A stretch of 64,000 nt of DNA from an uncultured Lachnospiraceae bacterium (lineage in GTDB: Bacteria; Bacillota; Clostridia; Lachnospirales; Lachnospiraceae), in the NCBI GenBank assembly GCA_947650005.1, contig CANSTU010000009.1, forward strand, positions 4,743-68,742. The letters are read 5' to 3'. This document shows positions 1-64,000 of the stretch, piece by piece. The translations under genes and the position numbers were made by a program. The number at the start of each line of letters is the position of its first letter. Within the stretch, counting starts at the first letter, position 1. Under the pieces are notes generated by a model. That model was given only the letters and a program-made list of their open reading frames with translations. It searched no databases and was not told the origin of the DNA.

Positions 1-793
1 GATACTTCCCTTCCTCCGGGAAAAATTCAATGGTGCCCGCAAGTCCTCTTCCTTCCTGGATGGCCCCTTCCAGCCCACTATAGGATAACTCGATATCGAA
101 CAGGTTCGCTTCCCTTCCCAGTTTCGCCGGCGAATGGGCATCGGAATTGGAAATCAGCTGATAGGAATCCAGAGCCCCCACCCGCCAGATCATGGGCGGA
201 TCGGAAGAAAGGCCTGTTTCCAATGCATGGATATGGGGCGTTAAATCTTCGTAGCAATCCTCTATGGCGTCAAATCCGGAAAAAGCGCCGAATAGGGAAA
301 AATGGGGCGTCCAGATGTGCGCAGGCACATAGATAGCATCCGGGCTGGTCTCCAACATAATCTCCAACAGATCCCTGCAGGGGAGCCCCAGGATTGGCCG
401 GCCGTCAGAATGGATATTCCCAATCAGCTCCAGCCGCCTGGCCAGCGCTTCCGCCGCTTCCAGTCCCGGCAGGATCAAAAGGCTGTGTACTTTTCTTACC
501 CGTTCTCCCTTTTTATAGATAGAACTGATCTCCCCAGTCACTACAAAACGGGGCCTAGCATCAGGTACGCCTGCCTCACTGATCCGGTGCTCCCTTTTGA
601 GAACATACAGGCCCTCTTCTGCCGGCTCCAGCTTTTCTGTCAGTTCCTCTCTCCACGCCGGATGGGTGAAGTCACCCGTACCGATGATGTCGATTCCCTT
701 TTTCCTCGCCCATAATTCCAGATGTTCCGGCGTACAGTCCTTGCTGGTCGCCCTGGAATACCTGGAATGGATATGTAGATCCCCTATATACAT
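1..793 (-). CDS. Endonuclease Q-like PHP-domain protein (N-terminal part; gene continues beyond the left edge)
   Basis: Not in the ORF track because there is no stop codon in the window. Hand translation from the ATG (complement of 791-793) gives MYIGDLHIHSRYSRATSKDCTPEHLELWARKKGIDIIGTGDFTHPAW...PAHIWTPHFSLFGAFSGFD...SNSDAHSPAKLGREAN, open to position 1. The DLHIHS and SNSDAH histidine clusters fit a PHP-type metal site. The N-terminus resembles EndoQ/TIGR00375-type proteins as I recall them. Confidence 0.7.
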   Translation of the reverse strand, partial: MYIGDLHIHSRYSRATSKDCTPEHLELWARKKGIDIIGTGDFTHPAWREELTEKLEPAEEGLYVLKREHRISEAGVPDARPRFVVTGEISSIYKKGERVRKVHSLLILPGLEAAEALARRLELIGNIHSDGRPILGLPCRDLLEIMLETSPDAIYVPAHIWTPHFSLFGAFSGFDAIEDCYEDLTPHIHALETGLSSDPPMIWRVGALDSYQLISNSDAHSPAKLGREANLFDIELSYSGLEGAIQEGRGLAGTIEFFPEEGKY

Positions 794-1029
794 GTTTCCT
801 CTCAATCTGCCGTCAACCAACGGCACGCATCCTAACTGCTGACAACGCTCCCCACTCGGCAGGCGTACGATACGGCCAGCTTAAAATCACGCCAGCTCTC
901 CTCCAGAGCCCCTCCTACGCTACAGACGCAAGCGGCAGGCTACCGGTCCGAACGCCGCAGTGGCCAATGGGAACGGCCGAAACATTCCTGCCTCTCTAAA
1001 ATAAATACGATCCTTCCTATAAAAGAGCT

Positions 1030-2136
1030 TTATCCTTCTTCAACCATTTCTCCAGCAGCCGTTTTACTATCCTCAGCCTTCTTCGTGCTTTCCCAGATTT
1101 CCGTCAGTACCACCAGAGCCAAAGGGCCTTTCAGGATACCGGACAGGCCAAACAGCTTTACGCCCGCATAGACGGACAGCAACATGAAGATAGGATAAAT
1201 TCCCGTCCGTTTTCCCATCAGCTTTGGTTCCAGGAATTCCCGCACACCCACACAGCCCACATATAACACCACACACCATGCAGAAGCTATAAACCGGCCA
1301 TTCACCATCTGCCACAGGGCCGTGGGCATCAGCACGATGCCCGTCCCAATAAAAGGAAGGGCGTCCAGAATTCCTGCCAGGATCCCTAAAGTCAGAGCAT
1401 GTCCCACCTTTCCTACCCACAAGCCGATACAACAGATCAACATGATCACGGCCAGGATCAATGCCTGAGCCTTTAGGTATACTGCCACCAGCCGAATGAT
1501 CCGTTCCAGGATACCGAATAGATTTCGAAGCAGTTCTTCGCCCTCTCCGCCGTCCTGCAGCCGTTTTACCATCACCTCATAGTCGCGGCATAAAAGCAAA
1601 GAAGCAATAAAACCAACTCCCAAAAACGCAATGGCGGACAGCAGTTTTTTCACATACCACCAAGACTCCTTCATCAGTTTCGGAACGAATTCCACTCGCA
1701 TCTCTTCTACGAAAACGTCCACTCGTTCCAGAATGATCTGTTCCACCCTCCCCGCGTCCACTCCAAAATGGTCTTCCACATATATGCAGCAGTCTCCCAG
1801 GAAGATACGGATTTGTCCGCCCACCTGGGCGCAGATCCCGTCCCAGTTTTCCGACAGTTCTCCTGCCTGAACCGTCCCAAACTGCAGGGCTGCCCAAAAC
1901 GCGGCCAGTACGATAGCCGCCCCGAACACCAGAATTCCTGCCAAAATAATTTCTTTTCGTACATGAATCCGCCTCTCCACCTTATTTAACCAGGGCGTAA
2001 GCAGATACACAATACAAAAAGCAACTAAAAACGGCGTTACCAGCGGCATCAGGTAACGGAAAGCGGCATACACTCCCACTCCCGCAGCCAAGATCCCTAT
2101 GATTTTCTTCTGATACTCTTTCCAGGAAATTCCCAT
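1030..2136 (-). CDS. AI-2E (PerM/UPF0118) family membrane protein, sporulation YtvI-like
   Basis: 368-aa ORF with multiple hydrophobic helices. Segments such as LMPLVTPFLVAFCIVYLLTPWLNKVE and GILDALPFIGTGIVLMPTALW fit the AI-2E transporter pattern. Confidence 0.65.
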   Translation of the reverse strand: MGISWKEYQKKIIGILAAGVGVYAAFRYLMPLVTPFLVAFCIVYLLTPWLNKVERRIHVRKEIILAGILVFGAAIVLAAFWAALQFGTVQAGELSENWDGICAQVGGQIRIFLGDCCIYVEDHFGVDAGRVEQIILERVDVFVEEMRVEFVPKLMKESWWYVKKLLSAIAFLGVGFIASLLLCRDYEVMVKRLQDGGEGEELLRNLFGILERIIRLVAVYLKAQALILAVIMLICCIGLWVGKVGHALTLGILAGILDALPFIGTGIVLMPTALWQMVNGRFIASAWCVVLYVGCVGVREFLEPKLMGKRTGIYPIFMLLSVYAGVKLFGLSGILKGPLALVVLTEIWESTKKAEDSKTAAGEMVEEG

Positions 2137-2314
2137 ATCGCCCCATCACCTTTCATTTTTGACGGTACAGCACGCTAGCGGCGCATCCAGCTTGGCGCAA
2201 AATCACTGATTTCACGATCTTAAATTGCTTGCCCGCTCAATCGTACAGATGGGAATTAGTATGAGATTTCCTCTAAAAACTATGCTGGAACAAAGTGTCA
2301 GGCCTCCACGCCTT

Positions 2315-4093
2315 TCATGCTTTTGTCGTAGCCGTCTTTCTCACAAGTCCCTCGGCCAGCCCTAAAATTGCAAAAAGGAAGGGCGTACAGCATACCTGCT
2401 GATAGCAGAAAAAATTGTGTGCTGAATAAGCGCAGACCGCAAACAGTCCCATCAGGGCAAAAGGTCTGTTCTCCCCTTGCCGATAAAAGCGTAGCGCAGC
2501 CACAGCCAGCACCGCCAGCCAGGCCAAAAGCCCTGCTGCCCCCACGCAGATCAGCAAATTCAAAAATTCATTGTGTGCATTCGTAAGAATATCCGGCTTC
2601 CAATAATCGTTTAGCTTTTGTGCGTGCGCTGGAATGCTGTAACTATAAGCCATAAAGCAGTCCGGGCCCGCTCCGAACACTTTTTTTGCAGGTGGCATCT
2701 GGGAAAAAATTTTCCAAGCAGTTTTCCAGGTAAAGCCCCTGTCGCTTCCCCATTTGTCATTGAACAAAAGATACTGATTTTGGCTTGTTATGCCAAACCA
2801 GCGCTCCAAAAGCCCCGCAGTATTCAGGACGATCACTCCCACTGCCAGCGCCAGCCCTCCTGCTGTGGCCGCGAGAGCCCCCTTTTGCAGTTTTCTCCCC
2901 GTCTTTTTCCAGGCCGCCTCCCCCGCAGCGCCATCGCGTTTCAGGATGAGCAAATAAGCACCGGAAGCGGCCAAAAGGAGGAGCCAGCTGATGATTCCCC
3001 TAGAAAACGTTGTGGACAGCCTACCCAATTCCATAGCCCGTTCCGCAAATCCCCACTGCAGCAACCCAATTGCCTTAAAGGAAGCGGCACAGAGAATCAC
3101 ACATTCCAAAAAGCGATCCATTCCCTGCCTCCTGCGGCAGGAAGCCACAAACATTCCCAGAAACAACAGGGCCAACGCGGCAAAAGCGCTATCGCTGTTC
3201 TGCGTAACCAAGGTCATGAACCCCAATACACAGTACACCCCTGACCACACCCGTACTTTCCTCTCCTGGGAGATGTAGAACAAGCACAGGCCGATCGGAA
3301 GCACTGTGCATACATAGCTGGAATACCAGGTCGCCTGCCCGATCGTGGAAAGGAAACGGATCTGGTAAGAACTGTCAATTCCCAGATACATTCCCAGCGG
3401 ATCAATCCCGAACCGATGCAGGATCCCCAAAAGGAAGGTAAGGCCGGATCCAACCAGCGCTCCTCCGATTACGACCGCCCCACCAAAGGAAACTCCTTTT
3501 GAGTCGGGCTCAGGCTGCATGGAAACGGGCCGCCGGCGTGCTGCGCGCCGGTGGCAGTCGGATTTCCGGTTTTTTCCCGAAGCTCCTTTTTTCCGCCACG
3601 GAAAGAAACGGGAAATCAGATAATATGCGCCGCTCATCAGAAGCTGCGTATGCAGGCCCATGTTCCATCCGTCCACCCCGGCCCAGGCATCTTCCTTATA
3701 ATCACTTTGCAGATAGGAAATCAAACAGGCAACCGTATACAAGATCACACAGACGTCCAGAGACGATATCCCTTGAAACCGTGGAAAACCGGCCCGGCGT
3801 CCACCCAATTCACGCCTCCAGCTTCTGCTTTCCCTCCCGGTTCCTGCCAATGACCCGATCCGCCAAAAAAGGGCCAGCGCAAGGCCCGGTATCAAGAACA
3901 GAGTCGAAACGCCGGAAAAAAACGAAAATTTATATCCTCCGATATCATGATATCCGTCTATCACATACAGGGGAAATATCGTCAGCATCAGGAATGTCCA
4001 GCAGACGGTGAGAAATTCCACACAGTCATACACATTTCCCAAAAGCCAGCCCCATCCCGCCTGCCCGTCCCATTTCCTCATATCTTCCATGGA
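2315..4093 (-). CDS. O-antigen ligase (Wzy_C)-like polytopic membrane protein
   Basis: The track ORF is 2315..4261. I start it at MEDMRKW (ATG 4093) because the upstream part overlaps the rluA-like gene out of frame. It has more than 10 hydrophobic segments, and NAHNEFLNLLICVGAAGLLAWL is typical of Wzy_C-type proteins. Confidence 0.6.
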   Translation of the reverse strand, partial: SMEDMRKWDGQAGWGWLLGNVYDCVEFLTVCWTFLMLTIFPLYVIDGYHDIGGYKFSFFSGVSTLFLIPGLALALFWRIGSLAGTGRESRSWRRELGGRRAGFPRFQGISSLDVCVILYTVACLISYLQSDYKEDAWAGVDGWNMGLHTQLLMSGAYYLISRFFPWRKKGASGKNRKSDCHRRAARRRPVSMQPEPDSKGVSFGGAVVIGGALVGSGLTFLLGILHRFGIDPLGMYLGIDSSYQIRFLSTIGQATWYSSYVCTVLPIGLCLFYISQERKVRVWSGVYCVLGFMTLVTQNSDSAFAALALLFLGMFVASCRRRQGMDRFLECVILCAASFKAIGLLQWGFAERAMELGRLSTTFSRGIISWLLLLAASGAYLLILKRDGAAGEAAWKKTGRKLQKGALAATAGGLALAVGVIVLNTAGLLERWFGITSQNQYLLFNDKWGSDRGFTWKTAWKIFSQMPPAKKVFGAGPDCFMAYSYSIPAHAQKLNDYWKPDILTNAHNEFLNLLICVGAAGLLAWLAVLAVAALRFYRQGENRPFALMGLFAVCAYSAHNFFCYQQVCCTPFLFAILGLAEGLVRKTATTKA

Positions 4094-4860
4094 AGCTCCT
4101 CCACCCTGTACTCCAGCCGTTTTCTCGTAATCGGATGGGAAAAACACAGACCGCTGGCGCACAGGCAGACGGAAGGAAATCCCAGGCGGGCAGCGTATTT
4201 TCTGCCCGACGGACTGCCATACCGGGCATCCCCCAGAAGCGGAAAACCGGCTGCAGCGCACTGTACCCGGATCTGGTGATGCCGCCCGGTTATCAGACGA
4301 ATCTTAGCCAGCGCATATCCCTGGCTGCTGTGTTTTAGGATCTCCAGCTCCAGCTTCGCCCACTTTGCACCTTTTTCATCCTTTGATGCCACCCGGGAAC
4401 GATTCTGCCTGCCGTCTCTGATCAAATAATTCTCCAGCTCCAGCTTCGTCCCCTCCTCCGGCAGACTTCTCCCGCTTTCCGGATAGAGAAGCGCGCTGTA
4501 CTCCTTTTCCATGGAAGGAGGCATGTCCCTGCCGTGCTTCCCTTCGGCCGTACCCATGCGTTCGCATCCATAATTCGTTTGGGCTGCGCCTTCGGGCATT
4601 TCCCCATCCGCTCTCAGGGCGGCCTGGCGGCTCAGTATGGCCGCAGCCTGCGGCGTCTTTCCGAAGACCATCAGGCCGGATACCGGCTGATCCAGCCGGT
4701 GAATCAGGCCTAAATAGGGCTTATTGTTTCCGGCGGACAGATAATTCTTCAATTCGCTTACCACGTCCGCCTCTCCGATCCGGCCGCTCTGTACCGCCAG
4801 TCCCGCCGGTTTCAGGCAGACCAGGATGGAATCATCCTCATCAATGATTTTACATCTCAT
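4078..4860 (-). CDS. RluA-family pseudouridine synthase (no S4 domain)
   Basis: Catalytic-Asp motif LGLIHRLDQPVSGL and the downstream TGRHHQIRVQ motif are present. A hydrophilic insertion of about 70 aa lies between the conserved blocks. Confidence 0.85.
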   Translation of the reverse strand: MRCKIIDEDDSILVCLKPAGLAVQSGRIGEADVVSELKNYLSAGNNKPYLGLIHRLDQPVSGLMVFGKTPQAAAILSRQAALRADGEMPEGAAQTNYGCERMGTAEGKHGRDMPPSMEKEYSALLYPESGRSLPEEGTKLELENYLIRDGRQNRSRVASKDEKGAKWAKLELEILKHSSQGYALAKIRLITGRHHQIRVQCAAAGFPLLGDARYGSPSGRKYAARLGFPSVCLCASGLCFSHPITRKRLEYRVEELPWKI

Positions 4861-4968
4861 GTCAATACCTTTTCATTCCGCGTTTTCAGCGCTGCGGCCT
4901 GCGGGGGATATCCCCCCTGCAGGCCGCAGCGCCCTTCCGCTTCCTTTTATTCATATGGATGTGGAAAA

Positions 4969-6540
4969 TCAATGCAGGAAAAATCCCTCATCTTCTTCTC
5001 CCTCAGCAGCCGGCAGGAATGGCAGTTTGGGATCCGTTTCCTTCAGCGTTTCCATCAGGGCTGCATCATGGTTTACGCGCACCTCACATTCCCGATCGAA
5101 AATCATGGTATATTCCTTCCCCGGCTCACAGGCGGGCCACTTGGGCAGGCAGACTGCGGAAGGGCTTCCCCAACGGGCAAAACTCACCCACGCGCTGCAA
5201 ATTTGCTCCTCCATCCGGTCTGACACGCCGGGAATGTTGTATAAGGCAGTCCGATCGGTATTGTGGAATATAAACGGGATCTCCGAGCAGTGCCAGGCGG
5301 CCTTCCCGTCTTCCAGCGGGAAATCCAGATTGAATAAATAACTATAGGTGGGAGCCTGCCGCTCCTGCACACTCTTTTCAATAAAATCCCTGCTGGCAAT
5401 CCGGAAGAAGGGATCCACGGAAAGAAGATCGATCAGAGGCCTGGCAGGATAGGCTTCCCGGAATTGGGAAACCAGTTTGGACGTATGGCCCTTATACTTT
5501 TTCTCGAGCATTTCCAGGACAATTTCCTCCGAAAGCTCCTTCCTTCCAGGAATCGCCGGGGTGAAATCAAACTCCCCAAACACACTCCCAATCATTACCG
5601 GAATGGTTTTCGCATGCTCCGTGAAACCCACCTTTCGCGGATCACCCACATACCAGTCATTTGCCGTCGGAATACAGCCAATATAGTGTCCTGCCTTCTC
5701 CACCTCTGGCGACACCTTATTGTACGCCTCCGCAAGGACGGCATAAGGGATGGTCTCCAGCTTCCCAACTTCGCTTTCGTCCAATCCCAGTTCCTCCAGA
5801 AGCGCCTTCCCGATCGCTTTTCCATCCGTGGGACCGCTTAGGAAACCGTCCAGCACGCCGCTCTGGATGACTCCCTTATGGAAAAGCCCGTCCGCCTCCG
5901 GCGTATTCATCAGCGTGAATACCTTCATTCCGCCGCCGGACTGCCCGAACAGGGTCACATTGTCCGGATCACCGCCAAAAGCCGCGATATTGTCATGGAT
6001 CCATTTCAGCGCCATCACCATATCCGCATTTCCGACATTGGCTGAGTTAGCGTATTTATCGCTGAAGGAGGATAAATCCAGATATCCCAGAATATTCAGC
6101 CTGTGGTTCAGGGTCACCACCACCACATCCCCGTAACTGCTGAGCTGATCCCCTTCATAGGCCACATGTTCGATAGAAGAGCCAGACGAAAACCCGCCGC
6201 CATGCAGCCATACCATAACCGGTTTTCTGGCCTCCGGGCACAGACTTGGCGTCCAAATATTCAGATATTGACAGTTCTCATCCATGGGCCAGTAACGATG
6301 GGGCACCATAATCTCCATATTGGGTACGTCCTGGTTCAGCATCGGACAGACATAGCCATAGGCCAACGCATCCCTGATTCCCTCATAGGGCTCTACCTGC
6401 GTGGGCATCTGAAATCGCTTTGCATTCGCGTATTTGATGCCGTGAAAGGCGTAGATACCATCCAGCTGATATCCCCTCAATTTTCCTTGTTTCGTCTCCG
6501 CCACAGTGTGGGCGCTTGAGCATGCGAATTGTCTTGCCAT
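4969..6540 (-). CDS. Carboxylesterase type B (para-nitrobenzyl esterase-like)
   Basis: 523 aa with ENCQYLNIWTP, the oxyanion region VMVWLHGGGFSSGS and the nucleophile elbow LFGQSGGG. Confidence 0.85.
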   Translation of the reverse strand: MARQFACSSAHTVAETKQGKLRGYQLDGIYAFHGIKYANAKRFQMPTQVEPYEGIRDALAYGYVCPMLNQDVPNMEIMVPHRYWPMDENCQYLNIWTPSLCPEARKPVMVWLHGGGFSSGSSIEHVAYEGDQLSSYGDVVVVTLNHRLNILGYLDLSSFSDKYANSANVGNADMVMALKWIHDNIAAFGGDPDNVTLFGQSGGGMKVFTLMNTPEADGLFHKGVIQSGVLDGFLSGPTDGKAIGKALLEELGLDESEVGKLETIPYAVLAEAYNKVSPEVEKAGHYIGCIPTANDWYVGDPRKVGFTEHAKTIPVMIGSVFGEFDFTPAIPGRKELSEEIVLEMLEKKYKGHTSKLVSQFREAYPARPLIDLLSVDPFFRIASRDFIEKSVQERQAPTYSYLFNLDFPLEDGKAAWHCSEIPFIFHNTDRTALYNIPGVSDRMEEQICSAWVSFARWGSPSAVCLPKWPACEPGKEYTMIFDRECEVRVNHDAALMETLKETDPKLPFLPAAEGEEDEGFFLH

Positions 6541-6570
6541 ACAATGATTTCCCCCTATTCTTTCATTAAG

Positions 6571-7260
6571 TTATACTTTGAACCGATACCCTACCCCCCA
6601 AATGGTCTCAATATACTGAGGGTTGGCCGTATCCTTCTCAATTTTTTCCCGAATCTTTTTAATATGCACCGTAACAGTGGCGATATCCCCGATAGAATCC
6701 ATATCCCAGATTTCCCGGAATAACTCCTCCTTGGTGAACACATGGTTCGGATTTTCCGCCAGGAACGTAAGTAAGTCGAATTCCTTTGTGGTAAAGGCCC
6801 GCTCCTCTCCATCTATATAAACCCGGCGCGCTGTTTTGTCAATACGGATACCGCGTATCTCCACAATATCGTTGGACTTTTGCTGCGATGTGACGAGACG
6901 GGTATACCGGGCCAGATGCGCCTTCACCCTGGCCACCAGTTCGCTCGGGCTAAAGGGCTTCGTCATATAATCGTCCGCTCCCAGCCCCAGCCCCCGTATC
7001 TTATCTATATCATCCTTCTTGGCCGAAACCATGAGGATCGGGATATTTTTCTCATCTCTGATGCGGCGGCAGATCTCAAATCCGTCCATCCCAGGCAGCA
7101 TCAGGTCAAGGATAACCAGATCGTATTCCGCGCTGAGGGCCCGTAGCAAACCCTTGTCCCCCGCGTTTTCTATTTCCACTGAAAACCCGGATAGTTCCAG
7201 ATAATCCTTTTCAAGATCAGCAATCGCTTCCTCATCCTCAATAATCAAAATTTTGCTCAT
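6571..7260 (-). CDS. OmpR-family response regulator
   Basis: I start it at MSKILIIEDEE (ATG 7260). Receiver motif DLVILDLMLPGMDG, and a C-terminal winged helix ending TIWGVGYRFKV. Confidence 0.9.
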   Translation of the reverse strand: MSKILIIEDEEAIADLEKDYLELSGFSVEIENAGDKGLLRALSAEYDLVILDLMLPGMDGFEICRRIRDEKNIPILMVSAKKDDIDKIRGLGLGADDYMTKPFSPSELVARVKAHLARYTRLVTSQQKSNDIVEIRGIRIDKTARRVYIDGEERAFTTKEFDLLTFLAENPNHVFTKEELFREIWDMDSIGDIATVTVHIKKIREKIEKDTANPQYIETIWGVGYRFKV

Positions 7261-7423
7261 TTTCACAACCTCCATTCCTCCGCCGACAGGCGGCACTCAA
7301 ATCAAGGGAATTCTATTTTGCGCCCATTGCAGCATATTCAACTTTGGTTTCCTTCGCACTTACCCTTGTACATTGCAGGCAAAACCCGTGATACCGTTGT
7401 CAATTAAGAATGTAGAAAAAGTA

Positions 7424-8902
7424 TTAAATCTCTGCCTCCCGATACTTTCTTATTACAAAGTGGAGGCAAGTTCCCTCCCCCTCCTTGCTGGTTGCCCAGA
7501 TATAACCGCCATGATCCTCTATAATTTTCTTCACGATGGAAAGCCCGATCCCGCTGCCTCCCATAGCTGAATTCCTGGATGCGTCCGTGCGGTAGAAGCG
7601 TTCAAAGATATTTCCCAGATCCTTAGCCGCAATACCCTTTCCATTATCCTCTATCTCAATCCGCACCGCATCTACCTCGTCTAAGATCCGGATATCTATG
7701 ATACCTTTGGGTTTATCGATATATTTAATACTGTTGCCGATGATATTATCAATCACCTTCTTCAATTGTTCCGGATCCGCGATGATCCTGGTGGCGGGAT
7801 CCACCAGATTGGAATAGTTTAGTTCTATATTTTTGGATTCCAGATCAAGCCCCACATCTTCCACACAGTCCTGAAAAAATTCCGCCAGATTCATTCTGTG
7901 GAAATTGTAGGGAATCCGGTTGCTATCGATTCCGGAATAATAGGTAAGTTCATTGATTAGACGGTTCATGTCGTTGGCCTTCGTATAAATGGTCTTAATA
8001 TAGCGGTCCATCTTTTCCGGCGTGTCGGCCACCCCGTCCATAATCCCTTCCACATATCCTTTGATTGCTGTGATGGGCGTCTTCAGATCGTGGGATATAT
8101 TGCTAATCAGCTCCCTGTTCTGGCGTTCATTGCTCTGCTTTTCCTCCGTGGATTCCTTGAGCCGCAGACGCATATCCTCATAATTGCGGTATAGCTCCCC
8201 GATCTCGTTCGTATCTGCGGATGCTAGGATATACTCGAAATTCCCTTCCGCAATGTTCTGCATCGCCACGTTCAGACGGTTGATGGGAGCGAACACCCCT
8301 TTATAAATCCATTGCGTCAGAATAATGCTCGTCACCATCAGAACCACGATGATGGAAATAAACATATAAATGAGCAGGCTCTTGGATATGACGCTGTTCA
8401 CCCTGGTAATGATGAACAGGCTCCCGTTCTCTCCATCCGAGAACTGAAAGTCCATCTGTTTCACCAACTTCTGCATATCATTATAATAGAAGCCCGTATT
8501 GGCATCTCTGTTGGTCATCCCATAATCGGGAAGGCGTCCAAATATCTTCTGTGTTGCTGTTTCATTTCCACTGTAGTAGATCCTTTCTCCTTTCCGGACG
8601 AGGATATAAGAAGAAAGTCTGGAAGCATCCTCATTAATCCGGGACAAATATTCTTCATCCTCCAGCATGGCAGGCCTGTCCAATGCCGTTTCCTCCAATG
8701 CCCGGTACAATTCTTCCGTCATTTCACTGAAAGAAGCCAAAGAATCCGATATTGTCCGATAGTCCGAGGTTTCGATTCCGTATCTTAAATCGGAATTGTG
8801 CACAATCGTCACTCCGATTCCCACAAAAGCGATTCCAGACAGGATCAACGGAAGGACGAGTATCGTCAGAAAAGTGATGATCAGTTTTGTCTTAAACTTC
8901 AT
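7424..8902 (-). CDS. Sensor histidine kinase (TM-sensor-TM, HAMP, HisKA, HATPase_c)
   Basis: N-terminal TM segment (LIITFLTILVLPLILSGIAFVGIGV) and a second TM (LLIYMFISIIVVLMVTSIILT). H-box SNISHDLKTPIT; G boxes EDNGKGI and GGSGIGLSIV. Confidence 0.9.
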   Translation of the reverse strand: MKFKTKLIITFLTILVLPLILSGIAFVGIGVTIVHNSDLRYGIETSDYRTISDSLASFSEMTEELYRALEETALDRPAMLEDEEYLSRINEDASRLSSYILVRKGERIYYSGNETATQKIFGRLPDYGMTNRDANTGFYYNDMQKLVKQMDFQFSDGENGSLFIITRVNSVISKSLLIYMFISIIVVLMVTSIILTQWIYKGVFAPINRLNVAMQNIAEGNFEYILASADTNEIGELYRNYEDMRLRLKESTEEKQSNERQNRELISNISHDLKTPITAIKGYVEGIMDGVADTPEKMDRYIKTIYTKANDMNRLINELTYYSGIDSNRIPYNFHRMNLAEFFQDCVEDVGLDLESKNIELNYSNLVDPATRIIADPEQLKKVIDNIIGNSIKYIDKPKGIIDIRILDEVDAVRIEIEDNGKGIAAKDLGNIFERFYRTDASRNSAMGGSGIGLSIVKKIIEDHGGYIWATSKEGEGTCLHFVIRKYREAEI

Positions 8903-9054
8903 TTTCCCTCAAATTCCGCGCATATGCACCGCGCTGCTACCATCTTTAGGGCAGGATGCCATTCCCTACCTTTTCATCTGTGACTATTTTAACACAAAAT
9001 GCCCTGTGGGATATAAAATTCAAGCAATTATTTTCTAAAAAAACCATAAACAGG

Positions 9055-9101
9055 TTGACAAGTCTTATTCATCGCATTATAATAACAGTAATGATTATTA
9101 T
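9055..9101 (+). promoter_or_regulatory. Sigma-A-type promoter (TTGACA-17 nt-TATAAT) overlapping an AT-rich Fur-family-box-like repeat, upstream of the PerR-like/rubrerythrin genes
   Basis: TTGACA at 9055-9060, a 17-nt spacer, and TATAAT at 9078-9083. ATAATAA...TTATTAT and TAATgATTA inverted elements lie at 9079-9101, about 20 nt before the RBS of the Fur-family gene. Confidence 0.5.
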
Positions 9102-9121
9102 TTTATGGAAGGAAAGCGGAA

Positions 9122-9520
9122 ATGACGCTGAAGTACAGCCGCCAAAGGGAAGCTATTAAACAATTCCTGATGACCAGACGCGACCATCCGACAGCGGATA
9201 TGGTATATAGCAATGTACGAAATGAGTTTCCCAATATCAGCCTGGGTACCGTTTACCGCAATCTCACACTGCTCGTCGGACTGGGAGAAATTTCCAGACT
9301 ACATTTGGGCGATGGCGTGGATCATTTTGACTATAATACCCATCCGCACACTCATTTTGTCTGTACCGGATGCGGCGGTGTATCCGATCTTGAGACAGAA
9401 GAAGCGTCTCTGATCAATGAAAATGCCGTCAAACATTTTGATGGACAAATAGAAGGACATTTCACTTATTTTTATGGGTTATGCCCTCATTGCGCCAATG
9501 TCTGTTCTGAATCCAGATGA
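9122..9520 (+). CDS. Fur-family transcriptional regulator (PerR-like by context)
   Basis: 132 aa. DNA-binding region [29 protein letters not shown]. Two Cys pairs: CTGCGG and CPHC. It lies next to a rubrerythrin gene. Confidence 0.85.
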
Positions 9521-9582
9521 ATCGGCGGACGGTTTCCGCCTCATTCATAGATCATTATTTTAAAGAAAAGGAGATCAAAGCT

Positions 9583-10122
9583 ATGAAATTCGTATGTCAG
9601 GTATGTGGCTATGTGCATGAAGGAGATGCGGCGCCGGAGAAGTGCCCGCAGTGCGGCGCTCCCGCTGAGAAATTTACGGCTCAGAGCGGAAAAATGGAAT
9701 GGGCCGCTGAACACGTGGTGGGCGTTGCCCAGGGCGTAAGCGAAGACATCATCGCTGACCTGCGCGCCAACTTCAACGGTGAATGCACCGAAGTAGGTAT
9801 GTATCTTGCTATGGCCAGAGTTGCCCACAGGGAAGGCTATCCGGAAATCGGCCTTTACTGGGAGAAAGCTGCTTATGAAGAGGCTGAGCATGCTGCCAAG
9901 TTTGCCGAGCTGCTGGGCGAAGTAATTACCGATTCCACCAAGAAGAATCTGGAAATGAGAGTGGAAGCCGAGAACGGCGCAACCGCAGGCAAATTTGATC
10001 TGGCGAAGCGCGCGAAGGCTGCCAACCTGGATGCGATCCATGACACCGTTCATGAGATGGCCAGAGACGAGGCTAGACATGGAAAAGCTTTCCAGGGTTT
10101 GCTTGAAAGGTATTTTGGTTAA
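9583..10122 (+). CDS. rbr: Rubrerythrin with N-terminal rubredoxin-like domain (reverse rubrerythrin)
   Basis: I start it at [10 protein letters not shown] (ATG 9583). It has CQVCG...CPQCG followed by a ferritin-like domain with EEAEHAAKF and DEARHGKAF (ExxH) motifs. Confidence 0.9.
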
Positions 10123-10154
10123 TCAGCCTGCCTATCTTTAAAAAACTTTGAGGG

Positions 10155-10192
10155 AAAGGGGAATAAACCCAAAATGGTTTATTCCCCTTTTG
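10155..10192 (+). terminator. Rho-independent terminator after the rubrerythrin gene
   Basis: AAGGGGAATAAACC-caaaat-GGTTTATTCCCCTT followed by a T run. Confidence 0.75.
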
Positions 10193-10264
10193 ATGTTCTT
10201 CCATGCATTGTTATGGACACAAAACACCTTTTGATCCGAGCCCGTCCGGAAGGGAGGAATTATT

Positions 10265-10636
10265 TTGAACAACGATAAAATTTTTCAAATGGATTTTTCA
10301 AAAATCTATCAGCTTCTGTTAAATAAGGTCCAGAAAAAGGGCCGTACTAAGGAAGAAGCGGATGAAGTGATCCGCTGGCTCACAGGATACAGCCAGGCGC
10401 AAATCGATGAAATGGCCGAAAAGCCTCTCAGCTATGCCGCCTTCTTCCAAAATGCTCCCGAGCTGAACGAGAACAGAAAACTGATTAAAGGCGTTGTCTG
10501 CGGCGTAAGGGTGGAGGAGGTCCAGGATCCTCTCATGAGGGAAATACGCTACCTCGACAAACTCATAGATGAACTTGCGAAGGGTAAATCCATGGACAAG
10601 ATCCTGCGTGCCGAAACTACCAAGAAGAACGCCTGA
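10265..10636 (+). CDS. DUF2200-like protein
   Basis: TTG start at 10265, 7 nt after GGAGG (10253-10257). 123 aa. [19 protein letters not shown] is the signature I associate with DUF2200. Confidence 0.65.
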
Positions 10637-10860
10637 ACACGGTATCCATCCTTCGGATTTTTCCCTTCCGCAAACAGATGCCGCCAATTACGCAGTCTGC
10701 CGACCGGAAAAATAACACAGCTGCTCCAATATGGCAGTACAAGGCCGTTTTGCATAATGACAGTTTCCTCCTGTCATTATGCGCAGCCATTGAACCCGCC
10801 ATTTTGCAGCAGCCCTGTTTGATTCGGACTTTCCGGGAAACTCCTTTTCTATATCCCTTT

Positions 10861-12108
10861 TTATACCAGAGACTTGTTCAGATATGCTTCCTGTTCTGCC
10901 GTCAACGCATCGATCTCCTTGCCCAGGAAACGCAGCTTTCTAGCCGCCACATCCGCATCGATTTCCTCAGGCACATCGATGAGCATTTCATTCATCTCTT
11001 TTCCGTGCTCCACCAGATATTTTGCGGAAAGAGCCTGGATCGCAAAGCTCATGTCCATAATCTCGGCCGGATGTCCGTCTCCCGCCGCCAGATTTACAAG
11101 ACGTCCCTCTGCCAGCACGAAGATCCACTTTCCGTTCTCCAGCTTATAACCCTGGATATTCTTTCTCATTTCTTTGGATTCCACCGCCATGGCTCGCAGT
11201 CCTGCCATATCGATCTCACAATCAAAATGGCCCGCATTGCAGAGAATTGCTCCCTCTTTCATTTCCATGAAATCCTCTTCATCGATCACCTTGTCGCAGC
11301 CTGTCACGGTCACAAAGAAATCGCCCAATTTCGCCGCTTCCTTCATGGGCATCACTTCAAATCCATCCATAACCGCCTCAATGGCCTTTACAGGATTGAT
11401 CTCCGTTACGATTACCTTTGCCCCAAGTCCCTTTGCTCTCATGGCAACGCCCTTACCGCACCAGCCGTAACCGGCCACCACCACATTCTTGCCAGCCACG
11501 ATCAAATTGGTGGTACGCATCACACCGTCCCACACGGACTGTCCCGTGCCGTAACGATTATCAAAGAAATGCTTGCACTGGGCATTGTTCACCCGGATCA
11601 TAGGGAACTTCAGATCCCCTGCCCGATTCATGGCCTCCAGACGGATAATTCCTGTGGTTGTCTCCTCACAACCGCCCAGAATTGCCGGAATCAGTTCTTG
11701 CATCTCGGTATGGACCATGTGTACCAGGTCGCCTCCGTCGTCAATAATAATATTCGGGCCTGCGGAAAGCACGGCACGGATATGTCTGTTATATTCTTCC
11801 TCTGTGGCCCCATACCAAGCATGTACTTCCAGGCCAGCCTTCACCAGAGCCGCCGCCACATCATCCTGCGTGGAAAGCGGATTGGAACCGGTTACATACA
11901 TTTTGGCCCCGCCCGCAGCCAATACCTTGCACAGGTACGCAGTCTTCGCTTCCAGATGCACGGAAAGGGTGATCTTCTTTCCTGAAAATGGTTTGGTCTG
12001 GCTGAACTCTTCTTCCAGCATACGCAGCAGGTCGCAATTCCTCTTGACCCACTCGATCTTCTGCTCGCCGGATTCGGCCAGGTTAATGTCTCTGATTTCA
12101 CTGCTCAT
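10861..12108 (-). CDS. ahcY: Adenosylhomocysteinase
   Basis: The track ORF is 603 aa, but the conserved sequence begins at MSSEIRDINLAESGEQKIEWV (ATG is the complement of 12106-12108, with GGAGGAAGGAG upstream), giving 415 aa. NAD-binding VVAGYGWCGKGVA is present. Confidence 0.9.
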   Translation of the reverse strand: MSSEIRDINLAESGEQKIEWVKRNCDLLRMLEEEFSQTKPFSGKKITLSVHLEAKTAYLCKVLAAGGAKMYVTGSNPLSTQDDVAAALVKAGLEVHAWYGATEEEYNRHIRAVLSAGPNIIIDDGGDLVHMVHTEMQELIPAILGGCEETTTGIIRLEAMNRAGDLKFPMIRVNNAQCKHFFDNRYGTGQSVWDGVMRTTNLIVAGKNVVVAGYGWCGKGVAMRAKGLGAKVIVTEINPVKAIEAVMDGFEVMPMKEAAKLGDFFVTVTGCDKVIDEEDFMEMKEGAILCNAGHFDCEIDMAGLRAMAVESKEMRKNIQGYKLENGKWIFVLAEGRLVNLAAGDGHPAEIMDMSFAIQALSAKYLVEHGKEMNEMLIDVPEEIDADVAARKLRFLGKEIDALTAEQEAYLNKSLV

Positions 12109-12477
12109 CTCTAGCTCTCCTTCCTCCGTCTTGGCGGATATCAGTTTGGTGCTACTTCCAAACTCACTATTGGTGCAATATCGCAAGCGCCGCATGCGAT
12201 ATGCAGCGGATACATTACCAGCCGAATTTTTATTAGAGTGATGGTCGTCTGTCCTATCATCACTGGAAGAATCCATTCCTATGGTAGCAAAAACAAAGGT
12301 GGATTGCAAGAAAAAAGCATGGATTTTCCGAAGCATTTTCCACTTGACGCCGAAAGGAATACGAAAAGAAATGCATTGTGTAAGCCGCAGTTTTGGGAGA
12401 AGGATTGCAACGGTGTAGGCTTGTCCAACATGTATTGTAATCCTACAACTGCGTTTTGTCATGAAGGAACCTATATA

Positions 12478-12530
12478 TTGACAAATCATGTATGGGATGA
12501 TAGAATACATACCGACAGATTGTCGGTATG
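12478..12530 (+). promoter_or_regulatory. Sigma-A-type promoter plus perfect palindromic operator upstream of the TetR gene
   Basis: TTGACA at 12478-12483, a 17-nt spacer, and TAGAAT at 12501-12506. The perfect palindrome CATACCGACA-gat-TGTCGGTATG follows at 12508-12530, 20 nt before the TetR ATG. Confidence 0.55.
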
Positions 12531-12550
12531 TTTGAGGGGAGTGACAAGAA

Positions 12551-13174
12551 ATGAGAGTAGTCAAAGAGGCAAATGTGCGCAAAAGCGAGATACTAGACGT
12601 GGCGGAACTGCTCTTTGGGACAAAGGGCTTTGACGGCACCAGTACAACAGACATCCTCAATATGGTCGGCATTGCCAGGGGGACGCTCTACTACCACTTC
12701 AAATCCAAGGAGGACATCCTAGACGCCATAATTGAGCGTATGACCTGCAGCTTGGTGGCAAAGGCCAACGAAATTGCCGGGAAGAAGGACGTGCCGGTAT
12801 TGCAGCGCCTGACACTGATGATGTTGGCCCTGAACGTGAACAACGATCTCGGGCATGAAATTATGGAGCAAGTGCATAAGCCTCAGAACGCGCTCATGCA
12901 CCAGAAGATGCAGACGCGGCTGCTGGCCGGGATAAATCCAATCATCACAGCTTTGATTGAGGAAGGCATCGCCCAGGGAATCTGCCAAACAGATCATCCG
13001 GCAGAGGTGGCGGAAATGACCTTACTCTATTCCAACACGGCATTCGATGACTTAGTAGCGTACAGCGAGGAGGAACGGCAGAGAAAGATCGCTGCGTTCA
13101 TCTACAACTTGGAGCGGCTGCTGGGAATGGAACGAGAAAGTCTGCGGGAGACGATTCTCCCGATTTTTGGATGA
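12551..13174 (+). CDS. TetR/AcrR-family transcriptional regulator
   Basis: N-terminal HTH FGTKGFDGTSTTDILNMVGIARGTLYYHFKSKEDIL; 207 aa. Confidence 0.9.
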   Translation: MRVVKEANVRKSEILDVAELLFGTKGFDGTSTTDILNMVGIARGTLYYHFKSKEDILDAIIERMTCSLVAKANEIAGKKDVPVLQRLTLMMLALNVNNDLGHEIMEQVHKPQNALMHQKMQTRLLAGINPIITALIEEGIAQGICQTDHPAEVAEMTLLYSNTAFDDLVAYSEEERQRKIAAFIYNLERLLGMERESLRETILPIFG

Positions 13175-13300
13175 TGGGTGGAGCACGCAAATTGGAGGGG
13201 GAGAGAAGCTGATTGCAGTATCAAGATAAAGGAAGCGCAGCGTTCCTACTCTTTTGCAGCCCCATATCGAAAGGCAGACGGTCTATAAGGAGAATACAAT

Positions 13301-13606
13301 ATGAACCAACAAAAAAATTTTCCAAAATATATGCTGCTATGGGCAGGGGAACTGATTTCCGCTATCGGCAGCAGACTGACCAGCTTCGGCCTGAGGGTTG
13401 ATTGGTTTCCTGTCACAGACTGGCTATGTTGTCGCCTAAGGTGTGGATGGCGTGGGGGCGGATGGGATCCCGCAGGGATTCATATCGGCGTAGGTCGGCT
13501 CGCAGCCTGGATCGCGATGGCAGAGGAGGCGTTGCTGGGGTTGACGGCGGCGGGACTCTATTTACCGAAAAGCGTCCGGGCGCTGGAACAGGAGCCGTTA
13601 TGCTGA
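13301..13606 (+). pseudogene. Remnant of an MFS efflux transporter gene (large internal deletion)
   Basis: This 101-aa ORF starts MNQQKNFPKYMLLWAGELISAIGSRLTSFGL, a typical MFS N-terminus and TM1. It then loses similarity and ends with one hydrophobic segment (VGRLAAWIAMAEEALLGLTAAGLYLPKSVRALE). That is far too short for a 12-TM transporter. Confidence 0.5.
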
Positions 13607-15834
13607 ACAAACTGATTTGGAATGATGTGCAGCAAAACAAGCTGTCGTCCGCCGCCACAGTTTTCTTTATGGCCGTTTCCGCTATGATGCTTGCATTGAC
13701 AGCGATGCTGTTTTCCAGCCTGCTTGGTTCGGTCAACGGACTGATGGAACAAGCACAGGCCCCCGACCTTGTACAAATGCACACCGGAGCATTGATCGAA
13801 GGGGAGATCGGCCAATTTGCCAGGGAGAATCAGGAAATCAGTCAATGGCAGATATGCCGCTTTTTGAACCTGGATAATAGTCAGGTCACGCTGGGCGGTT
13901 ACAACTTGCTGGACAGCACTCAGGACAATGGCCTATGTGTCCAGAGCGAAAGGTTTGACTATCTTCTGGATATAGACAACAACCGTTTGGAGGTACTGCC
14001 CGGACAGGTCTACGTTCCCGTCTGTTACCGCATGCGCTATGATTTGAGCGTCGGGGACACGATGCAAATCAGCGACGAAATGCTTACCATTGCCGGGTTC
14101 CTGCGGGATGCGCAGATGAACTCCATGATGGCCTCATCCAAACGGTTCCTTGTAAGCGAATGGGACTATGAACGGCTGAAATCCTGCGGTGAGGAGGAAT
14201 ATCTCATTGAATTTCTCCTGAAGGACAATGTGAACGCCAACGCCATTGGCAACACTTACACGCAGTGGGGGCTTCCGGCAAATGGCCCCGCTATCACAAA
14301 GCCATTGATCCACATGATGAACGCGCTGTCGGATGGGACGACAATTTTGGTGATTTTCCTCGCAGCTGTGGTGGTACTGTTGGTCGCCCTGCTCTGCATC
14401 CGTTTTATCCTGGCCATCCGTATGGAACAGGATAAACGTGAGGTAGGGATGCTGAAAGCCCTGGGCATTGGAAAGAATGAAATCAAGCGGCTCTACTTTT
14501 CAAAATACATCCTGTTTTCCGTCTGCGGCGGCCTGCTGGGCCTAGGTCTTTCCTCTGTCCTGCGTAGACCTCTGGAACGGCAAATACGGGATCTGTACGG
14601 CGCTTCCGATAACAGCGCACCGGCGGCGGTATTTGCCCTTTGCGCTGTTGCCGTGGCGGAGACCGTAATCCTGCTCTCCGTATGGCGAAGCTTGAAAAAG
14701 ACAGATGGGTTATCAGCGGTGGCCGCGCTGTTCTCGGTTCGGGCGCAGGAGCAGGACTGGCGGCAATATCTGCTGATCAGCTTTGTATCCGCTGCCTGCG
14801 CCTTTTTAATGTTGCTGCCGCAAAATCTGTACTCCACTCTGTCCTCCTCCACATTTGTCACCTATATGGGCATTGGAAACGCCGATATCCGTATGGACAT
14901 ACGTCAGGACACAGACGTCAGCTCGACAACGGCCCAGTTTGCCGCCGCCCTGGAGCGCGATACGCAGGTAGAACGATACGCCGTTCTTCGGACACAATCT
15001 CTCCCAGCTACTTTAGAGGATGGAATGACCTGCAATCTGACCGTAGAAATGGGCGACCATACGATATTCCCTGTGCGCTATTCGGTAGGAACGCTGCCGG
15101 TCATGGAGAGCGAAATTGCCCTGTCCTCTCTGTGCGCAAAGGAATTAGGACTGTCCGTTGGCGATACTCTGCTGCTGCGGATAGGCGCAGATGAAATACG
15201 CTATACTGTCTGCGGGATATATTCTGACATTACAAACGGCGGGAAAACCGCGAAGGCTGGTAGCAGAGCGAACAACGCCCCTGTAATCTGGAGCGTCCTG
15301 TATGTCTCTCTCAAAGACCCGGAGGCCAGTCCTCAGTGGATGGAAGCCTACAGCCAGTCCGGGGCCGATGTAACGGATATTGAGGACTATGTGAGGGATA
15401 CCTATGGGCCGACACTGGCCCAACTCCGTTTGGCCTCAAGAGGGACCATGCTGATTGCCGTACTTGTAGCCTTTATCGTGATTGCGCTGTTCCTGCGTCT
15501 GATCGTGGAGCGGAACCGTGACGCGGTCTCCTTGCAGAAGGCCCTGGGATTTACCAGCTGGGATATTGGGCGCGCCTACTTTTTCAAAGGCTTTTTCTTC
15601 GCCGCCGCAGGCGTCCTGGCTGGACTGCTGCTTGGTACCCTACTGGGAGAGGGTCTTTGCGGACTTGTACTAAAATCCTTTGGCGCGGACAGCTTCCGCT
15701 TCATCATTCGCTGGGATTGCCTGCTGATCGTAATCCCCGCTATCATTCTCGCAGCAACGATATTCGCCGTTTTGATGGGAACGGCGGAAGTCCAGCGGAT
15801 CCAAGCCCATGAATGCTGCACAGGGAGGGACTAA
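13600..15834 (+). CDS. FtsX/MacB-family ABC transporter permease (two FtsX-type modules)
   Basis: I start it at ATG 13600 (MLNKLIWNDVQQNKL), preceded by GGAACAGGAG. The track's upstream extension is Arg/Gly-rich and overlaps the MFS remnant. 744 aa with two clusters of TM helices separated by large extracytoplasmic regions. Confidence 0.85.
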   Translation: MLNKLIWNDVQQNKLSSAATVFFMAVSAMMLALTAMLFSSLLGSVNGLMEQAQAPDLVQMHTGALIEGEIGQFARENQEISQWQICRFLNLDNSQVTLGGYNLLDSTQDNGLCVQSERFDYLLDIDNNRLEVLPGQVYVPVCYRMRYDLSVGDTMQISDEMLTIAGFLRDAQMNSMMASSKRFLVSEWDYERLKSCGEEEYLIEFLLKDNVNANAIGNTYTQWGLPANGPAITKPLIHMMNALSDGTTILVIFLAAVVVLLVALLCIRFILAIRMEQDKREVGMLKALGIGKNEIKRLYFSKYILFSVCGGLLGLGLSSVLRRPLERQIRDLYGASDNSAPAAVFALCAVAVAETVILLSVWRSLKKTDGLSAVAALFSVRAQEQDWRQYLLISFVSAACAFLMLLPQNLYSTLSSSTFVTYMGIGNADIRMDIRQDTDVSSTTAQFAAALERDTQVERYAVLRTQSLPATLEDGMTCNLTVEMGDHTIFPVRYSVGTLPVMESEIALSSLCAKELGLSVGDTLLLRIGADEIRYTVCGIYSDITNGGKTAKAGSRANNAPVIWSVLYVSLKDPEASPQWMEAYSQSGADVTDIEDYVRDTYGPTLAQLRLASRGTMLIAVLVAFIVIALFLRLIVERNRDAVSLQKALGFTSWDIGRAYFFKGFFFAAAGVLAGLLLGTLLGEGLCGLVLKSFGADSFRFIIRWDCLLIVIPAIILAATIFAVLMGTAEVQRIQAHECCTGRD

Positions 15835-16586
15835 TGGCAACGAAAAACGTACTTCGGGTAGAAAACCTGACGAAAGGACGCATCCTGAACCAAATCTCGT
15901 TTGATATGAAACCGGGGGAGATGCTGGCAGTCATGGGTCCATCCGGCTCTGGGAAATCGACGCTGCTCTATAACGTGTCCGGAATGGATCGGCCCGCCAG
16001 CGGACAGGTGTGGCTTAGCGACGTTGAGATTACGAAGCTGTCTGAGGACGAAAAGGCAAGGCTGCGGCTTCACCGCATGGGCATTGTGTTCCAGCAGATG
16101 AACATGCTGACAAACCTGAATCTTCTAGACAATATTTTGCTCCCGGCGATACAAGCCAACAGAGGACGGGACCGGAAATCGAAAGAGGAATTGAACCTGC
16201 GGGCGCGGACGCTTATGGAAAAACTGGGGATCACTGGGCTGGAGAATCGAAGGATCACCCAAGTGTCCGGTGGACAGCTCCAACGGGCGTGTATCTGCCG
16301 GAGCATGATGAACGAGCCGGAAATCCTGTTTGCAGACGAGCCGACCGGAGCGCTGAACAAAAGCGCGGCCGGCGAGGTTATGGAGGAACTGGTCAAGCTG
16401 AACCGGGAGGGCACCGCGATTTTGATGGTGACCCATGATAGCAGGGTCGCCAGCAGATGCGACAGAATTATATACCTGCTGGACGGCCAGATTTCTACGC
16501 AGCTGACGCTGGGCAAATCAACGGCTGGAGCAGAGAAACAGCGGGAGGAAAAAGTAGCAACATGGCTCATGGAAATGGGGTGGTAG
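15834..16586 (+). CDS. ABC transporter ATP-binding protein (MacB/LolD-like)
   Basis: The start overlaps the permease stop (TAATG). Walker A GPSGSGKST, signature SGGQLQR, Walker B ILFADEPT. Confidence 0.9.
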   Translation: MATKNVLRVENLTKGRILNQISFDMKPGEMLAVMGPSGSGKSTLLYNVSGMDRPASGQVWLSDVEITKLSEDEKARLRLHRMGIVFQQMNMLTNLNLLDNILLPAIQANRGRDRKSKEELNLRARTLMEKLGITGLENRRITQVSGGQLQRACICRSMMNEPEILFADEPTGALNKSAAGEVMEELVKLNREGTAILMVTHDSRVASRCDRIIYLLDGQISTQLTLGKSTAGAEKQREEKVATWLMEMGW

Positions 16587-16606
16587 ACGGCGGCGGAAAG
16601 AAGGGC

Positions 16607-17164
16607 TCAGCGATTCCACTCCTCCCGCAGCATTCTGTACTCCACACGGTCACGCATCTGACCGTGCATCCAAACCTTCTGCTTGAAATCTGCCTCCTTT
16701 ACTAGGCCGCATTTGATCATTACCTTTTCCGATCCCTTATTTTCCGGATCACAGCCCGTGGTTAGGCGAAATACATTATTTTCTTCAAAAGCGAACCGCA
16801 GCACTTCCCGGAATGCCTCCGTCATGTATCCCTGCCCCCAATATTTTTTCCGGCTGAAATATCCCGCATGGACCAGTTTACCCACAGGCGTTTCCTGAAG
16901 CACCGTATAACCAGCCTCTCCGATCAGATCTCCCGTCTGTTTCTCCTCCAGCCTGAGAAAATATTCCCTACGCCCCTCCTTGCCAACGGCTTCTATGGCA
17001 GTGCGCAGATCCTTTTCGGATTCTTCCCTGCTGTGGGTCATAATATCAGGCAAATAATACATGACCTTTGGATCCGAGAACATCTCATGGTGGCTGGGCA
17101 GATCCTCCCACCTATGATCTCTTATAATCATCCGCTGCGTTTCTAACCATATCCCTTTTTTCAT
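16607..17164 (-). CDS. GNAT-family N-acetyltransferase (RimJ/RimL-like)
   Basis: 185 aa. The WGQGYMTEAFREVLRFAF acetyl-CoA-binding-type segment is present. Confidence 0.8.
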   Translation of the reverse strand: MKKGIWLETQRMIIRDHRWEDLPSHHEMFSDPKVMYYLPDIMTHSREESEKDLRTAIEAVGKEGRREYFLRLEEKQTGDLIGEAGYTVLQETPVGKLVHAGYFSRKKYWGQGYMTEAFREVLRFAFEENNVFRLTTGCDPENKGSEKVMIKCGLVKEADFKQKVWMHGQMRDRVEYRMLREEWNR

Positions 17165-17245
17165 TTAAACCTCCCCGCCCGCCTTGTCGGGCGCTCATTT
17201 CAGAATCAAAAAAATGTAAAATTTACCTTACTCTCCATTCTGCCG

Positions 17246-18073
17246 TCATACCGGTTTTCTGGCAAATACCGTATCCATGCAGTGTTTATGCGGGATCCCG
17301 CTGCTGTTGCAATCGAAAATTTCCTCCCGGCATTCTTCAATCACCCAATCCCCATAATAGGTAAACAGTTCTCCCGACTTCCAGTTTTCCGAACACAAAT
17401 CCGAATCCGGCGGCTCGGGTATGAAAGGTTTCTCCACAAAGACATTCACCGCATGCATCCCCCCCGGCGCCGTATGGGACAGGTAATGTCCCATAATCTC
17501 GTCTCTGATCCCGGGCAGAATATGATGAAACACCCCTGAACTGTAGATGATATCAAATTCCTCCTCCGGACGGAAATCCCTCAGATCAGCCCTGAAAAAA
17601 CGTACCTCCACTTGATGGATATCCGCCAGGCGCTTCGCCTTCTCAATCCCTGTGTCCGTCGCATCAAAAGCTGTCACCTGATAACCGTTTCTGGCGAGAA
17701 AAACCGCATCCTTTCCCTCCCCGCAGCCGATTTCCAGAACCCGGAGAGGCCTTGTCGGATAAAAACGCTTCAACAATTCCAGGCACATATGGCCCGGCTG
17801 TCTCCCCCAATAATATTCCTGCGTACGATAACGATCCTCGTAGGGCGTTACCTTCTTTTTTCCCGGAATATAACCCATCAACGTATCAATATCCGTCTCC
17901 AGAATTCCTGCCAACACCGGAAGCAGACAGATGTCCGGCAGCGATTGGCTGTTCTCCCATTTCGATACAGCCTGTGAAGAGATGTTCAGTTTCCCCGCCA
18001 ATTCTTCCTGGGTATAGCCCTTAGACTTCCGAAAGCGTGCAATATTGTCCGCCAGTACCGTTTTTCTCTCCAT
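17246..18073 (-). CDS. Fusion protein: XRE-type HTH domain plus class I SAM-dependent methyltransferase
   Basis: I start it at MERKTVLADNIARF (ATG 18073). HTH: FRKSKGYTQEELAGKLNISSQAVSKWENSQS. Methyltransferase motif I: RVLEIGCGEGKDAVFLA. Confidence 0.8.
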   Translation of the reverse strand: MERKTVLADNIARFRKSKGYTQEELAGKLNISSQAVSKWENSQSLPDICLLPVLAGILETDIDTLMGYIPGKKKVTPYEDRYRTQEYYWGRQPGHMCLELLKRFYPTRPLRVLEIGCGEGKDAVFLARNGYQVTAFDATDTGIEKAKRLADIHQVEVRFFRADLRDFRPEEEFDIIYSSGVFHHILPGIRDEIMGHYLSHTAPGGMHAVNVFVEKPFIPEPPDSDLCSENWKSGELFTYYGDWVIEECREEIFDCNSSGIPHKHCMDTVFARKPV

Positions 18074-18292
18074 TCCTTCTGCTCCTTCCAACGTATAAAC
18101 GCCTTCCCCTTGGCTTTCCCATATCCTGCTGGGACCGTACCAGCCCATGCTGACGCAATCCTTTTCTTTGATATTACCATAAAAATACTAGCATACTTTT
18201 TCTTCTCATAAAATAACCGAATAAGGGAACAACCGGAAGTTTTCCAACCTCCGGTTGTTTTTTTTACTACCAAAATGCAATCCTCATTCCCT

Positions 18293-19267
18293 CTATTTTT
18301 CCAAGAAAGTAAACACCGTTTTCAGATACTTTCCCAGTACTTCATTGTCGCTTCTATAGAGTTCATGCTTTGTTCCAGGAAATTTCACACATCTGCCGCA
18401 TCGAACCCTGTCGCTGAATAAAACTTCTCCTCTGTTCGCCACAAACACATCCTTTTCCGCCTGCAGCACCAGAACCGGGCAGCTCACCCTGGCGCATCCC
18501 CTGCGGCTGCGCACCCTCGCCGCTCCCGCAATACACTCCATCGCCCAGCGGCAGGAAGCTCCATGGTTTTGCATCCACCTATGATTCCTCTTTTTTTCTC
18601 CATAATAATCGAAACGGGCCCGGCTTGTGGCTGAGCTTTTCTCGAATCGCCCCTCCCCAGGATAGGGGCAGTGCCCCGGCGCATATTCCTCGCCATACCC
18701 TAAAATCGTATAGACTGCTGTCACCAGCCAGGCCAGCCAGACCGGCGCCCTTCCCATGTTCACCTTCATCATAGGAGAAGAAAGCACCGCCTTATCAAAC
18801 AGACCCGGGATCCGCTCTAAAACCGCCGCTCCCACTGCACCCCCCATGGAATGGGCAAACAGGTACATAGGCTTTCCCTTGCCGGCCGGGACCGCCACCT
18901 TTTTTACAAAGCGGGAAAAATCCTCCACGTAATTCCTAAAATGTTCCACATGAGTCAGGGAAACATCCCCCACTTCCCGAAACGATCTTCCATGCCCTCT
19001 ATGTTCCATGATAAAAACCTGATATTCCTCCTTAATAAAATACCAGATCAGTTCCCTATATTTTTCTGCGTTCTCCGTAAAACCATGGCTGATCACCACA
19101 TTTCCCCGCGGCTCATCCACCCGATAATATTCGTAGTAAAGTTTTCCAACGCCACCCGTTTTTCCGCGGCGCACTGCCAGAAATCCCCGTTTGCGAATCC
19201 GTGCCAAACTGGGTTCCACCATCTCTTCCATCTGCTCTCTATAGCGTTCCTCTGATATCAATTCCAT
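18293..19267 (-). CDS. Alpha/beta hydrolase (lysophospholipase/monoacylglycerol lipase-like)
   Basis: I start it at MELISEERY (ATG 19267, with GGGAG 5 nt upstream). VISHGFTE and the nucleophile elbow FAHSMGG are present. Confidence 0.8.
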   Translation of the reverse strand: MELISEERYREQMEEMVEPSLARIRKRGFLAVRRGKTGGVGKLYYEYYRVDEPRGNVVISHGFTENAEKYRELIWYFIKEEYQVFIMEHRGHGRSFREVGDVSLTHVEHFRNYVEDFSRFVKKVAVPAGKGKPMYLFAHSMGGAVGAAVLERIPGLFDKAVLSSPMMKVNMGRAPVWLAWLVTAVYTILGYGEEYAPGHCPYPGEGRFEKSSATSRARFDYYGEKKRNHRWMQNHGASCRWAMECIAGAARVRSRRGCARVSCPVLVLQAEKDVFVANRGEVLFSDRVRCGRCVKFPGTKHELYRSDNEVLGKYLKTVFTFLEK

Positions 19268-19702
19268 CTTGGCTCCCATCCGTATACAAGGCATGCATCC
19301 AAATCTGGAAAATGAAAGTTTTCGTTTTCAATTTCCTCTCATTCTTTCTTCTGCCATAGTCCGCTTTCTATCCTGAAAATTTATCAGTACACCTATTTCC
19401 ATCTAAGGTTTTTCACATTTCCAAGATAGCATTCACAAATACAGTTGTCAAGAAACAGCAGGCGGATCCCATGACAGGGGCTGAAAATGGCAACTTTTCG
19501 CGCCTGTATTGGTCATACTGCATTACTTTTATACTCAAAATACGGTATATTTTTTCCTTGCCATTCTATTACAAAACATGATAAGATAGAAAAGGCCGGA
19601 TATTCCTACATTACCCAATCCAGGGAATATCCGGCGTAGTCTGCTCTACTTATAATCATAGACATGCTAATCTTATCGCTTTTACGGAAAGGGGGACGAC
19701 CA

Positions 19703-20182
19703 ATGGACTACACATTGGATCAGAAAGATGCATTCCGTGTTATTGGCGTACGCAAGACTACAGAGGATGCAGGAGGAGTTTGGGGAATGGTCAAGTCGGA
19801 TGGAGGAATGGATCGGCTTGAAGAAGCGCAGAGAGAAACGGATGAATCTAGCATTCTCAGCTTGTGCTTCGGTTTCAATGAAGAAGGACATAACGACAAT
19901 ATGGTAGGCTATACGGCGGAGTCCGAGGCCCCCATACCGGAAAATCAGGATGACTGGACAGCCTTCGATTATCCGGAAGCTTCTTGGGTCACTTTCGTGG
20001 CTGAAGGAAAGATTTCAGAAGATTTTCTCTGGAATACCTGGCAATATATTCACAGAGACTTTCTAATCAATAGCGGTTTTATCCAAGAGGATCTGCCTAC
20101 CAGTGAGGAATATGATGTCTGGGATGAAGAAGCAGATTATGGCAGGGTCACCATCCGGATTGCGGTAAAGCCCCTTTCGTGA
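19703..20182 (+). CDS. GyrI-like (AraC effector-binding domain) small-molecule-binding protein, stand-alone
   Basis: I start it at MDYTLDQKDAFRVIGVRK (ATG 19703, with GGGGGA upstream). The size (159 aa) and the FRVIG...W...TFVAEG...RVTIRIAVKP pattern fit the GyrI-like fold. Confidence 0.6.
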   Translation: MDYTLDQKDAFRVIGVRKTTEDAGGVWGMVKSDGGMDRLEEAQRETDESSILSLCFGFNEEGHNDNMVGYTAESEAPIPENQDDWTAFDYPEASWVTFVAEGKISEDFLWNTWQYIHRDFLINSGFIQEDLPTSEEYDVWDEEADYGRVTIRIAVKPLS

Positions 20183-20193
20183 ACATAAGATGA

Positions 20194-20227
20194 AACCGGC
20201 TGCTGGTTGTTGTACCAGCAGCCGGTT
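20194..20227. terminator. Perfect 14-bp hairpin between convergent genes (bidirectional terminator candidate)
   Basis: AACCGGCTGCTGGT-tgttgt-ACCAGCAGCCGGTT, immediately after the GyrI-like stop codon. Confidence 0.7.
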
Positions 20228-20229
20228 AG

Positions 20230-20517
20230 CTATTCCACATAAATCTCTTTGCCGCTCTGACTAACACTCCAATCAGGATCATGAATCCTTGATTCCACGT
20301 TAATCCCTTCATGCTGCGTTCTGTGCGGCAGCACGATGAGAAATCTCGGATGCGATTTCTCATCTGTGATTCCGTTTGGGCCGCCTACGGCTCTAATTCC
20401 GTATGAGAACCTTCCTGCCCGTTTTAACGGGTGTAAATTCACGTTTAAGAATGGTTGAATGCCATGTTGAAACCTATTTTCTTTTGTTGAGATAAATGGC
20501 TGCTGCTCCGCATGCAA
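20230..20517 (-). CDS. Orphan small ORF (95 codons, TTG start), possibly a gene fragment
   Basis: Seen only as a track ORF. It has no ATG and no clear RBS, and its 5' end overlaps the 3' end of the upstream gene by 44 nt. I do not recognise the sequence (GPNGITDEKSHPRFLIVLPHRTQHEG). Confidence 0.25.
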   Translation of the reverse strand: MHAEQQPFISTKENRFQHGIQPFLNVNLHPLKRAGRFSYGIRAVGGPNGITDEKSHPRFLIVLPHRTQHEGINVESRIHDPDWSVSQSGKEIYVE

Positions 20518-21376
20518 TTCCGCCCATGATCAGCGGCAGAGCAGACACGCTCCCGTTCTTCGTGATCGTATACAACACCATACAGGCCGCAGCGGCCACG
20601 AGCATGATGATTCCGCATGCTTTTCCCACAATCTTATTGTTCTTTTTTCCCTCTTCCGAATTTTCCCAGCTGTTGTCAGCATTGTATCCTTCCACATTAT
20701 ATTTCATCGCCTGCAACGCTGCATAGACAATGGGCATTGTCCCTATCGCCACAATCCCGAAGAACAACACGATGATCAGCCCTTCTCCCCTCTCGTTTTC
20801 AGGCCATACCGTACTAAGGGCTGCCATAACTATCAGGGCCATGATCAAGATTCCTACGCCTGTAATCATGTAAGATACATATTTCCTATGGAAGCCTTCC
20901 TTCTGTTCTTCCGTATAAAAGGGTTCCACATAGGGATGCTTTTTTCGGAAATAGGAGCTGTCCATCCCAATCCGGATCCATAGGAGGGAGCCGACCAGGG
21001 CAAACAGCAAAAATAAGACTCCGCTCTCCCCCCAAAAAGAAAGGTTAGTGGCCTCGCCAACCCCCTGCGCCGCAAAAGCCAGGATACAGATACCCGTGGC
21101 CACTGTTCCCATGCGCGCCACCCAATCGCCGTGTCTCTCATATGCTTTAGCCTCGTCCTGATTCGTATGCTGTATACTGCCCTTCAGCAGGGCATCCATA
21201 CTGCACCCGAACAATTCCGTTAACTGGATCATCTTTTCCATTTCCGGAAAGCTCACTCCGGATTCCCATTTTGAGATTGTTTGCCTTGATACTTCCATCC
21301 GCTCCGCCAGCTGTTCCTGCGTCATCCCGCTTTTCTCACGCAGCGCCTTCAAGTTCTCTGCTAAATTCATCTTCAT
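20474..21376 (-). CDS. XRE-family HTH domain fused to a multi-pass membrane domain
   Basis: HTH: LREKSGMTQEQLAERMEVSRQTISKWESGVSFPE. Four or five hydrophobic helices follow. Confidence 0.8.
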   Translation of the reverse strand: MKMNLAENLKALREKSGMTQEQLAERMEVSRQTISKWESGVSFPEMEKMIQLTELFGCSMDALLKGSIQHTNQDEAKAYERHGDWVARMGTVATGICILAFAAQGVGEATNLSFWGESGVLFLLFALVGSLLWIRIGMDSSYFRKKHPYVEPFYTEEQKEGFHRKYVSYMITGVGILIMALIVMAALSTVWPENERGEGLIIVLFFGIVAIGTMPIVYAALQAMKYNVEGYNADNSWENSEEGKKNNKIVGKACGIIMLVAAAACMVLYTITKNGSVSALPLIMGGIACGAAAIYLNKRK

Positions 21377-21569
21377 TTGATACTCCCTTCTGTCTGTTCT
21401 GTCTGCCTTGGGCTTCGCCTTGGCATTTGTTCGGTCTTATCATAAGGGCGCATCGTGCAAACTTACACCAATTTCACGTTGCTTTTTCCTAATTTCCATG
21501 TCACTTTTAGGGTGCGAGACGTAAACTTAGGAAGAAATGCCGCAATTAGGCGGCCAAAACATCATTATT

Positions 21570-22529
21570 TTATGGATTCAAGGCATTCCTCATCCCACCG
21601 CCCAGAAAGCTTTCTATATTCAGACAGGTTTCCGTCACCAGGCGGGTTCTTGCCTCTATGCCTGCCCAGGCCATATGCGGCGTGATCAAAAGTTTCGTGC
21701 TGTCCTGTATTCTCAGAAGCGGATGATCTAAAGCCAGGGGTTCCTGACATAGTACATCAATCCCCGCCGCCATGATTAGATTTTCTTTCAGCGCTGTATA
21801 TAGATCTTCTTCTTTCACCACGGCCCCCCTCGCCACATTGACGAGCACCGCCGTCCTCTTCATCTTCCTAAATGCATCCAGATTCATCAGCCCGCGGGTC
21901 TTTTCGCTCAAAGGACAATGCAGGGTAAGAATATCCGACTGCCTTAGCAGCGCATCAAATTCCACCTGTTCATATCCCATTTTCCCGGGCGACCCCGAAA
22001 TGGAATGAGTAATTACCCGGCAGCCAAAGGCTTCCGCAATGGAAGCTACTCGGCTTCCTATATTACCCATACCAATAATTCCCCATGTTTTTCCGTCCAG
22101 TTCCTGGAAAGGCATTCCAAAATGGGAAAAACGAAGCTGAGAGCTGTATGCGCCGCTTTTCACGTACGAATCATAATAGGGCAGCTTCTCCAGAAGATAC
22201 AGTACACAGGCCACGGTGTGCTGCGCCACCACCGCCGTGGAATAGTTTACCACATTTGCAACCCGGATTCCCCTATTTGTACAATACGCTAAATCAATAT
22301 TATCATAACCCGTGGCAAACTCGCAAATCAGTTTTACCCGGGAAGCTTTATTCAGGATGCGCTCATTCATAGGCGTCTTATTCACCACGATGATATCCGC
22401 GTCCTTCACCCGTTCCGGCGCTTCTTCGTCCTTGGTGGTCAGGTAGGCTTCCACCTCGCCATACTTTTCCAACGGCTCAATGGATACGTCCTCCCCCACA
22501 CTGCTCCTGTCCAGTACTACTATTTTCAT
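21570..22529 (-). CDS. D-isomer-specific 2-hydroxyacid dehydrogenase (glycerate/hydroxypyruvate reductase-like)
   Basis: 319 aa. NAD-binding WGIIGMGNIGSRVA; the NVARGAVV and ITPHMAWA catalytic-region motifs are present. Confidence 0.85.
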   Translation of the reverse strand: MKIVVLDRSSVGEDVSIEPLEKYGEVEAYLTTKDEEAPERVKDADIIVVNKTPMNERILNKASRVKLICEFATGYDNIDLAYCTNRGIRVANVVNYSTAVVAQHTVACVLYLLEKLPYYDSYVKSGAYSSQLRFSHFGMPFQELDGKTWGIIGMGNIGSRVASIAEAFGCRVITHSISGSPGKMGYEQVEFDALLRQSDILTLHCPLSEKTRGLMNLDAFRKMKRTAVLVNVARGAVVKEEDLYTALKENLIMAAGIDVLCQEPLALDHPLLRIQDSTKLLITPHMAWAGIEARTRLVTETCLNIESFLGGGMRNALNP

Positions 22530-22804
22530 GTCAACCTTCCTGCCCTTTGGGCGGCATACATTTTGGGTTATAAATATATCTCCATTTTATAACCTGATCT
22601 CCCGTTTCCATCTCTCTGCCTTCCTGGGCCGTTCTAGAGACATGGCATCGAAAGCCTGCAACAACCTTTATGATGGAAAATACCGGATATATCCGCGCTT
22701 TCGCCCAGGTATATCCGGCATAATTTTCCATGAAACGTAATCTTTAACTTCCAACAATGCCTGCAACGGCCTTTCCGCAGACATTATTTATGATACCTTG
22801 CACT

Positions 22805-25195
22805 TTATCCCTGTGCACCGATCAGTTCGGTAAGGCACTTCACCAAATCTTCGGATAATCCCATGGTCTGCAGCCGTCCAACGATCACGAGTGGAGATTT
22901 TTTGCTGCTTACCAGCTCATAAATCGCAGTCTTATCGTCAAACCGCATTTCCGCCTGATCCAGGAAAGCATACACTTTACCCGCCACATCATTTTGTGCG
23001 AGCTTCAACGGCTCTACAAAAGTCAGAACCGCTTCCTGGGTGACCGCCATCTCGGGAAGTTCTACATAAAGACAATGTGTTTCGGCGTCATAATCCGTCT
23101 TGACCGCCGTCTCTTTTCCTCCGATTTTGCATACCACCTCGTTCTTGGTGCAGCCAACCAGTTCTACCCTGTAGCTTCTCTTTTCAGGAATCAGCTCCAT
23201 ATGTCCCTGCGCCGGATGGATCGTGATCTGCCCTCCGCCTTCCCACTTCAGTTCGATTTCCGTGGTAACGCAGATTCCCTTTTCATAATCGCAGGTCTCA
23301 TTGTCATCCTCGTAGAGTACAAAGCTGCCGTCCGCCCCAGCAAACATCCGAAGCGTAAGTTGAGCCGGATTGGTTTCCACGCTCACCGCATCCGTACTAT
23401 CCTGCATAGGCACGATGCCGCCTGCCTTTGCCAGTACGGGCAGGCTGTTGATTCCACGATACATATCCATCATGCGGCCGCCCTCATAGACCATACCGCT
23501 GAAGAAATCGATATAAGTCCCTTCCGGAAGCCACACTGTTTCCTTCGCCCGATTCAATCCTGCTATACGCGGGGAGGTGATGGGCGCAACGATCAGTTCG
23601 GATCCAAAATAGTACTCATTGGGCACACGGTAAGCGTCCCAATTCCTGGGATCATAATAGTACATGGGCAGGATCAACGGAATATCCTCCGCATGGGCTC
23701 TATGGTTCATGGTATACAGATAGGGAACCAGCTTATGGCGAAGAATAAGGAAATCGTCCATCATGGCATGGATTTCCGGTTTGAAACGCCACGGCTCCTT
23801 TCCGTTGAATTCATTCTTGGTGCTGTGAAGCCTGTTGATGGGAGAGAATACTCCTAACTGGAACCAACGCCCTTCCAGTTCGTCATCCTTATAACCCATC
23901 ATATGGCCGCCGATGTCATGACTCCACCAGCCATACCCGATATTGGATGCCGTGCTGGTGAAATAGGGCTGGAACTTCAAAGACTCCCAGGTCACCACAG
24001 TGTCGCCGGAAAAGCCCACCGGATACCTGTGGGAACCAGGTCCTGCGTATCTGGAGAAAGTCATGGGACGTTTTCCGTTTCTCGCGCTGTCCAGGAAATG
24101 GAAGTGGTTCAGCATCCACAGCGGATCCAACCCTTCCATCTTGGTTACGCCGCCCTGCTGCCAATCCAGCCACCAGAAATCCACGCCCTTTTCCTCATTG
24201 GGATGGTGCGCATATTTAAAGTAGGCGGACAGGAACGCGGGATCCGTAATGTCAAAGGCCACCGGTTCTTCTTTGGATATGTCCCTGCCCAGTTCCTTTG
24301 CCATGGCTTCGTACATCTCTTCATAAGCCCGCACGCCATCCGCAGGATGCACATTCAGCGTAATGCGCATTCCTCTCTCGTGAAGCGCGTCCATAAACCG
24401 TTTCGGATCCGGGAAGAAATCCTTATTCCAGGTGTAGCCCGTCCAGCCCGTTCCGTACTTGGGATCGATATTCACCAGATGCCAATCCATATCGATAACT
24501 GCCACGGTGAAAGGGATCCCCTCTTCATCAAACCGATGCATCAGCTCCAGATAACTTTCCTCGGTATATTCATAGTAGCGGCTCCACCAGTTACCCAATG
24601 CAAACCGGGGAAGCATAGGTGTTTTACCGCACAGATAATAGAAATCCTTCAGGCATTCCAAATAGTCCACTCCGTAGCCCCAGAAATAAATATCCTGTAC
24701 GCCTTTCTTACGGGGCGCTACCCATCCTTCCTCTGTCAAAGTCAGGGAAGCAGAATCATCCAAAACGGCAAATCCCTCCCTGGATATCACACCGCCTCCC
24801 AGCTCACAGGCACCGTCCACTCCATCCAGCGTTCTTGCCGTTCCCTTCAGATCATGGGTTTCCTCTCCGAAATACCAGGTGCTACGCCAACCGCCTCCGT
24901 TTCCGGTCATCTGAATCATCAATCCTCTTGGATCGAATTCCTTCTTGTTATATGTAATCCTCATACGCCAGGTAACGATCTCCAGCTCTTCTTCCGTTTC
25001 CTTTACCTGGTAATCCGTCGCGGGAAAATCCCGATTCAATACCGTCTGGGTGGCCCTGTCCTCAAAAATACCGTCTTCACAGTATTCTAGACGTACCAGG
25101 CCGGCCGTAAGCATGGTAATACGATACTTGTCCCCTTTGATTACATTCTCCTGCCTTGCAACCGGCTTTGCCGGAAGCTTATACATTTCCTGCAT
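22805..25195 (-). CDS. Glycoside hydrolase family 31 enzyme
   Basis: I start it at MQEMYKL (ATG 25195, with GGAGGA 7 nt upstream). 796 aa. The (beta/alpha)8 core carries KDFFPDPKRFMDALHERGMRITLNVHP, GVDFWWLDWQQGG and YPVGFSGDT. Confidence 0.8.
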   Translation of the reverse strand: MQEMYKLPAKPVARQENVIKGDKYRITMLTAGLVRLEYCEDGIFEDRATQTVLNRDFPATDYQVKETEEELEIVTWRMRITYNKKEFDPRGLMIQMTGNGGGWRSTWYFGEETHDLKGTARTLDGVDGACELGGGVISREGFAVLDDSASLTLTEEGWVAPRKKGVQDIYFWGYGVDYLECLKDFYYLCGKTPMLPRFALGNWWSRYYEYTEESYLELMHRFDEEGIPFTVAVIDMDWHLVNIDPKYGTGWTGYTWNKDFFPDPKRFMDALHERGMRITLNVHPADGVRAYEEMYEAMAKELGRDISKEEPVAFDITDPAFLSAYFKYAHHPNEEKGVDFWWLDWQQGGVTKMEGLDPLWMLNHFHFLDSARNGKRPMTFSRYAGPGSHRYPVGFSGDTVVTWESLKFQPYFTSTASNIGYGWWSHDIGGHMMGYKDDELEGRWFQLGVFSPINRLHSTKNEFNGKEPWRFKPEIHAMMDDFLILRHKLVPYLYTMNHRAHAEDIPLILPMYYYDPRNWDAYRVPNEYYFGSELIVAPITSPRIAGLNRAKETVWLPEGTYIDFFSGMVYEGGRMMDMYRGINSLPVLAKAGGIVPMQDSTDAVSVETNPAQLTLRMFAGADGSFVLYEDDNETCDYEKGICVTTEIELKWEGGGQITIHPAQGHMELIPEKRSYRVELVGCTKNEVVCKIGGKETAVKTDYDAETHCLYVELPEMAVTQEAVLTFVEPLKLAQNDVAGKVYAFLDQAEMRFDDKTAIYELVSSKKSPLVIVGRLQTMGLSEDLVKCLTELIGAQG

Positions 25196-25357
25196 ACCTG
25201 TTCCTCCACAATCCATTTTGTTTTCCATCTGCCTGCCCGCAGGACAGGCCTAGCTATATTTTCCATTATACCCGTAATATAGGGGAAATTCCAGTATAAT
25301 TCTATTCTAAACTAACACAATCCTATGATTTCTTTTCGTTATTTTTGCAAGGAAGAC

Positions 25358-25392
25358 AAAAAAGTCCCACAGGCCTCTTTTGCCTGCAGGAC
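25358..25392 (-). terminator. Rho-independent terminator candidate downstream of pgi
   Basis: On the minus strand: GUCCUGCAGG-caaaagagg-CCUGUGGGAC (10 bp including two G-U pairs) followed by UUUUUU. It lies about 150 nt after the pgi stop. Confidence 0.5.
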
Positions 25393-25542
25393 GGAAGGGG
25401 CCCTGATGGAAGCAACCATAATCTGAAGTAGCCATATTGGACGAAGGGGCAACAAGGACTTCTCACATATGTCATATATTGTGGCCGAAGAAGGGCTGAT
25501 ATAGTGCTCTTCCCCGGCCGCTTAGCCCATCGGGCTCTAAGA

Positions 25543-26889
25543 TTACAGTCTCTTCAGAAGTTCTTCCCTTTGCGCCTCATAACCAGGCTTCCCAAGGAGG
25601 GCGAACATGTTCTTCTTGTAGCTCTCCACACCGGGCTGATTGAACGGATTTACACCCAACAGATACCCGCTTACTCCGCAGGCAAACTCAAAGAAGTAGA
25701 ATAACTGGCCCAGATAGTATTCACTCACTTCCGGAACGTGAACCATCAGATTGGGAACCTGGCCGTCTGTATGGGCAAGGATGGTTCCGTTCATAGCGCT
25801 CTTGTTCACAAAATCCACGCTCTTTCCAGCCAGATAATTCAGACCGTCCAGATCCACGCGCTCTTCCCCTATGATGATTTCTTCTCGGGAAGCCTCCACA
25901 TCGATCACCGTCTCAAACATGATACGAGCACCGTCCTGGATAAACTGACCCATGGAATGCAAATCCGTTGTCAAATCCACGCTGGCCGGGAAAATACCCT
26001 TCTGATCCTTTCCTTCGCTCTCCCCATAAAGCTGCTTCCACCACTCGGATACATAGTGTACACTAGGCTCGTAGTTGGCAAGGATCTCAACGTTCTTCCC
26101 TTTCTTTAAAAGGATGTTTCGGATTGCCGCATACTGCAAAGCGTCGTTTTCTTCAAAATCTGCCTCCAGCGCCAGCTTTCTTCCCGCCGCTGCGCCTTCC
26201 ATCAGCTTGTCAATATTCGCGCCGCTCACAGCAATGGGAAGCAAGCCCACTGCCGTCAGAACGGAGAAACGTCCTCCCACATCATCCGGAACCACAAAGC
26301 TCTCATATCCCTCTTCCGTGGCCAGTCCCTTCAGCGAGCCCTTTGCGCGGTCCGTCGTTGCATAAATTCTCTTCGCTGCGCCCTCTTTTCCGTATTTCTT
26401 CTCCATCAGTTCCTTGAATACGCGGAATGCGATGGCCGGCTCTGTCGTTGTGCCGGATTTAGAAATCATATTGATAGAGAAGTCCCTATCTGCGATTACG
26501 TCAATCAAATGCCTGATATAAGTAGAGCTAATGGAATTGCCCACGAAATAAATCTCCGGCGTTTTCCGGACTTCTTTATCCACACAGTTATAGAAGCTGT
26601 GCCGTAAAAATTCAATCGCTGCCCTTGCCCCCAGATAAGAACCGCCAATACCGATCACAAGCAATACCTCGGAATCGCTCTGAATCCTGGCCGCAGCCGC
26701 CTTGATCCTTGCGAACTCTTCCTTATCATAATCCACCGGCAGATCAATCCAACCCAAAAAGTCGTTTCCAGCCCCTGTTTTGGACACCAGAACCTCCCTG
26801 GCGTCACATACGGGCTTCTTCATGAAATCAACCTCATGTGCACCGATAAAAGATGCCGCTTTTGAATAATCAAAGGTTACCTTGCTCAT
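25543..26889 (-). CDS. pgi: Glucose-6-phosphate isomerase
   Basis: The conserved sequence starts at [14 protein letters not shown] (ATG is the complement of 26887-26889), giving 448 aa. [13 protein letters not shown] and [12 protein letters not shown] signatures are present. The track's 573-aa version carries a non-homologous extension. Confidence 0.9.
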
Positions 26890-27043
26890 CACTTTTCCTC
26901 CAATTCCGCCGTCTATACGGCATACAAATAGGTATGAATCTGTTTTCAGTGTAGCAAAGTTGTCCTCTCTTTTCAAGAGTTTTATCATACTCCTTATACA
27001 ACGCGCAACAGAGTGATTAACCTGGCAGGAGTTGTACGTATCC

Positions 27044-28039
27044 TTATGCGAAGAATTCCCGCAAAAGCTCCTCCAGCTCTTTTTCCTGTTTTCTGGTAAA
27101 GATCTGCTCCTCCATCCGCTCTTGTACAAATCCCGCATCCGCATCTTCCAGTCCGATTTCCATCTCCCGTATTCCGTCCGTTTCTTCCTTGATAGCCGCT
27201 CCGGTCTGCAGAACTTCTTCCTCTTCCCATGATCCCTGGGCGATCCGGCTTTTCCTTCCTTCATGCGCCTTAGCCAATCCCGCTGCTTCTTCCGATTCTT
27301 CCAGGACGGCCAGCCTAGCTGCCATATGATTTTCCAAGAAGTCAGTAAGACTTACTTTCAGCAGTTCCCTCTTGCCGTCTAAATCCACCAGGCCTGAAAT
27401 GCTGAAGTACAGATACAGCCCAAGGAAACTCATCAAATAAAAAGGAATGATTTCCCCAAATGATTTTCCGTCAATAATCCCTTTGCATGCACCCAGCCCG
27501 GCCGTTACAATGGATAGAAGCATCAGTTGTCCCGCCAAATGGGAAATGCCATCCACGGAGAATCTGCCGATTTGCAGCCTACTCAAAAACTTGTCCACAA
27601 ATATGGAAATATTGGGAACGCCGTCATTGAGTTTATAGCAGTTACGAAACTTCACCTTACATTTTTTTAACAAACGATTCTGCGTCGTTGACATATTCTC
27701 CGCTTCCCTGATCAGTGAATTGAGAAAAATTCCTACGGTAAATCTGCATAAAATACTTGCCAATAACAATATAATTGTCATAGCTACCAGTTCTTTATTT
27801 TCCAGAAAAGAAACCATAATACCTCCGATCCGCCGCTCGTCGGCGACGCTTTTGCGCATGACCAATGTTTTTGCCACTGCTTCGTAAAAACCATGCCTAA
27901 CCTTTAGCACATCGCAGGCTTTACCTGCGAAATACCGCCAATAAAGAGTTTGAAACTTCGTTTCAAACTTGTCCCTGCTATATCTGCCATTATAGAGGTA
28001 CACCCCGCCTCCCACAATACCGGGCGGGAGACTTTTCAT
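27044..28039 (-). CDS. Hypothetical membrane protein with acidic C-terminal tail
   Basis: Long ORF with 3-4 hydrophobic helices (e.g. [54 protein letters not shown]) and a Glu-rich C-terminus. I recognise no family and the start is uncertain. Confidence 0.45.
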
Positions 28040-28181
28040 CGTCAAATTACGCGCTTCCTTCCTGAAAAAGGGAATCTTTATGAAAATACTGGCATACTGG
28101 GGAAATTTTTGTTATAATTCGTATATTGGCCGTATATCGGCCCACAGCACGGAAAAAGTATAGATTAAAAAGACAGGAGGT

Positions 28182-28436
28182 ATGATCATGCAATACAGAA
28201 CAAAAGGAACCTGTTCCAGTGTTATCGATATTGAAATGGACGGAGACATCATTCGTTCCGTACAGTTCACAGGAGGCTGTAATGGAAATCTTCAGGGCAT
28301 TTCTCGTCTGGTAGAGGGCATGTCCGCCACGGAAGCAATTTCCCGTCTAAAGGGGATCAAATGCGGATTTAAGCCCACATCCTGCCCCGACCAGCTGGCC
28401 ACTGCACTGGAATCCATTGTCGGAACCAATTCCTGA
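28182..28436 (+). CDS. TSCPD-domain small protein (TIGR03905-like)
   Basis: 84 aa with GTCSSVIDIEMDGDIIRSVQFTGGCNGNLQGISRLVEGM...KCGFKPTSCPDQLA. An extended -10 (TGtTATAAT, 28110-28118) lies upstream. Confidence 0.8.
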   Translation: MIMQYRTKGTCSSVIDIEMDGDIIRSVQFTGGCNGNLQGISRLVEGMSATEAISRLKGIKCGFKPTSCPDQLATALESIVGTNS

Positions 28437-28460
28437 TCGATCAAGCCTGGGGGTCAATCC

Positions 28461-29564
28461 ATGTCAAAGTCAAAGAAAATAGTTCTCACAGGCGGCGGAA
28501 GCGCCGGCCATATAACGCCAAATATTGCCCTTCTTCCAAAACTGGGACAGATGGGATATGAAATTTCCTATATTGGCTCTTATCAGGGAATGGAAAAAAA
28601 GTTAATTGCGGACTACGATATTCCATACTACGGGATTTCCACCGGCAAATTCCGGCGTTATTTCGATCTGAAGAATTTTACTGATCCGTTCCGCGTGCTG
28701 AAGGGTTTTGGGGAAGCCAGACGGATCTTAAAGGATATTCGGCCCGATATCGTATTCTCCAAAGGGGGATTTGTATCCGTTCCCGTTGTCCGCGCTGCTG
28801 CTTCTCTCAAAATACCCTGCGTCATTCACGAGTCCGACATGAGCCCGGGATTGGCCAACAAGCTCTGTATCCCTGTGTCCTGCAGGGTCTGTTGTAATTT
28901 TCCGGAAACATTGCAGAGCCTTCCTTCCAGCAAAGCAGTCCTCACAGGTTCTCCTATCCGTGAAGAATTAACCAAAGGCAGCGCTGCGGCCGGCATGAAA
29001 CTGTGCCGTTTCTCTTCTGGAAAACCCATCCTCATGGTCATCGGCGGTTCCCTGGGGGCTGCCGCCATCAACCAAGTGGTTCGGGAAGCCCTTCCGCGCC
29101 TCCTGGAGGATTTCCAGATTGTCCATATTTGTGGGAACGAAAAAATTGATAACCTGCTTTTAAATCAGAACGGATATGTTCAGTTTGAATACCTTAAATC
29201 CGAATTAAAAGACGTCTTTGCCATGGCCGATGTGGTCATCTCCAGGGCGGGGGCCAACGCGATCTGCGAACTTCTGGCGCTGAGGAAACCCAATCTGCTC
29301 ATTCCCCTTTCCGTGGGAAGCCGGGGTGATCAGATCCTCAATGCCCGCTCCTTTGAAGCACAGGGATTCAGTCTGGTAATTGATGAAGATTATCTGAGCC
29401 CTGACCTCCTCGTAGAAAAGGTGCAGGAACTTTATTTCAACAGACAGACCTATATCGATACCATGAATCAGAGTCAGCAGATGAACGCTGCGAAAACCAT
29501 CGCAGAACTGCTGGACTCCATCGTGGCAGACAAGGCCATAGGAGAAGACCGTCCGAAAGCATGA
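28461..29564 (+). CDS. murG: UDP-N-acetylglucosamine--N-acetylmuramyl-(pentapeptide) pyrophosphoryl-undecaprenol GlcNAc transferase
   Basis: 367 aa. N-terminal G-loop LTGGGSAGHITPNIAL, and a C-terminal GT-B half with VISRAGANAICELLA. Confidence 0.9.
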   Translation: MSKSKKIVLTGGGSAGHITPNIALLPKLGQMGYEISYIGSYQGMEKKLIADYDIPYYGISTGKFRRYFDLKNFTDPFRVLKGFGEARRILKDIRPDIVFSKGGFVSVPVVRAAASLKIPCVIHESDMSPGLANKLCIPVSCRVCCNFPETLQSLPSSKAVLTGSPIREELTKGSAAAGMKLCRFSSGKPILMVIGGSLGAAAINQVVREALPRLLEDFQIVHICGNEKIDNLLLNQNGYVQFEYLKSELKDVFAMADVVISRAGANAICELLALRKPNLLIPLSVGSRGDQILNARSFEAQGFSLVIDEDYLSPDLLVEKVQELYFNRQTYIDTMNQSQQMNAAKTIAELLDSIVADKAIGEDRPKA

Positions 29565-29598
29565 CGGCCCTCCCCAAAGAGAAAAAAGAGGGGCTCCG

Positions 29599-29705
29599 GG
29601 ACAAACGTATGAACAGCCCGGAGAAGAGCGCCCCAGGCGGAGGCATGGCAGCTATACCATGTTCCTTCTGAGACGCTCTTCTCCGGGCTGTTCATGCGTT
29701 TGTCC
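29599..29705. repeat. 32-bp near-perfect inverted repeat with a 43-nt spacer, between convergent murG and hit
   Basis: Left arm 29599-29630 is GGACAAACGTATGAACAGCCCGGAGAAGAGCG. Right arm 29674-29705 is its reverse complement with one mismatch (a G-U pair in RNA). The spacer contains a nested CATGG-n8-CCATG hairpin. Confidence 0.85.
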
Positions 29706-29719
29706 TGAAGGAGCGCAAC

Positions 29720-30136
29720 CTATCCGCAGATCGTCTTTCTGATTTCTTTGAGTTCCTCCGGTTCCGGTTTGCCCGGCTCCCAGCCGATCTTAATCTTTTG
29801 CCCATCTTCGTCGTATCGTGGGATCAGGTGCATATGGAAGTGCCGAACCGTCTGTCCTGCGCTTTCCCCATTGTTCTGAACCAAGTTGAAACCGCTGCAG
29901 CCCAATTTTTCCGTCATTTTTATGGCCATCATTTTTGCAAGCCGTAACACCTCGCCGCACTTTTCCTCCGGCAATTCATACAAGCTGGCATAATGATCCT
30001 TCGGAAGGATTAACGCATGTCCTCTGGTCGCAGGGCCCAGATCCAGGATCACGCGATATCCCTTGTCCTCATACAACGTTTCAGAGGGAATTTCCCCATT
30101 CGCAATCTTACAGAAAATACAGGATTCTTCTTTCAT
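29720..30136 (-). CDS. HIT-family (histidine triad) protein
   Basis: I start it at MKEESCIFCKIANGEIP (ATG 30136, with AAGGAAAGGAA upstream). Histidine triad HFHMHLIP is present. Confidence 0.85.
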   Translation of the reverse strand: MKEESCIFCKIANGEIPSETLYEDKGYRVILDLGPATRGHALILPKDHYASLYELPEEKCGEVLRLAKMMAIKMTEKLGCSGFNLVQNNGESAGQTVRHFHMHLIPRYDEDGQKIKIGWEPGKPEPEELKEIRKTICG

Positions 30137-30181
30137 CTTAACAGGTTCCTTTCCTTTTGCCGACATTTCACGCAGAACCGC

Positions 30182-30829
30182 TCAGCGTACGGTCCCGCCG
30201 GTTCCTTTCCCTGGTATCTTTCCCACATGGCACAATAAAAATGTCAGAAGGAAACCGCTAATCAGGCCGCCCAGATGTGCCGCATTATTCACCATCACAT
30301 TCTGAAAACCGGAATACAGAGAAAGAGCTATCATCAGAATCATCCGCTGTATAGAAATTTGCGCCGCCCTCCCTTTCCGGGTAACCGCCAAATACAACAG
30401 GCCGCCCACAAGGCCGAACACAGCCCCGCTTGCGCCGACAGAATCATAAAATCCCCCTGTTGACAGCTCGTATGCAGCTGACAGAAAATTGCCGCAAATC
30501 CCTGAAAATAGGAATACAAGCAGATAACGCCCCCTACCTATCGTCTTCTCCACAATTTCTCCGCCAAAATATAGAAGAATCATATTATTCATTAGATGGC
30601 CGATATCCACATGTAAAAACATCGCAGAGATCAACCGATAATATTCCCTTCCCCTTAAAAGATATGCCACGCTGAAACATCCTGCATCATAAAACTGTCT
30701 GCCCCAGAAATGGCATGCCGCAAAGACAAGGATATTTATACCCGTCAAGACTGCGCTGCACCAAGGGATTTTCTCTCTGTTTAATCCCCTATCCTGATAA
30801 CCACGCACCAAATCCATACGCACCCCCAC
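30182..30829 (-). CDS. Rhomboid-family intramembrane serine protease
   Basis: Six hydrophobic helices. Catalytic GASGAVFGL (Ser) and AHLGGLISG (His). The HxxxN-type segment HVDIGHLMNNM is also present. Confidence 0.85.
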   Translation of the reverse strand: MGVRMDLVRGYQDRGLNREKIPWCSAVLTGINILVFAACHFWGRQFYDAGCFSVAYLLRGREYYRLISAMFLHVDIGHLMNNMILLYFGGEIVEKTIGRGRYLLVFLFSGICGNFLSAAYELSTGGFYDSVGASGAVFGLVGGLLYLAVTRKGRAAQISIQRMILMIALSLYSGFQNVMVNNAAHLGGLISGFLLTFLLCHVGKIPGKGTGGTVR

Positions 30830-31085
30830 ACCGCTTTATGGTGCTTCTTTCCCCGATTACTAACAGGTTATCACTTCCCCCTTTTCTTGTCAATTTATAC
30901 CGAAATTTACACATCTGGAAAATACATCGTTCGTCAATCCTTTTGCGCCTACCCATGTTAATAAACATGCCTTTCCGTAACCTGCGAATTTGAGCTGCAG
31001 GCATAAATTCACGGTTGTAAAATGATTGCAAAGACATTTTTCCATCTACTCTCCGATCCGACGCCATACGCCTGTAGAGATCCTC

Positions 31086-32471
31086 TCATTCTCGGTATGT
31101 CAGTTCCATGTTCCCGAATGTGACCGCATCCCCGTCCTCCAGGATAATGGTTTCCTCCTGCTCCATGCGTATTCCATTCACATAAGTACCGTTGGTAGAA
31201 TTTAAATCGATCAGGGCCGTTCTTCCCCCTTTCTCCACGAACCTGGCGTGTATACGGCTTACGGATGCATCCGGAAGCAGAAGCTGTACCCGGCTCCTCA
31301 TTTTACCGACCATAACCGGAAGTCTGTCCAGGGAATATTCCTGCCCGCCCTCCTGCATATCCACCAGCCTTGGCCTACCCCTTCCATCCGGCTCCTCTCC
31401 GCTTCCCATCGTTCCTAGAAATACCGTAGGGCCATTCAGTCCGTCTGCGTTCTCTTCTTCCAAATAAAAGGAATCATTCCTGCCAATTTCCACATCTTCT
31501 TCCTTCTTCTCGGGCTTCCTATCCCGATCTCTTGTAAACATTACTTTCCACAGGAACCAAAGTGACAACATACCGTCCAGCGTAAGAAGTCCAAACAGGC
31601 ATATCTTTTCATTCCCCGTCGGCTGCAAATACCAGATTGACGCACATAGCATAAAAAAAGCAAGAAAAGCGCCGGCCAGCCCTGCTATATGCCATCCCTT
31701 CCTATGCGCACACCCCCTCTTCTCTCCATCCGTCTCCTCTAAATCCAAACTTCCTTCTTTGATCCAGTTGTTATAACCAGATATTGCAGGCCTTTCCTCA
31801 TCCCCTTCTTCCGCTCCATCCTGCGTTCCCCAATACTCATAAATTCCTTCTTCCTCACGAAAATAATTATTGCCCCAATCCTCCGCAACAGCATAGACCG
31901 TTTCCCCTCTTTTTGTTCCGCGCCCCTTTTCCAGGATGGTGCGGAAGCTTTCTATGGTAAAACTCTCCACCTTGGACATTTTATAGAATTGATAGGCTGC
32001 GGCCACCCCCTGTTCTTCCCTGTGATCCACATGCTCCAGAAGAAATTCTGCCACAGGAAGGTAGATGCTTCCCCATCTTTTCTGTACGGATCCAAAAGGA
32101 TCATACAGGAATAGCAGCTGTTCTGTTTCCAGATCCATATAGATGTATTCTGGTTCCAGGACCAGCCCGCTTTCTTCTAAAAGATACTCCGTGATCGTAT
32201 CTTGCACCTGCGCGAGATTATCCACGATTCCCCGAATCCCAGCATATCCTATTTTTGTGGATTCGTATAACCGTCCCAGTGACTGCCTTGAACTGATATC
32301 GTAATAAAGGCAGGCCCCTCCCTCCAAAAACCTTTCGCTGCACGGCAGAAGGCCCGGAATCCTGTTTCTTAAAATCATCTGACACTGGTATTTTCCCAAT
32401 TCTTCTTCCAAAAGCCCATCGACGACCAAATAACTGTGACTCAATTCCCGTTTATACAACGGCTTTTTCAT
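31086..32471 (-). CDS. Membrane protein with a C-terminal FHA domain (last gene of the Tad-like operon)
   Basis: 461 aa. It has an N-terminal soluble domain of about 230 aa and two hydrophobic helices (IAGLAGAFLAFFMLCASIWYL, LFGLLTLDGMLSLWFLWKVMF). The C-terminal FHA pattern reads VMVGKMRSRVQLLLPDASVSRIHARF...LIDLNSTNGTYVNG...LEDGDAVTFG. Confidence 0.8.
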   Translation of the reverse strand: MKKPLYKRELSHSYLVVDGLLEEELGKYQCQMILRNRIPGLLPCSERFLEGGACLYYDISSRQSLGRLYESTKIGYAGIRGIVDNLAQVQDTITEYLLEESGLVLEPEYIYMDLETEQLLFLYDPFGSVQKRWGSIYLPVAEFLLEHVDHREEQGVAAAYQFYKMSKVESFTIESFRTILEKGRGTKRGETVYAVAEDWGNNYFREEEGIYEYWGTQDGAEEGDEERPAISGYNNWIKEGSLDLEETDGEKRGCAHRKGWHIAGLAGAFLAFFMLCASIWYLQPTGNEKICLFGLLTLDGMLSLWFLWKVMFTRDRDRKPEKKEEDVEIGRNDSFYLEEENADGLNGPTVFLGTMGSGEEPDGRGRPRLVDMQEGGQEYSLDRLPVMVGKMRSRVQLLLPDASVSRIHARFVEKGGRTALIDLNSTNGTYVNGIRMEQEETIILEDGDAVTFGNMELTYRE

Positions 32472-32592
32472 GATGCCTCCCCTCCGCGCGCCTGCGCATC
32501 CCGCTTCTTCGATTCGTATACAAGATTAGGCTAAAAATGACATTCTGCCGCTTTTAACCGTGAATTTACGCCCGCTAAAACGGGCAGGATGG

Positions 32593-33078
32593 TTAAGATG
32601 ACGAAAGCATTCTCATTCCCCGAATGAACGCCGCGGCAGACCTGATCCTGGCACGTTTTTCCGCTCTAATCTGCCAGACTCTATTTTCCAGAGGAAAAAT
32701 TTCGGGAAACGGAAGCGCAATTTCCACTTCCAGCGTAACCTTCACCTCCAATCCCGTAGCCGTTACCTCTGTTTTCAAATTTCGAACTGGCAGGACGCTT
32801 TCTTCCAGAATCTTTTCCACTTCCTCGGACGCCACAGTTCCCCGATCCCTCCCGGCTCTTGCCAGACTTCCCCGTAAGGCGGCGATATAGGCTGCCTGAT
32901 TCAGAAAAGTCGCCGTATATAGATAGAAGGAAAGGAGCATGAGGAAACCGCAAAGCATTGCCGTCATGGGCATCAAAAGGCTTGCCTCCAGCGTCATATA
33001 TCCGTTGCTTCTCTCATGCCCTTCCCTCTTTTCCGGCCTTAACCCTTCTCTCTTTTTCTTGCCTTCGCTTATCCACAT
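32593..33078 (-). CDS. TadE-like pseudopilin/pilus-assembly protein
   Basis: I start it at MWISEGKKK (ATG is the complement of 33076-33078), which overlaps the peptidase stop by 10 nt. It has the prepilin-type motif G/YMTLEASLLMPMTAMLCGFLMLL (G-x4-E followed by a hydrophobic helix). 161 aa. Confidence 0.6.
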   Translation of the reverse strand: MWISEGKKKREGLRPEKREGHERSNGYMTLEASLLMPMTAMLCGFLMLLSFYLYTATFLNQAAYIAALRGSLARAGRDRGTVASEEVEKILEESVLPVRNLKTEVTATGLEVKVTLEVEIALPFPEIFPLENRVWQIRAEKRARIRSAAAFIRGMRMLSSS

Positions 33079-33521
33079 ATCAATCCCCCAAATATTTCCC
33101 CTATCCACAGCAGCACGACTGCAGCAAGAAAAAAGGGTGCAAAGGGAATCCGTGTATGCCGTGTCCCCTTTTGGGTCAAAAGTAGAAACATTGCCGCAAA
33201 GAAAACCAGAAAACAGGCGGCCAATACCTGCGCCGTACATCGTTCCCAGTGCTGCAGCAGACCTGCCAGAATCACCATTTTCCCGTCCGCCTCTCCCAGC
33301 TTTCCATCCGAAAGACGGCCATATAGAAGCATAATCGTTCCGGGGAGGATTCCCGCCATCACCGCCTGCCATCCAGCCATCCCGCTGATCATCTTACCCC
33401 CGGCATACAGGCTACCCAGCAGCAGCCCACCATGCAAAAGCCACACCGGGATCCGCATCGTTCTACAATCATAGAAACTGCAAAATCCCAGATAAACACA
33501 TAAAAATATTCGCTCTCCCAT
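33069..33521 (-). CDS. A24-family prepilin peptidase (short TadV/CpaA type)
   Basis: 150 aa and all-membrane. Two candidate catalytic Asp contexts are present: CSFYDCRTMRIP and GKLGEADGKMV. Confidence 0.7.
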   Translation of the reverse strand: MGERIFLCVYLGFCSFYDCRTMRIPVWLLHGGLLLGSLYAGGKMISGMAGWQAVMAGILPGTIMLLYGRLSDGKLGEADGKMVILAGLLQHWERCTAQVLAACFLVFFAAMFLLLTQKGTRHTRIPFAPFFLAAVVLLWIGEIFGGLICG

Positions 33522-33541
33522 CCGCTTTCAAGCTCCCTTTC

Positions 33542-34342
33542 TCATCCACACCTGCCGCAGGGCGGAAGTCCTCCAGCCTCCGACAGGGGAACACATCGCA
33601 CCGACCGCCTCAACCCGCTGCAATTTATGGTACTATGATATCTGTCCCCCTCTCTGGTGATATAGACTGCTCCGCCATCCCTGCCTCCACATTTCTCACA
33701 GGCATGATATTTCCCGCCTGATGCATTTCTGAACTGTCCAACCTCGGATTTCGCCACCAGTTCGATGGATAGACGCAAATGGCTGCAGTTTTCCGTCATA
33801 TGATACACCGCCCCATGCTCCGTGATATAGACATAGATTTCCCCTTCTCTCGCATCGCCGCTGCGCGTTACATCATAGCCCGTCCAGGCGCGCATACAAC
33901 AGCTGCTCGTGATCATCGTCCCCGGATAAGCCAAGATAGGGACCGGCGCCTTCAGCCAAACGGGCTTTACCAGCTGGATCATTTCGTCCTGCGTCCCGAC
34001 ATTTTCTCCCGCCGCGTAAGCCAGCATGGCAAGCTGCCTGCCCTGCTGATGTAGTTCCTCCAGATTCGTGGCATATGTATGAAAAAACAGGATTAGAGAA
34101 AGAATATTGATAAAAAAGAAGAGAAACAGCGGGACCACCACAGATGCTTCCACGCTCATGGAACCAGGGCTGCTTTCTGTCCGAAAGAGAGGAAACCAGG
34201 ACACCCTTTTTATCGGTTTTATCAGGGGATTTTCTACATGATCATTGGCAATTTGGTGAGGATATAACGTTCGGAAATGAATGGCCTTTCTGTAAAATTG
34301 GGGTTGATAGTTGCAATTGTGTTTCTCCGATAAAAAAGGCAT
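33542..34342 (-). CDS. TadE-like protein with a C-terminal duplicated Cys/His (zinc-ribbon-like) module
   Basis: ATG 34342 has AGGAGG 8 nt upstream. A 62-aa leader precedes G/SMSVEASVVVPLFLFFFINILSLILFF. The C-terminus contains VYHMTENCSHL...KYHACEKCGG and RYHSTINCSGL...PPCGRCG. Confidence 0.55.
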   Translation of the reverse strand: MPFLSEKHNCNYQPQFYRKAIHFRTLYPHQIANDHVENPLIKPIKRVSWFPLFRTESSPGSMSVEASVVVPLFLFFFINILSLILFFHTYATNLEELHQQGRQLAMLAYAAGENVGTQDEMIQLVKPVWLKAPVPILAYPGTMITSSCCMRAWTGYDVTRSGDAREGEIYVYITEHGAVYHMTENCSHLRLSIELVAKSEVGQFRNASGGKYHACEKCGGRDGGAVYITREGDRYHSTINCSGLRRSVRCVPLSEAGGLPPCGRCG

Positions 34343-34450
34343 CCTGCTTTCCTCCTTTCCCTATTCTCTTATCCAGCCGGTTTTAGCCGCGCCAGCCATA
34401 TTCCAATGCGGCCAGCTTAAGGCCATATTGGGCAGAGCCGGCCGCTGCAT

Positions 34451-35938
34451 TTATTCATATTGATAGGATCTTTTAATCCGGTACTGATACCCATAGCCGC
34501 TCGACACGGATGCCTCTGCCGTCATGGCATCCATGCAGCCGTCCATCCGAAATCCTCCATTTCCGGGCGTCATACGGATGTCTGCCTCCATCACGTCCAT
34601 CAGCCTTTTGATGGAAAGCTCCTCGGACTGCAGGTAGAGGAAAGCCTCCAGATAATTTTCATAAGAAAGTCCCTCCTTCCCTTCCCCATACTCTGACAGG
34701 TGACCGCGGAAGGTGAGAAGATGCCTATACGGCGTATTCCAGCTCCCATCGTCCTTGATTAAGGGGACTTTCCGGCCGTCGAACAACATCCTCAAATCCT
34801 TCACGCTTTCCGCATAGGCCCAGGCAAATAGAATCAGGGCTTCCACCGCCTCTGCCAATTCCGGCAGTCCCAATATTGTAGTCAGAAGCAGGGCTGTTTC
34901 TCTGGCTTCCCCTCTTTTCACGCCATTTCCAAACAGATAGGACACATTGGCTGCTTCCCGGATCATCAGGATCCGATTCGCCACGCTGCGAAGATTATCC
35001 AGATCATTTTCCTTCCCTTCCAGGATGTATTCCACCTGATAGGAAAACCCGCAGCCTTGCTTCTGCCTTCCGTAAAATCCGCATTTTTCCATCATATACC
35101 TCTGGAAAATACAGGATGCAGCCACACCGGAGGGTTCCTCCTTCCCCTCGGGAAGTCCCGTTCCCTCCATTAGGCGACCGCGGTGGGAAAAAAGGCCGTT
35201 TACCGGAATATGGGTTCTGGACAGGGCACCCGGCGCTTTTGCCGCCAGCGCCAGGATTCCTTCGCCCTTCGCCTGATTTACCACATCGGACGGCAGCTCC
35301 ACATCCCTCCCTTCCCAGTCCTCTTCCTCCTCTTCCTGCCGCCTTGCTATGGCATCCTTGACTTCCCTTTCCGTTTCTGCCCTCCTTTCTTCCACATTGC
35401 TGTCCAGAAGCCCGCTTCCCTGAAGGATCTGCGCGTTCACGGCCGCCTGGCTCAAATAGCCGATCCCCCATCGGCTCTTCATATAATCCACGGCCTGGCG
35501 CTTTAGAACCACCCCCGCATTATCGCTCGCCACGGAGGCGCGCAGAATATCTATCTGTTGTGCATACATTCCGGTCAGATCCTTTCCCACCGGAATCTGA
35601 AACACCTCAAAGGGACGGAAATTCATATTCATAAAATTTCTGATATGTTCTTCCGTATTCCTGTAAGAAGGTGACTCATTCCCATAGGACATATCGATGA
35701 AAAACAGATCATACTGCGAAAGCAGCTCCCTGTGATATTCCGCCAAAGCAGAGTCCATCGCCATATCCATCACACATTCCGTCTGCGTCCGAATGGTATG
35801 CATCCTTACGCCCTCTATCACTCCCATCACCAGAGATAGGAGGATCCCTGTCACCAGGGCCAGATATACGGTTATATACCCCTTCTGCAAGTTTTGGCTC
35901 CTTTCAGATCGTCCCCGCCTGAGAGGTGATTTTTCCAA
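34451..35938 (-). CDS. N-terminally anchored 495-aa protein of the Tad-like operon (DUF5702-like as I recall)
   Basis: GYITVYLALVTGILLSLVMGVIEGV is the single N-terminal helix; the rest is soluble. Its start overlaps the pilin gene's 3' end by 35 nt. Confidence 0.5.
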   Translation of the reverse strand: MEKSPLRRGRSERSQNLQKGYITVYLALVTGILLSLVMGVIEGVRMHTIRTQTECVMDMAMDSALAEYHRELLSQYDLFFIDMSYGNESPSYRNTEEHIRNFMNMNFRPFEVFQIPVGKDLTGMYAQQIDILRASVASDNAGVVLKRQAVDYMKSRWGIGYLSQAAVNAQILQGSGLLDSNVEERRAETEREVKDAIARRQEEEEEDWEGRDVELPSDVVNQAKGEGILALAAKAPGALSRTHIPVNGLFSHRGRLMEGTGLPEGKEEPSGVAASCIFQRYMMEKCGFYGRQKQGCGFSYQVEYILEGKENDLDNLRSVANRILMIREAANVSYLFGNGVKRGEARETALLLTTILGLPELAEAVEALILFAWAYAESVKDLRMLFDGRKVPLIKDDGSWNTPYRHLLTFRGHLSEYGEGKEGLSYENYLEAFLYLQSEELSIKRLMDVMEADIRMTPGNGGFRMDGCMDAMTAEASVSSGYGYQYRIKRSYQYE

Positions 35939-36116
35939 AAATATTCGTCACCAGGCTGGTAAGCTGGCTCTTGAATATGATAACCAGGCCGATCAGCACC
36001 AGGATGATCAAAATCACCTCCACCGTCCCCATTCCTTCTTCCCCTTTCAGAACCTTTATACCTCTTTTTCTCAGTTTAGCTGCCGCACCCCGAATACTCC
36101 CAATCGCTTTACACAT
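35904..36116 (-). CDS. Flp-family type IVb/c pilin (70 aa)
   Basis: It lies inside the 95-aa track ORF. ATG is the complement of 36114-36116, with AAAGGAG 5 nt upstream. Sequence: MCKAIGSIRGAAAKLRKRGIKVLKGEEG/MGTVEVILIILVLIGLVIIFKSQLTSLV..., i.e. a basic leader, G-x4-E and a hydrophobic helix. Confidence 0.7.
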   Translation of the reverse strand: MCKAIGSIRGAAAKLRKRGIKVLKGEEGMGTVEVILIILVLIGLVIIFKSQLTSLVTNIFGKITSQAGTI

Positions 36117-36256
36117 GTAAACTCCTTTCCGCCCGTTCTGCCGGGCACTCGCTTTTATATACCATGCGCGTTCTGAGCCGTAGCTCCACATAGGGGCGCC
36201 GGCCGCCTTTCACAGCGCACGATTCCATCCAAGGTTTTTCCCGCCATTTCCGGCCC

Positions 36257-37726
36257 TTACATCCCTGTGAAGGAAAAACATGCCGGAACCATAATCAACA
36301 CCATGACCACCGTCAGCATCATAATCATGGGGAGAAGCAATTTTGTCCCCGCCCGCTCCCCTTCCTCTCTCGCATGGCGCATTCTTTCCGAAAGGGAACG
36401 GGTAGCCTCCTCCTGCAGGGAGGCGATCAGGCCGGCGGAACCCTTTTTCAGATTTTGCGTTAGCAGCGTCATACATTTCCGATACTGGGGCAGATGGCAT
36501 CTTTCCCCAAAATGTTCGTAGGCCTGGATCTCCGTCACGCCGCTCTCCATTTCCCGGCAAGTTAAAATCAGTTCCTCATACACATAACCTGTTTCATCGG
36601 ATATCCGTTTCTTCCGGTAGTCGGATGCCATCCTGAAAAAAGCTGCCCGTACTGGAAGTCCGGCGCCCATCAGCAGGACTAGTTTGCTGATGAATTCAGG
36701 ATAGGAACGCAGAAGCTGTTCCCTGCGTTCTTCCATTCTCTTTCTCAGATCCCTGTCCGGAAGGCCATATTGCGCCAAGCCAGCCATCAGGAAAACCGCA
36801 AACAGGATCAGGCTGTTATCGCTTCGATGTTCTACCCATTGAAGCGGCTCGTCCCCCTCCCGATCAGGAAGGGAAAATCCTTCGTCATAGGCCGACTCCT
36901 CATCCCTCTTCCTGATTTCCTCCAGGATTCGATTTTGCATTATTTCATCCTCTGTGAGCACGGGAGGACATACCCTGACAGGAAAGCGTTCCTCCCATTT
37001 ATCCTCAAAGTAGGTTAGCGTTGCCTTCATCCATATGACTTCTCCCTCCTTTCCTACATCCGCGTTCGTCACGCTCCCGTCGTTTTTGATCCTGCCATAG
37101 TCGCCGCTTTCCCAGGTGATCCGAAATGGAAATCCCTCCTCCCAGGAAGGCAGAAACAGGGCTGATCGCACCTCATCCAGACTTTCATTTTCTCCCTTTA
37201 GTTCTTCCTCAAGCACAGCTCTCAGCTCCTGCCGCATTTCTTCCAACTGTTTTCTGGTATATTTTCTCTCTTCCACCTCGACCTGAAGCCGTCTGTCTTC
37301 CTCTTCTCCCTCCACCTGCAGCTCGATTCTTGCTGTGCCCTGCCCGTAGGAATTTCTCCATACCCATCCCTCCTTTGTCACGCGCCTTTGCATCTGTCCT
37401 GCCATCGTAACCAACAGACCGAATATCGCTCCCAGAAAACCCAGAAACAGCAATGCGCTGATCCGCTCAGCCCTATGGCGCCGTATCATATCGGCTGCAT
37501 TCGAGGGGTATAGGATCCGCATATCCTCCCGCAGACGGATTTCTGCTGCATTTCCCCTCTTCATACTCTTTTCTCGTTTTTCCAGCCAGCGTTCCAATCG
37601 GGATGCGGGTTTTAAGAAGATACGGTACATTCGATCCGGCTTCCATCCCTCTTCGACCGCCTCCTTACTTGTCCCGATCAGAAGGGCCATTTCCAGCCCC
37701 AGGAAAATCACATAGACAGCCCACAT
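36257..37726 (-). CDS. TadC-like platform protein (T2SSF domain) with a large inserted hydrophilic domain
   Basis: The C-terminal third (LLRSYPEFISKLVLLMGAGLPVRAAFFRMASDY...LLLPMIMMLTVVMVLIMVPA) fits the T2SSF/GspF-like pattern. Residues of about 115-310 are a hydrophilic insertion between TM helices. Confidence 0.65.
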   Translation of the reverse strand: MWAVYVIFLGLEMALLIGTSKEAVEEGWKPDRMYRIFLKPASRLERWLEKREKSMKRGNAAEIRLREDMRILYPSNAADMIRRHRAERISALLFLGFLGAIFGLLVTMAGQMQRRVTKEGWVWRNSYGQGTARIELQVEGEEEDRRLQVEVEERKYTRKQLEEMRQELRAVLEEELKGENESLDEVRSALFLPSWEEGFPFRITWESGDYGRIKNDGSVTNADVGKEGEVIWMKATLTYFEDKWEERFPVRVCPPVLTEDEIMQNRILEEIRKRDEESAYDEGFSLPDREGDEPLQWVEHRSDNSLILFAVFLMAGLAQYGLPDRDLRKRMEERREQLLRSYPEFISKLVLLMGAGLPVRAAFFRMASDYRKKRISDETGYVYEELILTCREMESGVTEIQAYEHFGERCHLPQYRKCMTLLTQNLKKGSAGLIASLQEEATRSLSERMRHAREEGERAGTKLLLPMIMMLTVVMVLIMVPACFSFTGM

Positions 37727-37729
37727 CTA

Positions 37730-38542
37730 TCACACCTCGATTTCTACTATTTTACGCGACAGCAAATACGCTGCCAGGTATACGGCCAGGGCGCCCGTCA
37801 TCACCAGGATTCCTGCAGGATTGTAATAAAGGACGTCAAAAAATCCTGGAGAGGTGAGCTTCAGATATGCCATGATCAGAAAAGGGATCAGATTCATAAT
37901 TCTCTGCTCATATTTTTTCGAAGAAAGGAGCGTACGGATCTCTTGTTTTACTTCGATTTTATTACCTATGACTTCTGCGCTGCGACGTATGATATGGTTC
38001 ATATTCCCTCCTGCCCTTTTTGCTATAGAAAACACCTCCGCAAAATCCTCTATGTCACTCTGTGCGCTCCGTGCTCCCAAATCCAGGAGCAGGGTTTCCA
38101 AAGGCATATTATTTCCCACCCCCTTTTCCATGCGTTCCAGTTCCCATACCATGGCGCTTTTGCTTCCGTACAGTCTTCCCACCTCCTTCTTCGATTCAAA
38201 GAAAGCATTTTCTATGGAGTATCCGGCCTGCAGCCCTGCCGCCACGGACAGGATTGTATCCCGAAATTCCAATGCCAATTCCTGACGCCGTTTTTCAGCA
38301 AGTTGTCTTCCGTTTTCCTTTAGGTAAAGGAAAACCAGAGGCGTCAGGAAAGGCGATGCCCATAGGGAACGATAGAAGAACCAGGAAAACAGCAGCACAA
38401 TCGCAATCCCCTGCGATGTATAGATCAGCAGCTCCCGCACATTCATAGAATAGATCCGGTAGTCCGGCGCGTGCTCCTTCTTGGACGACGCCTTTTTATC
38501 CTCTCTACGGCCCAATCCCCGCCATCTTGAGTTTGTCCCCAT
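37730..38542 (-). CDS. TadB-like platform protein (T2SSF domain)
   Basis: 270 aa. FRDTILSVAAGLQAGYSIENAFFESKKEV, followed by a C-terminal TM pair. It overlaps the ATPase gene's 3' end. Confidence 0.7.
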   Translation of the reverse strand: MGTNSRWRGLGRREDKKASSKKEHAPDYRIYSMNVRELLIYTSQGIAIVLLFSWFFYRSLWASPFLTPLVFLYLKENGRQLAEKRRQELALEFRDTILSVAAGLQAGYSIENAFFESKKEVGRLYGSKSAMVWELERMEKGVGNNMPLETLLLDLGARSAQSDIEDFAEVFSIAKRAGGNMNHIIRRSAEVIGNKIEVKQEIRTLLSSKKYEQRIMNLIPFLIMAYLKLTSPGFFDVLYYNPAGILVMTGALAVYLAAYLLSRKIVEIEV

Positions 38543-39761
38543 GGATTAGTTCCCCCTTTCTTACCAACCGGCCGCGTACCCTGTTTGCGTCCCCTCCGTC
38601 TTCTTCAAATTCAAACAATACGGACAGCCGGATTTCTCCGTCCCAAATCCCCTCCACCTCGGCGATCTGCAATACCTTTCTCGTCTTATCCCGCATCCTT
38701 CCCAGATGGACGACGATATCTACGCCGGAAGCAATCTGCCTACGGATTGCGGGAAGTGGAATTTCCATCCCCATTAACATCATCGTTTCCAGGCGTGTGA
38801 GCATATCTCCTGCGCTGTTGGCATGTCCGGTGGACATGGAGCCGTCGTGTCCGCAGTTCAGGGCGCTCCCCACCAGATCCACCGCTTCCTCGCCCCTCAC
38901 CTCCCCTACGATGATCCGGTCCGGCCGCATCCGCAGGGATGTGCGGATTAAATCCCGAATGGCGATCGGACGGCATCCTTCCACATTGGCGTTTCTCGTC
39001 TCCATACGAACCAGATTGGTAATTCCCCGGATCTGTAGCTCCGCGCTGTCCTCAATGGTGATCAGCCTTTCGTCCGGCGGAATATACCCCGCCAAGGCGT
39101 TCAGAAACGTGGTTTTACCGCTGCCCGTCCCCCCGCTGATGAAAATATTGTATCTGGCTTTCACCACCTTCTCTAAGAAGTCACAAGCCTCCTGCGTTAC
39201 GGATCCTGCTTCCAGCAGTTCCTTCATGCCGATGGGTTTCTCAGGAAACCGCCTTATCGTCACCACCGGGCCGTTTAAAGCAACCGGGGCCAGCACCACG
39301 TTTACCCTGGATCCGTTTTCCAGCCTGGCGTCCACAATGGGCGATGCCTCGTTCACCGTCCGGTTACAGCCGGATACGATCTGCTGGATCACATCCTGCA
39401 GCTTCTCCCTGGACGCAAACCCCCATGGCCAGGACGAAAGCCTTCCCTCCCGTTCCACGAAAATTCCTTCCATACCATTAATCATGATCTCCGTCACCTG
39501 CGGATCATCAATCAGCTCCTGAATCGCATCCAGCCCGCGCATGGCATAGAACAATTCCCTTCCCATCCTGACGCGTTCATGGACATCCAGTTTTCCCGCC
39601 GTCTCCCTGCCCCGCAGCTTTCCTGCAATTCGATCCTGTAATTCCCCGTCCGGCATTTCCCGTGATAGATCAATCGTTTCCAGTAATTCCTCCCGGACAT
39701 TTTCCCGAATCCTTTGATACTCCTTCTCCCGTTCTCCCATTCCCTCTCTTCTTTCCTCCAT
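38505..39761 (-). CDS. CpaF/TadA-family secretion ATPase (T2SSE)
   Basis: 418 aa. Walker A FISGGTGSGKTTFLNAL, Walker B-type RIIVGEVRGEEA, and a His box GHDGSMSTGHANS. Confidence 0.9.
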   Translation of the reverse strand: MEERREGMGEREKEYQRIRENVREELLETIDLSREMPDGELQDRIAGKLRGRETAGKLDVHERVRMGRELFYAMRGLDAIQELIDDPQVTEIMINGMEGIFVEREGRLSSWPWGFASREKLQDVIQQIVSGCNRTVNEASPIVDARLENGSRVNVVLAPVALNGPVVTIRRFPEKPIGMKELLEAGSVTQEACDFLEKVVKARYNIFISGGTGSGKTTFLNALAGYIPPDERLITIEDSAELQIRGITNLVRMETRNANVEGCRPIAIRDLIRTSLRMRPDRIIVGEVRGEEAVDLVGSALNCGHDGSMSTGHANSAGDMLTRLETMMLMGMEIPLPAIRRQIASGVDIVVHLGRMRDKTRKVLQIAEVEGIWDGEIRLSVLFEFEEDGGDANRVRGRLVRKGELIHGDKLKMAGIGP

Positions 39762-40764
39762 CGCCCAGATCTTCCCTGATCAGTTTTCCAACCGCGCCTG
39801 CCAGTTCCCCGTGGGTTAAGTTCTCCAGCTCGGCCGGCAGCGTCCGAAAAATGGGAAGCCTGCATTTTCTGGTCTTTGACAGGATCTCTTCCAGCTCCAT
39901 ACAACGCAGCAATTCTTCATAATGTTCCTGTTTTGCTTCCGCGAAACCGTCTTCCTTTACGATGGTATAGATCTGGCTGCATCTTTTTAAAAGTTCAAAC
40001 AGTCCCTGAACGCTCTCCGTAAGATCCAGAAGAATGTATTCGTACATCCCGCAGCTCTCCAGTTCGTCCAAAAGGGTAAGCCATTCCTCCTTCTCTATCT
40101 TCATTAAATCCATACAGGAGAAAACCGGTGGAACGAAATCCATTCCGCACACCTTCTGCGCCATCCCCTCCAGTCGGTAAGGAAACCGTCCGTCCTTGTT
40201 ATGTATAAAATAAATCAAATCCGATAAGTCAGCCCTAAACTCTCGCCGGAGCATCCGGCCCAATCCTGAAAAACACTCAAAATTCAGATATAATACTTTG
40301 TGATTTCGGGCAAGAAGCTGCCCTAATGTGAATGAAAATGTGGTTTGAAGACACCGTCCCACCGGTGAATAGATTCCGATCAATTTTAGGCTCCCTGCCC
40401 GCCCCGGGCCGGAGGCCGGTGGCAGAATCCCTGTCTGCACCGAAAGTTCTATGATCCTGCGTACCACAGCCTCCATGGGCTGATATTTCCCGATCCATGG
40501 TACTTCGGGCGGCCCGGCCATATCTTCCGCCAATACCAGGATATGGCTGGCTTCCCATCCATCCCTCCTTTCATACAGAGATTGGGCAATCAGAAGGAAT
40601 ACCGCCTCTTCCCCTTTGCCGATCCGTTCCAAGGACTTCCCATCCGTATAGACCCGTACCTCAAAAGGAAAATTTTCCATAACGGACGGACGATGGAGAT
40701 AGTCCATGAAATGGCTGACATACTCCCGTTCCGTGTCGCAGAGCGCCAGAATATTCTTTTTCAA
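39670..40764 (-). CDS. TadZ/CpaE-like protein: receiver-like N-domain plus ParA/MinD-like domain with a degenerate P-loop
   Basis: I prefer the TTG start at 40764 (GGGAGG 7 nt upstream, MKKNILALCDTE) over the track ATG at 40779. GIYSPVGRCLQTTFSFTLGQLLA sits where ParA/MinD has KGGxGKT. YEYILLDLTESVQG sits at the Walker B-like position. Confidence 0.5.
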   Translation of the reverse strand: MKKNILALCDTEREYVSHFMDYLHRPSVMENFPFEVRVYTDGKSLERIGKGEEAVFLLIAQSLYERRDGWEASHILVLAEDMAGPPEVPWIGKYQPMEAVVRRIIELSVQTGILPPASGPGRAGSLKLIGIYSPVGRCLQTTFSFTLGQLLARNHKVLYLNFECFSGLGRMLRREFRADLSDLIYFIHNKDGRFPYRLEGMAQKVCGMDFVPPVFSCMDLMKIEKEEWLTLLDELESCGMYEYILLDLTESVQGLFELLKRCSQIYTIVKEDGFAEAKQEHYEELLRCMELEEILSKTRKCRLPIFRTLPAELENLTHGELAGAVGKLIREDLGDGGKKRGNGRTGEGVSKDSGKCPGGITGND

Positions 40765-41040
40765 ACAAAAACCTCCCATAAAACAATAGCTTATAAAAAT
40801 CTGTTAGTAAGGCAAAATGGAATTCTTGATACACGGTCGAAAGAATTGAAAAAGACCGTGCCCGGATACTGATGATCCAATTGATGAAACTGAGTATAAA
40901 CCATCCCCTGAGATTTGTCCATAGGAGAAACGGTAAAAAAACAGTTTTGTGAAAAATAGACGAACGTCCCTTTGTAAGTACCAGTTAAAACGCCCCAGCC
41001 CCTGATAAATACAGGGTTTTTACCTGTCAAAAATATTGTC

Positions 41041-41319
41041 TCAGGTAAGAAAACGGGCGCATATTCCAATTGCATACAACAGCGCAATCCCCGGAATCCC
41101 CAGCGCACCCGATACAACTGCGCTAGCCAAACCGATTCCTACCTTCAAGGATATGCCGATAGAACCCAAAAAGGAATTGATGAAATAAATGGCGAGCAGG
41201 CCGCAGACCGCACGCAGGATGAAGTTCAGCAGCAGTTCCGTTCTGCTGCGCATCGCTGCGACCAGCATCACCAGGATGCAGGCTCCTCCTATCATGACCA
41301 TTCCGTTTCCGTAGTCCAT
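41041..41319 (-). CDS. bofA: Pro-sigma-K processing inhibitor BofA-like membrane protein
   Basis: 92 aa from ATG (complement of 41317-41319): MDYGNGMVMIGGACILVMLVAAMRSR...LNFILRAVCGLLAIYFINSFL...ALGIPGIALLYAI. It is a small two-helix protein and sits next to a yaaL-like gene, as in Bacillus. Confidence 0.7.
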   Translation of the reverse strand: MDYGNGMVMIGGACILVMLVAAMRSRTELLLNFILRAVCGLLAIYFINSFLGSIGISLKVGIGLASAVVSGALGIPGIALLYAIGICARFLT

Positions 41320-41472
41320 TCCGGCTCCCTTTCCGCATACAATGAATCTTTTCTTTGAGATGTTATACCTTATGCGCCCCAAAAAAGAAATATGACATGC
41401 ATATTTTTCCTTTTTTTGTATATACTTATCACAAAGCATCTTTTGGTAAAATCCGGAAAAGGAGGCGCATGC

Positions 41473-41724
41473 ATGAAATTCCATTTCAGCCGCGGGATCA
41501 TCCCCAAGGCGGACAAGCCCCTTACTTACCAAGAAAGTCTGATGATGGATTTACAAAGGACAAGATGCGATCTGGAAAATGCCTATGCAGGCTTCGATTA
41601 TGCCACGGATCCTGACCTGATCGATTGCTATATCTACGAACAGAATGCCGTGATGAAAAGATACAAATATCTGCTGCAAAAAGCCGCCAGCCTGACGGCT
41701 TCTGAACAGACAATGACCGGATAA
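41473..41724 (+). CDS. YaaL/DUF2508-like protein
   Basis: ATG 41473 follows AAAAGGAGG. 83 aa. DLQRTRCDLENAYAGFDYATDPDLIDCYIYEQNAVMKRYKYLLQKA fits the DUF2508 pattern. Confidence 0.7.
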   Translation: MKFHFSRGIIPKADKPLTYQESLMMDLQRTRCDLENAYAGFDYATDPDLIDCYIYEQNAVMKRYKYLLQKAASLTASEQTMTG

Positions 41725-41778
41725 ACATATAACACCCTATTCTTCGAGCCGTCCTGGCAGGGTAAAACACCATACTTT

Positions 41779-41812
41779 CAGGGGCTGCCGCATTTGGATG
41801 CGGCAGCCCCTG
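41779..41812. terminator. Bidirectional terminator hairpin between yaaL-like and glgB
   Basis: CAGGGGCTGCCGCA-tttgga-TGCGGCAGCCCCTG, a 14-bp perfect stem. Confidence 0.75.
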
Positions 41813-41844
41813 TATGAAAAGCCTCTCTCTTTTATACGATTCTC

Positions 41845-43758
41845 TCAGAACACGAAAACCGCAGCCCCCAGCGCTGGAAGATCAAAGGTAATCCTGTAAG
41901 GCCGATAATCGCTGGGCTCCGCCGTGGCCCGGATGGAAGCGGGGATCTCGGCTCCGTTTCCGCCAAACCGCTCATCATCGCTGTTAAGGATCAGATGGTA
42001 GGCCTTCTTTTTCGGAACGCCTACACAATATTCCTTTCTTTCCACAGGCGTCATATTCATGACGAAGAGCAGGTTTTCTTTCCCTTTAGAGGATTTCCGA
42101 ATAAAGCTGTAAGTACTGCGGTCCGCATCGTCCGCATTGACCCATTCAAAACCGCTCCAGTCGTTGTCTATTTCATGCATGCAGCTGTACTTATGGTAAA
42201 TCTTCAAAAGCTCCTTCACATATTCCAACATGCCTGCATTCAATTCGTTCTCCAGCATATACCAGTCAAGCTCCCTGGCCTCGCTCCACTCCCGCTCCTG
42301 GGCAAATTCCTGGCCCATGAACAGAAGCTTCTTTCCCTCATGGCCAAACATATAGGTATAACCCGTACGAAGATTGGCGTATTTGTCCACCTGGTATCCG
42401 GGCATTTTATTCACCATGGAACACTTCAGATGCACCACTTCATCATGGGACAACGGTAGAATATAATTCTCTGCATTGTTATAACTCATGGCAAATGTCA
42501 TGCCATAGTGATTATTTTTACGGAAATAGGGATCCAGTTTCATATATTCGCAGAAATCGTGCATCCATCCCATATTCCATTTATAACTGAAATGCAGCCC
42601 GCCCTTTTCAATCGGGCCTGTCACCAGGGGCCAGGCCGTGGATTCCTCCGCAATGGTCATTACGCCCGGAAAAGTCCCGCGGATCACGGAATTAAAATGT
42701 TTAAAAAATTCAATGGCCTCCAGATTTTTGTTTCCGCCGTATTTATTGGCCACCCACTCCCCGTCCTTCTTTCCATAATCCAGATAAAGCATGGAAGCCA
42801 CCGCATCCACGCGCAAACCGTCCACATGGAATTCTTTGATCCAGAAAAGGGCATTGGCAATGAGGAAATTTTTCACCTCATTCATACCATAGTTGAAAAT
42901 CTTCGTCCCCCAATCCGGATGCTCTCCCAACCTGGGATCCGGATGTTCAAAAAGCGCTTCCCCATCAAACTCCGCCAGTCCGTGGGCATCCCTGGGAAAG
43001 TGGGCCGGCACCCAATCGAGAATCACACCGATCTTGTTACGGTGAAGCGTGTTCACCAGATACGCAAAATCCTCCGGCGTACCGTAACGGGAAGTGGGTG
43101 CGTAATATCCCGTCACCTGGTATCCCCAAGAACCGTCAAAGGGATGCTCCGCAATCCCCATGAGTTCCACATGGGTGAATTTCACTTCCTTCAGGTAAGA
43201 TACCAGCCTGTCAGCAAACTCCCTGTAGTTATAGAAGCCGTCCTCCGTCCCGTCAGGATGTTTCATCCAGGATCCGATGTGGCACTCATAGATCGCTAAC
43301 GGTTCCTTGTTCATATCCTTTTCGTCCCTGGCTTCCATCCACACAGAATCGCTCCAGGAAATTCTCGACAGATCCGTTGTGATGGACGCCGTTTCTGGAC
43401 GCAGCTGTGCATAATTAGCAAAGGGATCCGCCTTATAGAGCTTACGACCGTCCGCAGTAGTGATCAGGAACTTGTACATCTCTCCGCACCCTACGCCTGG
43501 TATAAACAGCTCATAGATCCCGCCCGGCCCGATTTTTTCCATCGTATGCCGGTTCTCATCCCATTCATTGAAGCTGCCGATCACATGAACCTGGGCCGCA
43601 TGGGGCGCCCACACGCCGAAGAACATCCCCTTTTTCCCGTCCACTGTGGAGGGATGTGCCCCCAGCTTTTTGTAAATGTCATAATGCGTTCCCTGTGCGA
43701 ACAGGTATTGATCCGCTTCGGATATAAATACCTGCTCTCTGTTTTTTGCTTTTGCCAT
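41845..43758 (-). CDS. glgB: 1,4-alpha-glucan branching enzyme
   Basis: I start it at MAKAKNREQVFISEADQYLFAQGTHYDIYKKLGAH (ATG 43758). GH13 motifs DWVPAHF, GLRVDAVASM and EESTAWP are present. Confidence 0.9.
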   Translation of the reverse strand: MAKAKNREQVFISEADQYLFAQGTHYDIYKKLGAHPSTVDGKKGMFFGVWAPHAAQVHVIGSFNEWDENRHTMEKIGPGGIYELFIPGVGCGEMYKFLITTADGRKLYKADPFANYAQLRPETASITTDLSRISWSDSVWMEARDEKDMNKEPLAIYECHIGSWMKHPDGTEDGFYNYREFADRLVSYLKEVKFTHVELMGIAEHPFDGSWGYQVTGYYAPTSRYGTPEDFAYLVNTLHRNKIGVILDWVPAHFPRDAHGLAEFDGEALFEHPDPRLGEHPDWGTKIFNYGMNEVKNFLIANALFWIKEFHVDGLRVDAVASMLYLDYGKKDGEWVANKYGGNKNLEAIEFFKHFNSVIRGTFPGVMTIAEESTAWPLVTGPIEKGGLHFSYKWNMGWMHDFCEYMKLDPYFRKNNHYGMTFAMSYNNAENYILPLSHDEVVHLKCSMVNKMPGYQVDKYANLRTGYTYMFGHEGKKLLFMGQEFAQEREWSEARELDWYMLENELNAGMLEYVKELLKIYHKYSCMHEIDNDWSGFEWVNADDADRSTYSFIRKSSKGKENLLFVMNMTPVERKEYCVGVPKKKAYHLILNSDDERFGGNGAEIPASIRATAEPSDYRPYRITFDLPALGAAVFVF

Positions 43759-43817
43759 ATCAACCTTCTTTCCGCCGCCTGCGCGGCATGACCCCACAGC
43801 CCCCCACGGCCGCTAAA

Positions 43818-46800
43818 TCATTCTATCATGAAATCCCCTTCATGCAGAATAATCATGTCGTCATCATCGTACCGCTTGGCGAGGATCACGTCCATGAAAT
43901 GTTTCGGCGTCTTCTTGTTCGCATGGTCGATCGCCCTGTTCACGATCTGGCGCACATCCTTCACCGTAACTACATGATCAATGGTCTGCATGCCTTCAAT
44001 ACAGGTGTGCAGGGCAAGTCTTCCCAGCTCATCGATGGCATATTCCTGCATCTTGGCGTACTGACAGCCATAGGCTACCAGCGTACCGTTATCCAAGGCC
44101 TCGATATCAAACCTAGCATTAAAGAAGGGCTCCATTTCCGGATTTTCCGTTTCAAGTGTCCGGATATTACGTTTTGTATCGATCAGGATCACAAGGATCC
44201 CCCATCTCTCCTGATCCAGGGCAGCCAACAGCTCCTGCATGCCGTCGCGGCTGATCTCCCCGGCTCGCTCAATGATCATCGCACCGCCGGAAAGCTTCTC
44301 AATGAATTCCGAAGGATCCTTTTTACCGCTGTTTAAGGCCGGACCGGACATTTTAGCCAGTTTCCCGGAAAAATTCCGATCTTTTGCCCGCATATCCTTA
44401 ATCACATTTTTTGCCAATTCAAGAGTATCCGAACCGGGATCTCCTGTGATAATAAGATTGCCCGTATAGGCTGCAAGGCTCAGCTTATCCAGAGCTGCGG
44501 CCAACCTCTTCATGGCGCCTTTTGTGGGTACAAAGGAGGAAAACATCCGTTTTTCTTCCGAACTAAGTCCTCTGTTTTTCTCCCTGCCCTCCCCGGGCTC
44601 CATCCGCCGATATCGGCCCTCTGCTTCCTGTTTATGGCCTTCCTGCCTGTTTTGGCGGGAAGTATTTTCTTCTGGTATGCCTTCCTGCGCCTCTTCCAGT
44701 CCGCTTTCTTGGAGCATATTTCCTTCGGGAATCTCATTTTGCACATTCATGCGGGAAATACTTTCCCCGGCAATGTTCTCTTGAACGCCATCCGGCGGCA
44801 TATTTCCTCCGTATATATTCCCCTGCAAAGTTCTACTTTTGAAGGGCCGCATTTCTTCAGGCATCCTGTAATCCCGTTCTACCAGCCGCCGATCCGCTTC
44901 CTGACGATAAATCTCTTCAGGCAATCCGTTTTCTTCCCGATGGCTATCCCTCACGGGTGCTCCGTCCACATCCAGACGTCCGTCCCTTGCGGGCATTCTA
45001 TCTGTCTCCCAGCGCTCATCCCTTGCGGATGCTCCGTCCACATCCAAGCGTCCATCCCTTGCGGGCATTCTATCTGTCTCCCAGCGCTCATCCCTTGCGG
45101 ACGCTCCGTCCACATCCAAGCGCCCATCTCCTGCAGGCGCTCTTTCTGCCTCTCGGATCTCATCTCTTACAAGCGTTTTGCCCGCCTCTTGGCGTCCATT
45201 CCTCGCAGGCGTCCTATCTGCTTCTCGGATCTCATCCCTCACAGGCGTTTTGCCCACTTCTTGTCGGTCATTGGCCGCGGACGTCCCGTCTGATTCCCGA
45301 TAGCCATTCCTTACAGGCATTCCATCCGCTTCCCAGCGCTTACCCCTTCCCCGTTCTCTCTCCGCCCTTTGGAGAATCGTTTCCGGCGTATCGGCATCTC
45401 GCCCACGGCGCTCTGAACCCGGCTGTTTCTCTCCCGTTCCTCGGTAATTATCCTCTGGCATTTCTATCTCATGCTCATACCTGTTTCCTCCCCAATGTGC
45501 ATCTTCCTTTTCCCGATAGACAGATTTATCCTCATTTTGTTCCGAAACGCCACGGCTGCTTTCCGGCCGGCTCCCGTCCTGCCGCCGATCCGCTTCCAGC
45601 TGGCTTCTGTCCGCATCAGGGCTCTTTTTTTCCGTATATACCTCTTGCTCTTCCCGGCGGATCAGCTCTGACTGCCTATCAGCCGCAACCAGCCGGCTCC
45701 TTTCTGAACGATCGTTGGCTTCTTCCCGCGTATTTTCTTCCGATCTCCTATCTATGGTCTCCGCATGCCTTCCTTCCGATGAGCGGCTATTGGGGGCATG
45801 GCGTCTCTTTTCCGTCCCCCCGATACGCTCCCCTTCAAACGCTTCCGTGTCCGTCATTGTTTCCTCAGATGGGATACGCGATGAAGAATCCTCTGCTTTT
45901 GCCGCCCTTTTCAGGGCATTGTTCACCTCTTCCGCCGCCCAAATCTTGGTCTGGGCAGAAATCACATTATCGGAGACCTGTTTTCTCTTTTCTACAGGGA
46001 TCTGCTCCTCCTTCTGCAGTTTCTCGAGAATCCCCTCTCTGGAAGAGGTATCGAAATCCCGCAGCAGCGTGCCTGTCTCCTTCTGCATCCGATCATGCAG
46101 CTGTCGGCGACGCTTCTCTTCGTTCACCTGCTTCATCTTTTCCCATTCCTTCATGACATCTTCTATATTCATCTGGCCGGTGATCTGCTTCTCCACCTGC
46201 TTTTCATCAGATACTGAAGAATGCTCCTGGGACAGACTTTCCCCGACACTTCTCTTTCCCTCTTCCCCATTGACAGGCTGTTGGGAATCGCTCCTTTCTT
46301 CCGAAGTAGGCTGGGCGGGCAGACGTTCAGACTGTGGCGGTAAAACAGCGCGCATTCCTTCCTCAGGTTCCTGGCCATCAACAGTGCGCATACTTTCCAC
46401 AAACTTTATCTTTTCCCGGGCATTCGTTTGCTCAACCGGCCTTCTGTTTTCATATTCCTGTTGTTTTTCTTCATAATCAGGCCGCAGGCTTTCATATACC
46501 TGCATGCTTCCATAGGCCCTTCTCCCTCTCTCATAGGCAGCTTGGCCATTGTCCTCATAAGGAACAGCTGCCGCTGGAGATTTCCGCCTCCCATCGTCAT
46601 AATTCGGCAGTATTTCCTCAGGTGCTCTATTGTCTGTGACCTCACTCCAGCCTTTTCCGTCCCCCGCTCCCGTACCATTCGGCTGGTCGCTTCCACCGTA
46701 TCCGGCCTGCATGTCTCCATAATCGTACTGTTCTGAATCGTAACCGGGCTGCATCTGGTCATAAGTGTACTGCTCCTGACCGTTATCCGGCTGATTTTGA

Positions 46801-48347
46801 TCGTAACCATATTGGCCCGCGTCATCGCCTGACTGTATCTGATCATAACCATACTGGGTCTGGCCATAACCCGGCTGATTTCCTGCGTACTCAGATTGAC
46901 CTACATCATAACCAGTCTGCATTTGGCTATAATCAGACTGACTTTGTCCATAATCATACTGACCTGCATCATAACCAGGCTGATTTGGGCCATAGCCATA
47001 CTCACCTGCATCATAGCCGGATTGATTTGGGCCATAACCATACTGGCTTGCATCATAACTGGATTGATTTGGGCCATAACCATACTGGCCTGCGTCATAA
47101 CCGGGTTGATTTGGGTCATAACCATACTGGCCTGCGTCATAACCGGATTGATTTGGGTCCTGGCCATACTGGCCTGCATCATAGCCCGATTGGCTTTGAC
47201 CATAGCCATATTGGCCCGCATCATAGCCCGATTGACTTTGGCTATAGCCGTACTGGCCTGTGTCATAACCGGGCTGACTTTGATCATAGCCGTACTGGCC
47301 CGCATCATAGCCCGATTGACTTTGGCTGTAGCCATACTGCGTCTGGCCATAACCGGACTGGCTTTGATCATAACCATATTGGCCCGCATCGTAACCGGAC
47401 TGGCTCGGGTCATAACCATATTGGCTTCCGTCATAGCCTGGCTGCGTTCCATCATAACCGTATTGAGCCTGATCATACCCCTGATCCTGCCCATATCCAT
47501 AAAGACGCTGCTGTTCCTGATACAGCTGCTCCCGGTACTGCTGCAGAGACATTCCATTTTGAAGGGTTTGACCGTTCTGCAAAACCTCTTTCATGCTTTC
47601 TGCCAGCTCTTTTTGCAAATTGAGCGTATTGTACTTTCCCATATCCATGGCTTTTACCTGGATATCCTGTTCCGCACCCCCTCTTGTGCCAGCACTCTTC
47701 TTGGAGTCCCCCGGCACGTTCAGGCCCTGTTTACGCATCATATAAACATCAAATTTCTGCTGCTGTGCCGGAGATAACGGCTGGTGGAGCAGCTTCAGCT
47801 CCATCGCCTTCATCACATATTTCCCCTCCCCAAACCAGAGAATCAGCTCATCACATTCTTCCACGCATTTCGTGGCCAGCCCCACTCTATGATACAGGTA
47901 CGCCAACTCATAGGCCCATCTTTCCCTATATTCCTTCTTCTTCATTTCCTCCAGGACGCCGATCCGCTCCTCAAGGCTCACGTCCTGCGCCTCGTACAAT
48001 TTGTACTGCAAAACAAAACGCCCGCTGTCACCGGGTGCAATCTGGACAAAATTCTTATAATATTCAATGGCCCCCAGCACATCCCCCATCTTAATTGCCA
48101 GCTCACATAGGGAATAAATGATCATCCTGCCGCCCGGATGCCGCTCATTTGCCATCTCCAGCAACGCCTTTGCATCATCGTATCTTCTGTTAGCATTATA
48201 GACGTCGCTGACCGTACAGAGCATCATCACGCTTTTTACCCTGCTCCAGTCTATGGTATCCGCTATCTTCGCGGCTTCCGCATATTTTTTCTGGGAACTT
48301 AGCGCCCTGATCTCCTCTGCCCGTATCTTATATTCATATTTATCCAA
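43818..48347 (-). CDS. 1509-aa protein: N-terminal TPR-like region, long low-complexity repeat-rich centre, C-terminal SpoVK/CbxX-like AAA+ domain with degenerate Walker motifs
   Basis: I prefer the TTG start at 48347 (GGTAGAGGTGA RBS 5 nt upstream; the track ATG at 48434 has none). The N-terminal ~200 aa is helical-repeat-like (YAEAAKIADTIDW..., AIEYYKNFVQIAPGDS..., ELAYLYHRVGL). The C-terminus aligns by eye to the SpoVK/CbxX AAA+ layout, but with LIITGDPGSDTLELAK in place of GxPGTGKT and GAMIIERAG in place of hhhhDEA. Confidence 0.75.
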   Translation of the reverse strand: MDKYEYKIRAEEIRALSSQKKYAEAAKIADTIDWSRVKSVMMLCTVSDVYNANRRYDDAKALLEMANERHPGGRMIIYSLCELAIKMGDVLGAIEYYKNFVQIAPGDSGRFVLQYKLYEAQDVSLEERIGVLEEMKKKEYRERWAYELAYLYHRVGLATKCVEECDELILWFGEGKYVMKAMELKLLHQPLSPAQQQKFDVYMMRKQGLNVPGDSKKSAGTRGGAEQDIQVKAMDMGKYNTLNLQKELAESMKEVLQNGQTLQNGMSLQQYREQLYQEQQRLYGYGQDQGYDQAQYGYDGTQPGYDGSQYGYDPSQSGYDAGQYGYDQSQSGYGQTQYGYSQSQSGYDAGQYGYDQSQPGYDTGQYGYSQSQSGYDAGQYGYGQSQSGYDAGQYGQDPNQSGYDAGQYGYDPNQPGYDAGQYGYGPNQSSYDASQYGYGPNQSGYDAGEYGYGPNQPGYDAGQYDYGQSQSDYSQMQTGYDVGQSEYAGNQPGYGQTQYGYDQIQSGDDAGQYGYDQNQPDNGQEQYTYDQMQPGYDSEQYDYGDMQAGYGGSDQPNGTGAGDGKGWSEVTDNRAPEEILPNYDDGRRKSPAAAVPYEDNGQAAYERGRRAYGSMQVYESLRPDYEEKQQEYENRRPVEQTNAREKIKFVESMRTVDGQEPEEGMRAVLPPQSERLPAQPTSEERSDSQQPVNGEEGKRSVGESLSQEHSSVSDEKQVEKQITGQMNIEDVMKEWEKMKQVNEEKRRRQLHDRMQKETGTLLRDFDTSSREGILEKLQKEEQIPVEKRKQVSDNVISAQTKIWAAEEVNNALKRAAKAEDSSSRIPSEETMTDTEAFEGERIGGTEKRRHAPNSRSSEGRHAETIDRRSEENTREEANDRSERSRLVAADRQSELIRREEQEVYTEKKSPDADRSQLEADRRQDGSRPESSRGVSEQNEDKSVYREKEDAHWGGNRYEHEIEMPEDNYRGTGEKQPGSERRGRDADTPETILQRAERERGRGKRWEADGMPVRNGYRESDGTSAANDRQEVGKTPVRDEIREADRTPARNGRQEAGKTLVRDEIREAERAPAGDGRLDVDGASARDERWETDRMPARDGRLDVDGASARDERWETDRMPARDGRLDVDGAPVRDSHREENGLPEEIYRQEADRRLVERDYRMPEEMRPFKSRTLQGNIYGGNMPPDGVQENIAGESISRMNVQNEIPEGNMLQESGLEEAQEGIPEENTSRQNRQEGHKQEAEGRYRRMEPGEGREKNRGLSSEEKRMFSSFVPTKGAMKRLAAALDKLSLAAYTGNLIITGDPGSDTLELAKNVIKDMRAKDRNFSGKLAKMSGPALNSGKKDPSEFIEKLSGGAMIIERAGEISRDGMQELLAALDQERWGILVILIDTKRNIRTLETENPEMEPFFNARFDIEALDNGTLVAYGCQYAKMQEYAIDELGRLALHTCIEGMQTIDHVVTVKDVRQIVNRAIDHANKKTPKHFMDVILAKRYDDDDMIILHEGDFMIE
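44959..45296. repeat. In-frame 72-nt (24-aa) tandem repeat array inside the giant gene
   Basis: Units start at 44959, 45031 and 45103; the first two are nearly identical and encode RDGRLDVDGASARDERWETDRMPA. A related 72-nt pair has CTCGGA landmarks at 45153 and 45225, encoding GKT(P/L)VRDEIREA(D/E)R(T/A)PA... Confidence 0.85.
46967..47470. repeat. In-frame 42-nt (14-aa) tandem repeat array inside the giant gene
   Basis: Twelve consecutive units by hand alignment, starting at 46967, 47009, 47051 ... 47429. They encode variants of QYGYDxSQSGYDAG. More degenerate copies flank the array, to about 46700 and 47500. Confidence 0.85.
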
Positions 48348-48600
48348 AATGTCACCTCTACCGTATGCCTCAGTAATGAGCCTTCCGACCCACTTTTTGC
48401 ATATAAGTTTACCATAACAGGACGCTTGCGGCAAGAGCGGAAGCGTGAAGTTTTTTAGGAGACCCCTGGCAGTTTATCCCACTCTCCCATCCCCCTTTTA
48501 CAGCATTGTTCCGTATCCCCCAGCCAGGTTAGCGTGGAATCAGGAACGCAACAGCAACCCAAGCGCCGCGTGCATACACCTAGTGCAGGCAAAAATTGTC

Positions 48601-48629
48601 TGGACAATACGCCGCTTTCGTGCTATAGT
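48601..48629 (+). promoter_or_regulatory. Candidate sigma-A promoter for the ABC-F gene leader
   Basis: TGGACA at 48601-48606, a 17-nt spacer, and TATAGT at 48624-48629. This implies a 5' leader of about 390 nt. Confidence 0.45.
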
Positions 48630-48744
48630 GAAATGGTTGATTAAAATTAGTATAAAAATGATTTAATAAAGAAAGGAAACACCTGCAATGCGGAAGTAAT
48701 CTGAATCTCCATTTACGCAAAAGAAATGTACCCCATGTCACCGA

Positions 48745-48773
48745 AAACCGGTTATGTTATCCGGTTTCTTTTG
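48745..48773 (+). terminator. First terminator-like hairpin in the ABC-F leader
   Basis: AAACCGG-ttatgttat-CCGGTTT followed by CTTTTGG. Confidence 0.45.
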
Positions 48774-48960
48774 GCAGACAGGTATCCTTTTTCTCACCGG
48801 AGTTCAGATAAACCGCATATATGAGAGGCATAGGTGTTTTTTTATTCCCTTCTTTCCGGTCTGTCGCCGGAACGAACTATCTTCCTGTGTTTTCTTTGGG
48901 CATGGCCGGCATTATGCAGCTTTTTAGCCCTTCATATCTTGCGAATCTGTGATTTATTTT

Positions 48961-48989
48961 CCTCCGGTGAACGACCGGAGGATTTTTTT
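48961..48989 (+). terminator. Canonical rho-independent terminator (attenuator) 34 nt upstream of the ABC-F start codon
   Basis: CCTCCGGT-gaacg-ACCGGAGG followed by ATTTTTTT. An upstream CACCGGAG (48795-48802) could pair with the left arm instead. Confidence 0.7.
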
Positions 48990-49022
48990 CCTGTCTGGCC
49001 CATTGAGAGGAGTGAGCGTTCC

Positions 49023-50573
49023 ATGTCTATCATACAGATTAAAAATCTTACCATAAACCATAAAAAAGATCTGCGTCCCCTTCTGCTCGATTTTTCCTTT
49101 ACCTTGAACGATGGGGAACGGGCAGTGATCATCAGTGAAGAGGGGAACGGAAAATCGACTCTTCTGAAGCTCATTTATGATGCGGCTTTGGTAACGGATT
49201 ATGTGGAGCATGCCGGGGAAATCCTCACACAGGGGCGCATCCTTGCCTATCTGCCCCAGGAATTCCCTGCCGATAAGAAGTCGCAGACCGTTTATGAATA
49301 CTGTCTGAACACCCCCGCTTTTATGGAGCAGACGCCACGGGAGTTAGCCGCGCTGGCCGCATCCTTGCAGCTTCCAAAAGACTTCTTTTACTCCGACCAG
49401 CCAACTGGCACACTCTCCGGCGGAGAAAAGGTGAAGCTGCAGATCGCTCTTCTTTGCATGATACAGCCCGACGCTTTCCTTCTGGATGAGCCGTCCAACG
49501 ATATCGATATTGAAACGCTGGAATGGCTGGAAACGTTTCTCAATACCTGCGGTAAAAGCGTCCTATACGTTTCCCACGATGAGACCCTCATCGAACGCAC
49601 AGCAAACGTGATCATCCATCTGGAGCAGGTAAGAAGAAAGACCCAGCCACGCGCCACCGTGGTCCGTATGCCCTATCGGGAATATATGCAAAACCGGCAG
49701 GATGCTTTCTGCCGTCAGGAACAGCTAGCCGCCAACGAGCGCCGGGAGTATCAGAAGCAGATGGAACGGTTCCGCCGTATCGAACAGAAGGTGGAAGCCA
49801 TGCAGGCCAGCATTACCCGCCAGGATCCCCACGGCGGACAGCTTTTGAAGAAAAAAATGAAGGCAGTAAAGAGCCAGGAACGCCGTTTCGAAAAGGGTCG
49901 GGAAAATATGACGGACATGCCGGACATGGAGCAGGCGATCTTTGTAAAAATTCTGCCGGAAAATCGTCTTCCCGCTGGAAAAACCGTCCTAGACTTTACC
50001 TGTGACAGCCTGGCCGTCCCAAACCGCGTCCTGGCCCAAAACGTCGCGTTGCGCGTCACAGGACCGGAAAAAATATGCATCATAGGCCGAAACGGCGTCG
50101 GAAAAACCACTCTGTTAAAGCAGATCGCCGACCTCCTCCTGCCCCGGAACGATCTCAAGGTTTCCTATATGCCCCAGGATTATGCCGATCTGCTGCCGGA
50201 GGATCAAACACCTGTGGAGTATCTTACCCACACTGGAGACAAGGACGAACTCACCACGATTCGTACTTATCTCGGCAGTATGCATTATACGGCGGATGAA
50301 ATGTCCCACCGCGTAAACGAACTTTCCGGCGGGCAGAAGGCTAAGCTGCTCTTTCTGAAAATGAGCCTGGAGGGTGCGGACTGCCTGATTCTGGACGAAC
50401 CCACCCGAAATTTCTCGCCTCTTTCGGGTCCGGTCATCAGACAGGTATTACAGGAATTCCCAGGAGCCATCATCAGCATTTCCCACGATAGGAAATATAT
50501 CCAGGAGGTATGCACTAAGGTATATCAGCTGACGGAAAATGGCCTTCTTCCTATTCCCCATCCGGGGAAATAA
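49023..50573 (+). CDS. ABC-F family ATPase (two ABC domains, no TM domain; ARE/ribosomal-protection-like)
   Basis: I start it at MSIIQIKNLT (ATG 49023, with GAGAGGAG upstream). Walker A motifs are SEEGNGKST and GRNGVGKTT; signatures are LSGGEKVKL and LSGGQKAKL. A charged interdomain linker of about 80 aa is present (EYMQNRQDAF...QERRFEKGREN). Confidence 0.85.
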   Translation: MSIIQIKNLTINHKKDLRPLLLDFSFTLNDGERAVIISEEGNGKSTLLKLIYDAALVTDYVEHAGEILTQGRILAYLPQEFPADKKSQTVYEYCLNTPAFMEQTPRELAALAASLQLPKDFFYSDQPTGTLSGGEKVKLQIALLCMIQPDAFLLDEPSNDIDIETLEWLETFLNTCGKSVLYVSHDETLIERTANVIIHLEQVRRKTQPRATVVRMPYREYMQNRQDAFCRQEQLAANERREYQKQMERFRRIEQKVEAMQASITRQDPHGGQLLKKKMKAVKSQERRFEKGRENMTDMPDMEQAIFVKILPENRLPAGKTVLDFTCDSLAVPNRVLAQNVALRVTGPEKICIIGRNGVGKTTLLKQIADLLLPRNDLKVSYMPQDYADLLPEDQTPVEYLTHTGDKDELTTIRTYLGSMHYTADEMSHRVNELSGGQKAKLLFLKMSLEGADCLILDEPTRNFSPLSGPVIRQVLQEFPGAIISISHDRKYIQEVCTKVYQLTENGLLPIPHPGK

Positions 50574-50579
50574 CTGCCA

Positions 50580-50603
50580 AGGGCTGCCCTATAGGGCAGC
50601 CCT
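50580..50603. terminator. GC-rich hairpin between convergent ABC-F and mutS2-like genes
   Basis: AGGGCTGCCC-tata-GGGCAGCCCT. The U-tails are poor on both strands. Confidence 0.5.
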
Positions 50604-50656
50604 GTTTATCCCGTCAAACTCATACGTCTGACGTATCCCGCCGGATAGCAGAACCC

Positions 50657-52582
50657 TCACTCCTCCTCATATCGGATTTCCACACCGGGCACATATTTCC
50701 TTTCCATTTGATGTCGGGCCTTTCGGTTTTCCACCGTATCGAAAATAATGGAAAAATCATAATCCGGTGGATACATTTCGCTGGCTGCCACCTTCAGCTG
50801 CAGCCTTTTATAGTTCACATAGCTTTTTTTCTTCTGGATCTGCACCCCCACCTCTCCTTTGTCATTGGCCGGAGCGAACACGATTCCCAACTTCCTCTGT
50901 GGATATACCATCACGCTGTCCCCTATGGTGAACCGGGACACAATCTCCTCCTTTTTACTCACGGGATTTTCCACACTGGCCTTTATCCTACGCGGACTCT
51001 CCCGCTTCCCTTCTTCCGTCCCTTCCTCTTGAAAGAAAGGCGCTTTCGCCGCCTGCTTTCCGTTGCCATAGGCCGCCCGACCGGCCCGCTCCAACAGTTT
51101 TTCCGACATACCCAGCCTTCTGGCAATGTGAAAAGCGCAGCTCTCCCCACTCTCTCCCAACTCCAGACGGTATAGGGGGCGAAGGCTTTCCCGGTCGAAC
51201 GCCATCCTGGCATTGATCACGCCCTCTGCCGCGTTTCCGTATTCCTTCACCTCCGGATAATGGGTAGTAACCAGGAAAAGGCAGCCCCTGTTTCTCAGTT
51301 CCTCCAATACCGCAACGGCAATACCCATCCCCTCTGCGGGATCGGTTCCGCTGCCCAACTCATCCATAAGCACCAGGCTTTCTGAATCCGCCTTTTCCAG
51401 GATCCGGATCACATTCTTGATATGAGAGGAAAAGGTGGACAGGTTTTCATGAATGCTCTGCCCGTCTCCCACGTCGCAGAAGACGTCCGCATGCATGGCC
51501 AGATCCGCTTCCTCACAGGGCACATGCAGACCGCACTGGGCCATCGCTGAAAGCAGGCCCACGGTTTTGAGGGCCACCGTTTTCCCGCCCGTATTGGGCC
51601 CAGTGATGATCACCCCTCGTATCTCGCCCCCGAACTGGATATTAAGCGGCACAGGCTTCTCGCCAGACAGGAGCGGATGTCTGCCATTTTTGATCAAGAT
51701 TCTTCGGCAGGTGTTCAGCCGGGGCGCCGACGCGCGCATGGATGCGCTGAGTTTTCCCTTGGCAAAAATAAAGTCCAGTTCTTCCATATATTCCAGGTTC
51801 CGGACGATCCCTTCCTGCGCATCCCCTACCATAGCGGACAGGGTATAGAGAATCATTTTTTCCTCATTTTCTTCTTCCACCTTTAATTGCGCCAATTCCT
51901 CGGTCAACTTTGCCACGGCGGCCGGCTCAATGAAAAGGGTTGCCCCTGTGGAGGAAATATCGATCACGCTTCCGGGAACCTTTCCCTTATATTCCTTTTT
52001 TACGGGAAGGGTATACCGGCCGTTTCTGGTGGATACGAAACTTTCGCTGAAATAAACTTTTGAACTGCGCAGGATTCCGTCCAGCTTCATTTTGATCTGG
52101 CTTTCCATCTGTTCCTGGCGGCGGCGGATGTTATGCAACGCCTTACTGGCATTATCCTCCACCCGTTCGTCCCGGATACACCGCTCAATTTCCTCCTGCA
52201 GCTGCGTCAACTCCTCAATTCCGTTTCCAAACCCGGCAATCCCGGGCGCCGTTTCCCTGCATCGTTTCAGATATCGCACCAGCCTCATTGCGAGCACCGC
52301 AAACTGCCTCACTCCGTTCAATTCCTGGGCGGAAAGCATCCCGCCCAGCCCAGCCTTCTGTGCCGTTTCCCGTATGCCGTCCATATTTCCCACCGGAGGC
52401 GTGCCGAAAGCATCCAGCACCCTTCGGGCCTCCGTGGTTTCACAAATGGCCGCTTCCGCCCGATCCTGCTCCAAAAATGGCTTCAGTTCCTCAAACCGTC
52501 TTCTCGACCTCTCACAGCATGCGGCTTCCTTCAGCCATTCCCTGATCTGATTAAACTCCAGCATCTCGTTGATATCGTTCAT
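50657..52582 (-). CDS. MutS2-related protein lacking the C-terminal Smr domain
   Basis: 641 aa. MutS domain V P-loop ITGPNTGGKTVALKTVGL and LVLMDELGSGTDP are present. The C-terminus (SRFTIGDSVMVYPQRKLGIVF...) looks KOW/SH3-like rather than Smr. Confidence 0.75.
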   Translation of the reverse strand: MNDINEMLEFNQIREWLKEAACCERSRRRFEELKPFLEQDRAEAAICETTEARRVLDAFGTPPVGNMDGIRETAQKAGLGGMLSAQELNGVRQFAVLAMRLVRYLKRCRETAPGIAGFGNGIEELTQLQEEIERCIRDERVEDNASKALHNIRRRQEQMESQIKMKLDGILRSSKVYFSESFVSTRNGRYTLPVKKEYKGKVPGSVIDISSTGATLFIEPAAVAKLTEELAQLKVEEENEEKMILYTLSAMVGDAQEGIVRNLEYMEELDFIFAKGKLSASMRASAPRLNTCRRILIKNGRHPLLSGEKPVPLNIQFGGEIRGVIITGPNTGGKTVALKTVGLLSAMAQCGLHVPCEEADLAMHADVFCDVGDGQSIHENLSTFSSHIKNVIRILEKADSESLVLMDELGSGTDPAEGMGIAVAVLEELRNRGCLFLVTTHYPEVKEYGNAAEGVINARMAFDRESLRPLYRLELGESGESCAFHIARRLGMSEKLLERAGRAAYGNGKQAAKAPFFQEEGTEEGKRESPRRIKASVENPVSKKEEIVSRFTIGDSVMVYPQRKLGIVFAPANDKGEVGVQIQKKKSYVNYKRLQLKVAASEMYPPDYDFSIIFDTVENRKARHQMERKYVPGVEIRYEEE

Positions 52583-52669
52583 TAGAATTCATCCTTTCCA
52601 TACAAAAAATCCACGGAGTCTGCCCCCTTGGATTTCCATTCTGAAAAGAAGCCTCGGATTTCAATGCAT

Positions 52670-52702
52670 AAAAAAGGGTATATCCCACACAGGAATATAC
52701 CC
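52670..52702 (-). terminator. Rho-independent terminator (minus strand)
   Basis: On the minus strand: GGGUAUAU, an 11-nt loop, AUAUACCC, then UUUUUU. Confidence 0.7.
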
Positions 52703-52876
52703 AATCCTCCAAGACCGATATATTACGCAGAACCTGTTCGGAAATTCCATCAGGGCAGACTTTCAGCGCGAAAATAAAACACCAATCACGCGCCTTTCTG
52801 CCTGATCACGCTATTCGCCTACTTTCCTCACATTTCCTGCACTTAACACAAACGATCCTCTCTTTCTTCTCTGATA
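52670..52876 (-). ncRNA. Candidate ~200-nt structured RNA or cis-regulatory leader (family not recognised)
   Basis: It is bounded by a consensus promoter (52883-52911) and a canonical terminator (52670-52702), with no convincing ORF or RBS. Nested helices are visible: AUCAGGCAGA/UCUGCCCUGAU enclosing GGCGCG/CGCGCU. Confidence 0.35.
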
Positions 52877-52882
52877 GGCTCT

Positions 52883-52911
52883 ATCATATCAGCACTTTTC
52901 TGAAATGTCAA
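52883..52911 (-). promoter_or_regulatory. Consensus sigma-A promoter overlapping the cofE-like stop codon
   Basis: On the minus strand: TTGACA (52911-52906), a 17-nt spacer, then TATGAT (52888-52883). Confidence 0.5.
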
Positions 52912-54098
52912 CTCACATAATTGTCAAAATATCCCTGAATCAGGATCACCGGCGTTCCCTTATCCCCAGATCCGCTGGTTAAATCGCACAGGGAACCGAT
53001 CAGATCCGTAAGCCTTCTGGGCGTCGTACCCTGGGAAGCCATATCTCCCACCAGGTTATCCTTCTTCTCCCGAATACGTCCCTTGATCGCTTCCTTTAAC
53101 GCTTCTCCGGATAGATCCTTGAAATCGTTATCCGCCAGATATTTCAATTTTACTTCATTAGGCGTTCCCGCAAGGCCGGGCGTACTGGCCGGGGATACGC
53201 AAGGATCAGCAAGCTCCCAGATCTTCCCGACCGGATCCTTGAAGGCTCCGTCACCGTATACCATCGCTTCCACATGCTTTCCTGTCCTATTGAGGATTTC
53301 CTTCTGAATATCCATCACCAGATCCGTACATTCCCTGGGGAACAGCTTAACCGTATCCTCCGTAGACTTGTTGGAGCCCAGCAGCCCATATGCCTCATTG
53401 CAGCCGCTTCCTTTAACAGGGCTCGTAAGGATGTCGTCCATCCCCATTACGATTTCAGCCCCTGCCTCCTTTAACAGCCTCTTGGTGCGCTGCCTCGTAT
53501 GAATGTCACAATTGAGCACTTTCTTGGCATAGGGCAGAATGCTGCGGCAGTCATTGGCAAAGATAATTTCCACCTCAGCCCCTGCTTCCCGGATCAGATC
53601 TCCATAGTAGGCTACATAATCCACCCCTGTGAAAGGATGCCTGTTTTCCCCGAACAGCTCCCGATATTTCTCCAGGCTGAGCACATCGCTGTAAGGATTG
53701 ACTCCTGCTTCATCCAGTTTATCCAAGGACACCAGCTCGTTCCCCACCTCGTCGCTGGGGTAGCTCAACATGAGAACCACCTTTTTCGCACCCATAGCGA
53801 TTCCCCTTAAGCAGATAGCAAAACGGTTTCTGGACAGAATCGGAAAGATCACGCCGATGGTTTCCCCGCCCAGCTTTGAGCGCACATCCTCTGCGATCGC
53901 TTCCACAGACGCATAGTTTCCCTGGGCTCTTGCCACCACGGATTCCGTCACTGCAACCACATCCCTGTCGCGGAGCTTAAATCCTTCCTCTTTTGCAGCA
54001 TCAAGGACGCTGTCCGTCACAATTTTAACCAGGTCATCGCCTTCCCTGATGATGGGACAGCGGATTCCTCTCGATATAGTTCCAACTTTTCTCTCCAT
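52908..54098 (-). CDS. CofE-like (F420-0:gamma-glutamyl ligase family) protein
   Basis: 396 aa. The N-terminus RGIRCPIIREGDDLVKIV...LRDRDVVAVTESVVARAQGN resembles the CofE-family fold, followed by an extended C-terminal half. Confidence 0.7.
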   Translation of the reverse strand: MERKVGTISRGIRCPIIREGDDLVKIVTDSVLDAAKEEGFKLRDRDVVAVTESVVARAQGNYASVEAIAEDVRSKLGGETIGVIFPILSRNRFAICLRGIAMGAKKVVLMLSYPSDEVGNELVSLDKLDEAGVNPYSDVLSLEKYRELFGENRHPFTGVDYVAYYGDLIREAGAEVEIIFANDCRSILPYAKKVLNCDIHTRQRTKRLLKEAGAEIVMGMDDILTSPVKGSGCNEAYGLLGSNKSTEDTVKLFPRECTDLVMDIQKEILNRTGKHVEAMVYGDGAFKDPVGKIWELADPCVSPASTPGLAGTPNEVKLKYLADNDFKDLSGEALKEAIKGRIREKKDNLVGDMASQGTTPRRLTDLIGSLCDLTSGSGDKGTPVILIQGYFDNYVS

Positions 54099-54329
54099 AT
54101 TCCTTTTCTCTCCTGACGTATTTCATAGGACGCCGGGATCCGCTATCCGTCTGCGGCAGCGCCTTTTTTATTATAATACAAACCCCACGAAAACAAAAGG
54201 ATTTTTCCGCGAAAATACATGTCCCCTTTCGTTTTGTGCATCGGTTTAGGCGCTTTCATAGAGCAAAAGGGGAGGGGAGAGGGGAGAGATGGCGTCCTCC
54301 CCTCCAATACCTACGGGCTATCTAAGCTG

Positions 54330-54710
54330 TTACCGCCCCGTCTTCACATAAATATCCACGTCAGGGGTTTCCCACTTTTTTCTCTGTTCAGCCAGTTTCT
54401 TGGCCAAGTCGAGGGCTGAGTCCTCTTCTTCGCCCTGGCGGAGGCGCTCTGTCTTGGCCGCCTGGAGTTTGTCAGATACCTCGGCGAGTTTTTCTTCCAT
54501 TTTTTCCAGTTTCTTGGCAGACATATCGCCGGTATCCGAGCTCGTGCTCTTCATCAGCAGCATTTCATCCTGTAATTGCTGCCGTTTCATCTGCAGGTCT
54601 TTTACCCTGTCCGTACCAGCATTTTGTTTTCCTGGAAGGTGTCCTGCTCCTAAGTTTCTGTTCCATTTCATCATGGGTATTCCGTAACCGGATCCAATCT
54701 GCATCGACAT
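54330..54710 (-). CDS. Small coiled-coil protein, FlxA-like
   Basis: 126 aa with AAGGAGG upstream. The central region DLQMKRQQLQDEMLLMKSTSSDTGDMSAKKLEKMEEKLAEVSDKLQAAK is heptad-like. Confidence 0.45.
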   Translation of the reverse strand: MSMQIGSGYGIPMMKWNRNLGAGHLPGKQNAGTDRVKDLQMKRQQLQDEMLLMKSTSSDTGDMSAKKLEKMEEKLAEVSDKLQAAKTERLRQGEEEDSALDLAKKLAEQRKKWETPDVDIYVKTGR

Positions 54711-54790
54711 TTCAAATACCTCCTTTTCGATAGTAGGGTTTCATTGGATATACTCTTACTTCGGATGAAATGAAATGCAGAATACCCCGA

Positions 54791-56110
54791 TTACGTGAAC
54801 GGTTCTTTGGGCTGCGTAAACGTGTCTTCCCTCTTGAGAGAGCAGAGAAGTACCGTAGTCCGAAACTGTTTTCCGTCGCAGGATATTTCCATAGCGCCTT
54901 GGTATTTTTGTGCGATCTTTTGTATATTTGAAAGACCTATGCCGATTTCTATAGGTTCTGTGGAGGAAGATGAATTGACCGCTTCGATTATTAGAAAGCG
55001 GGATCTGTTTTTCGTCGCCAGGGAAAGGAGACTGTTTTCCCCGTATGCTTTCATACAGGAATGAATCGCATTGTCCATGATATTTGCAAAAATGACGCAC
55101 AGATCCAGGTCATCTCCATGGAAAGAGGAGGGAATCTGTACATGGCAAACTACCTCGATCCCGTTTCTTTCTGCATAATTTATTTTTTCTTTTAATAAGA
55201 GATCCAGCGCAACGTTGCCGGTGGATACGGGCGGCAGCAAATGGATGCAGCTACTATACAGCTTTTTTGCATATTTCTCTGCCTCCGTATAATTTTTCTC
55301 CCGCAGCATGCCCGACAATACCAGCAGGTGATTGTCTATGTCATGTTGGAATGAAGCATATTGCTCATTCCGTTTCCTCGCCTCCTCTATATAAATCCGC
55401 GATCCCTCCACCTGCTCCCGCAGCAGGGCGGCAGTCCGTTCATTCTCAGCCAGAGATAGAATCCGGCAGAGAACCTCCAACATCAGGAAAAAAAGCAGGA
55501 CAGACGATGTCATGAGAAAAAGCGCATAGAGGCTTGTCCGAACGCCAAAGGAAGAAAGGAATTCTTCAAAGGCCAGGCTGTCAAGTCTCAGCCCATATCT
55601 GATTGCCAAGATCAAAAGGGCGCAGGGCATCAACAGGATATACAGATAAGAGGACAGGGGTTGGCGCATCGTAAATAAGTATCTTTTCCGGATCAAACGC
55701 AGGCAAAGAAAGAATGCAAGATCCAAAAGGACAGATACCATCAACTGGATAATGGTTCCAAAAACCGCAGATCCAACATGCTTGGAGACCCAGGACATGA
55801 GGATCGCGGAAAATCCTTCTATGAACGTATACAGAGTGAACAGGATCGTCAAAGGAGCCGCCAGCTTACTCCATTTCACCGCTAGAAATATCTTAGAAAA
55901 AAAGAGAAGACACAAAATATCGAGCAGAAACATGCCCGGAAGCCGGAAATAAACGGACAAAATGATCAAAATTGCATTGCCGGTCATCCATATAAAGACA
56001 TGCCATTTTGCGCGTCTTGTGCCGGCTGCATCCAGCAGGAAATCCAGGGCAAGATAGTAAACCAACCCATCGGCCAAGAGCCACCAAACATAAAAAAAGA
56101 GATTCCTCAT
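54791..56110 (-). CDS. GHKL-type sensor histidine kinase of the AgrC/LytS-like (HPK10) class
   Basis: The N-terminal ~200 aa contains 6-7 TM helices. The C-terminus FQHDIDNHLLVL...NIMDNAIHS...GIGLSNIQKIAQKY is typical of the SpoOB-type/HATPase_c_5 kinases that pair with LytTR regulators. It shares an ATGA overlap with the regulator gene. Confidence 0.8.
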   Translation of the reverse strand: MRNLFFYVWWLLADGLVYYLALDFLLDAAGTRRAKWHVFIWMTGNAILIILSVYFRLPGMFLLDILCLLFFSKIFLAVKWSKLAAPLTILFTLYTFIEGFSAILMSWVSKHVGSAVFGTIIQLMVSVLLDLAFFLCLRLIRKRYLFTMRQPLSSYLYILLMPCALLILAIRYGLRLDSLAFEEFLSSFGVRTSLYALFLMTSSVLLFFLMLEVLCRILSLAENERTAALLREQVEGSRIYIEEARKRNEQYASFQHDIDNHLLVLSGMLREKNYTEAEKYAKKLYSSCIHLLPPVSTGNVALDLLLKEKINYAERNGIEVVCHVQIPSSFHGDDLDLCVIFANIMDNAIHSCMKAYGENSLLSLATKNRSRFLIIEAVNSSSSTEPIEIGIGLSNIQKIAQKYQGAMEISCDGKQFRTTVLLCSLKREDTFTQPKEPFT

Positions 56111-56820
56111 AACCTAAGGCCTCCCATCCTGCATGCCTGCAGCAACCTTTTGGTAAATTCCTGCTGCTTCCTGCGGGAAATCAGTACCCTTCCTCCGCCT
56201 GCCATGACCGCGTAGCCTTCTTCCTTATCCGTCACGTAATCCAAATTCACCAGGTAGCTCCTGTGGCAGTGAAAGAAACGTCCGTCCATCTTTTTCTCCA
56301 GCGAATCCAGCGTGCCGTTCGTCTCATATTTTTCCGTCATGGTATGGATAAAAAGGCGATGGTCGTATACTTCGCAGTAGAGAATATCCCTGAGAAATAT
56401 CCTTCTCATGCTGCCGCCGTTTGTTAACAGATATGTCTTTTCATCGCCGCAGGAAATGCGTTTGATCGCTTTATCCAGGGCCGCATTCAGCTTTTCACAG
56501 CTCACTGGCTTGAGAAGATAATGAACCGCATCCATGTCAAACGCCTGAAACACATACTCTGGCCATGCCGTGATGAAAATGATTTGGCAGCGTTCGCCAA
56601 AAGCCCGCAGCTTTTGGGCAATATCCATTCCGCTTTTACCGGGAAGCTTAACATCCATCAGGATGATATCCATTCTTTGATGCTGTTCCAATAGTTCCTC
56701 ACCGCTCGTATAAATCCGAATAGATGCGTCCAGCCCTTCCCGGATTAAAAAGGATTCCGCCTTTTTCTTCAAATCAGCGGCAAACCAGGATTCATCTTCG
56801 CATATCGCCAAGGCCAACAT
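56107..56820 (-). CDS. LytR/AlgR-family response regulator (receiver plus LytTR DNA-binding domain)
   Basis: Receiver: MDIILMDVKLPGKSGMD. LytTR: IFLRDILYCEVYDHRLFIHT...FFHCHRSYLVNLDYV. Confidence 0.9.
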   Translation of the reverse strand: MLALAICEDESWFAADLKKKAESFLIREGLDASIRIYTSGEELLEQHQRMDIILMDVKLPGKSGMDIAQKLRAFGERCQIIFITAWPEYVFQAFDMDAVHYLLKPVSCEKLNAALDKAIKRISCGDEKTYLLTNGGSMRRIFLRDILYCEVYDHRLFIHTMTEKYETNGTLDSLEKKMDGRFFHCHRSYLVNLDYVTDKEEGYAVMAGGGRVLISRRKQQEFTKRLLQACRMGGLRL

Positions 56821-56885
56821 TTCACACTCTCTCCGATCTGAAACCGGCAGATGCCGTTTTGGCAGCTGCCCTTCCCTATTGCCCT

Positions 56886-56938
56886 ATTATATCCGTTTTT
56901 CCTCCTTTGACCAGTTTCTTTTTCGTAAACGGCAGTTT
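56886..56938 (-). promoter_or_regulatory. Candidate LytTR-box promoter: two 9-bp direct repeats 12 bp apart, then TATAAT
   Basis: On the minus strand: AAACTGCCG (56938-56930), a 12-nt spacer, AAACTGGTC (56917-56909), 17 nt, then TATAAT (56891-56886). It ends about 65 nt upstream of the regulator ATG. Confidence 0.45.
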
Positions 56939-56980
56939 TTTCTGCGTGAATAAAGGTTTTTCCAACCGTAGAACGCTTCC

Positions 56981-59023
56981 TTACGGGGCGGCCGAATCCG
57001 CATCATCCAGGCCCGCATACCGCACCGTCTTTCCATCCGCCAGCTCGCGCGTGGAGGAAATCACCACTTCGCTTTCCGGATCCAGGCTCCCTTCTTCTAT
57101 GGCCACATATCTGCTGTTCTCATCCAGCACGCGGACGGCGGTCCTGAATACCACGAGCTCCTCTCCCAGGATCCCCTGCTGCCGATGCACCACGTAGCAA
57201 TAATCTCTATCGTTTTCTCGATGGACGGCTGTTGCAGGTATGATTGCGGAGTAGCTTCCCGACTGGCTGGAAGCCGTCAGCACGGCGCGCATGCCGATGG
57301 TTCCCACACCCTCCGGCAGGTAGATCACCGCCTCATAGCTTCCCGGTGCAGACGCGTTTTCCTCCAAATAGCCGATTTCCGCCTGGATCTGGGTTCCCGT
57401 ATTTCCCAATTTCAGGCTGACTGAATCCCCGGTTCCCACGTATTTGGCCTGCTCTTTGGACAAGACGGCGCGAAAGCAAAAGCTTTCATCCAGCCGGGCC
57501 AGCTTTAGTGCAGCATGTTCGGTAAGCGGGTCGCCCGAAGAAATTCCGATCTCGGTCACGATTCCGGCTTCCCCACTGTAGATACGCCCCTGCGCAGACT
57601 CCAGCGCTCTATATTTATCTAAGATTTCTCTGCGAAAAGACAACTCCATTTCGTTGATTCGGATCTGCAGACTGATCTGGCCGGGCAACATGGCATCCTC
57701 CACCCTGCGTTTGGCCTCCAGCATGGCATCCAGCTTATCCCATATGCTGTCTTCTTTTGCCGTTTGTGCATCCTCCAGAGCGTCTTCCAAGCTCTCCTTT
57801 GTATTTTCCCAGCTTGTACGCGCAGCATCCTCACTGGAAAAATCCGGCTTTAGACGCTCTTCCAACCCCCTATCCTCCAAAGCCCGCTCCAGTTTTCGCA
57901 CCCTTTCCTGGGCTTCCTGCCTTCGGGAAGAGGCCCAGGCAGCGGCTTCTTCCAGTTGTTTCAATGTCTCGTCCGAACCGGGGGATTCCTCTTCCTCTCC
58001 ATCTGCTGCCGGTTCTTTCTTTTCCGCATCTGTTTGCGTTTCGATTTGCGTTTGTATGTCTTCTTCCGTTTCCATGTCCGTATCCGGAACCCTTTCTGCT
58101 TCTAATTCCCCCTCCATGTCTTCTTTCGTTTCCTCCTCTAGCCCCCCTGCCTCCTCCTCATCCCTTTCTCCAATGGATGCTTCCCCAACGGTCAGTTCTC
58201 CGGCTGTCGTTTCCGGCTTTGCGCCCTCCTCCGCTGGCTTCTGATCTGTTTCCGCCTTTCCTTCCTCGGCCGTTTCCGTCCTTTCTTCTCCGTCCGTCCC
58301 TTCCCCCTCTTCTCCGCTCTCTTCCAGCTGTCTTTGATATTCCTCCAACGCGACTTTGGCCGCTTCCTCCTCCTGTAAGGCTTGTTCCTGTTCATCCTGT
58401 GCCTTCAACAACTGCTTTTGCAGTTCTATTCGTTCCTCCCGCCAGATCTCATATTCCTGCTCCCTTTCCTTTCGCTCCTCCTCGGGCGTCACGGAAGGTT
58501 CCTCCGCCTCATGCTCTCTCAAATCCTCCTCCACCCGTTCCACCCTTTGTTCTGCCTGTGCGATCTTCCTCTCCTCTTGTGTATCCGTTAAAGCATAATC
58601 CTCCAGGGAACGGTTCTGCGCCAAAAGCTCCTTCTGCTTTTCTAACTCCTGCGTCTGTCTCAGCTGTTGTATTTCCAACTCCAGCTTTCCCACCGCCAGT
58701 TCCTGCTGTGCGATCTCTTCTGCCAGCTGCTCTTGATCCACGTCAAATAGAAGCGTATTCTCCGACACGCTCTCCCCCTGCCTCACATAAATCCGCTCCA
58801 CCTTGAGCCCAGGGATGGCGCTCACCGCGCTTTCCCCGCCGGCCTCTATGTACCCTTCTGCCTCCACCACATGCCCAATTGTGCCTTTCTGCAGGGCTGC
58901 TGTTTCCACACAGGGAAGTTGATGGGCATAAATCCCTTTTGAGATCACCGTACAAGCCGCCATTATACCCGCAAAACCCGTCAATGCCGCCAATATTCTC
59001 TTTTTTGCTCCCAATATTCCCAT
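56981..59023 (-). CDS. HlyD/efflux-adaptor-like membrane fusion protein with a very long acidic coiled-coil insert
   Basis: I start it at MGILGAKKRILAALTGFAGIMAACTV (ATG 59023); the track ATG 59131 is also possible. The lipoyl-like halves are GHVVEAEGYIEAG...IPGLKVERIYVRQGESVSENTLLFDVD and SGEAGIVTEIGISSGDPL. The C-terminal beta-barrel/MP region is RAVLTASSQSGSYSAIIPATAVH. Confidence 0.65.
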   Translation of the reverse strand: MGILGAKKRILAALTGFAGIMAACTVISKGIYAHQLPCVETAALQKGTIGHVVEAEGYIEAGGESAVSAIPGLKVERIYVRQGESVSENTLLFDVDQEQLAEEIAQQELAVGKLELEIQQLRQTQELEKQKELLAQNRSLEDYALTDTQEERKIAQAEQRVERVEEDLREHEAEEPSVTPEEERKEREQEYEIWREERIELQKQLLKAQDEQEQALQEEEAAKVALEEYQRQLEESGEEGEGTDGEERTETAEEGKAETDQKPAEEGAKPETTAGELTVGEASIGERDEEEAGGLEEETKEDMEGELEAERVPDTDMETEEDIQTQIETQTDAEKKEPAADGEEEESPGSDETLKQLEEAAAWASSRRQEAQERVRKLERALEDRGLEERLKPDFSSEDAARTSWENTKESLEDALEDAQTAKEDSIWDKLDAMLEAKRRVEDAMLPGQISLQIRINEMELSFRREILDKYRALESAQGRIYSGEAGIVTEIGISSGDPLTEHAALKLARLDESFCFRAVLSKEQAKYVGTGDSVSLKLGNTGTQIQAEIGYLEENASAPGSYEAVIYLPEGVGTIGMRAVLTASSQSGSYSAIIPATAVHRENDRDYCYVVHRQQGILGEELVVFRTAVRVLDENSRYVAIEEGSLDPESEVVISSTRELADGKTVRYAGLDDADSAAP

Positions 59024-59186
59024 TTGTACATCGCTCCCGTCTGTCCGCTTAGGCGGACGCTCCTCTCCATTCCTTTCCATGCCCAGCCGGTATCCTGCAA
59101 AGGAAACGGACAGCCTCCGCGCTCTTTCCATCCCTCCGTGCCATAGAGAAAAATCCGCTTCTCCGAAGGGTTGTAAAAAATATCTC

Positions 59187-60107
59187 TCACTCCTTTAATC
59201 CGCTCATGGTTATCCCCTGCTCCAAATAATCCTGTCCCAATAAAAAAAGGAATACGGCTGGCAGGATCGTAATCACACTGGCCGCAAAGGCAAACCCGGA
59301 CTGCTTTAGTCCGATCTGCGGTAGGTAGAGGGAAAGGGGCCACAAAGACCGATTCTGAATAAAGCAAAGCGGCTGTTCTACCATACTCCAATAGTCCAAA
59401 AAGCCTAATACCAAAGCCGAAAGGATCATCGGAGCGCCAAGCGGAAGCCCCAAGTATACAAAGCACTGCCATTCCTCCGCCCCATCCATCCTGCCCGCCT
59501 CCAGCAAGGCCACAGGAATTCCGGCAAATCCCCGATATATGAGAAAAACGGGAAAGGTAGAAAATACCGCCGGCAGGATCACTGCCGCCTGTGTATCCAT
59601 CAGCCCCAGCCTGTCCAGTACCAGATAAGAAGGTAGCATGGTCACCTGAAAGGGCAGAAGCATCAGTACCACATACAATGAAAACAGGACGCCGCGCAGC
59701 CGGAACGGATAGACCGCAAAGGCCCAGGCGGCTGGAACAGCCACCAGCATCTGCCCTGCCAATATCAGTCCGGTAATCTTTACGGAATTCCAGAAGAGCA
59801 CAAAAAACTGGGGCGACAAAAACAGAAGCTTCCCATAGGAAGCTGCCGTAGGATAATCCGGCAGCAGACGCCAGGAAAGAAAGCCTTCTCCCTCGTAAAA
59901 AATAGGAGAAAGCGCTTGCCCAAGCTCCATGGAATCCGTAATGGATCCTGTCAAAAGCAGCGCCACCGGAGAACAGACCGCCAAACCGCACAGCACAAGC
60001 ATGCCCTGGAGCAGCATCCCACCGACGCGGCCCATCATGCGCCGGACAAACCAAATTCTCTCACTTCTGTCTCTGCCGCATGTAAAACCCTTCCGTCTAT
60101 TTTTCAT
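59187..60107 (-). CDS. Carbohydrate-type ABC transporter permease (MalG/BPD_transp_1)
   Basis: ATG 60107 has GGGAGG upstream and overlaps the upstream permease's 3' end by 11 nt. EAA-loop-like ALLEAGRMDGAEEWQCFVYLGLPL is present. Confidence 0.85.
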   Translation of the reverse strand: MKNRRKGFTCGRDRSERIWFVRRMMGRVGGMLLQGMLVLCGLAVCSPVALLLTGSITDSMELGQALSPIFYEGEGFLSWRLLPDYPTAASYGKLLFLSPQFFVLFWNSVKITGLILAGQMLVAVPAAWAFAVYPFRLRGVLFSLYVVLMLLPFQVTMLPSYLVLDRLGLMDTQAAVILPAVFSTFPVFLIYRGFAGIPVALLEAGRMDGAEEWQCFVYLGLPLGAPMILSALVLGFLDYWSMVEQPLCFIQNRSLWPLSLYLPQIGLKQSGFAFAASVITILPAVFLFLLGQDYLEQGITMSGLKE

Positions 60108-60993
60108 GGGAACCTCCCACACCCTCCTTTTCCCAAATCCTCTGCAACAGCCAAATAAACGCAAAAAGCGTTCCGCCCATTATAACCGCCGCAGCCGCCA
60201 TCCGGTCATATTCCAAGTTTACAAACCAGTTGTTGAATAGGTGCTGAAGCAGATAGATGCTCTCATCCGGATAGGAACCGGCCACTAAATAGGCCTCCCG
60301 GAATACTTTGAAGCTGTTCAGAAAGGAAAGCACCGTAATCGTATAAAGCACGGGTTTCAAATTGGGCAGTTCAATAGAAAGAAAGCATTTGACTCTGCCG
60401 GCCCCATCCATCCTTGCAGCTTCTTTGATTGCCACAGGAACGGAGAGGATTCCTGCCAGCCAAAGCACCACTGTGTAGCCCAAATTTTTCCACACGTAGC
60501 TGAACACCAACACGTAAAAAGCAGTTTTGCTCCCCATATGCTCCGCCCGGTAAACAGTCCCGCTGCCCCAAACTCCGCTCGCCCATGTAAGAAATCCATT
60601 TAGAAATCCTCCGCCCGCAAAGGCCATCTTCCACACCAGTACAAGGCTGGCCCCGGGAATTGCCATGGGAAGCAGAAACAGGGTTTTCACAAAGCGGACG
60701 GCCGAGAATCGGGCCAGGCAGACCGCGATCAGCAGCCCTAACCCGATCAAAAGCGGCAGGCAGACTGCCACAAATCGAAGGGTATTGCGACAGGCCAGAC
60801 GGAAAGCCTCATTCTGGAATACCGCCCGATAATTTGAAATTCCCACATAGCCTTCTGTCATAGCGGTATAAAAGGATCTTTGGATCATCTCCGCTAAGGG
60901 TAGTATCAAAAACAGTGTCACCCCGCACAGGCTGGGCAGAGCAAACCAGACTGCCGCCTGGTTTGCGCGCCTCCTTTTTCCCCTTCTGCTCAT
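60097..60993 (-). CDS. Carbohydrate-type ABC transporter permease (MalF/BPD_transp_1)
   Basis: I start it at MSRRGKRRRANQAAVWFALPSL (ATG 60993), which shares an ATGA overlap with the binding-protein stop. EAA loop AIKEAARMDGAGRVKCFLSIELP is present. Confidence 0.85.
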   Translation of the reverse strand: MSRRGKRRRANQAAVWFALPSLCGVTLFLILPLAEMIQRSFYTAMTEGYVGISNYRAVFQNEAFRLACRNTLRFVAVCLPLLIGLGLLIAVCLARFSAVRFVKTLFLLPMAIPGASLVLVWKMAFAGGGFLNGFLTWASGVWGSGTVYRAEHMGSKTAFYVLVFSYVWKNLGYTVVLWLAGILSVPVAIKEAARMDGAGRVKCFLSIELPNLKPVLYTITVLSFLNSFKVFREAYLVAGSYPDESIYLLQHLFNNWFVNLEYDRMAAAAVIMGGTLFAFIWLLQRIWEKEGVGGSHEK

Positions 60994-63317
60994 GTCAGTT
61001 CCGCCAGATACAGTTTCACCTTTTCTCTGATCTGCTCCATCCCCTCCTGGATGCCGATTTCTCCGCATAGCACCCTTTCTCCGGTTTCCAACACTGCCTG
61101 TTCCACCCTTCCTCCGGCGAGATAAGGTGTATGCAGGCCGGAAATAAGCTTTTCCAGCTCCACGCGCTCCTCTTCATTTGGCCAGTATAAATCCAACGTG
61201 CGCACGCTTCCGTCCTCCTGCGCTATCCCCATAGATCCAAATGCGCCTTCCTCCATGCCTCCTTCGAACAGTTCTTGGAAGCTCGACCGATTTACCGGAT
61301 AAATTTCCTGTCTGGAGAGGATCTCTGCGGAGAGGATCAGCCTCACAAACTCCTTCGCCAATTCCTCTTCTCCTGCTCTGGCGGAGATTCCCACCAGCCC
61401 CTTTGCCTCAAAAACCCCCTCAACCATTCCGGGGGCAGGTATAAAATCCATCGTTTCATTCAGACGGCGCACGGAGATTAAATTGGTATAATCCAGATTC
61501 ACACCTCCCGATTTCCCCATTACCATGGGAACCGACCCATAAGCCGCCTCCACCACATTCCACGAGATATCCGTTGCCCCATCCAAGAATTCCTGCCTTC
61601 TTCCGTCCTTTCCCCTATGCGTATTCATATATTTTTCCTGCTGTGCCTCCGTAATACCCCTATTTTCCGCCTCATAGATCTGCTTCGCCAGGGTCAAAAA
61701 CGTTTCCACCGCTTCCTCCTCCATCGTCCCGTCCTCTCTTGTCCAGGCCGGCGCACAGGAGGGCGCCAGCAAGGCCAGAACCACTTCCGGCACATAGGCC
61801 TGCAGAACTGACCCCTCCGGGTACAGCCTGCGCAAATCCTCCGCTGCCTTTGCAAGGCTGCTCAAATCGTCTATTCTATCCACACTCTCTTTTTCTCCAT
61901 ACAGTAATGGGATCTCAAATCCGGTGGGAATTACCATCAGCCCGCTTTCCCGCCGAAAGGCCTCCGCGATGTTTTCAAAAAAGGATTCCTTTTCCTTTAA
62001 TTCCTGATAGAGTGGCTCCAGATCGATGAGCATCCCCTTCTTCATCCAGGCATCCAGAGGAAGGCCGTCCAGCAAGAGCACGTCCGGTCCTTCCCCGGCC
62101 AGGATCCGGGTATTCAGCGCCTTAACCGCATCCTCCATCGTCTGTCCATCCTCTCCGGACAGTCCGACTTCATAGGAAACTTCCACCTCCGGATGATCCT
62201 TCTGGTATGCGCGTACCGCCTGCTGAATTACCCTGCTTTGCTCCAAACTATAAATCGCCAACTCCCGTTCCGGCTGCGCCGATTCGCCTTCCTTATAGGA
62301 GACATGGCCCAATCCCGTATGGTACAAAAACAGCGCCTCACCCTGCTGCACGTCCATCCCATACAATGCCACGGACGGATCACCCAACTCACAGCGCGGC
62401 CCAGACAGAATCCGTTCCGGTTCTTTCCAGCCCTGCATATATCGGTACACCCCATCCCTGCAGCCCAGCCAGACCGTTCCATCCTCCCCGATCGCAGATA
62501 TGAACAGGTAATTACTGCCCGTATAGTGAATGGGAAATTCTCCATCTTTACTCAGTCCAGAAACAAAACGTCCCAGCACATCGTCCTCTCCCGACAGTTC
62601 CCCGGCCTGATCGTCATACCAATATGCTTTTGTCCGGCCAAAGAAGAGCATCCTCTTTTCGGAAAAGCAAGCCGCCTCAATCTGCTCGGATGCCTCGAAA
62701 AGTATCCTAGTTTCCCCCGTATCCTGATCCGTCTCATACACTCCCTTTCCCTGGGATACTAAGAGTTTCCCATCCGGTGTGTACCAGCAATTGGACAGAT
62801 ACCCATAAGCCTCGCTGCCAAAGGGAAGCTCCAGTTCCTTTTTCTCTCCGTCCAAAGACAGAATCATATACCGCAGATCCGTCTGTAATCCCCCTCCATC
62901 CTCTTTTTCCTCCGTATCCTCCCCCGGATCCCCAAAGGACTGGTATTCCAAAAATAGTCTCCCATCTCTTCCCGCCGCACAGTTCATATAATAACCTTCT
63001 CCCACATACCCGATCCAGTCCTCATACTGCCGCTCCCAGCTCTTTCCTTCGTCTTCAGACCGGAAAGGCCCCTGATTATAATCAAATATCAGAAGGCTTC
63101 CATCCTCCAAACGTACAGGCCCTGCCAGACGTCCTATCTCCCCCATACCCTCAGGGAAGGGGGAGATCTCCTCCCGATATGTTCCCTCCATCCGGGATAC
63201 CTCCCGCTCCTTGTTTTCTTCCTGCTCCTTATGGCTGCCTCCGCAGCCGGAAAACATCAGGGCTGCCGCTAACAGAAGCGACAGGATGCTGCCTGCTGAC
63301 GTCCCCTTTTTCATCAT
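60990..63317 (-). CDS. Large lipoprotein: N-terminal ~330-aa extra domain fused to an extracellular solute-binding (SBP) domain
   Basis: I start it at MMKKGTSAGSILSLLLAAALMFSGC (lipobox Cys), with AGGAAGG upstream. The C-terminal half, YQKDHPEVEVSYEVG...ILAGEGPDVLLLDGLPLDAWMKKGML, is SBP-like. The N-terminal half has repeated strand-turn patterns (DGSLLIFD, DGRLFLEY, DGKLLVSQ, DGTVWLGC). Confidence 0.7.
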   Translation of the reverse strand: MMKKGTSAGSILSLLLAAALMFSGCGGSHKEQEENKEREVSRMEGTYREEISPFPEGMGEIGRLAGPVRLEDGSLLIFDYNQGPFRSEDEGKSWERQYEDWIGYVGEGYYMNCAAGRDGRLFLEYQSFGDPGEDTEEKEDGGGLQTDLRYMILSLDGEKKELELPFGSEAYGYLSNCWYTPDGKLLVSQGKGVYETDQDTGETRILFEASEQIEAACFSEKRMLFFGRTKAYWYDDQAGELSGEDDVLGRFVSGLSKDGEFPIHYTGSNYLFISAIGEDGTVWLGCRDGVYRYMQGWKEPERILSGPRCELGDPSVALYGMDVQQGEALFLYHTGLGHVSYKEGESAQPERELAIYSLEQSRVIQQAVRAYQKDHPEVEVSYEVGLSGEDGQTMEDAVKALNTRILAGEGPDVLLLDGLPLDAWMKKGMLIDLEPLYQELKEKESFFENIAEAFRRESGLMVIPTGFEIPLLYGEKESVDRIDDLSSLAKAAEDLRRLYPEGSVLQAYVPEVVLALLAPSCAPAWTREDGTMEEEAVETFLTLAKQIYEAENRGITEAQQEKYMNTHRGKDGRRQEFLDGATDISWNVVEAAYGSVPMVMGKSGGVNLDYTNLISVRRLNETMDFIPAPGMVEGVFEAKGLVGISARAGEEELAKEFVRLILSAEILSRQEIYPVNRSSFQELFEGGMEEGAFGSMGIAQEDGSVRTLDLYWPNEEERVELEKLISGLHTPYLAGGRVEQAVLETGERVLCGEIGIQEGMEQIREKVKLYLAELT

Positions 63318-63530
63318 GGCCGATACCTTCCTTTCCGTTTTGTTTCCCATTTCTGGGCTGTTGATACGGACTCTACTTACAGTCTACTTTCCGGCACATA
63401 CCTCTTTTGGTATATCCGTCTTCGCCTTTACTCTATCAGCCATTCCTTATTATTTTTCCCGATAAAATTCTTACGAATTTCTTACAAAACACTCAGGGAG
63501 CGATATTCTCCTTTAGCGGTTCAGACAGCA

Positions 63531-63580
63531 AAATAAAAAACTCATGGTTAGCCTCCCATATATTGGAGTCAAACCATGAG
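63531..63580 (-). terminator. Rho-independent terminator after the LRR gene
   Basis: On the minus strand: CUCAUGGUU ... AACCAUGAG (with an inner CUCC/GGAG helix) followed by UUUUUUAUUUU. It begins 28 nt after the stop codon. Confidence 0.7.
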
Positions 63581-63608
63581 CTATTAAAATTTGCTGTCAA
63601 CAAACCGC

Positions 63609-64000
63609 CTAATACTGTATCTCACAATTAGGCAGCGCTTCCATCAGTTCCCGCATCGCATCAACATCCTCTGTCACCTTACAATTATACAGATATAAAT
63701 AAGACAACTGCTTCAATCCATATATATTCTGCAGTTCTTTTGCATCTCTAATCCCTTCCAGCTGCAAAGACTGCAGCCTTTTCAATCCGCTTACGAAGGA
63801 CAGATCCGCAAGTTCTAACGAATCACGATCCACCTGATCATTCCAATCCACATGAATGGACAGGTTCTCCAGCCAGCCCAGCCGTGAAATCGCCTGGCGG
63901 TCTATCTCATCCCAGCCCTGGATGTTCAGACTTCTCAGCTTGCTGCATTGCGCCAGCACGGAATAATCCGCAAGCTGGCTATCCTCCATGCTAAGGTATT
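63609..64000 (-). CDS. Leucine-rich-repeat protein, C-terminal part (the ORF stays open to the right edge)
   Basis: Repeats of about 22-24 aa: LRSLNIQGW..., LENLSIHVDW..., LKRLQSLQLEGI..., LKQLSYLYLYNC... The frame remains open upstream of the track's ATG (63989) to position 64000. By eye it is more AT-rich than its neighbours. Confidence 0.6.
   Translation of the reverse strand, partial: YLSMEDSQLADYSVLAQCSKLRSLNIQGWDEIDRQAISRLGWLENLSIHVDWNDQVDRDSLELADLSFVSGLKRLQSLQLEGIRDAKELQNIYGLKQLSYLYLYNCKVTEDVDAMRELMEALPNCEIQY

Follow-up and report, generated by a model that had tools for sequence, protein, structure and literature searches.

A secretin-less, ten-gene Tad (type IVc) pilus operon of Lachnospiraceae with a covarying RNA helix over the start of a putative minor pilin gene

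The monoderm gut commensal Bifidobacterium breve UCC2003 possesses a secretin-less Tad pilus, which is reportedly needed for gut colonisation. This actinobacterial system contains classical Flp and TadE/F proteins and, to our knowledge, lacks a DUF5702 protein, a Cys/His pilin and a DUF6382-FHA protein. It provides the best functional parallel for a putative role of the locus studied here in adhesion or colonisation. The classical Tad systems of Aggregatibacter actinomycetemcomitans and Caulobacter crescentus (Cpa) have in common with this locus a CpaF/TadA motor, TadZ, two single-domain platform proteins, TadE-type pseudopilins, a very small pilin and a short TadV peptidase that lacks a methyltransferase domain. 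The Kil system of Myxococcus xanthus resembles it in being Tad-derived, in its three size-graded minor pilins (the KilL/M/N "Tip"), in a head of the largest minor pilin that has no PDB homologue, and in its association with FHA-domain proteins (PMC8460266, PMC12075869). Unlike the locus described here, Kil belongs to a diderm and possesses a secretin and several interchangeable tip sets; its ATPase carries a fused FHA domain, and a T3SS-like complex acts together with the machine (PMC8460266, PMC12075869). A sequence relationship of the operon proteins to Kil proteins was not detected, and a killing role is not indicated here. Further FHA companions are known from systems with class III CpaF and as the DUF6382-FHA proteins TseJ/TsfJ (PMC8460266, PMC12019362, PMC11217815).

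Within the window, i.e. the whole stretch of 64,000 nucleotides that was analysed, region 31086-40764 is a ten-gene, secretin-less Tad (type IVc) pilus operon. The initial annotation had listed ten tightly packed, co-directional minus-strand genes, and all ten ORFs and all ten identifications were reproduced. The features are, in the direction of transcription:

40893..40921, minus strand: sigma-A-type promoter from a consensus scan (TGGACA, 17 nt spacer, TATACT), ~130 nt upstream of tadZ
39670..40764, minus strand: TadZ-like protein, 364 aa (atypical receiver domain and ParA/MinD-like domain)
38505..39740, minus strand: CpaF/TadA motor ATPase, 411 aa (T2SSE 1.2e-54; alternative start 39761)
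37730..38542, minus strand: TadB-like platform protein, 270 aa (one T2SSF domain)
36257..37726, minus strand: TadC-like platform protein, 489 aa (T2SSF and inserted Ig-like (aBig_2) domain)
35904..36116, minus strand: Flp1-like prepilin, 70 aa (PF16982 3.4e-22; AAAGGAG ribosome site)
34451..35890, minus strand: putative DUF5702 giant minor pilin, 479 aa (DUF5702 3.4e-84 and a weak N-terminal TadE match)
34186..34357, minus strand: long-range RNA helix, 25 bp (inverted repeat, folding and covariation)
33542..34342, minus strand: putative Cys/His TadE-like minor pilin, 266 aa (weak TadE match)
33069..33521, minus strand: TadV-type prepilin peptidase, 150 aa (Peptidase_A24 1.2e-10)
32593..33078, minus strand: putative second TadE-like minor pilin, 161 aa (weak N-terminal TadE match)
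31086..32471, minus strand: DUF6382-TM-TM-FHA membrane protein, 461 aa (DUF6382 5.6e-47, FHA 1.4e-16)

Unlike the classical Tad loci, the operon contains no genes for a secretin, RcpB/C, TadD or CpaB; for the secretin and RcpBC/TadD, this absence had been noted before. Its pilin is of the Flp1_like and not of the Flp_Fap type, lacks Tyr6 and is encoded mid-operon. Furthermore, TadC has an Ig-like ectodomain, an FHA membrane protein is added, an unrelated DUF5702 protein stands in place of TadG, and the locus is chromosomally fixed and not a mobile island. With a GC content of 0.475-0.533, the block resembles the flanking DNA. All ten genes were found in fixed order and at the same chromosomal site, with bofA upstream and rhomboid-HIT downstream, in 60/67 loci of related species with enough flank. 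This nearly perfect linkage of the accessory genes to the core was also seen in five independent loci reached with other queries. The locus sample comprised the closest 80 of 515 and was nearly all Lachnospiraceae; the linkage figures apply to that family. We consider it likely that this monoderm Tad pilus machine is a vertically inherited core feature of the Lachnospiraceae that follows the assembly scheme proposed below. No functional study of an orthologous locus was found in the literature available, in agreement with the earlier statement that the clostridial layout is functionally uncharacterised.

Four gene overlaps had been proposed. Those of tadB with cpaF (38505-38542) and of the small TadE-like gene with the peptidase gene (33069-33078) were upheld. 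The cpaF gene probably starts at 39740, and its overlap with tadZ, given as 39670-39761, therefore shrinks from 92 nt to ~71 nt; this overlap stems from an extended C-terminus of tadZ in this genome. The overlap 35904-35938 with flp is an artefact of choosing the longest ORF, because TTG 35890, which has a GAAAGGAG ribosome site, is the most likely start of the DUF5702 gene. Its product is accordingly a pilin-like protein of 479 aa and not of 495 aa, and most of its closest homologues (at least 61% identity) were called at 479 aa. The second TadE-like gene and the FHA gene are separated by a 121-nt gap in the window and overlap by 4 nt in relatives.

Besides its T2SSE domain, CpaF matches the TadA family TIGR03819 (3.5e-85) and the cryo-EM chains of C. 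crescentus CpaF (1.5e-81). It possesses the Walker A (GGTGSGKT), Asp box and Walker B motifs. In the window, the T2SSF matches of TadB (5.4e-5) and TadC (9e-5) are under the Pfam cut-off; among orthologues, 29/31 TadB (best 6.6e-10) and 31/31 TadC sequences (best 2.1e-12) match. The Tad/Flp annotation is thus backed by significant matches for the ATPase, the pilin, the peptidase and, via orthologues, the platform proteins. The aBig_2 domain of TadC was matched in 24/31 orthologues (best 4e-15). This insert of ~200 aa lies between TM2 and TM3, as located by a hydropathy scan, and is predicted to face outward; at the cell wall, it may stand in for the RcpC/secretin layer that this system lacks.

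The TadZ-like protein, whose start codon TTG 40764 is preceded by a GGGAGG ribosome site, gave no match in Pfam and NCBIfam. The single sequence matches TadZ from Eubacterium rectale (PDB 3FKQ) with 1.1e-6, and the orthologue profile does so with 4.3e-28 over residues 5-292, which is nearly full length. Both proteins share one two-domain architecture and come from the same bacterial family (Xu et al. 2012, as cited in PMC11217815). In contrast to the glycine-rich loop SPCGGVGTST of 3FKQ, the P-loop here is degenerate (YSPVGRCLQTT in the window) and reads (Y)xPVGRCLQT(S/T) in the alignment. Nucleotide binding by this family is therefore doubtful, and its role may differ from that of ATP-binding TadZ. 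The protein would serve as the docking protein of the machine.

The Flp-type pilin of the initial annotation is a pilin according to its Flp1_like domain, albeit without a match to the classical Flp family. Its predicted cleavage after G28 (EEG↓MGTVE) yields a 42-aa mature pilin with a Glu at position +5 and no Tyr at +6, and the cleavage motif is kept in 78 loci. The TadV-type aspartyl peptidase consists solely of the A24 domain and lacks a methyltransferase domain; D18 and D79 are invariant across orthologues. Prepilin motifs were also found in three of the "accessory" proteins. The second TadE-like protein, the gene of which is present in 77/80 loci, contains RSNG↓YMTLE with a Glu at +5. 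The Cys/His protein combines a 60-aa leader and the cleavage motif SSPG↓SMSVE with an alpha-1 helix and a small beta domain; with two exceptions among the 72 loci scanned, 42 or more codons of open frame precede the Gly of its cleavage site. A Gly at -1 and a Glu at +5 are common to these two proteins and Flp. DUF5702 has a short leader (MQKG↓YITVY) with a Tyr instead of a Glu at +5.

A long N-terminal helix is seen in both AlphaFold2 models. That of DUF5702 (pLDDT 89.1, pTM 0.85) shows helix 2-50 and a mostly helical head, and that of the Cys/His protein (pLDDT 78.5) a disordered leader and helix 64-110. A Foldseek search of the PDB with the DUF5702 model gave no match (best E 1.5), and homology to TadG or KilN was not detectable. 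The Cys/His protein carries two tandem H-C-C-C modules and has the invariant residues E65, H181/C186/C215/C218 and H236/C241/C262/C265. The module matched no Pfam family, PDB sequence or PDB fold; it also recurs, 7-12 times in tandem, in large surface proteins that are Ser/Thr-rich and anchored in the membrane. The three pilin-like proteins, which carry class-III (prepilin) signal motifs, are best read as this lineage's version of the TadE/F/G minor-pilin tip set, with DUF5702 as a candidate tip subunit and counterpart of TadG/KilN. The accessory proteins are not exotic add-ons. With tip-set-like accessories and FHA companions already known in some Tad systems, the locus encodes a distinct variant of a known system and not the undescribed system that had been suggested.

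A covarying 25-bp helix, newly noticed here, masks both the ribosome site and the AUG at the start of the Cys/His pilin gene. Its 5' arm (34331-34357) spans the Shine-Dalgarno sequence, AUG 34342 and codons 2-4, and its 3' arm (34186-34212) falls in the leader-coding region. The minimum free energy of the region is -55.6 kcal/mol (z = -3.69), and the pairing was recovered in the MFE fold of 62/69 loci. RNAalifold predicted a single helix with compensatory changes at 22/25 pairs. Of the helix cells, 96.1% were paired, compared with 81.0% in shuffles (0/500 shuffles reached this value) and 53-61% in slid controls. No match was found in Rfam. Long-range helices that mask ribosome sites are known from translational coupling or kinetic control, for example of MS2 phage genes and ribosomal-protein operons; we know of none described for a pilin gene. 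As in those cases, Shine-Dalgarno sequence and AUG are buried, and in most lineages the distance from the upstream stop codon to the helix does not exceed a ribosome footprint. Unlike there, the 3' arm is located 120-220 nt downstream, within the gene's own leader-peptide coding region. The helix would hold the Cys/His minor pilin at a low level and, in the many lineages with the DUF5702 stop 16-20 nt upstream, would couple its translation to that of DUF5702. Such coupling fits the idea that both proteins are partners made in matched amounts. It does not fit the gap of ~106 nt in the window and those of 45-150 nt in several Eisenbergiella-clade loci.

The terminal gene had been assigned to a membrane FHA protein of 461 aa, which was confirmed and extended by the DUF6382 domain. 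Its transmembrane hairpin spans residues 262-308, and both soluble domains are predicted to be cytoplasmic. The match to the PDB is limited to the FHA part. There, the phospho-threonine-binding residues are conserved (invariant are G389, K390, S405, R406, H408 and N427); in the "GR" motif, this family has a Lys instead of the canonical Arg. The order DUF6382 then FHA is that of TseJ/TsfJ of T7SS subtypes e/f, and TsfJ likewise has two transmembrane helices and both domains predicted cytoplasmic (PMC11217815). Unlike those genes, the one here closes a Tad operon, and T7SS genes are absent from its vicinity.

Beyond the gene identities, we infer all functional steps (fibre, processing, phosphorylation and binding) by analogy. 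Cleavage after Gly by the TadV-type peptidase would release the major pilin of 42 aa together with three minor pilins. A priming or tip complex would then be built from the small TadE-like, the Cys/His and the large DUF5702 proteins, as it is from TadE/F/G and KilL/M/N; heterotrimeric tips of this type with a large variable subunit have precedent (PMC12075869). DUF5702 lacks the Glu5 needed by every following subunit and is therefore likely the outermost one. The binding surface of the tip, which most likely serves adhesion in the gut, would consist of the DUF5702 head and the two zinc-type H-C-C-C modules. A kinase with its gene elsewhere would supply the phospho-threonine on which the DUF6382-FHA protein docks in order to gate assembly or activity. 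A scan of 20 further ORFs of the window revealed no Ser/Thr kinase or phosphatase.

Nucleic-acid binding is frequent among Cys/His zinc modules, and Flp/Tad genes reportedly serve transformation in the monoderm Micrococcus luteus (PMC4322843). A retracting competence pilus whose modules bind extracellular DNA would also be compatible with a conserved core gene set that is not a mobile island. However, the operon contains no ComEA, ComEC or DprA-type gene, the module lacks any sequence or fold match to a DNA-binding protein, and its tandem copies in surface proteins look more structural or adhesive, which makes DNA uptake unlikely. Comparably improbable is a device for contact-dependent antagonism or export that is Kil-like or acts with type VII secretion under FHA/phospho-threonine control. 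Kil is an FHA-rich Tad system with variable tips, the sole other DUF6382-FHA proteins described are TseJ/TsfJ of T7SSe/f, and T7SSg/h loci always adjoin Tad genes; yet EssC-like ATPase, WXG100, LXG and toxin-immunity genes are absent from the operon and the scanned neighbours, and the composition of the locus is identical in every sampled genome, unlike that of arms-race loci.

The co-directional bofA gene (60/80 loci) and a DUF2508 (yaaL-like) gene (59/80) lie directly upstream, and in the window just a weak hairpin separates bofA from the operon. This could suggest a sporulation-linked apparatus expressed in the mother cell together with bofA. However, rhomboid and HIT genes downstream are equally conserved (65/80), and murG (31/80) and glgB (18/80) recur on the flanks; the adjacency of bofA therefore reflects a conserved chromosomal backbone and not a functional link. 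Moreover, the motif T[AG]GACA-16/17-TATA[AC]T occurs in the interval that separates bofA from the operon in 56/61 loci (0.11 expected from shuffles), and this promoter is of the housekeeping TTGACA/TATAAT type and not of the sigma-E, -K, -F or -G type, which renders a role in sporulation highly improbable. A relic that is silent or in decay and builds nothing is an equally improbable reading of the operon, although flp is split by a mobile element in three species and the P-loop of TadZ is degenerate. All ten reading frames are intact in the window and in 60/67 loci, the catalytic motifs are kept, and the RNA helix is maintained by compensatory changes, which indicates ongoing purifying selection.

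The ten co-directional minus-strand genes of the initial annotation were recovered as ten frames in the ORF list (31086 to 40779). Gene boundaries were set by inspection of start codons and ribosome sites, together with homologue lengths.

Genes of the operon (window coordinates, strand, gene)
39670-40764, minus strand, tadZ-like gene
38505-39740, minus strand, cpaF
37730-38542, minus strand, tadB
36257-37726, minus strand, tadC
35904-36116, minus strand, flp
34451-35890, minus strand, DUF5702 gene
33542-34342, minus strand, Cys/His pilin gene
33069-33521, minus strand, A24 peptidase gene
32593-33078, minus strand, second TadE-like gene
31086-32471, minus strand, FHA gene

The GC content of the operon is similar to that of its flanks. 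The DUF5702 protein, previously given as 495 aa, has a length of 479 aa; the longer start was rejected in view of the ribosome site and the homologue lengths. For this reason the reported overlap between flp and the DUF5702 gene vanishes. The other reported overlaps stand, that of tadZ and cpaF being cut to about 71 nt. Its unusual length is due to a Gly/Lys/Arg-rich C-terminal extension of about 30 aa, which distinguishes tadZ in this genome from its orthologues (39670-39770, minus strand). No intrinsic terminator was found 3' of the FHA gene. Repeats within the operon appear to be chance matches, except for I1, an inverted repeat over the start of the Cys/His pilin gene (34186-34357, minus strand).

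A profile of DUF5702 homologues detected relatives in 515 species-representative genomes. The best 80 of the 515 loci, almost all from Lachnospiraceae and including Eisenbergiella tayi DSM 26961 and the complete genome of strain CE91-St56, were fetched, and their six-frame ORFs were searched with the window proteins. The DUF5702 and Cys/His pilin genes were found in 80 of these 80 loci, flp in 78, and the peptidase, second TadE-like and FHA genes in 77 each. The postulated linkage of accessory genes to the core is borne out in these Lachnospiraceae-dominated loci: all ten genes are present in 60 of the 67 loci whose flanks are long enough. In 57 of the 60 complete loci the order of the ORFs does not vary, and in the other three only overlapping stop-to-stop frames of two neighbours are swapped. 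Among the seven incomplete loci, three carry a mobile element with three tyrosine recombinases within flp, and in four, one gene, small and fast-evolving, is missing at the chosen threshold. Loci reached via homologues of the FHA protein and the Cys/His pilin contain the identical block. In L004 (3274-7864), as in L007 and L023, the three consecutive recombinase genes lie in the 5' part of flp and cut the pilin genes off from the operon's upstream half.

The operon occupies a fixed chromosomal site, with a DUF2508 gene and bofA upstream and rhomboid and HIT genes downstream. tad loci are usually pictured as horizontally mobile islands; the fixed site argues for vertical inheritance within Lachnospiraceae. 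The rhomboid protease and HIT-family genes (window 29720-30829, minus strand) follow the FHA gene in 65 of the 80 loci, sometimes at a distance of only 70 nt, and this adjacency may reflect a conserved chromosomal backbone. A second, longer A24 peptidase gene is located between bofA and tadZ in many lineages (L083 1390-2028, L085 3281-3793, L086 2186-2755; also L048, L059 and L073), and the window has the internal copy alone.

The element TGGACA-17-TATACT lies about 130 nt 5' of tadZ. In 56 of 61 loci, compared to 0.11 expected from shuffles, the interval from bofA to the first operon gene contains the pattern T[AG]GACA-16/17-TATA[AC]T, which can be aligned over three clades. Judged by its sequence, the promoter is of the housekeeping type; a sporulation-type promoter had been sought upstream of the operon, and this one was found instead. 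In many lineages (L032-L061 and others), the inverted repeat TTGTGAA-N3-TTTACAA precedes the -35 element by about 25-40 nt. It is a candidate operator, with the strict pattern in 16 of 61 loci and a partial copy at window position ~40955-40975 (minus strand).

The identity of the ATPase as a member of the CpaF/TadA clade is unambiguous. As expected from the initial annotation, it matches T2SSE (1.2e-54, Pfam); it further matches the TadA-family model (3.5e-85) and, over nearly its full length, the cryo-EM chains of Caulobacter crescentus CpaF (1.5e-81). Walker A, Asp box and Walker B are intact. The platform consists of two separate proteins, TadB and TadC, with one T2SSF domain apiece. Here the evidence comes from the orthologues, of which 29 of 31 (TadB) and 31 of 31 (TadC) match T2SSF, the window proteins themselves scoring just under the Pfam cut-off. 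A search of PDB sequences gave no useful match for either protein. TadC contains an additional aBig_2 Ig-like domain between membrane segments 2 and 3, according to a topology predicted from hydropathy alone. The tadZ-like product has no Pfam or NCBIfam match. The profile of its orthologues, however, matches both domains of 3FKQ, the solved TadZ structure from Eubacterium rectale (4.3e-28). The protein thus matched combines an atypical receiver domain with a ParA/MinD-like domain, for which the ParA and MinD matches are weak, and its P-loop is degenerate. The prepilin peptidase is of the TadV type and comprises the A24 domain only; both catalytic aspartates are invariant, in agreement with the proposed assignment.

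CpaF/TadA ATPase, TadB plus TadC, TadZ and a TadV-type peptidase are components of a Tad/type IVc system. The operon contains no secretin RcpA, RcpB/C or TadD, as had been noted before; in a monoderm this absence comes as expected and does not disqualify the operon as a Tad system (Denise et al. 2019). The operon does not correspond to a competence (ComG) pilus, which has a ComGA ATPase, a two-domain ComGB platform and a ComGC pilin: the ATPase matches ComGA with 3e-17 compared to 3.5e-85 for TadA, and the platform is split into two proteins.

The pilin does not match Flp_Fap, the Pfam family of classical Flp pilins, but matches Flp1_like (3.4e-22). The Flp-type pilin of the earlier assignment corresponds to the "Flp-like" class of Gram-positive bacteria (Imam et al. 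2011). Its N-terminal motif EEG↓MGTVE(I/V)(I/V)LI is found across 78 loci; it has Gly at -1 and Glu at +5 but no Tyr at +6. Cleavage past this Gly, G28 in the window, is predicted to release a mature pilin of about 42 residues. Three further proteins of the operon, with 161, 266 and 479 aa, possess prepilin-type N-termini: G26↓YMTLE in the second TadE-like protein, G60↓SMSVE with an invariant E65 in the Cys/His protein, and G4↓YITVY in the DUF5702 protein, where Tyr replaces Glu at +5. Matches to the Pfam family TadE all remain below the cut-off (E 0.005-0.06). A TadE/TadF pseudopilin character is supported by the Glu5 prepilin motif and the predicted alpha-1 helix.

The AlphaFold2 model of the DUF5702 protein (pLDDT 89.1, pTM 0.85) consists of an N-terminal helix (residues 2-50) and a mostly helical head. 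Foldseek found no match for it in the PDB (best E 1.5), and Pfam gave, apart from DUF5702 itself, only a weak N-terminal TadE signal. In the model of the Cys/His protein (pLDDT 78.5), a disordered leader is followed by a helix (64-110), a small beta domain and a well-predicted C-terminal region. Foldseek yielded no PDB match with E < 1, a search of PDB sequences no match at all, and a profile-profile comparison of the two proteins was negative. A mis-called start of the 60-aa Cys/His leader was considered and rejected. The frame is open for at least 42 codons 5' of the cleavage-site Gly in all but two loci scanned, and most loci have a start codon 41-81 codons 5' of this Gly that is preceded by a strong ribosome site. 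The long leader is therefore real.

In the published model, three minor pilins of small, medium and large size make up a heterotrimeric Tad tip, and the largest exposes its head (PMC12075869). The three minor pilin genes of the operon are adjacent or nearly so, their products are graded in size (161, 266, 479 aa), and by analogy this set fits the heterotrimeric model. For the large subunit, neither Pfam nor PDB fold searches detected homology of DUF5702 to TadG/KilN; the relation is one of analogy only. In type II secretion systems and type IV pili, a subunit without Glu5 is positioned at the very tip (GspK-type pseudopilins). The missing Glu5 thus makes DUF5702 the likely distal subunit.

The start of the Cys/His pilin gene is covered by an RNA helix. 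A 28-nt inverted repeat (I1) lets the gene's ribosome site and AUG pair with its own leader-coding region 110 nt downstream; the window fold has an MFE of -55.6 kcal/mol (z = -3.69). In 62 of 69 related loci (median z -3.97), 12 or more of the 21 ribosome-site/AUG nucleotides are paired in the MFE fold with the distal segment, which in those 62 loci lies directly 5' of the cleavage-site codon. Covariation was assessed on 58 distinct sequences in a plain MAFFT alignment. RNAalifold deduced a single helix of 25 pairs, 22 of which show compensatory double changes. Helix cells are paired in 96.1%, compared to 81.0 ± 0.6% in shuffles (0 of 500), and double-change cells number 245, compared to 73.5 ± 11.5. 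The covariation score is 0.592 and drops to 0.16-0.24 if the partner is slid by 1-3 columns. The helix has no match in Rfam. This strongly covarying helix, which masks a ribosome site, may exemplify control of translation within an operon for a type IV pilus. The leader peptide is disordered apart from the weakly conserved motifs "M.FL" and "KR.S"; these fall on the helix arms and may therefore reflect RNA constraint. The DUF5702 stop codon of the largest clade lies 16-20 nt 5' of the Cys/His pilin AUG. This gap is reachable by a terminating ribosome, which suggests translational coupling of the two genes. In the window, where the gap is about 106 nt, simple damping or a kinetic role of the helix is more likely. 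A second conserved stretch occupies the helix loop, ATTTCCGAACG in the window and TTCTCTCCGGGCAT in the large clade.

The Cys/His pilin carries two tandem units YH-x4-C...C-x2-C, whose eight ligand residues are all invariant in 84 homologues. The isolated H-C-C-C module found nothing in Pfam up to E = 10, and it is covered neither by NCBIfam nor by PDB sequences. Its profile matches 2,851 clusters at 50% identity. Among these (P0361-P0374) are membrane-anchored proteins of 750-1,150 aa with 7-12 tandem copies of the form "YYHxxxxCxGMxxA...CPxC", placed past a transmembrane segment and Ser/Thr-rich linkers. The H-C-C-C module is therefore a widespread extracellular repeat. It may be a zinc-binding unit that gives stability to small surface domains in anaerobes unable to rely on disulfides. 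The family, with about 2,850 clusters lacking Pfam coverage, constitutes a separate lead.

The FHA protein is composed of DUF6382, an acidic linker, a two-helix membrane hairpin and the C-terminal FHA domain that had been anticipated. Of the residues that bind phospho-threonine, Ser, His and Asn are conserved without exception, and an invariant Lys takes the place of the usual Arg. In every locus examined, the FHA gene is the last of the Tad block. We found DUF6382 described only for TseJ/TsfJ of T7SS subtypes e and f (PMC11217815). These proteins have the same architecture, DUF6382 followed by FHA, and TsfJ also has two TM helices. However, they are encoded in T7SS clusters with an EssC-type ATPase and WXG100 proteins, whereas the operon and the scanned neighbours lack such genes. 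T7SSg/h loci adjoin Tad genes (PMC11217815). Furthermore, FHA domains are found alongside the Kil Tad system, and some proteobacteria have them fused to CpaF. By analogy, the FHA protein could act as a phospho-dependent gate of assembly. No Ser/Thr kinase, phosphatase or T7SS gene was found among the 20 other window ORFs scanned, DUF6382 matched nothing among PDB sequences, and a profile-profile comparison of DUF6382-FHA with TadZ was negative.

The observed parts list, conserved linkage, promoter, prepilin motifs and RNA helix can be combined with structure models and analogies into a most likely mechanism. The A24 peptidase would process the prepilins, and CpaF, docked by TadZ, would polymerise Flp on the TadB/TadC platform. 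The three minor pilins would prime and cap the fibre, exposing the H-C-C-C modules and the head of DUF5702 as adhesive surfaces, and the FHA protein would gate assembly. Some support, albeit less, exists for the operon serving DNA uptake or contact-dependent antagonism, and likewise for its being a silent relic. The same applies to a link with sporulation: it is suggested by the adjacency of bofA, and the housekeeping-type promoter weakens this reading. It is conceivable, yet rather unlikely, that a tip of unseen architecture (a DUF5702 head without solved analogue plus zinc-type H-C-C-C modules) is the main colonisation determinant of Lachnospiraceae, its assembly being set by two controls not described so far, a DUF6382-FHA phospho-switch shared with T7SS and a covarying long-range RNA helix that meters one tip subunit against another.

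In the mammalian gut, Lachnospiraceae rank among the most abundant butyrate producers, and to our knowledge little is known about their attachment and persistence. Both can be approached genetically through a single, invariant pilus operon at a fixed chromosomal position, and cultured carriers exist (E. tayi DSM 26961, strain CE91-St56). The confidently predicted DUF5702 pilin head without structural relative is a separate lead. Tad loci in Clostridia have already been catalogued (PMC3244431, PMC6668835), Pfam already contains DUF5702, DUF6382 and Flp1_like, and one Lachnospiraceae TadZ structure has been solved. In a literature search that left many subscription papers outside, we found no mention of DUF5702 or Flp1_like and no study testing a Lachnospiraceae Tad system, consistent with the view that this clostridial layout is functionally uncharacterised.

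Elsewhere in the window lies a 1,538-aa ORF (43818-48434, minus strand) without Pfam match. Its N-terminus is TPR-like, and its C-terminal region includes a degenerate P-loop-like motif (ITGDPGSD). The ORF also contains two repeat arrays, one of 42-nt units, about 12 in number, that encode "QYGYD(x)SQSGYDAG", and another of 72-nt units rich in Arg, Asp and Glu. Two further minus-strand ORFs, 56981-59131 (716 aa) and 27044-28045 (333 aa), have no Pfam match at the thresholds used.

Follow-up and report, generated by a model that had tools for sequence, protein, structure and literature searches.

A TPR/pseudo-AAA+ protein family of the Lachnospiraceae encoded beside glgB, and its possible role in glycogen metabolism

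In EccA proteins, such as M. tuberculosis EccA1, one chain carries a TPR domain at the N-terminus and a CbbX-type AAA+ module at the C-terminus, and the protein family described here has the same order. The closest fold and profile relatives of its C-terminus are CbbX (red-type Rubisco activase) and SpoVK (stage V sporulation protein K), both of which are active hexameric ATPases with the motifs GxxGxGKT and hhhhDE. While the Walker B, sensor 1, arginine-finger and lid regions of CbbX align with the family C-terminus, in the family the lysine has become threonine, the DE pair has become ER, EK or QK, and the GNAR sensor-2 motif is lost. CbbX and SpoVK also have neither a TPR domain nor disordered segments, unlike the 1509-aa protein at this locus. 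Compared with EccA, the ATPase motifs of the family are destroyed throughout, approximately 1000 residues (two disordered segments and a middle module) separate the TPR and AAA+ domains of the 1509-aa protein, the operon partner is glgB with no type VII secretion context among annotated neighbours, and the host belongs to the Lachnospiraceae rather than the Actinobacteria.

HolA, the clamp-loader delta subunit, is a catalytically dead AAA+ protein that, as would be the case for the family, uses the fold without hydrolysis as an interaction module. Weak HolA matches were obtained with 9 of 26 family members (best E = 8e-7), and RFC subunits rank high among the structural matches of the C-terminus. 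The likeness is one of general fold only; the family shows no sign of a DNA replication context, and its AAA+ domain shares a chain with a TPR domain and disordered segments. Residues ~283-550 are similar in composition to the Q/G/S/Y-rich, 'prion-like' low-complexity domains of FUS-family proteins, which form condensates in eukaryotes, but their 11% Asp is atypical of such domains and they consist of recent tandem repeats. A functional analogue is CipG, a small cyanobacterial carboxysome-associated protein that recruits GlgC and controls the place and amount of glycogen (PMC13506006). CipG is a non-homologous pentapeptide-repeat protein whose partner is GlgC in the cyanobacterial carboxysome, whereas the partner proposed for the family is GlgB.

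The gene, its expression signals and its distribution

The gene lies in a 64,000-nucleotide stretch of DNA from an uncultured Lachnospiraceae bacterium, referred to in full as the window (Table 1). The mechanical open reading frame in the ORF listing spans 48434..43818 (1538 aa). In the homologue alignment, every homologue begins with MDKYEY at the same position as the TTG at 48347-48345, and the stop codon is TGA at 43820-43818; the 1509-aa length and stop position given in the preliminary description match exactly. The TTG at 48434 was rejected as a start codon and belongs to the -35 element of the promoter. Start codons across the family are TTG in 75 of 79 cases and GTG in the other four, with no ATG.

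Table 1. Positions of the locus features in the window
Feature	Coordinates	Strand	Residues	Details	Basis
-35 element	48429..48434	(-)		TTGCCG (TTGACA in most relatives)	
Extended -10 region	48406..48416	(-)		TATGGTAAACT (TRTG motif + TAAACT), 17 nt past -35	
Leader box	48375..48395	(-)		AAGTGGG, ~11-14 nt past -10; conserved	
Shine-Dalgarno sequence	48352..48358	(-)		GAGGTGA, 4 nt 5' of TTG start	
Complete coding sequence	43818..48347	(-)	1509 aa + stop		homologue starts, independent assemblies
TPR domain	47718..48347	(-)	1-210	12 helices, ~6 TPR-like repeats	profile, AlphaFold2, Foldseek
Conserved short motif 2	47580..47666	(-)	228-256	DIQVKAMDMGKYNTLNLQKELAESMKEVL	family alignment
Q/G/Y/D/S-rich low-complexity block	46698..47501	(-)	~283-550	14-aa unit	composition
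DNA tandem array	46939..47435	(-)		42 bp x 11.6 copies, 79% matches; encodes Q/G/Y/D core	
Conserved middle module	45903..46235	(-)	~705-815	LSQE...VEKQITGQMNIEDVMKEWEKMK...RDFD...LEKLQKEE...TKIWAAEEV	family alignment
Second disordered segment	44583..45902	(-)	~816-1255	R/E/D-rich polyampholyte	composition
DNA tandem arrays	44946..45286	(-)		72-bp period (36-bp sub-period), 24-aa units, e.g. DGRLDVDGASARDERWETDRMPAR	
Pseudo-AAA+ domain	43821..44573	(-)	~1259-1509	alpha/beta core + helical lid; SpoVK/CbbX/EccA clade	
Walker A-equivalent loop	44424..44444	(-)	1302-1308	GDPGSDT; Lys -> Thr, preceding Gly -> Asp	
Walker B-equivalent strand	44259..44279	(-)	1357-1363	MIIERAG; DE -> ER	
Conserved arginine	44112..44114	(-)	Arg1412	in FFNARFD; aligned to arginine-finger region of EccA1, CbbX	
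glgB	41845..43758	(-)		1,4-alpha-glucan branching enzyme, second operon gene	synteny

Of 77 distinct upstream regions from relatives, 70 carry a -10 motif of the form TATGnTAnAnT, mostly with TTGACA ~13 nt upstream, giving the family pattern TTGACA-N17/18-TAnAAT-like with a TRTG extension. By its sequence, the family promoter is of a near-consensus sigma-A type and not of the sigma-E, -K, -F or -G type. The AAGTGGG box of the window could fold into a hairpin of 8 bp capped by a GGAA loop; RNAalifold returned no consensus structure for the leader.

Could the long frame be a product of mis-assembled repeats, or a decaying pseudogene? Two tandem arrays lie within the gene, the 72-bp unit count is one lower in an otherwise nucleotide-identical assembly of low coverage, and numerous database relatives are truncated at contig ends. 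Against this, the frame stays open for 4.5 kb, the domain at its end is under strong purifying selection, a 1514-aa orthologue of 93% identity is unchanged in 3-4 independent mouse-gut assemblies, every length difference consists of whole codons or whole repeat units, and the family includes members of 1383 and 1565 aa. Such an explanation is extremely improbable; the intact frame in independent assemblies speaks against the artefact or interruption considered earlier. Length variation by repeat units, which had been suggested as a check, is seen.

The protein is not singular: it is a large representative of a family that occurs in at least 561 species genomes, those with a credible label all being Lachnospiraceae, and that forms 1311 clusters at 50% identity. 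Full-length members span about 810 to 1565 aa, and an N-terminal, middle and C-terminal layout is common to 99 full-length representatives. No Pfam or NCBIfam cut-off was reached other than those of the generic TPR_14 and TPR_19 models, barely, on some fragments or members; database names of relatives are limited to 'hypothetical protein' or 'ATP-binding protein', and a search for literature on a TPR/pseudo-AAA+ family found none. The statement that no characterised protein has this layout stands, with Pfam and NCBIfam offering only generic TPR. The family is uncharacterised and unnamed, and all members examined have dead ATPase motifs, although selection preserves the domain.

Folded domains and disordered segments

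Pfam TPR models were mostly sub-threshold on the single sequence, TPR_14 reaching its cut-off barely and only on the isolated N-terminal fragment. A family profile of the N-terminus matched consensus TPR proteins with E = 6e-14, and AlphaFold2 placed 12 helices across residues 1-206 with a pLDDT of ~97 for residues 1-200. The best Foldseek matches of this model were consensus TPR, the OGT TPR domain and MamA; a specific structural likeness to the EccA1 TPR domain was absent from the top 50. The TPR-like repeats proposed for the N-terminus are real. Identity within the family is 50-86% in this domain, dN/dS is 0.00 against a 93%-identical relative, and Cys81, Cys161 and Cys165 (the latter two in CVEEC) are invariant in the family alignment.

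The C-terminus gave weak single-sequence matches to SpoVK (E = 2e-4) and CbbX (E = 0.01). Across the family, SpoVK was matched by all 26 members tested (best 5e-11), CbbX by 22 and EccA by 21, and the C-terminal family profile matched EccA1 and CbbX chains in the PDB, EccA1 being the best (E = 4e-5). The AlphaFold2 model (pLDDT 84) has the b-a-b core and C-terminal helical bundle of an AAA+ fold, with CbbX as top Foldseek match (3zuh, 3syl; E = 1e-8) and RFC, RuvB and spastin next in rank. Curated thresholds were not reached: SpoVK (TIGR02881) scored 20.8 bits against a cut-off of 422.95 and CbbX (TIGR02880) 15.4 against 459.25, and scores for EccA (TIGR03922) also fell far short of the whole-protein cut-off. 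The family profiles, PDB matches and modelling uphold the SpoVK/CbxX-type AAA+ assignment made in the preliminary description.

Sequence alignments located the nucleotide-binding motifs. The NtrC1 alignment sets GESGVGKE opposite GEeGsDTl, and the family consensus of the Walker A loop is TG[DE]xGxDT, with a lysine in none of ~150 representatives examined. EccA1 and CbbX alignments set GGVLFIDEA opposite nGaliiekA; the Walker B strand reads IIEK or IIQK in all ~150 family representatives examined. These alignments confirmed the earlier placement of GDPGSDT and MIIERAG. A sensor-2 arginine is absent, with 'avtveev' standing opposite CbbX 'FANARSI' in the HMMER alignment. FNAR[IF]D aligns with EccA1 RSRFATRIEF and CbbX FRSRIAHHIEF, and conservation of Arg1412 across family members is 90% or higher.

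Because the lysine of Walker A, both acidic residues of Walker B and the arginine of sensor 2 are lost, the C-terminal module is predicted to be unable to hydrolyse ATP, and the state of its motifs suggests that it probably does not bind it. The earlier prediction of a non-hydrolysing pseudo-ATPase was right in that both the lysine and the acidic pair are gone. The module is under strong purifying selection (dN/dS = 0.05), and we infer that it has been kept as a structural or interaction module. Through its conserved Arg1412 the module might still take part in a mixed ring alongside an active AAA+ partner.

Between the folded ends, the approximately 1000-aa low-complexity centre that had been described does contain repeat blocks and charged segments, but it is not uniform, since the motif at aa 228-256 and the module at aa ~705-815 are conserved. 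Instead of a single linker, two variable disordered segments are arranged around a conserved module. The motif at aa 228-256 is predicted by AlphaFold2, with low confidence, to be helical. The middle module is present in nearly all full-length family members over a conserved extent of ~65-110 aa (dN/dS = 0.06) and gave no match to PDB or Pfam.

In aa 291-580, G makes up 21% of residues, Y and Q 18% each, and D 11%. The Q/G/Y/D block also contains 9% S, has tyrosines spaced every 3-7 residues and no aliphatic residue over the 150 residues of aa 301-450, and is made net negative by its 11% Asp; its dN/dS is 0.12. About 20 of 99 representatives have a Tyr content of 8% or more, a lineage-specific character that nevertheless recurs in separate lineages. 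The second disordered segment has a fraction of charged residues of 0.42 (16% R, 15% E and 9% D over aa 831-1235). It is fast-evolving, with a dN/dS of 0.71; compared with a relative that is 98-100% identical in the folded domains, identity in this segment is 84%. In-frame expansion of the 42-bp and 72-bp repeats has stretched both disordered segments here to almost the greatest size that the family shows.

The glgB junction and the possible role of the protein

The preliminary description had used glgB as a landmark; its adjacency is the most conserved feature of the locus. The probable ATG of glgB, at 43758, is 59 nt past the stop of the 1509-aa gene, with no terminator in the gap. In 78 of 80 related loci, glgB comes directly 3' in the same orientation while other neighbours vary, and the adjacency extends to the most divergent representatives, whose flanks are unrelated. 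The median gap is ~19 nt, with a 4-nt ATGA overlap in 10 loci; these overlaps suggest translational coupling. Taken together, the gene and glgB appear to form a conserved two-gene operon, and we infer that they are co-transcribed. In the remaining two loci glgB does not adjoin, and DUF6240, flagellin and FliS come next instead, indicating that the protein is not strictly dependent on glgB in cis.

Other neighbours in the window, besides glgB, are ABC-F, MutS2-like, yaaL (DUF2508), bofA and Tad pilus genes. Annotated neighbouring genes included no glgC, glgA or glgP and none for type VII secretion (EccC/EssC, WXG100). Domain searches of the protein turned up no carbohydrate-binding domain.

The glgB operon pairing suggests a non-enzymatic helper of glycogen metabolism, and the reading that we prefer, at slightly under even odds (roughly 0.45), is that the family protein is a cytoplasmic non-enzymatic adaptor or scaffold working with glycogen branching enzyme. 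The scaffold gene would be transcribed as the first cistron, followed by glgB, from the sigma-A-type promoter, and the conserved weak TTG start would keep the scaffold sub-stoichiometric to GlgB. The chain would run from the TPR domain, as a protein-binding surface, through a disordered acidic segment with its motif, the middle module and the second disordered segment to the dead AAA+ domain. The folded ends would recruit, position or organise GlgB or nascent glycogen particles, with the disordered segments as flexible, multivalent spacers. A precedent for recruitment of a glycogen enzyme by a non-enzymatic bacterial protein is provided by CipG, which recruits GlgC (PMC13506006). As had been suggested earlier, the protein may be a scaffold or form condensates. 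The glgB adjacency, found within one bacterial family, could partly mirror shared ancestry and not function.

A different account, doubtful but with some claim to attention, makes the protein a general housekeeping scaffold or adaptor, for example in organising the cell, in division or in protein quality control, unrelated to glycogen, with glgB merely sharing a strong constitutive promoter and the pair inherited as a block. The sigma-A-type promoter would suit this, the extreme conservation of the TPR domain (50-86% identity) suggests a conserved core partner, the gene is kept in two loci without adjoining glgB, and the protein has no carbohydrate-binding module. Yet the flanks have been shuffled while 78 of 80 loci, and the most divergent members too, retain the glgB junction, with very short gaps and 4-nt overlaps in 10 loci, and pure hitch-hiking seldom survives such rearrangement. 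In another reading, the protein would be a SpoVK-derived sporulation protein active in the forespore or mother cell, and might link reserves of granulose or glycogen to spore formation. SpoVK (TIGR02881) is the best-scoring named family of the C-terminus, yaaL and bofA lie just downstream, and the glg operon of Bacillus subtilis is expressed during sporulation. This is very unlikely, given that the conserved promoter fits sigma-A and none of sigma-E, -K, -F or -G, that the SpoVK score is ~21 bits against a cut-off of 423 with the SpoVK-defining catalytic motifs missing, and that the distance to bofA varies from ~0.4 to ~6 kb with other genes inserted. The link to sporulation or the cell envelope proposed earlier likewise found no support, the shared promoter being of the sigma-A type.

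Lower still in probability is an EccA-like chaperone or adaptor for type VII secretion, a Tad/Flp pilus or flagella. The order of an N-terminal TPR domain and a CbbX-type AAA+ module is that of EccA, EccA1 is the best PDB sequence match (E = 4e-5), the EccA model is matched by 21 of 26 members, a Tad/Flp locus (with a CpaF-type ATPase) lies ~3 kb downstream in the window, and in other genomes glgB is followed by a flagellin cassette. However, genes for type VII secretion are absent from the annotated neighbours, the Tad and flagellin cassettes occur in some genomes only whereas the protein occurs in all, EccA is an active ATPase and the family protein a dead one, and the top 50 Foldseek matches of the TPR domain show no specific likeness to that of EccA1.

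The preferred scaffold reading can be carried further, to a rather unlikely version in which the family would be an organiser of bacterial glycogen particles and a counterpart of the non-enzymatic granule-initiation scaffolds of plants and animals. The TPR and dead AAA+ ends would then bind GlgB, other Glg enzymes or one another, while Tyr-spaced acidic segments, of which the 270-residue FUS-like Q/G/Y/D domain would be the example here, could give multivalent, condensate-like or glucan contacts that nucleate or space granules. Variation in repeat number would tune the reach of the protein.

Meaning for the Lachnospiraceae

The gene occurs in hundreds of Lachnospiraceae species with its folded parts conserved, and it has no name, Pfam family or literature. 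Among the butyrate producers of the mammalian gut, the Lachnospiraceae are some of the most abundant, and storing glycogen is believed to be relevant to their persistence. The FUS-like composition of the Q/G/Y/D block, together with length variation by repeat units, makes the protein a natural test case for comparing bacterial low-complexity sequences with eukaryotic condensate-forming domains. Should the link to glycogen prove false, the family would remain a conserved unknown of more modest interest. If instead the protein organises or regulates glycogen, it would represent a new kind of non-enzymatic component in bacterial glycogen metabolism, and also a clean case of a retained, catalytically dead AAA+ module.

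Two conserved folds around a disordered centre

The 1509-aa protein encoded next to glgB (the big protein, the product of the big gene) has a conserved interaction-type fold at each end; between these lie a conserved middle module and two fast-evolving disordered spacers. Single-sequence Pfam searches of its N-terminus gave mostly sub-threshold TPR matches, and on the isolated N-terminal fragment only TPR_14 just reached its cutoff. A profile built from 22 N-termini of the family, comprising its relatives across Lachnospiraceae, matched consensus-TPR proteins with E = 6e-14. AlphaFold2 placed 12 helices across residues 1-206 (pLDDT ~97 for residues 1-200), and the best Foldseek matches of this model were consensus TPR superhelices, the O-GlcNAc-transferase TPR domain and MamA. 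These results bear out the N-terminal TPR-like repeats of a preliminary description, and the model indicates about six repeats arranged as a generic TPR solenoid. Three cysteines of the TPR domain (window 47718-48347), C81, C161 and C165, the last two within C161-V-E-E-C165, are invariant family-wide. W34, W144 and H153 are likewise invariant. These residues may mark a site with a metal, redox or structural role, which would be unusual for TPR domains.

At the C-terminus, single-sequence searches returned weak matches to SpoVK (E = 2e-4) and CbbX (E = 0.01), and a search of PDB sequences with the C-terminal 300 aa gave no match, so that a family profile was needed. When 26 family C-termini were aligned, all 26 matched SpoVK (best 5e-11), 22 matched CbbX and 21 matched EccA. 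Searched against solved structures, the C-terminal family profile found EccA1 (9lur, 4e-5) and CbbX (3zuh, 1.6e-4). The AlphaFold2 model of the C-terminus (pLDDT 84) gave CbbX as its top Foldseek match (E = 1e-8), followed by clamp-loader subunits, RuvB and spastin. Taken together, the profile and structure matches support an AAA+ assignment within the SpoVK/CbbX/EccA clade, in agreement with the SpoVK/CbxX layout originally proposed.

The loss of the Walker A lysine and the altered Walker B motif, first noted in the window's copy, extend to the whole family. The P-loop equivalent reads GDPGSDT in the window and hhhTG[DE]xGxDT in the family consensus, and the lysine occurs in 0 of the ~150 family representatives examined. 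In alignment with NtrC1, GESGVGKE faces GEeGsDTl of the family. At Walker B, GGVLFIDEA of EccA1 and CbbX faces GGAMIIERA in the window and IIEK or IIQK in relatives, while the family has no arginine at the position corresponding to the sensor-2 GNAR of CbbX. R1412, an arginine within FNAR[IF]D of the box-VII region, is conserved at 90% or more. From these motifs, the ATPase is predicted to be dead throughout the family. Compared with a 93%-identical orthologue, dN/dS was 0.00 for the TPR domain, 0.05 for the AAA+ module, 0.06 for the middle module, 0.12 for the Q/G/Y/D block and 0.71 for the second linker. The strong purifying selection acting on the dead AAA+ module shows that it is a maintained functional part rather than a decaying one.

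Comparison with relatives distinguished five elements beyond the TPR domain: a short motif, a variable segment, the middle module, a second variable segment and the AAA+ module. The ~1000-aa low-complexity centre previously described therefore holds in part: it contains two variable, repeat-bearing segments, and within it lie a conserved motif and the middle module. The layout is common to 99 full-length representatives of about 810 to 1565 aa, among which the window's 1509 aa are the second largest. In these representatives linker 1 spans 139-612 aa and linker 2 spans 0-481 aa, and both are acidic family-wide (median D+E about 23% and 33%, respectively). In the window's linker 1, a tandem array of 42 bp x 11.6 encodes a block rich in G (21%), Y and Q (18% each) and D (11%), with 150 aa lacking any aliphatic residue; the window's linker 2 is an R/E/D polyampholyte with 72-bp repeats. 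The window's copy, with its FUS-like Q/G/Y/D block, is an extreme, repeat-expanded member of the family. Several separate lineages have Tyr-spaced acidic tandem repeats in linker 1, and these differ in sequence. Tyrosine richness was dropped as a family-wide trait of linker 1 (median 2.6% Tyr; 8% or more in about 20 of the 99 representatives).

The middle module had no meaningful match in the PDB. Against Pfam, 12 of 20 members gave a partial, sub-threshold match to RA_2 (PF21989), with E values of ~0.005-0.03. No Pfam family or DUF model spans the protein when it is scanned at full length with ten diverse relatives; the same scan gave mostly sub-threshold TPR and sub-threshold sigma-54 AAA matches, with TPR_14 and TPR_19 just reaching their cutoffs on some of these sequences. 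In most family members the module starts with a conserved LSQEYDGQISLVVPE stretch, loosely like beta-clamp-binding QLxLxL motifs. This possible beta-clamp-binding-like DGQISLVVPE is absent from the window's clade, which has LSQEHSSVSDEKQ there instead (window 46190-46235, aa ~705-719).

Translation start, promoter and linkage to glgB

A six-frame listing yields a single very long minus-strand ORF, 48434..43818, of 1538 codons. The true start is the TTG at 48347-48345: MDKYEY opens every homologue at the equivalent position, and a Shine-Dalgarno sequence, GAGGTGA, lies 4 nt 5' of it. With this start, the length of 1509 aa and the coordinates of the preliminary description were reproduced. The TTG at window 48429-48434, responsible for the mechanical 1538-aa ORF, is the promoter -35 hexamer, TTGCCG in the window and the stronger TTGACA in relatives; automated callers favouring the longest ORF would wrongly place the start of the gene at this -35 TTG (48434).

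At ~50% G+C, chance cannot account for an uninterrupted frame of 1509 codons, and it is extremely improbable that this frame reflects a faulty assembly. In a second assembly (L089, coverage ~3.8x) the gene is nucleotide-identical save for exactly one 72-bp (24-aa) unit fewer, corresponding to aa 1074-1097 in the array at window 44946-45286; this is either a real copy-number polymorphism or repeat collapse at low coverage. The 93%-identical orthologue, of 1514 aa, is unchanged across three or four independent mouse-gut assemblies. Since the gene is intact in independent assemblies and its length differences are in frame, an artefact was rejected, and the interrupted or artefactual ORF that had been considered at the outset was not found.

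Among 77 distinct upstream regions, 70 contain the -10 motif TATGnTAnAnT, and in most of these TTGACA precedes the motif by about 13 nt. Together, the -35 hexamer, the extended -10 and the spacing of 17-18 nt between them read as a sigma-A pattern, which lies 40-160 nt ahead of the start codon. Of 79 family genes, 75 start with TTG, 4 with GTG and 0 with ATG. Retention of a non-ATG start across about 50% protein divergence suggests that weak or regulated initiation of the first cistron has been selected. Most members also share an AAGTGGG box (roughly AAGTGGG-N5-T-N-T-R-C) about 11-14 nt past the -10, near the expected transcription start. Small hairpins form at this box in many individual sequences; RNAalifold yielded no consensus structure and an RNA element is not claimed, and an Rfam search of the upstream region found no family. 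The box may act as an operator or as a stability element of the 5' end.

glgB lies directly downstream of the big gene, on the same strand, in 78 of 80 related loci, whereas the other surrounding genes vary. Even in the most divergent representatives checked (41-45% AAA+ identity), glgB follows after 18-30 nt and the flanks are unrelated. The median gap from stop codon to glgB ATG is about 19 nt, with a 4-nt ATGA overlap in ten loci; the window's gap is 59 nt and contains no terminator-like site. In the two exceptions an intact big gene is followed directly by DUF6240-flagellin-FliS, and glgB is missing. By gene order and promoter type, the big gene and glgB appear to form one operon driven by a housekeeping-type promoter.

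Upstream lie ABC-F and MutS2-like genes in the window; E. tayi has NUDIX and ROK genes there, and Waltera has UvrA-like genes. The window's ABC-F, MutS2-like and F420-0:gamma-glutamyl ligase-family neighbours are conserved only in its closest relatives. Downstream of glgB, some loci have yaaL-bofA and a Tad pilus locus, and others an inserted cassette of DUF6240, flagellin and FliS genes. The yaaL-bofA pair (window 41041-41724) is kept in many related loci at a variable distance from glgB. In Waltera/Acetatifactor-type genomes, glgB is followed by the cassette, whose DUF6240 protein is ~1000 aa long; its position beside flagellin and FliS makes DUF6240 look flagellum-associated. The Tad/Flp-type locus of a close relative (L001) has Flp1_like pilin and DUF5702 genes as well. 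A 369-aa protein at 39670-40779 had no Pfam match; by eye it has a possible ParA/TadZ-like P-loop without lysine (IGIYSPVGRCLQTT), and may be a second pseudo-NTPase.

Features of the big gene and its neighbourhood (window coordinates unless a residue range or another locus is named)
Feature	Position	Strand	Remark
AAGTGGG box	48375-48395	-	conserved in related loci
Short conserved motif	aa 228-256		DIQVK..YNTLNLQKELAE; comparison with relatives
Middle module	aa ~705-815		core VEKQITGQMxIEDxxxEWExxK...TG..F..F; comparison with relatives
yaaL-like gene (DUF2508)	~41470-41724	+	just past glgB
bofA	within 41041-41532	-	just past glgB
Tad/Flp-type pilus locus	34451-40779	-	downstream of bofA; aBig_2-domain protein and further ORFs
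CpaF-like T2SSE ATPase	38505-39761		within Tad/Flp-type locus
ABC-F-type double ATPase	48834-50573	+	upstream, divergently transcribed
MutS2-like protein	50657-52582	-	upstream neighbour; MutS_V domain only
F420-0:gamma-glutamyl ligase-family protein	52908-54098	-	upstream neighbour
DUF6240 cassette, example	L029 10936-15437
DUF6240 cassette, example	L070 8867-13776
DUF6240 cassette, example	L083 8781-13460

Proposed function and family distribution

Inspection of the sequence found no signal peptide or hydrophobic segment, and the protein is predicted to be cytoplasmic. Our leading, tentative reading, to which we assign a probability of roughly 45%, takes the protein for a non-enzymatic adaptor or scaffold that works together with the glycogen branching enzyme or with glycogen particles. 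The TTG start would keep such a scaffold sub-stoichiometric, and the disordered segments would supply reach and multivalency. CipG, which recruits GlgC, is a precedent for bacterial non-enzymatic recruiters of glycogen enzymes (PMC13506006); it is unrelated to the big protein. A scaffold with a housekeeping role, with glgB hitch-hiking beside it, is somewhat unlikely.

A role in sporulation, raised in the preliminary description, is improbable: the family promoter is of sigma-A type, and a sporulation-specific role was rejected on this ground. EccA offers a parallel architecture, TPR plus a CbbX-type AAA+ domain, yet catalytic motifs, curated cut-offs and genomic context all place the protein outside EccA, SpoVK and CbbX. 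That it serves as an EccA-like chaperone for secretion, a pilus or a flagellum is more doubtful still. A secretion chaperone was rejected because no type VII secretion genes occur among the annotated neighbours, and an accessory to Tad pili or flagella because such cassettes adjoin the big gene only sporadically. The protein is best described as a variant of the TPR-AAA+ adaptor type that is tied to glgB, is predicted to be catalytically dead, and has conserved and disordered inserts between its two folds.

Far from being one of a kind, the protein shares its layout with the 99 full-length representatives, and a full HMMER scan using its last 290 aa recovered 1311 clusters (50% identity), of which 462 reached E <= 1e-30. 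Confirmed relatives occur in at least 561 species (one genome scanned per species). Named hosts include Eisenbergiella, Acetatifactor, Waltera, Gallintestinimicrobium, Roseburia, Lachnoclostridium and Butyrivibrio, alongside other Lachnospiraceae; the few family-bearing MAGs labelled Bacteroides or Odoribacter probably result from errors in binning. Mouse-gut metagenomes are the source of the big gene's closest relatives. A TPR-domain profile search for named relatives retrieved mostly contig-end fragments, every one a 'hypothetical protein', and the database entries matching this domain (P0270-P0389) are mostly fragments of 250-490 aa on short contigs. Assemblies of metagenomes often break inside the repetitive centre of the gene, and family size and length are therefore under-reported in protein databases. 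Database names for the family go no further than 'hypothetical protein' or 'ATP-binding protein', and literature searches on its TPR/pseudo-AAA+ architecture and on glgB partners in Lachnospiraceae found nothing on the family. The family is thus widespread, conserved and wholly unstudied, and its link to glgB provides a direct experimental handle.
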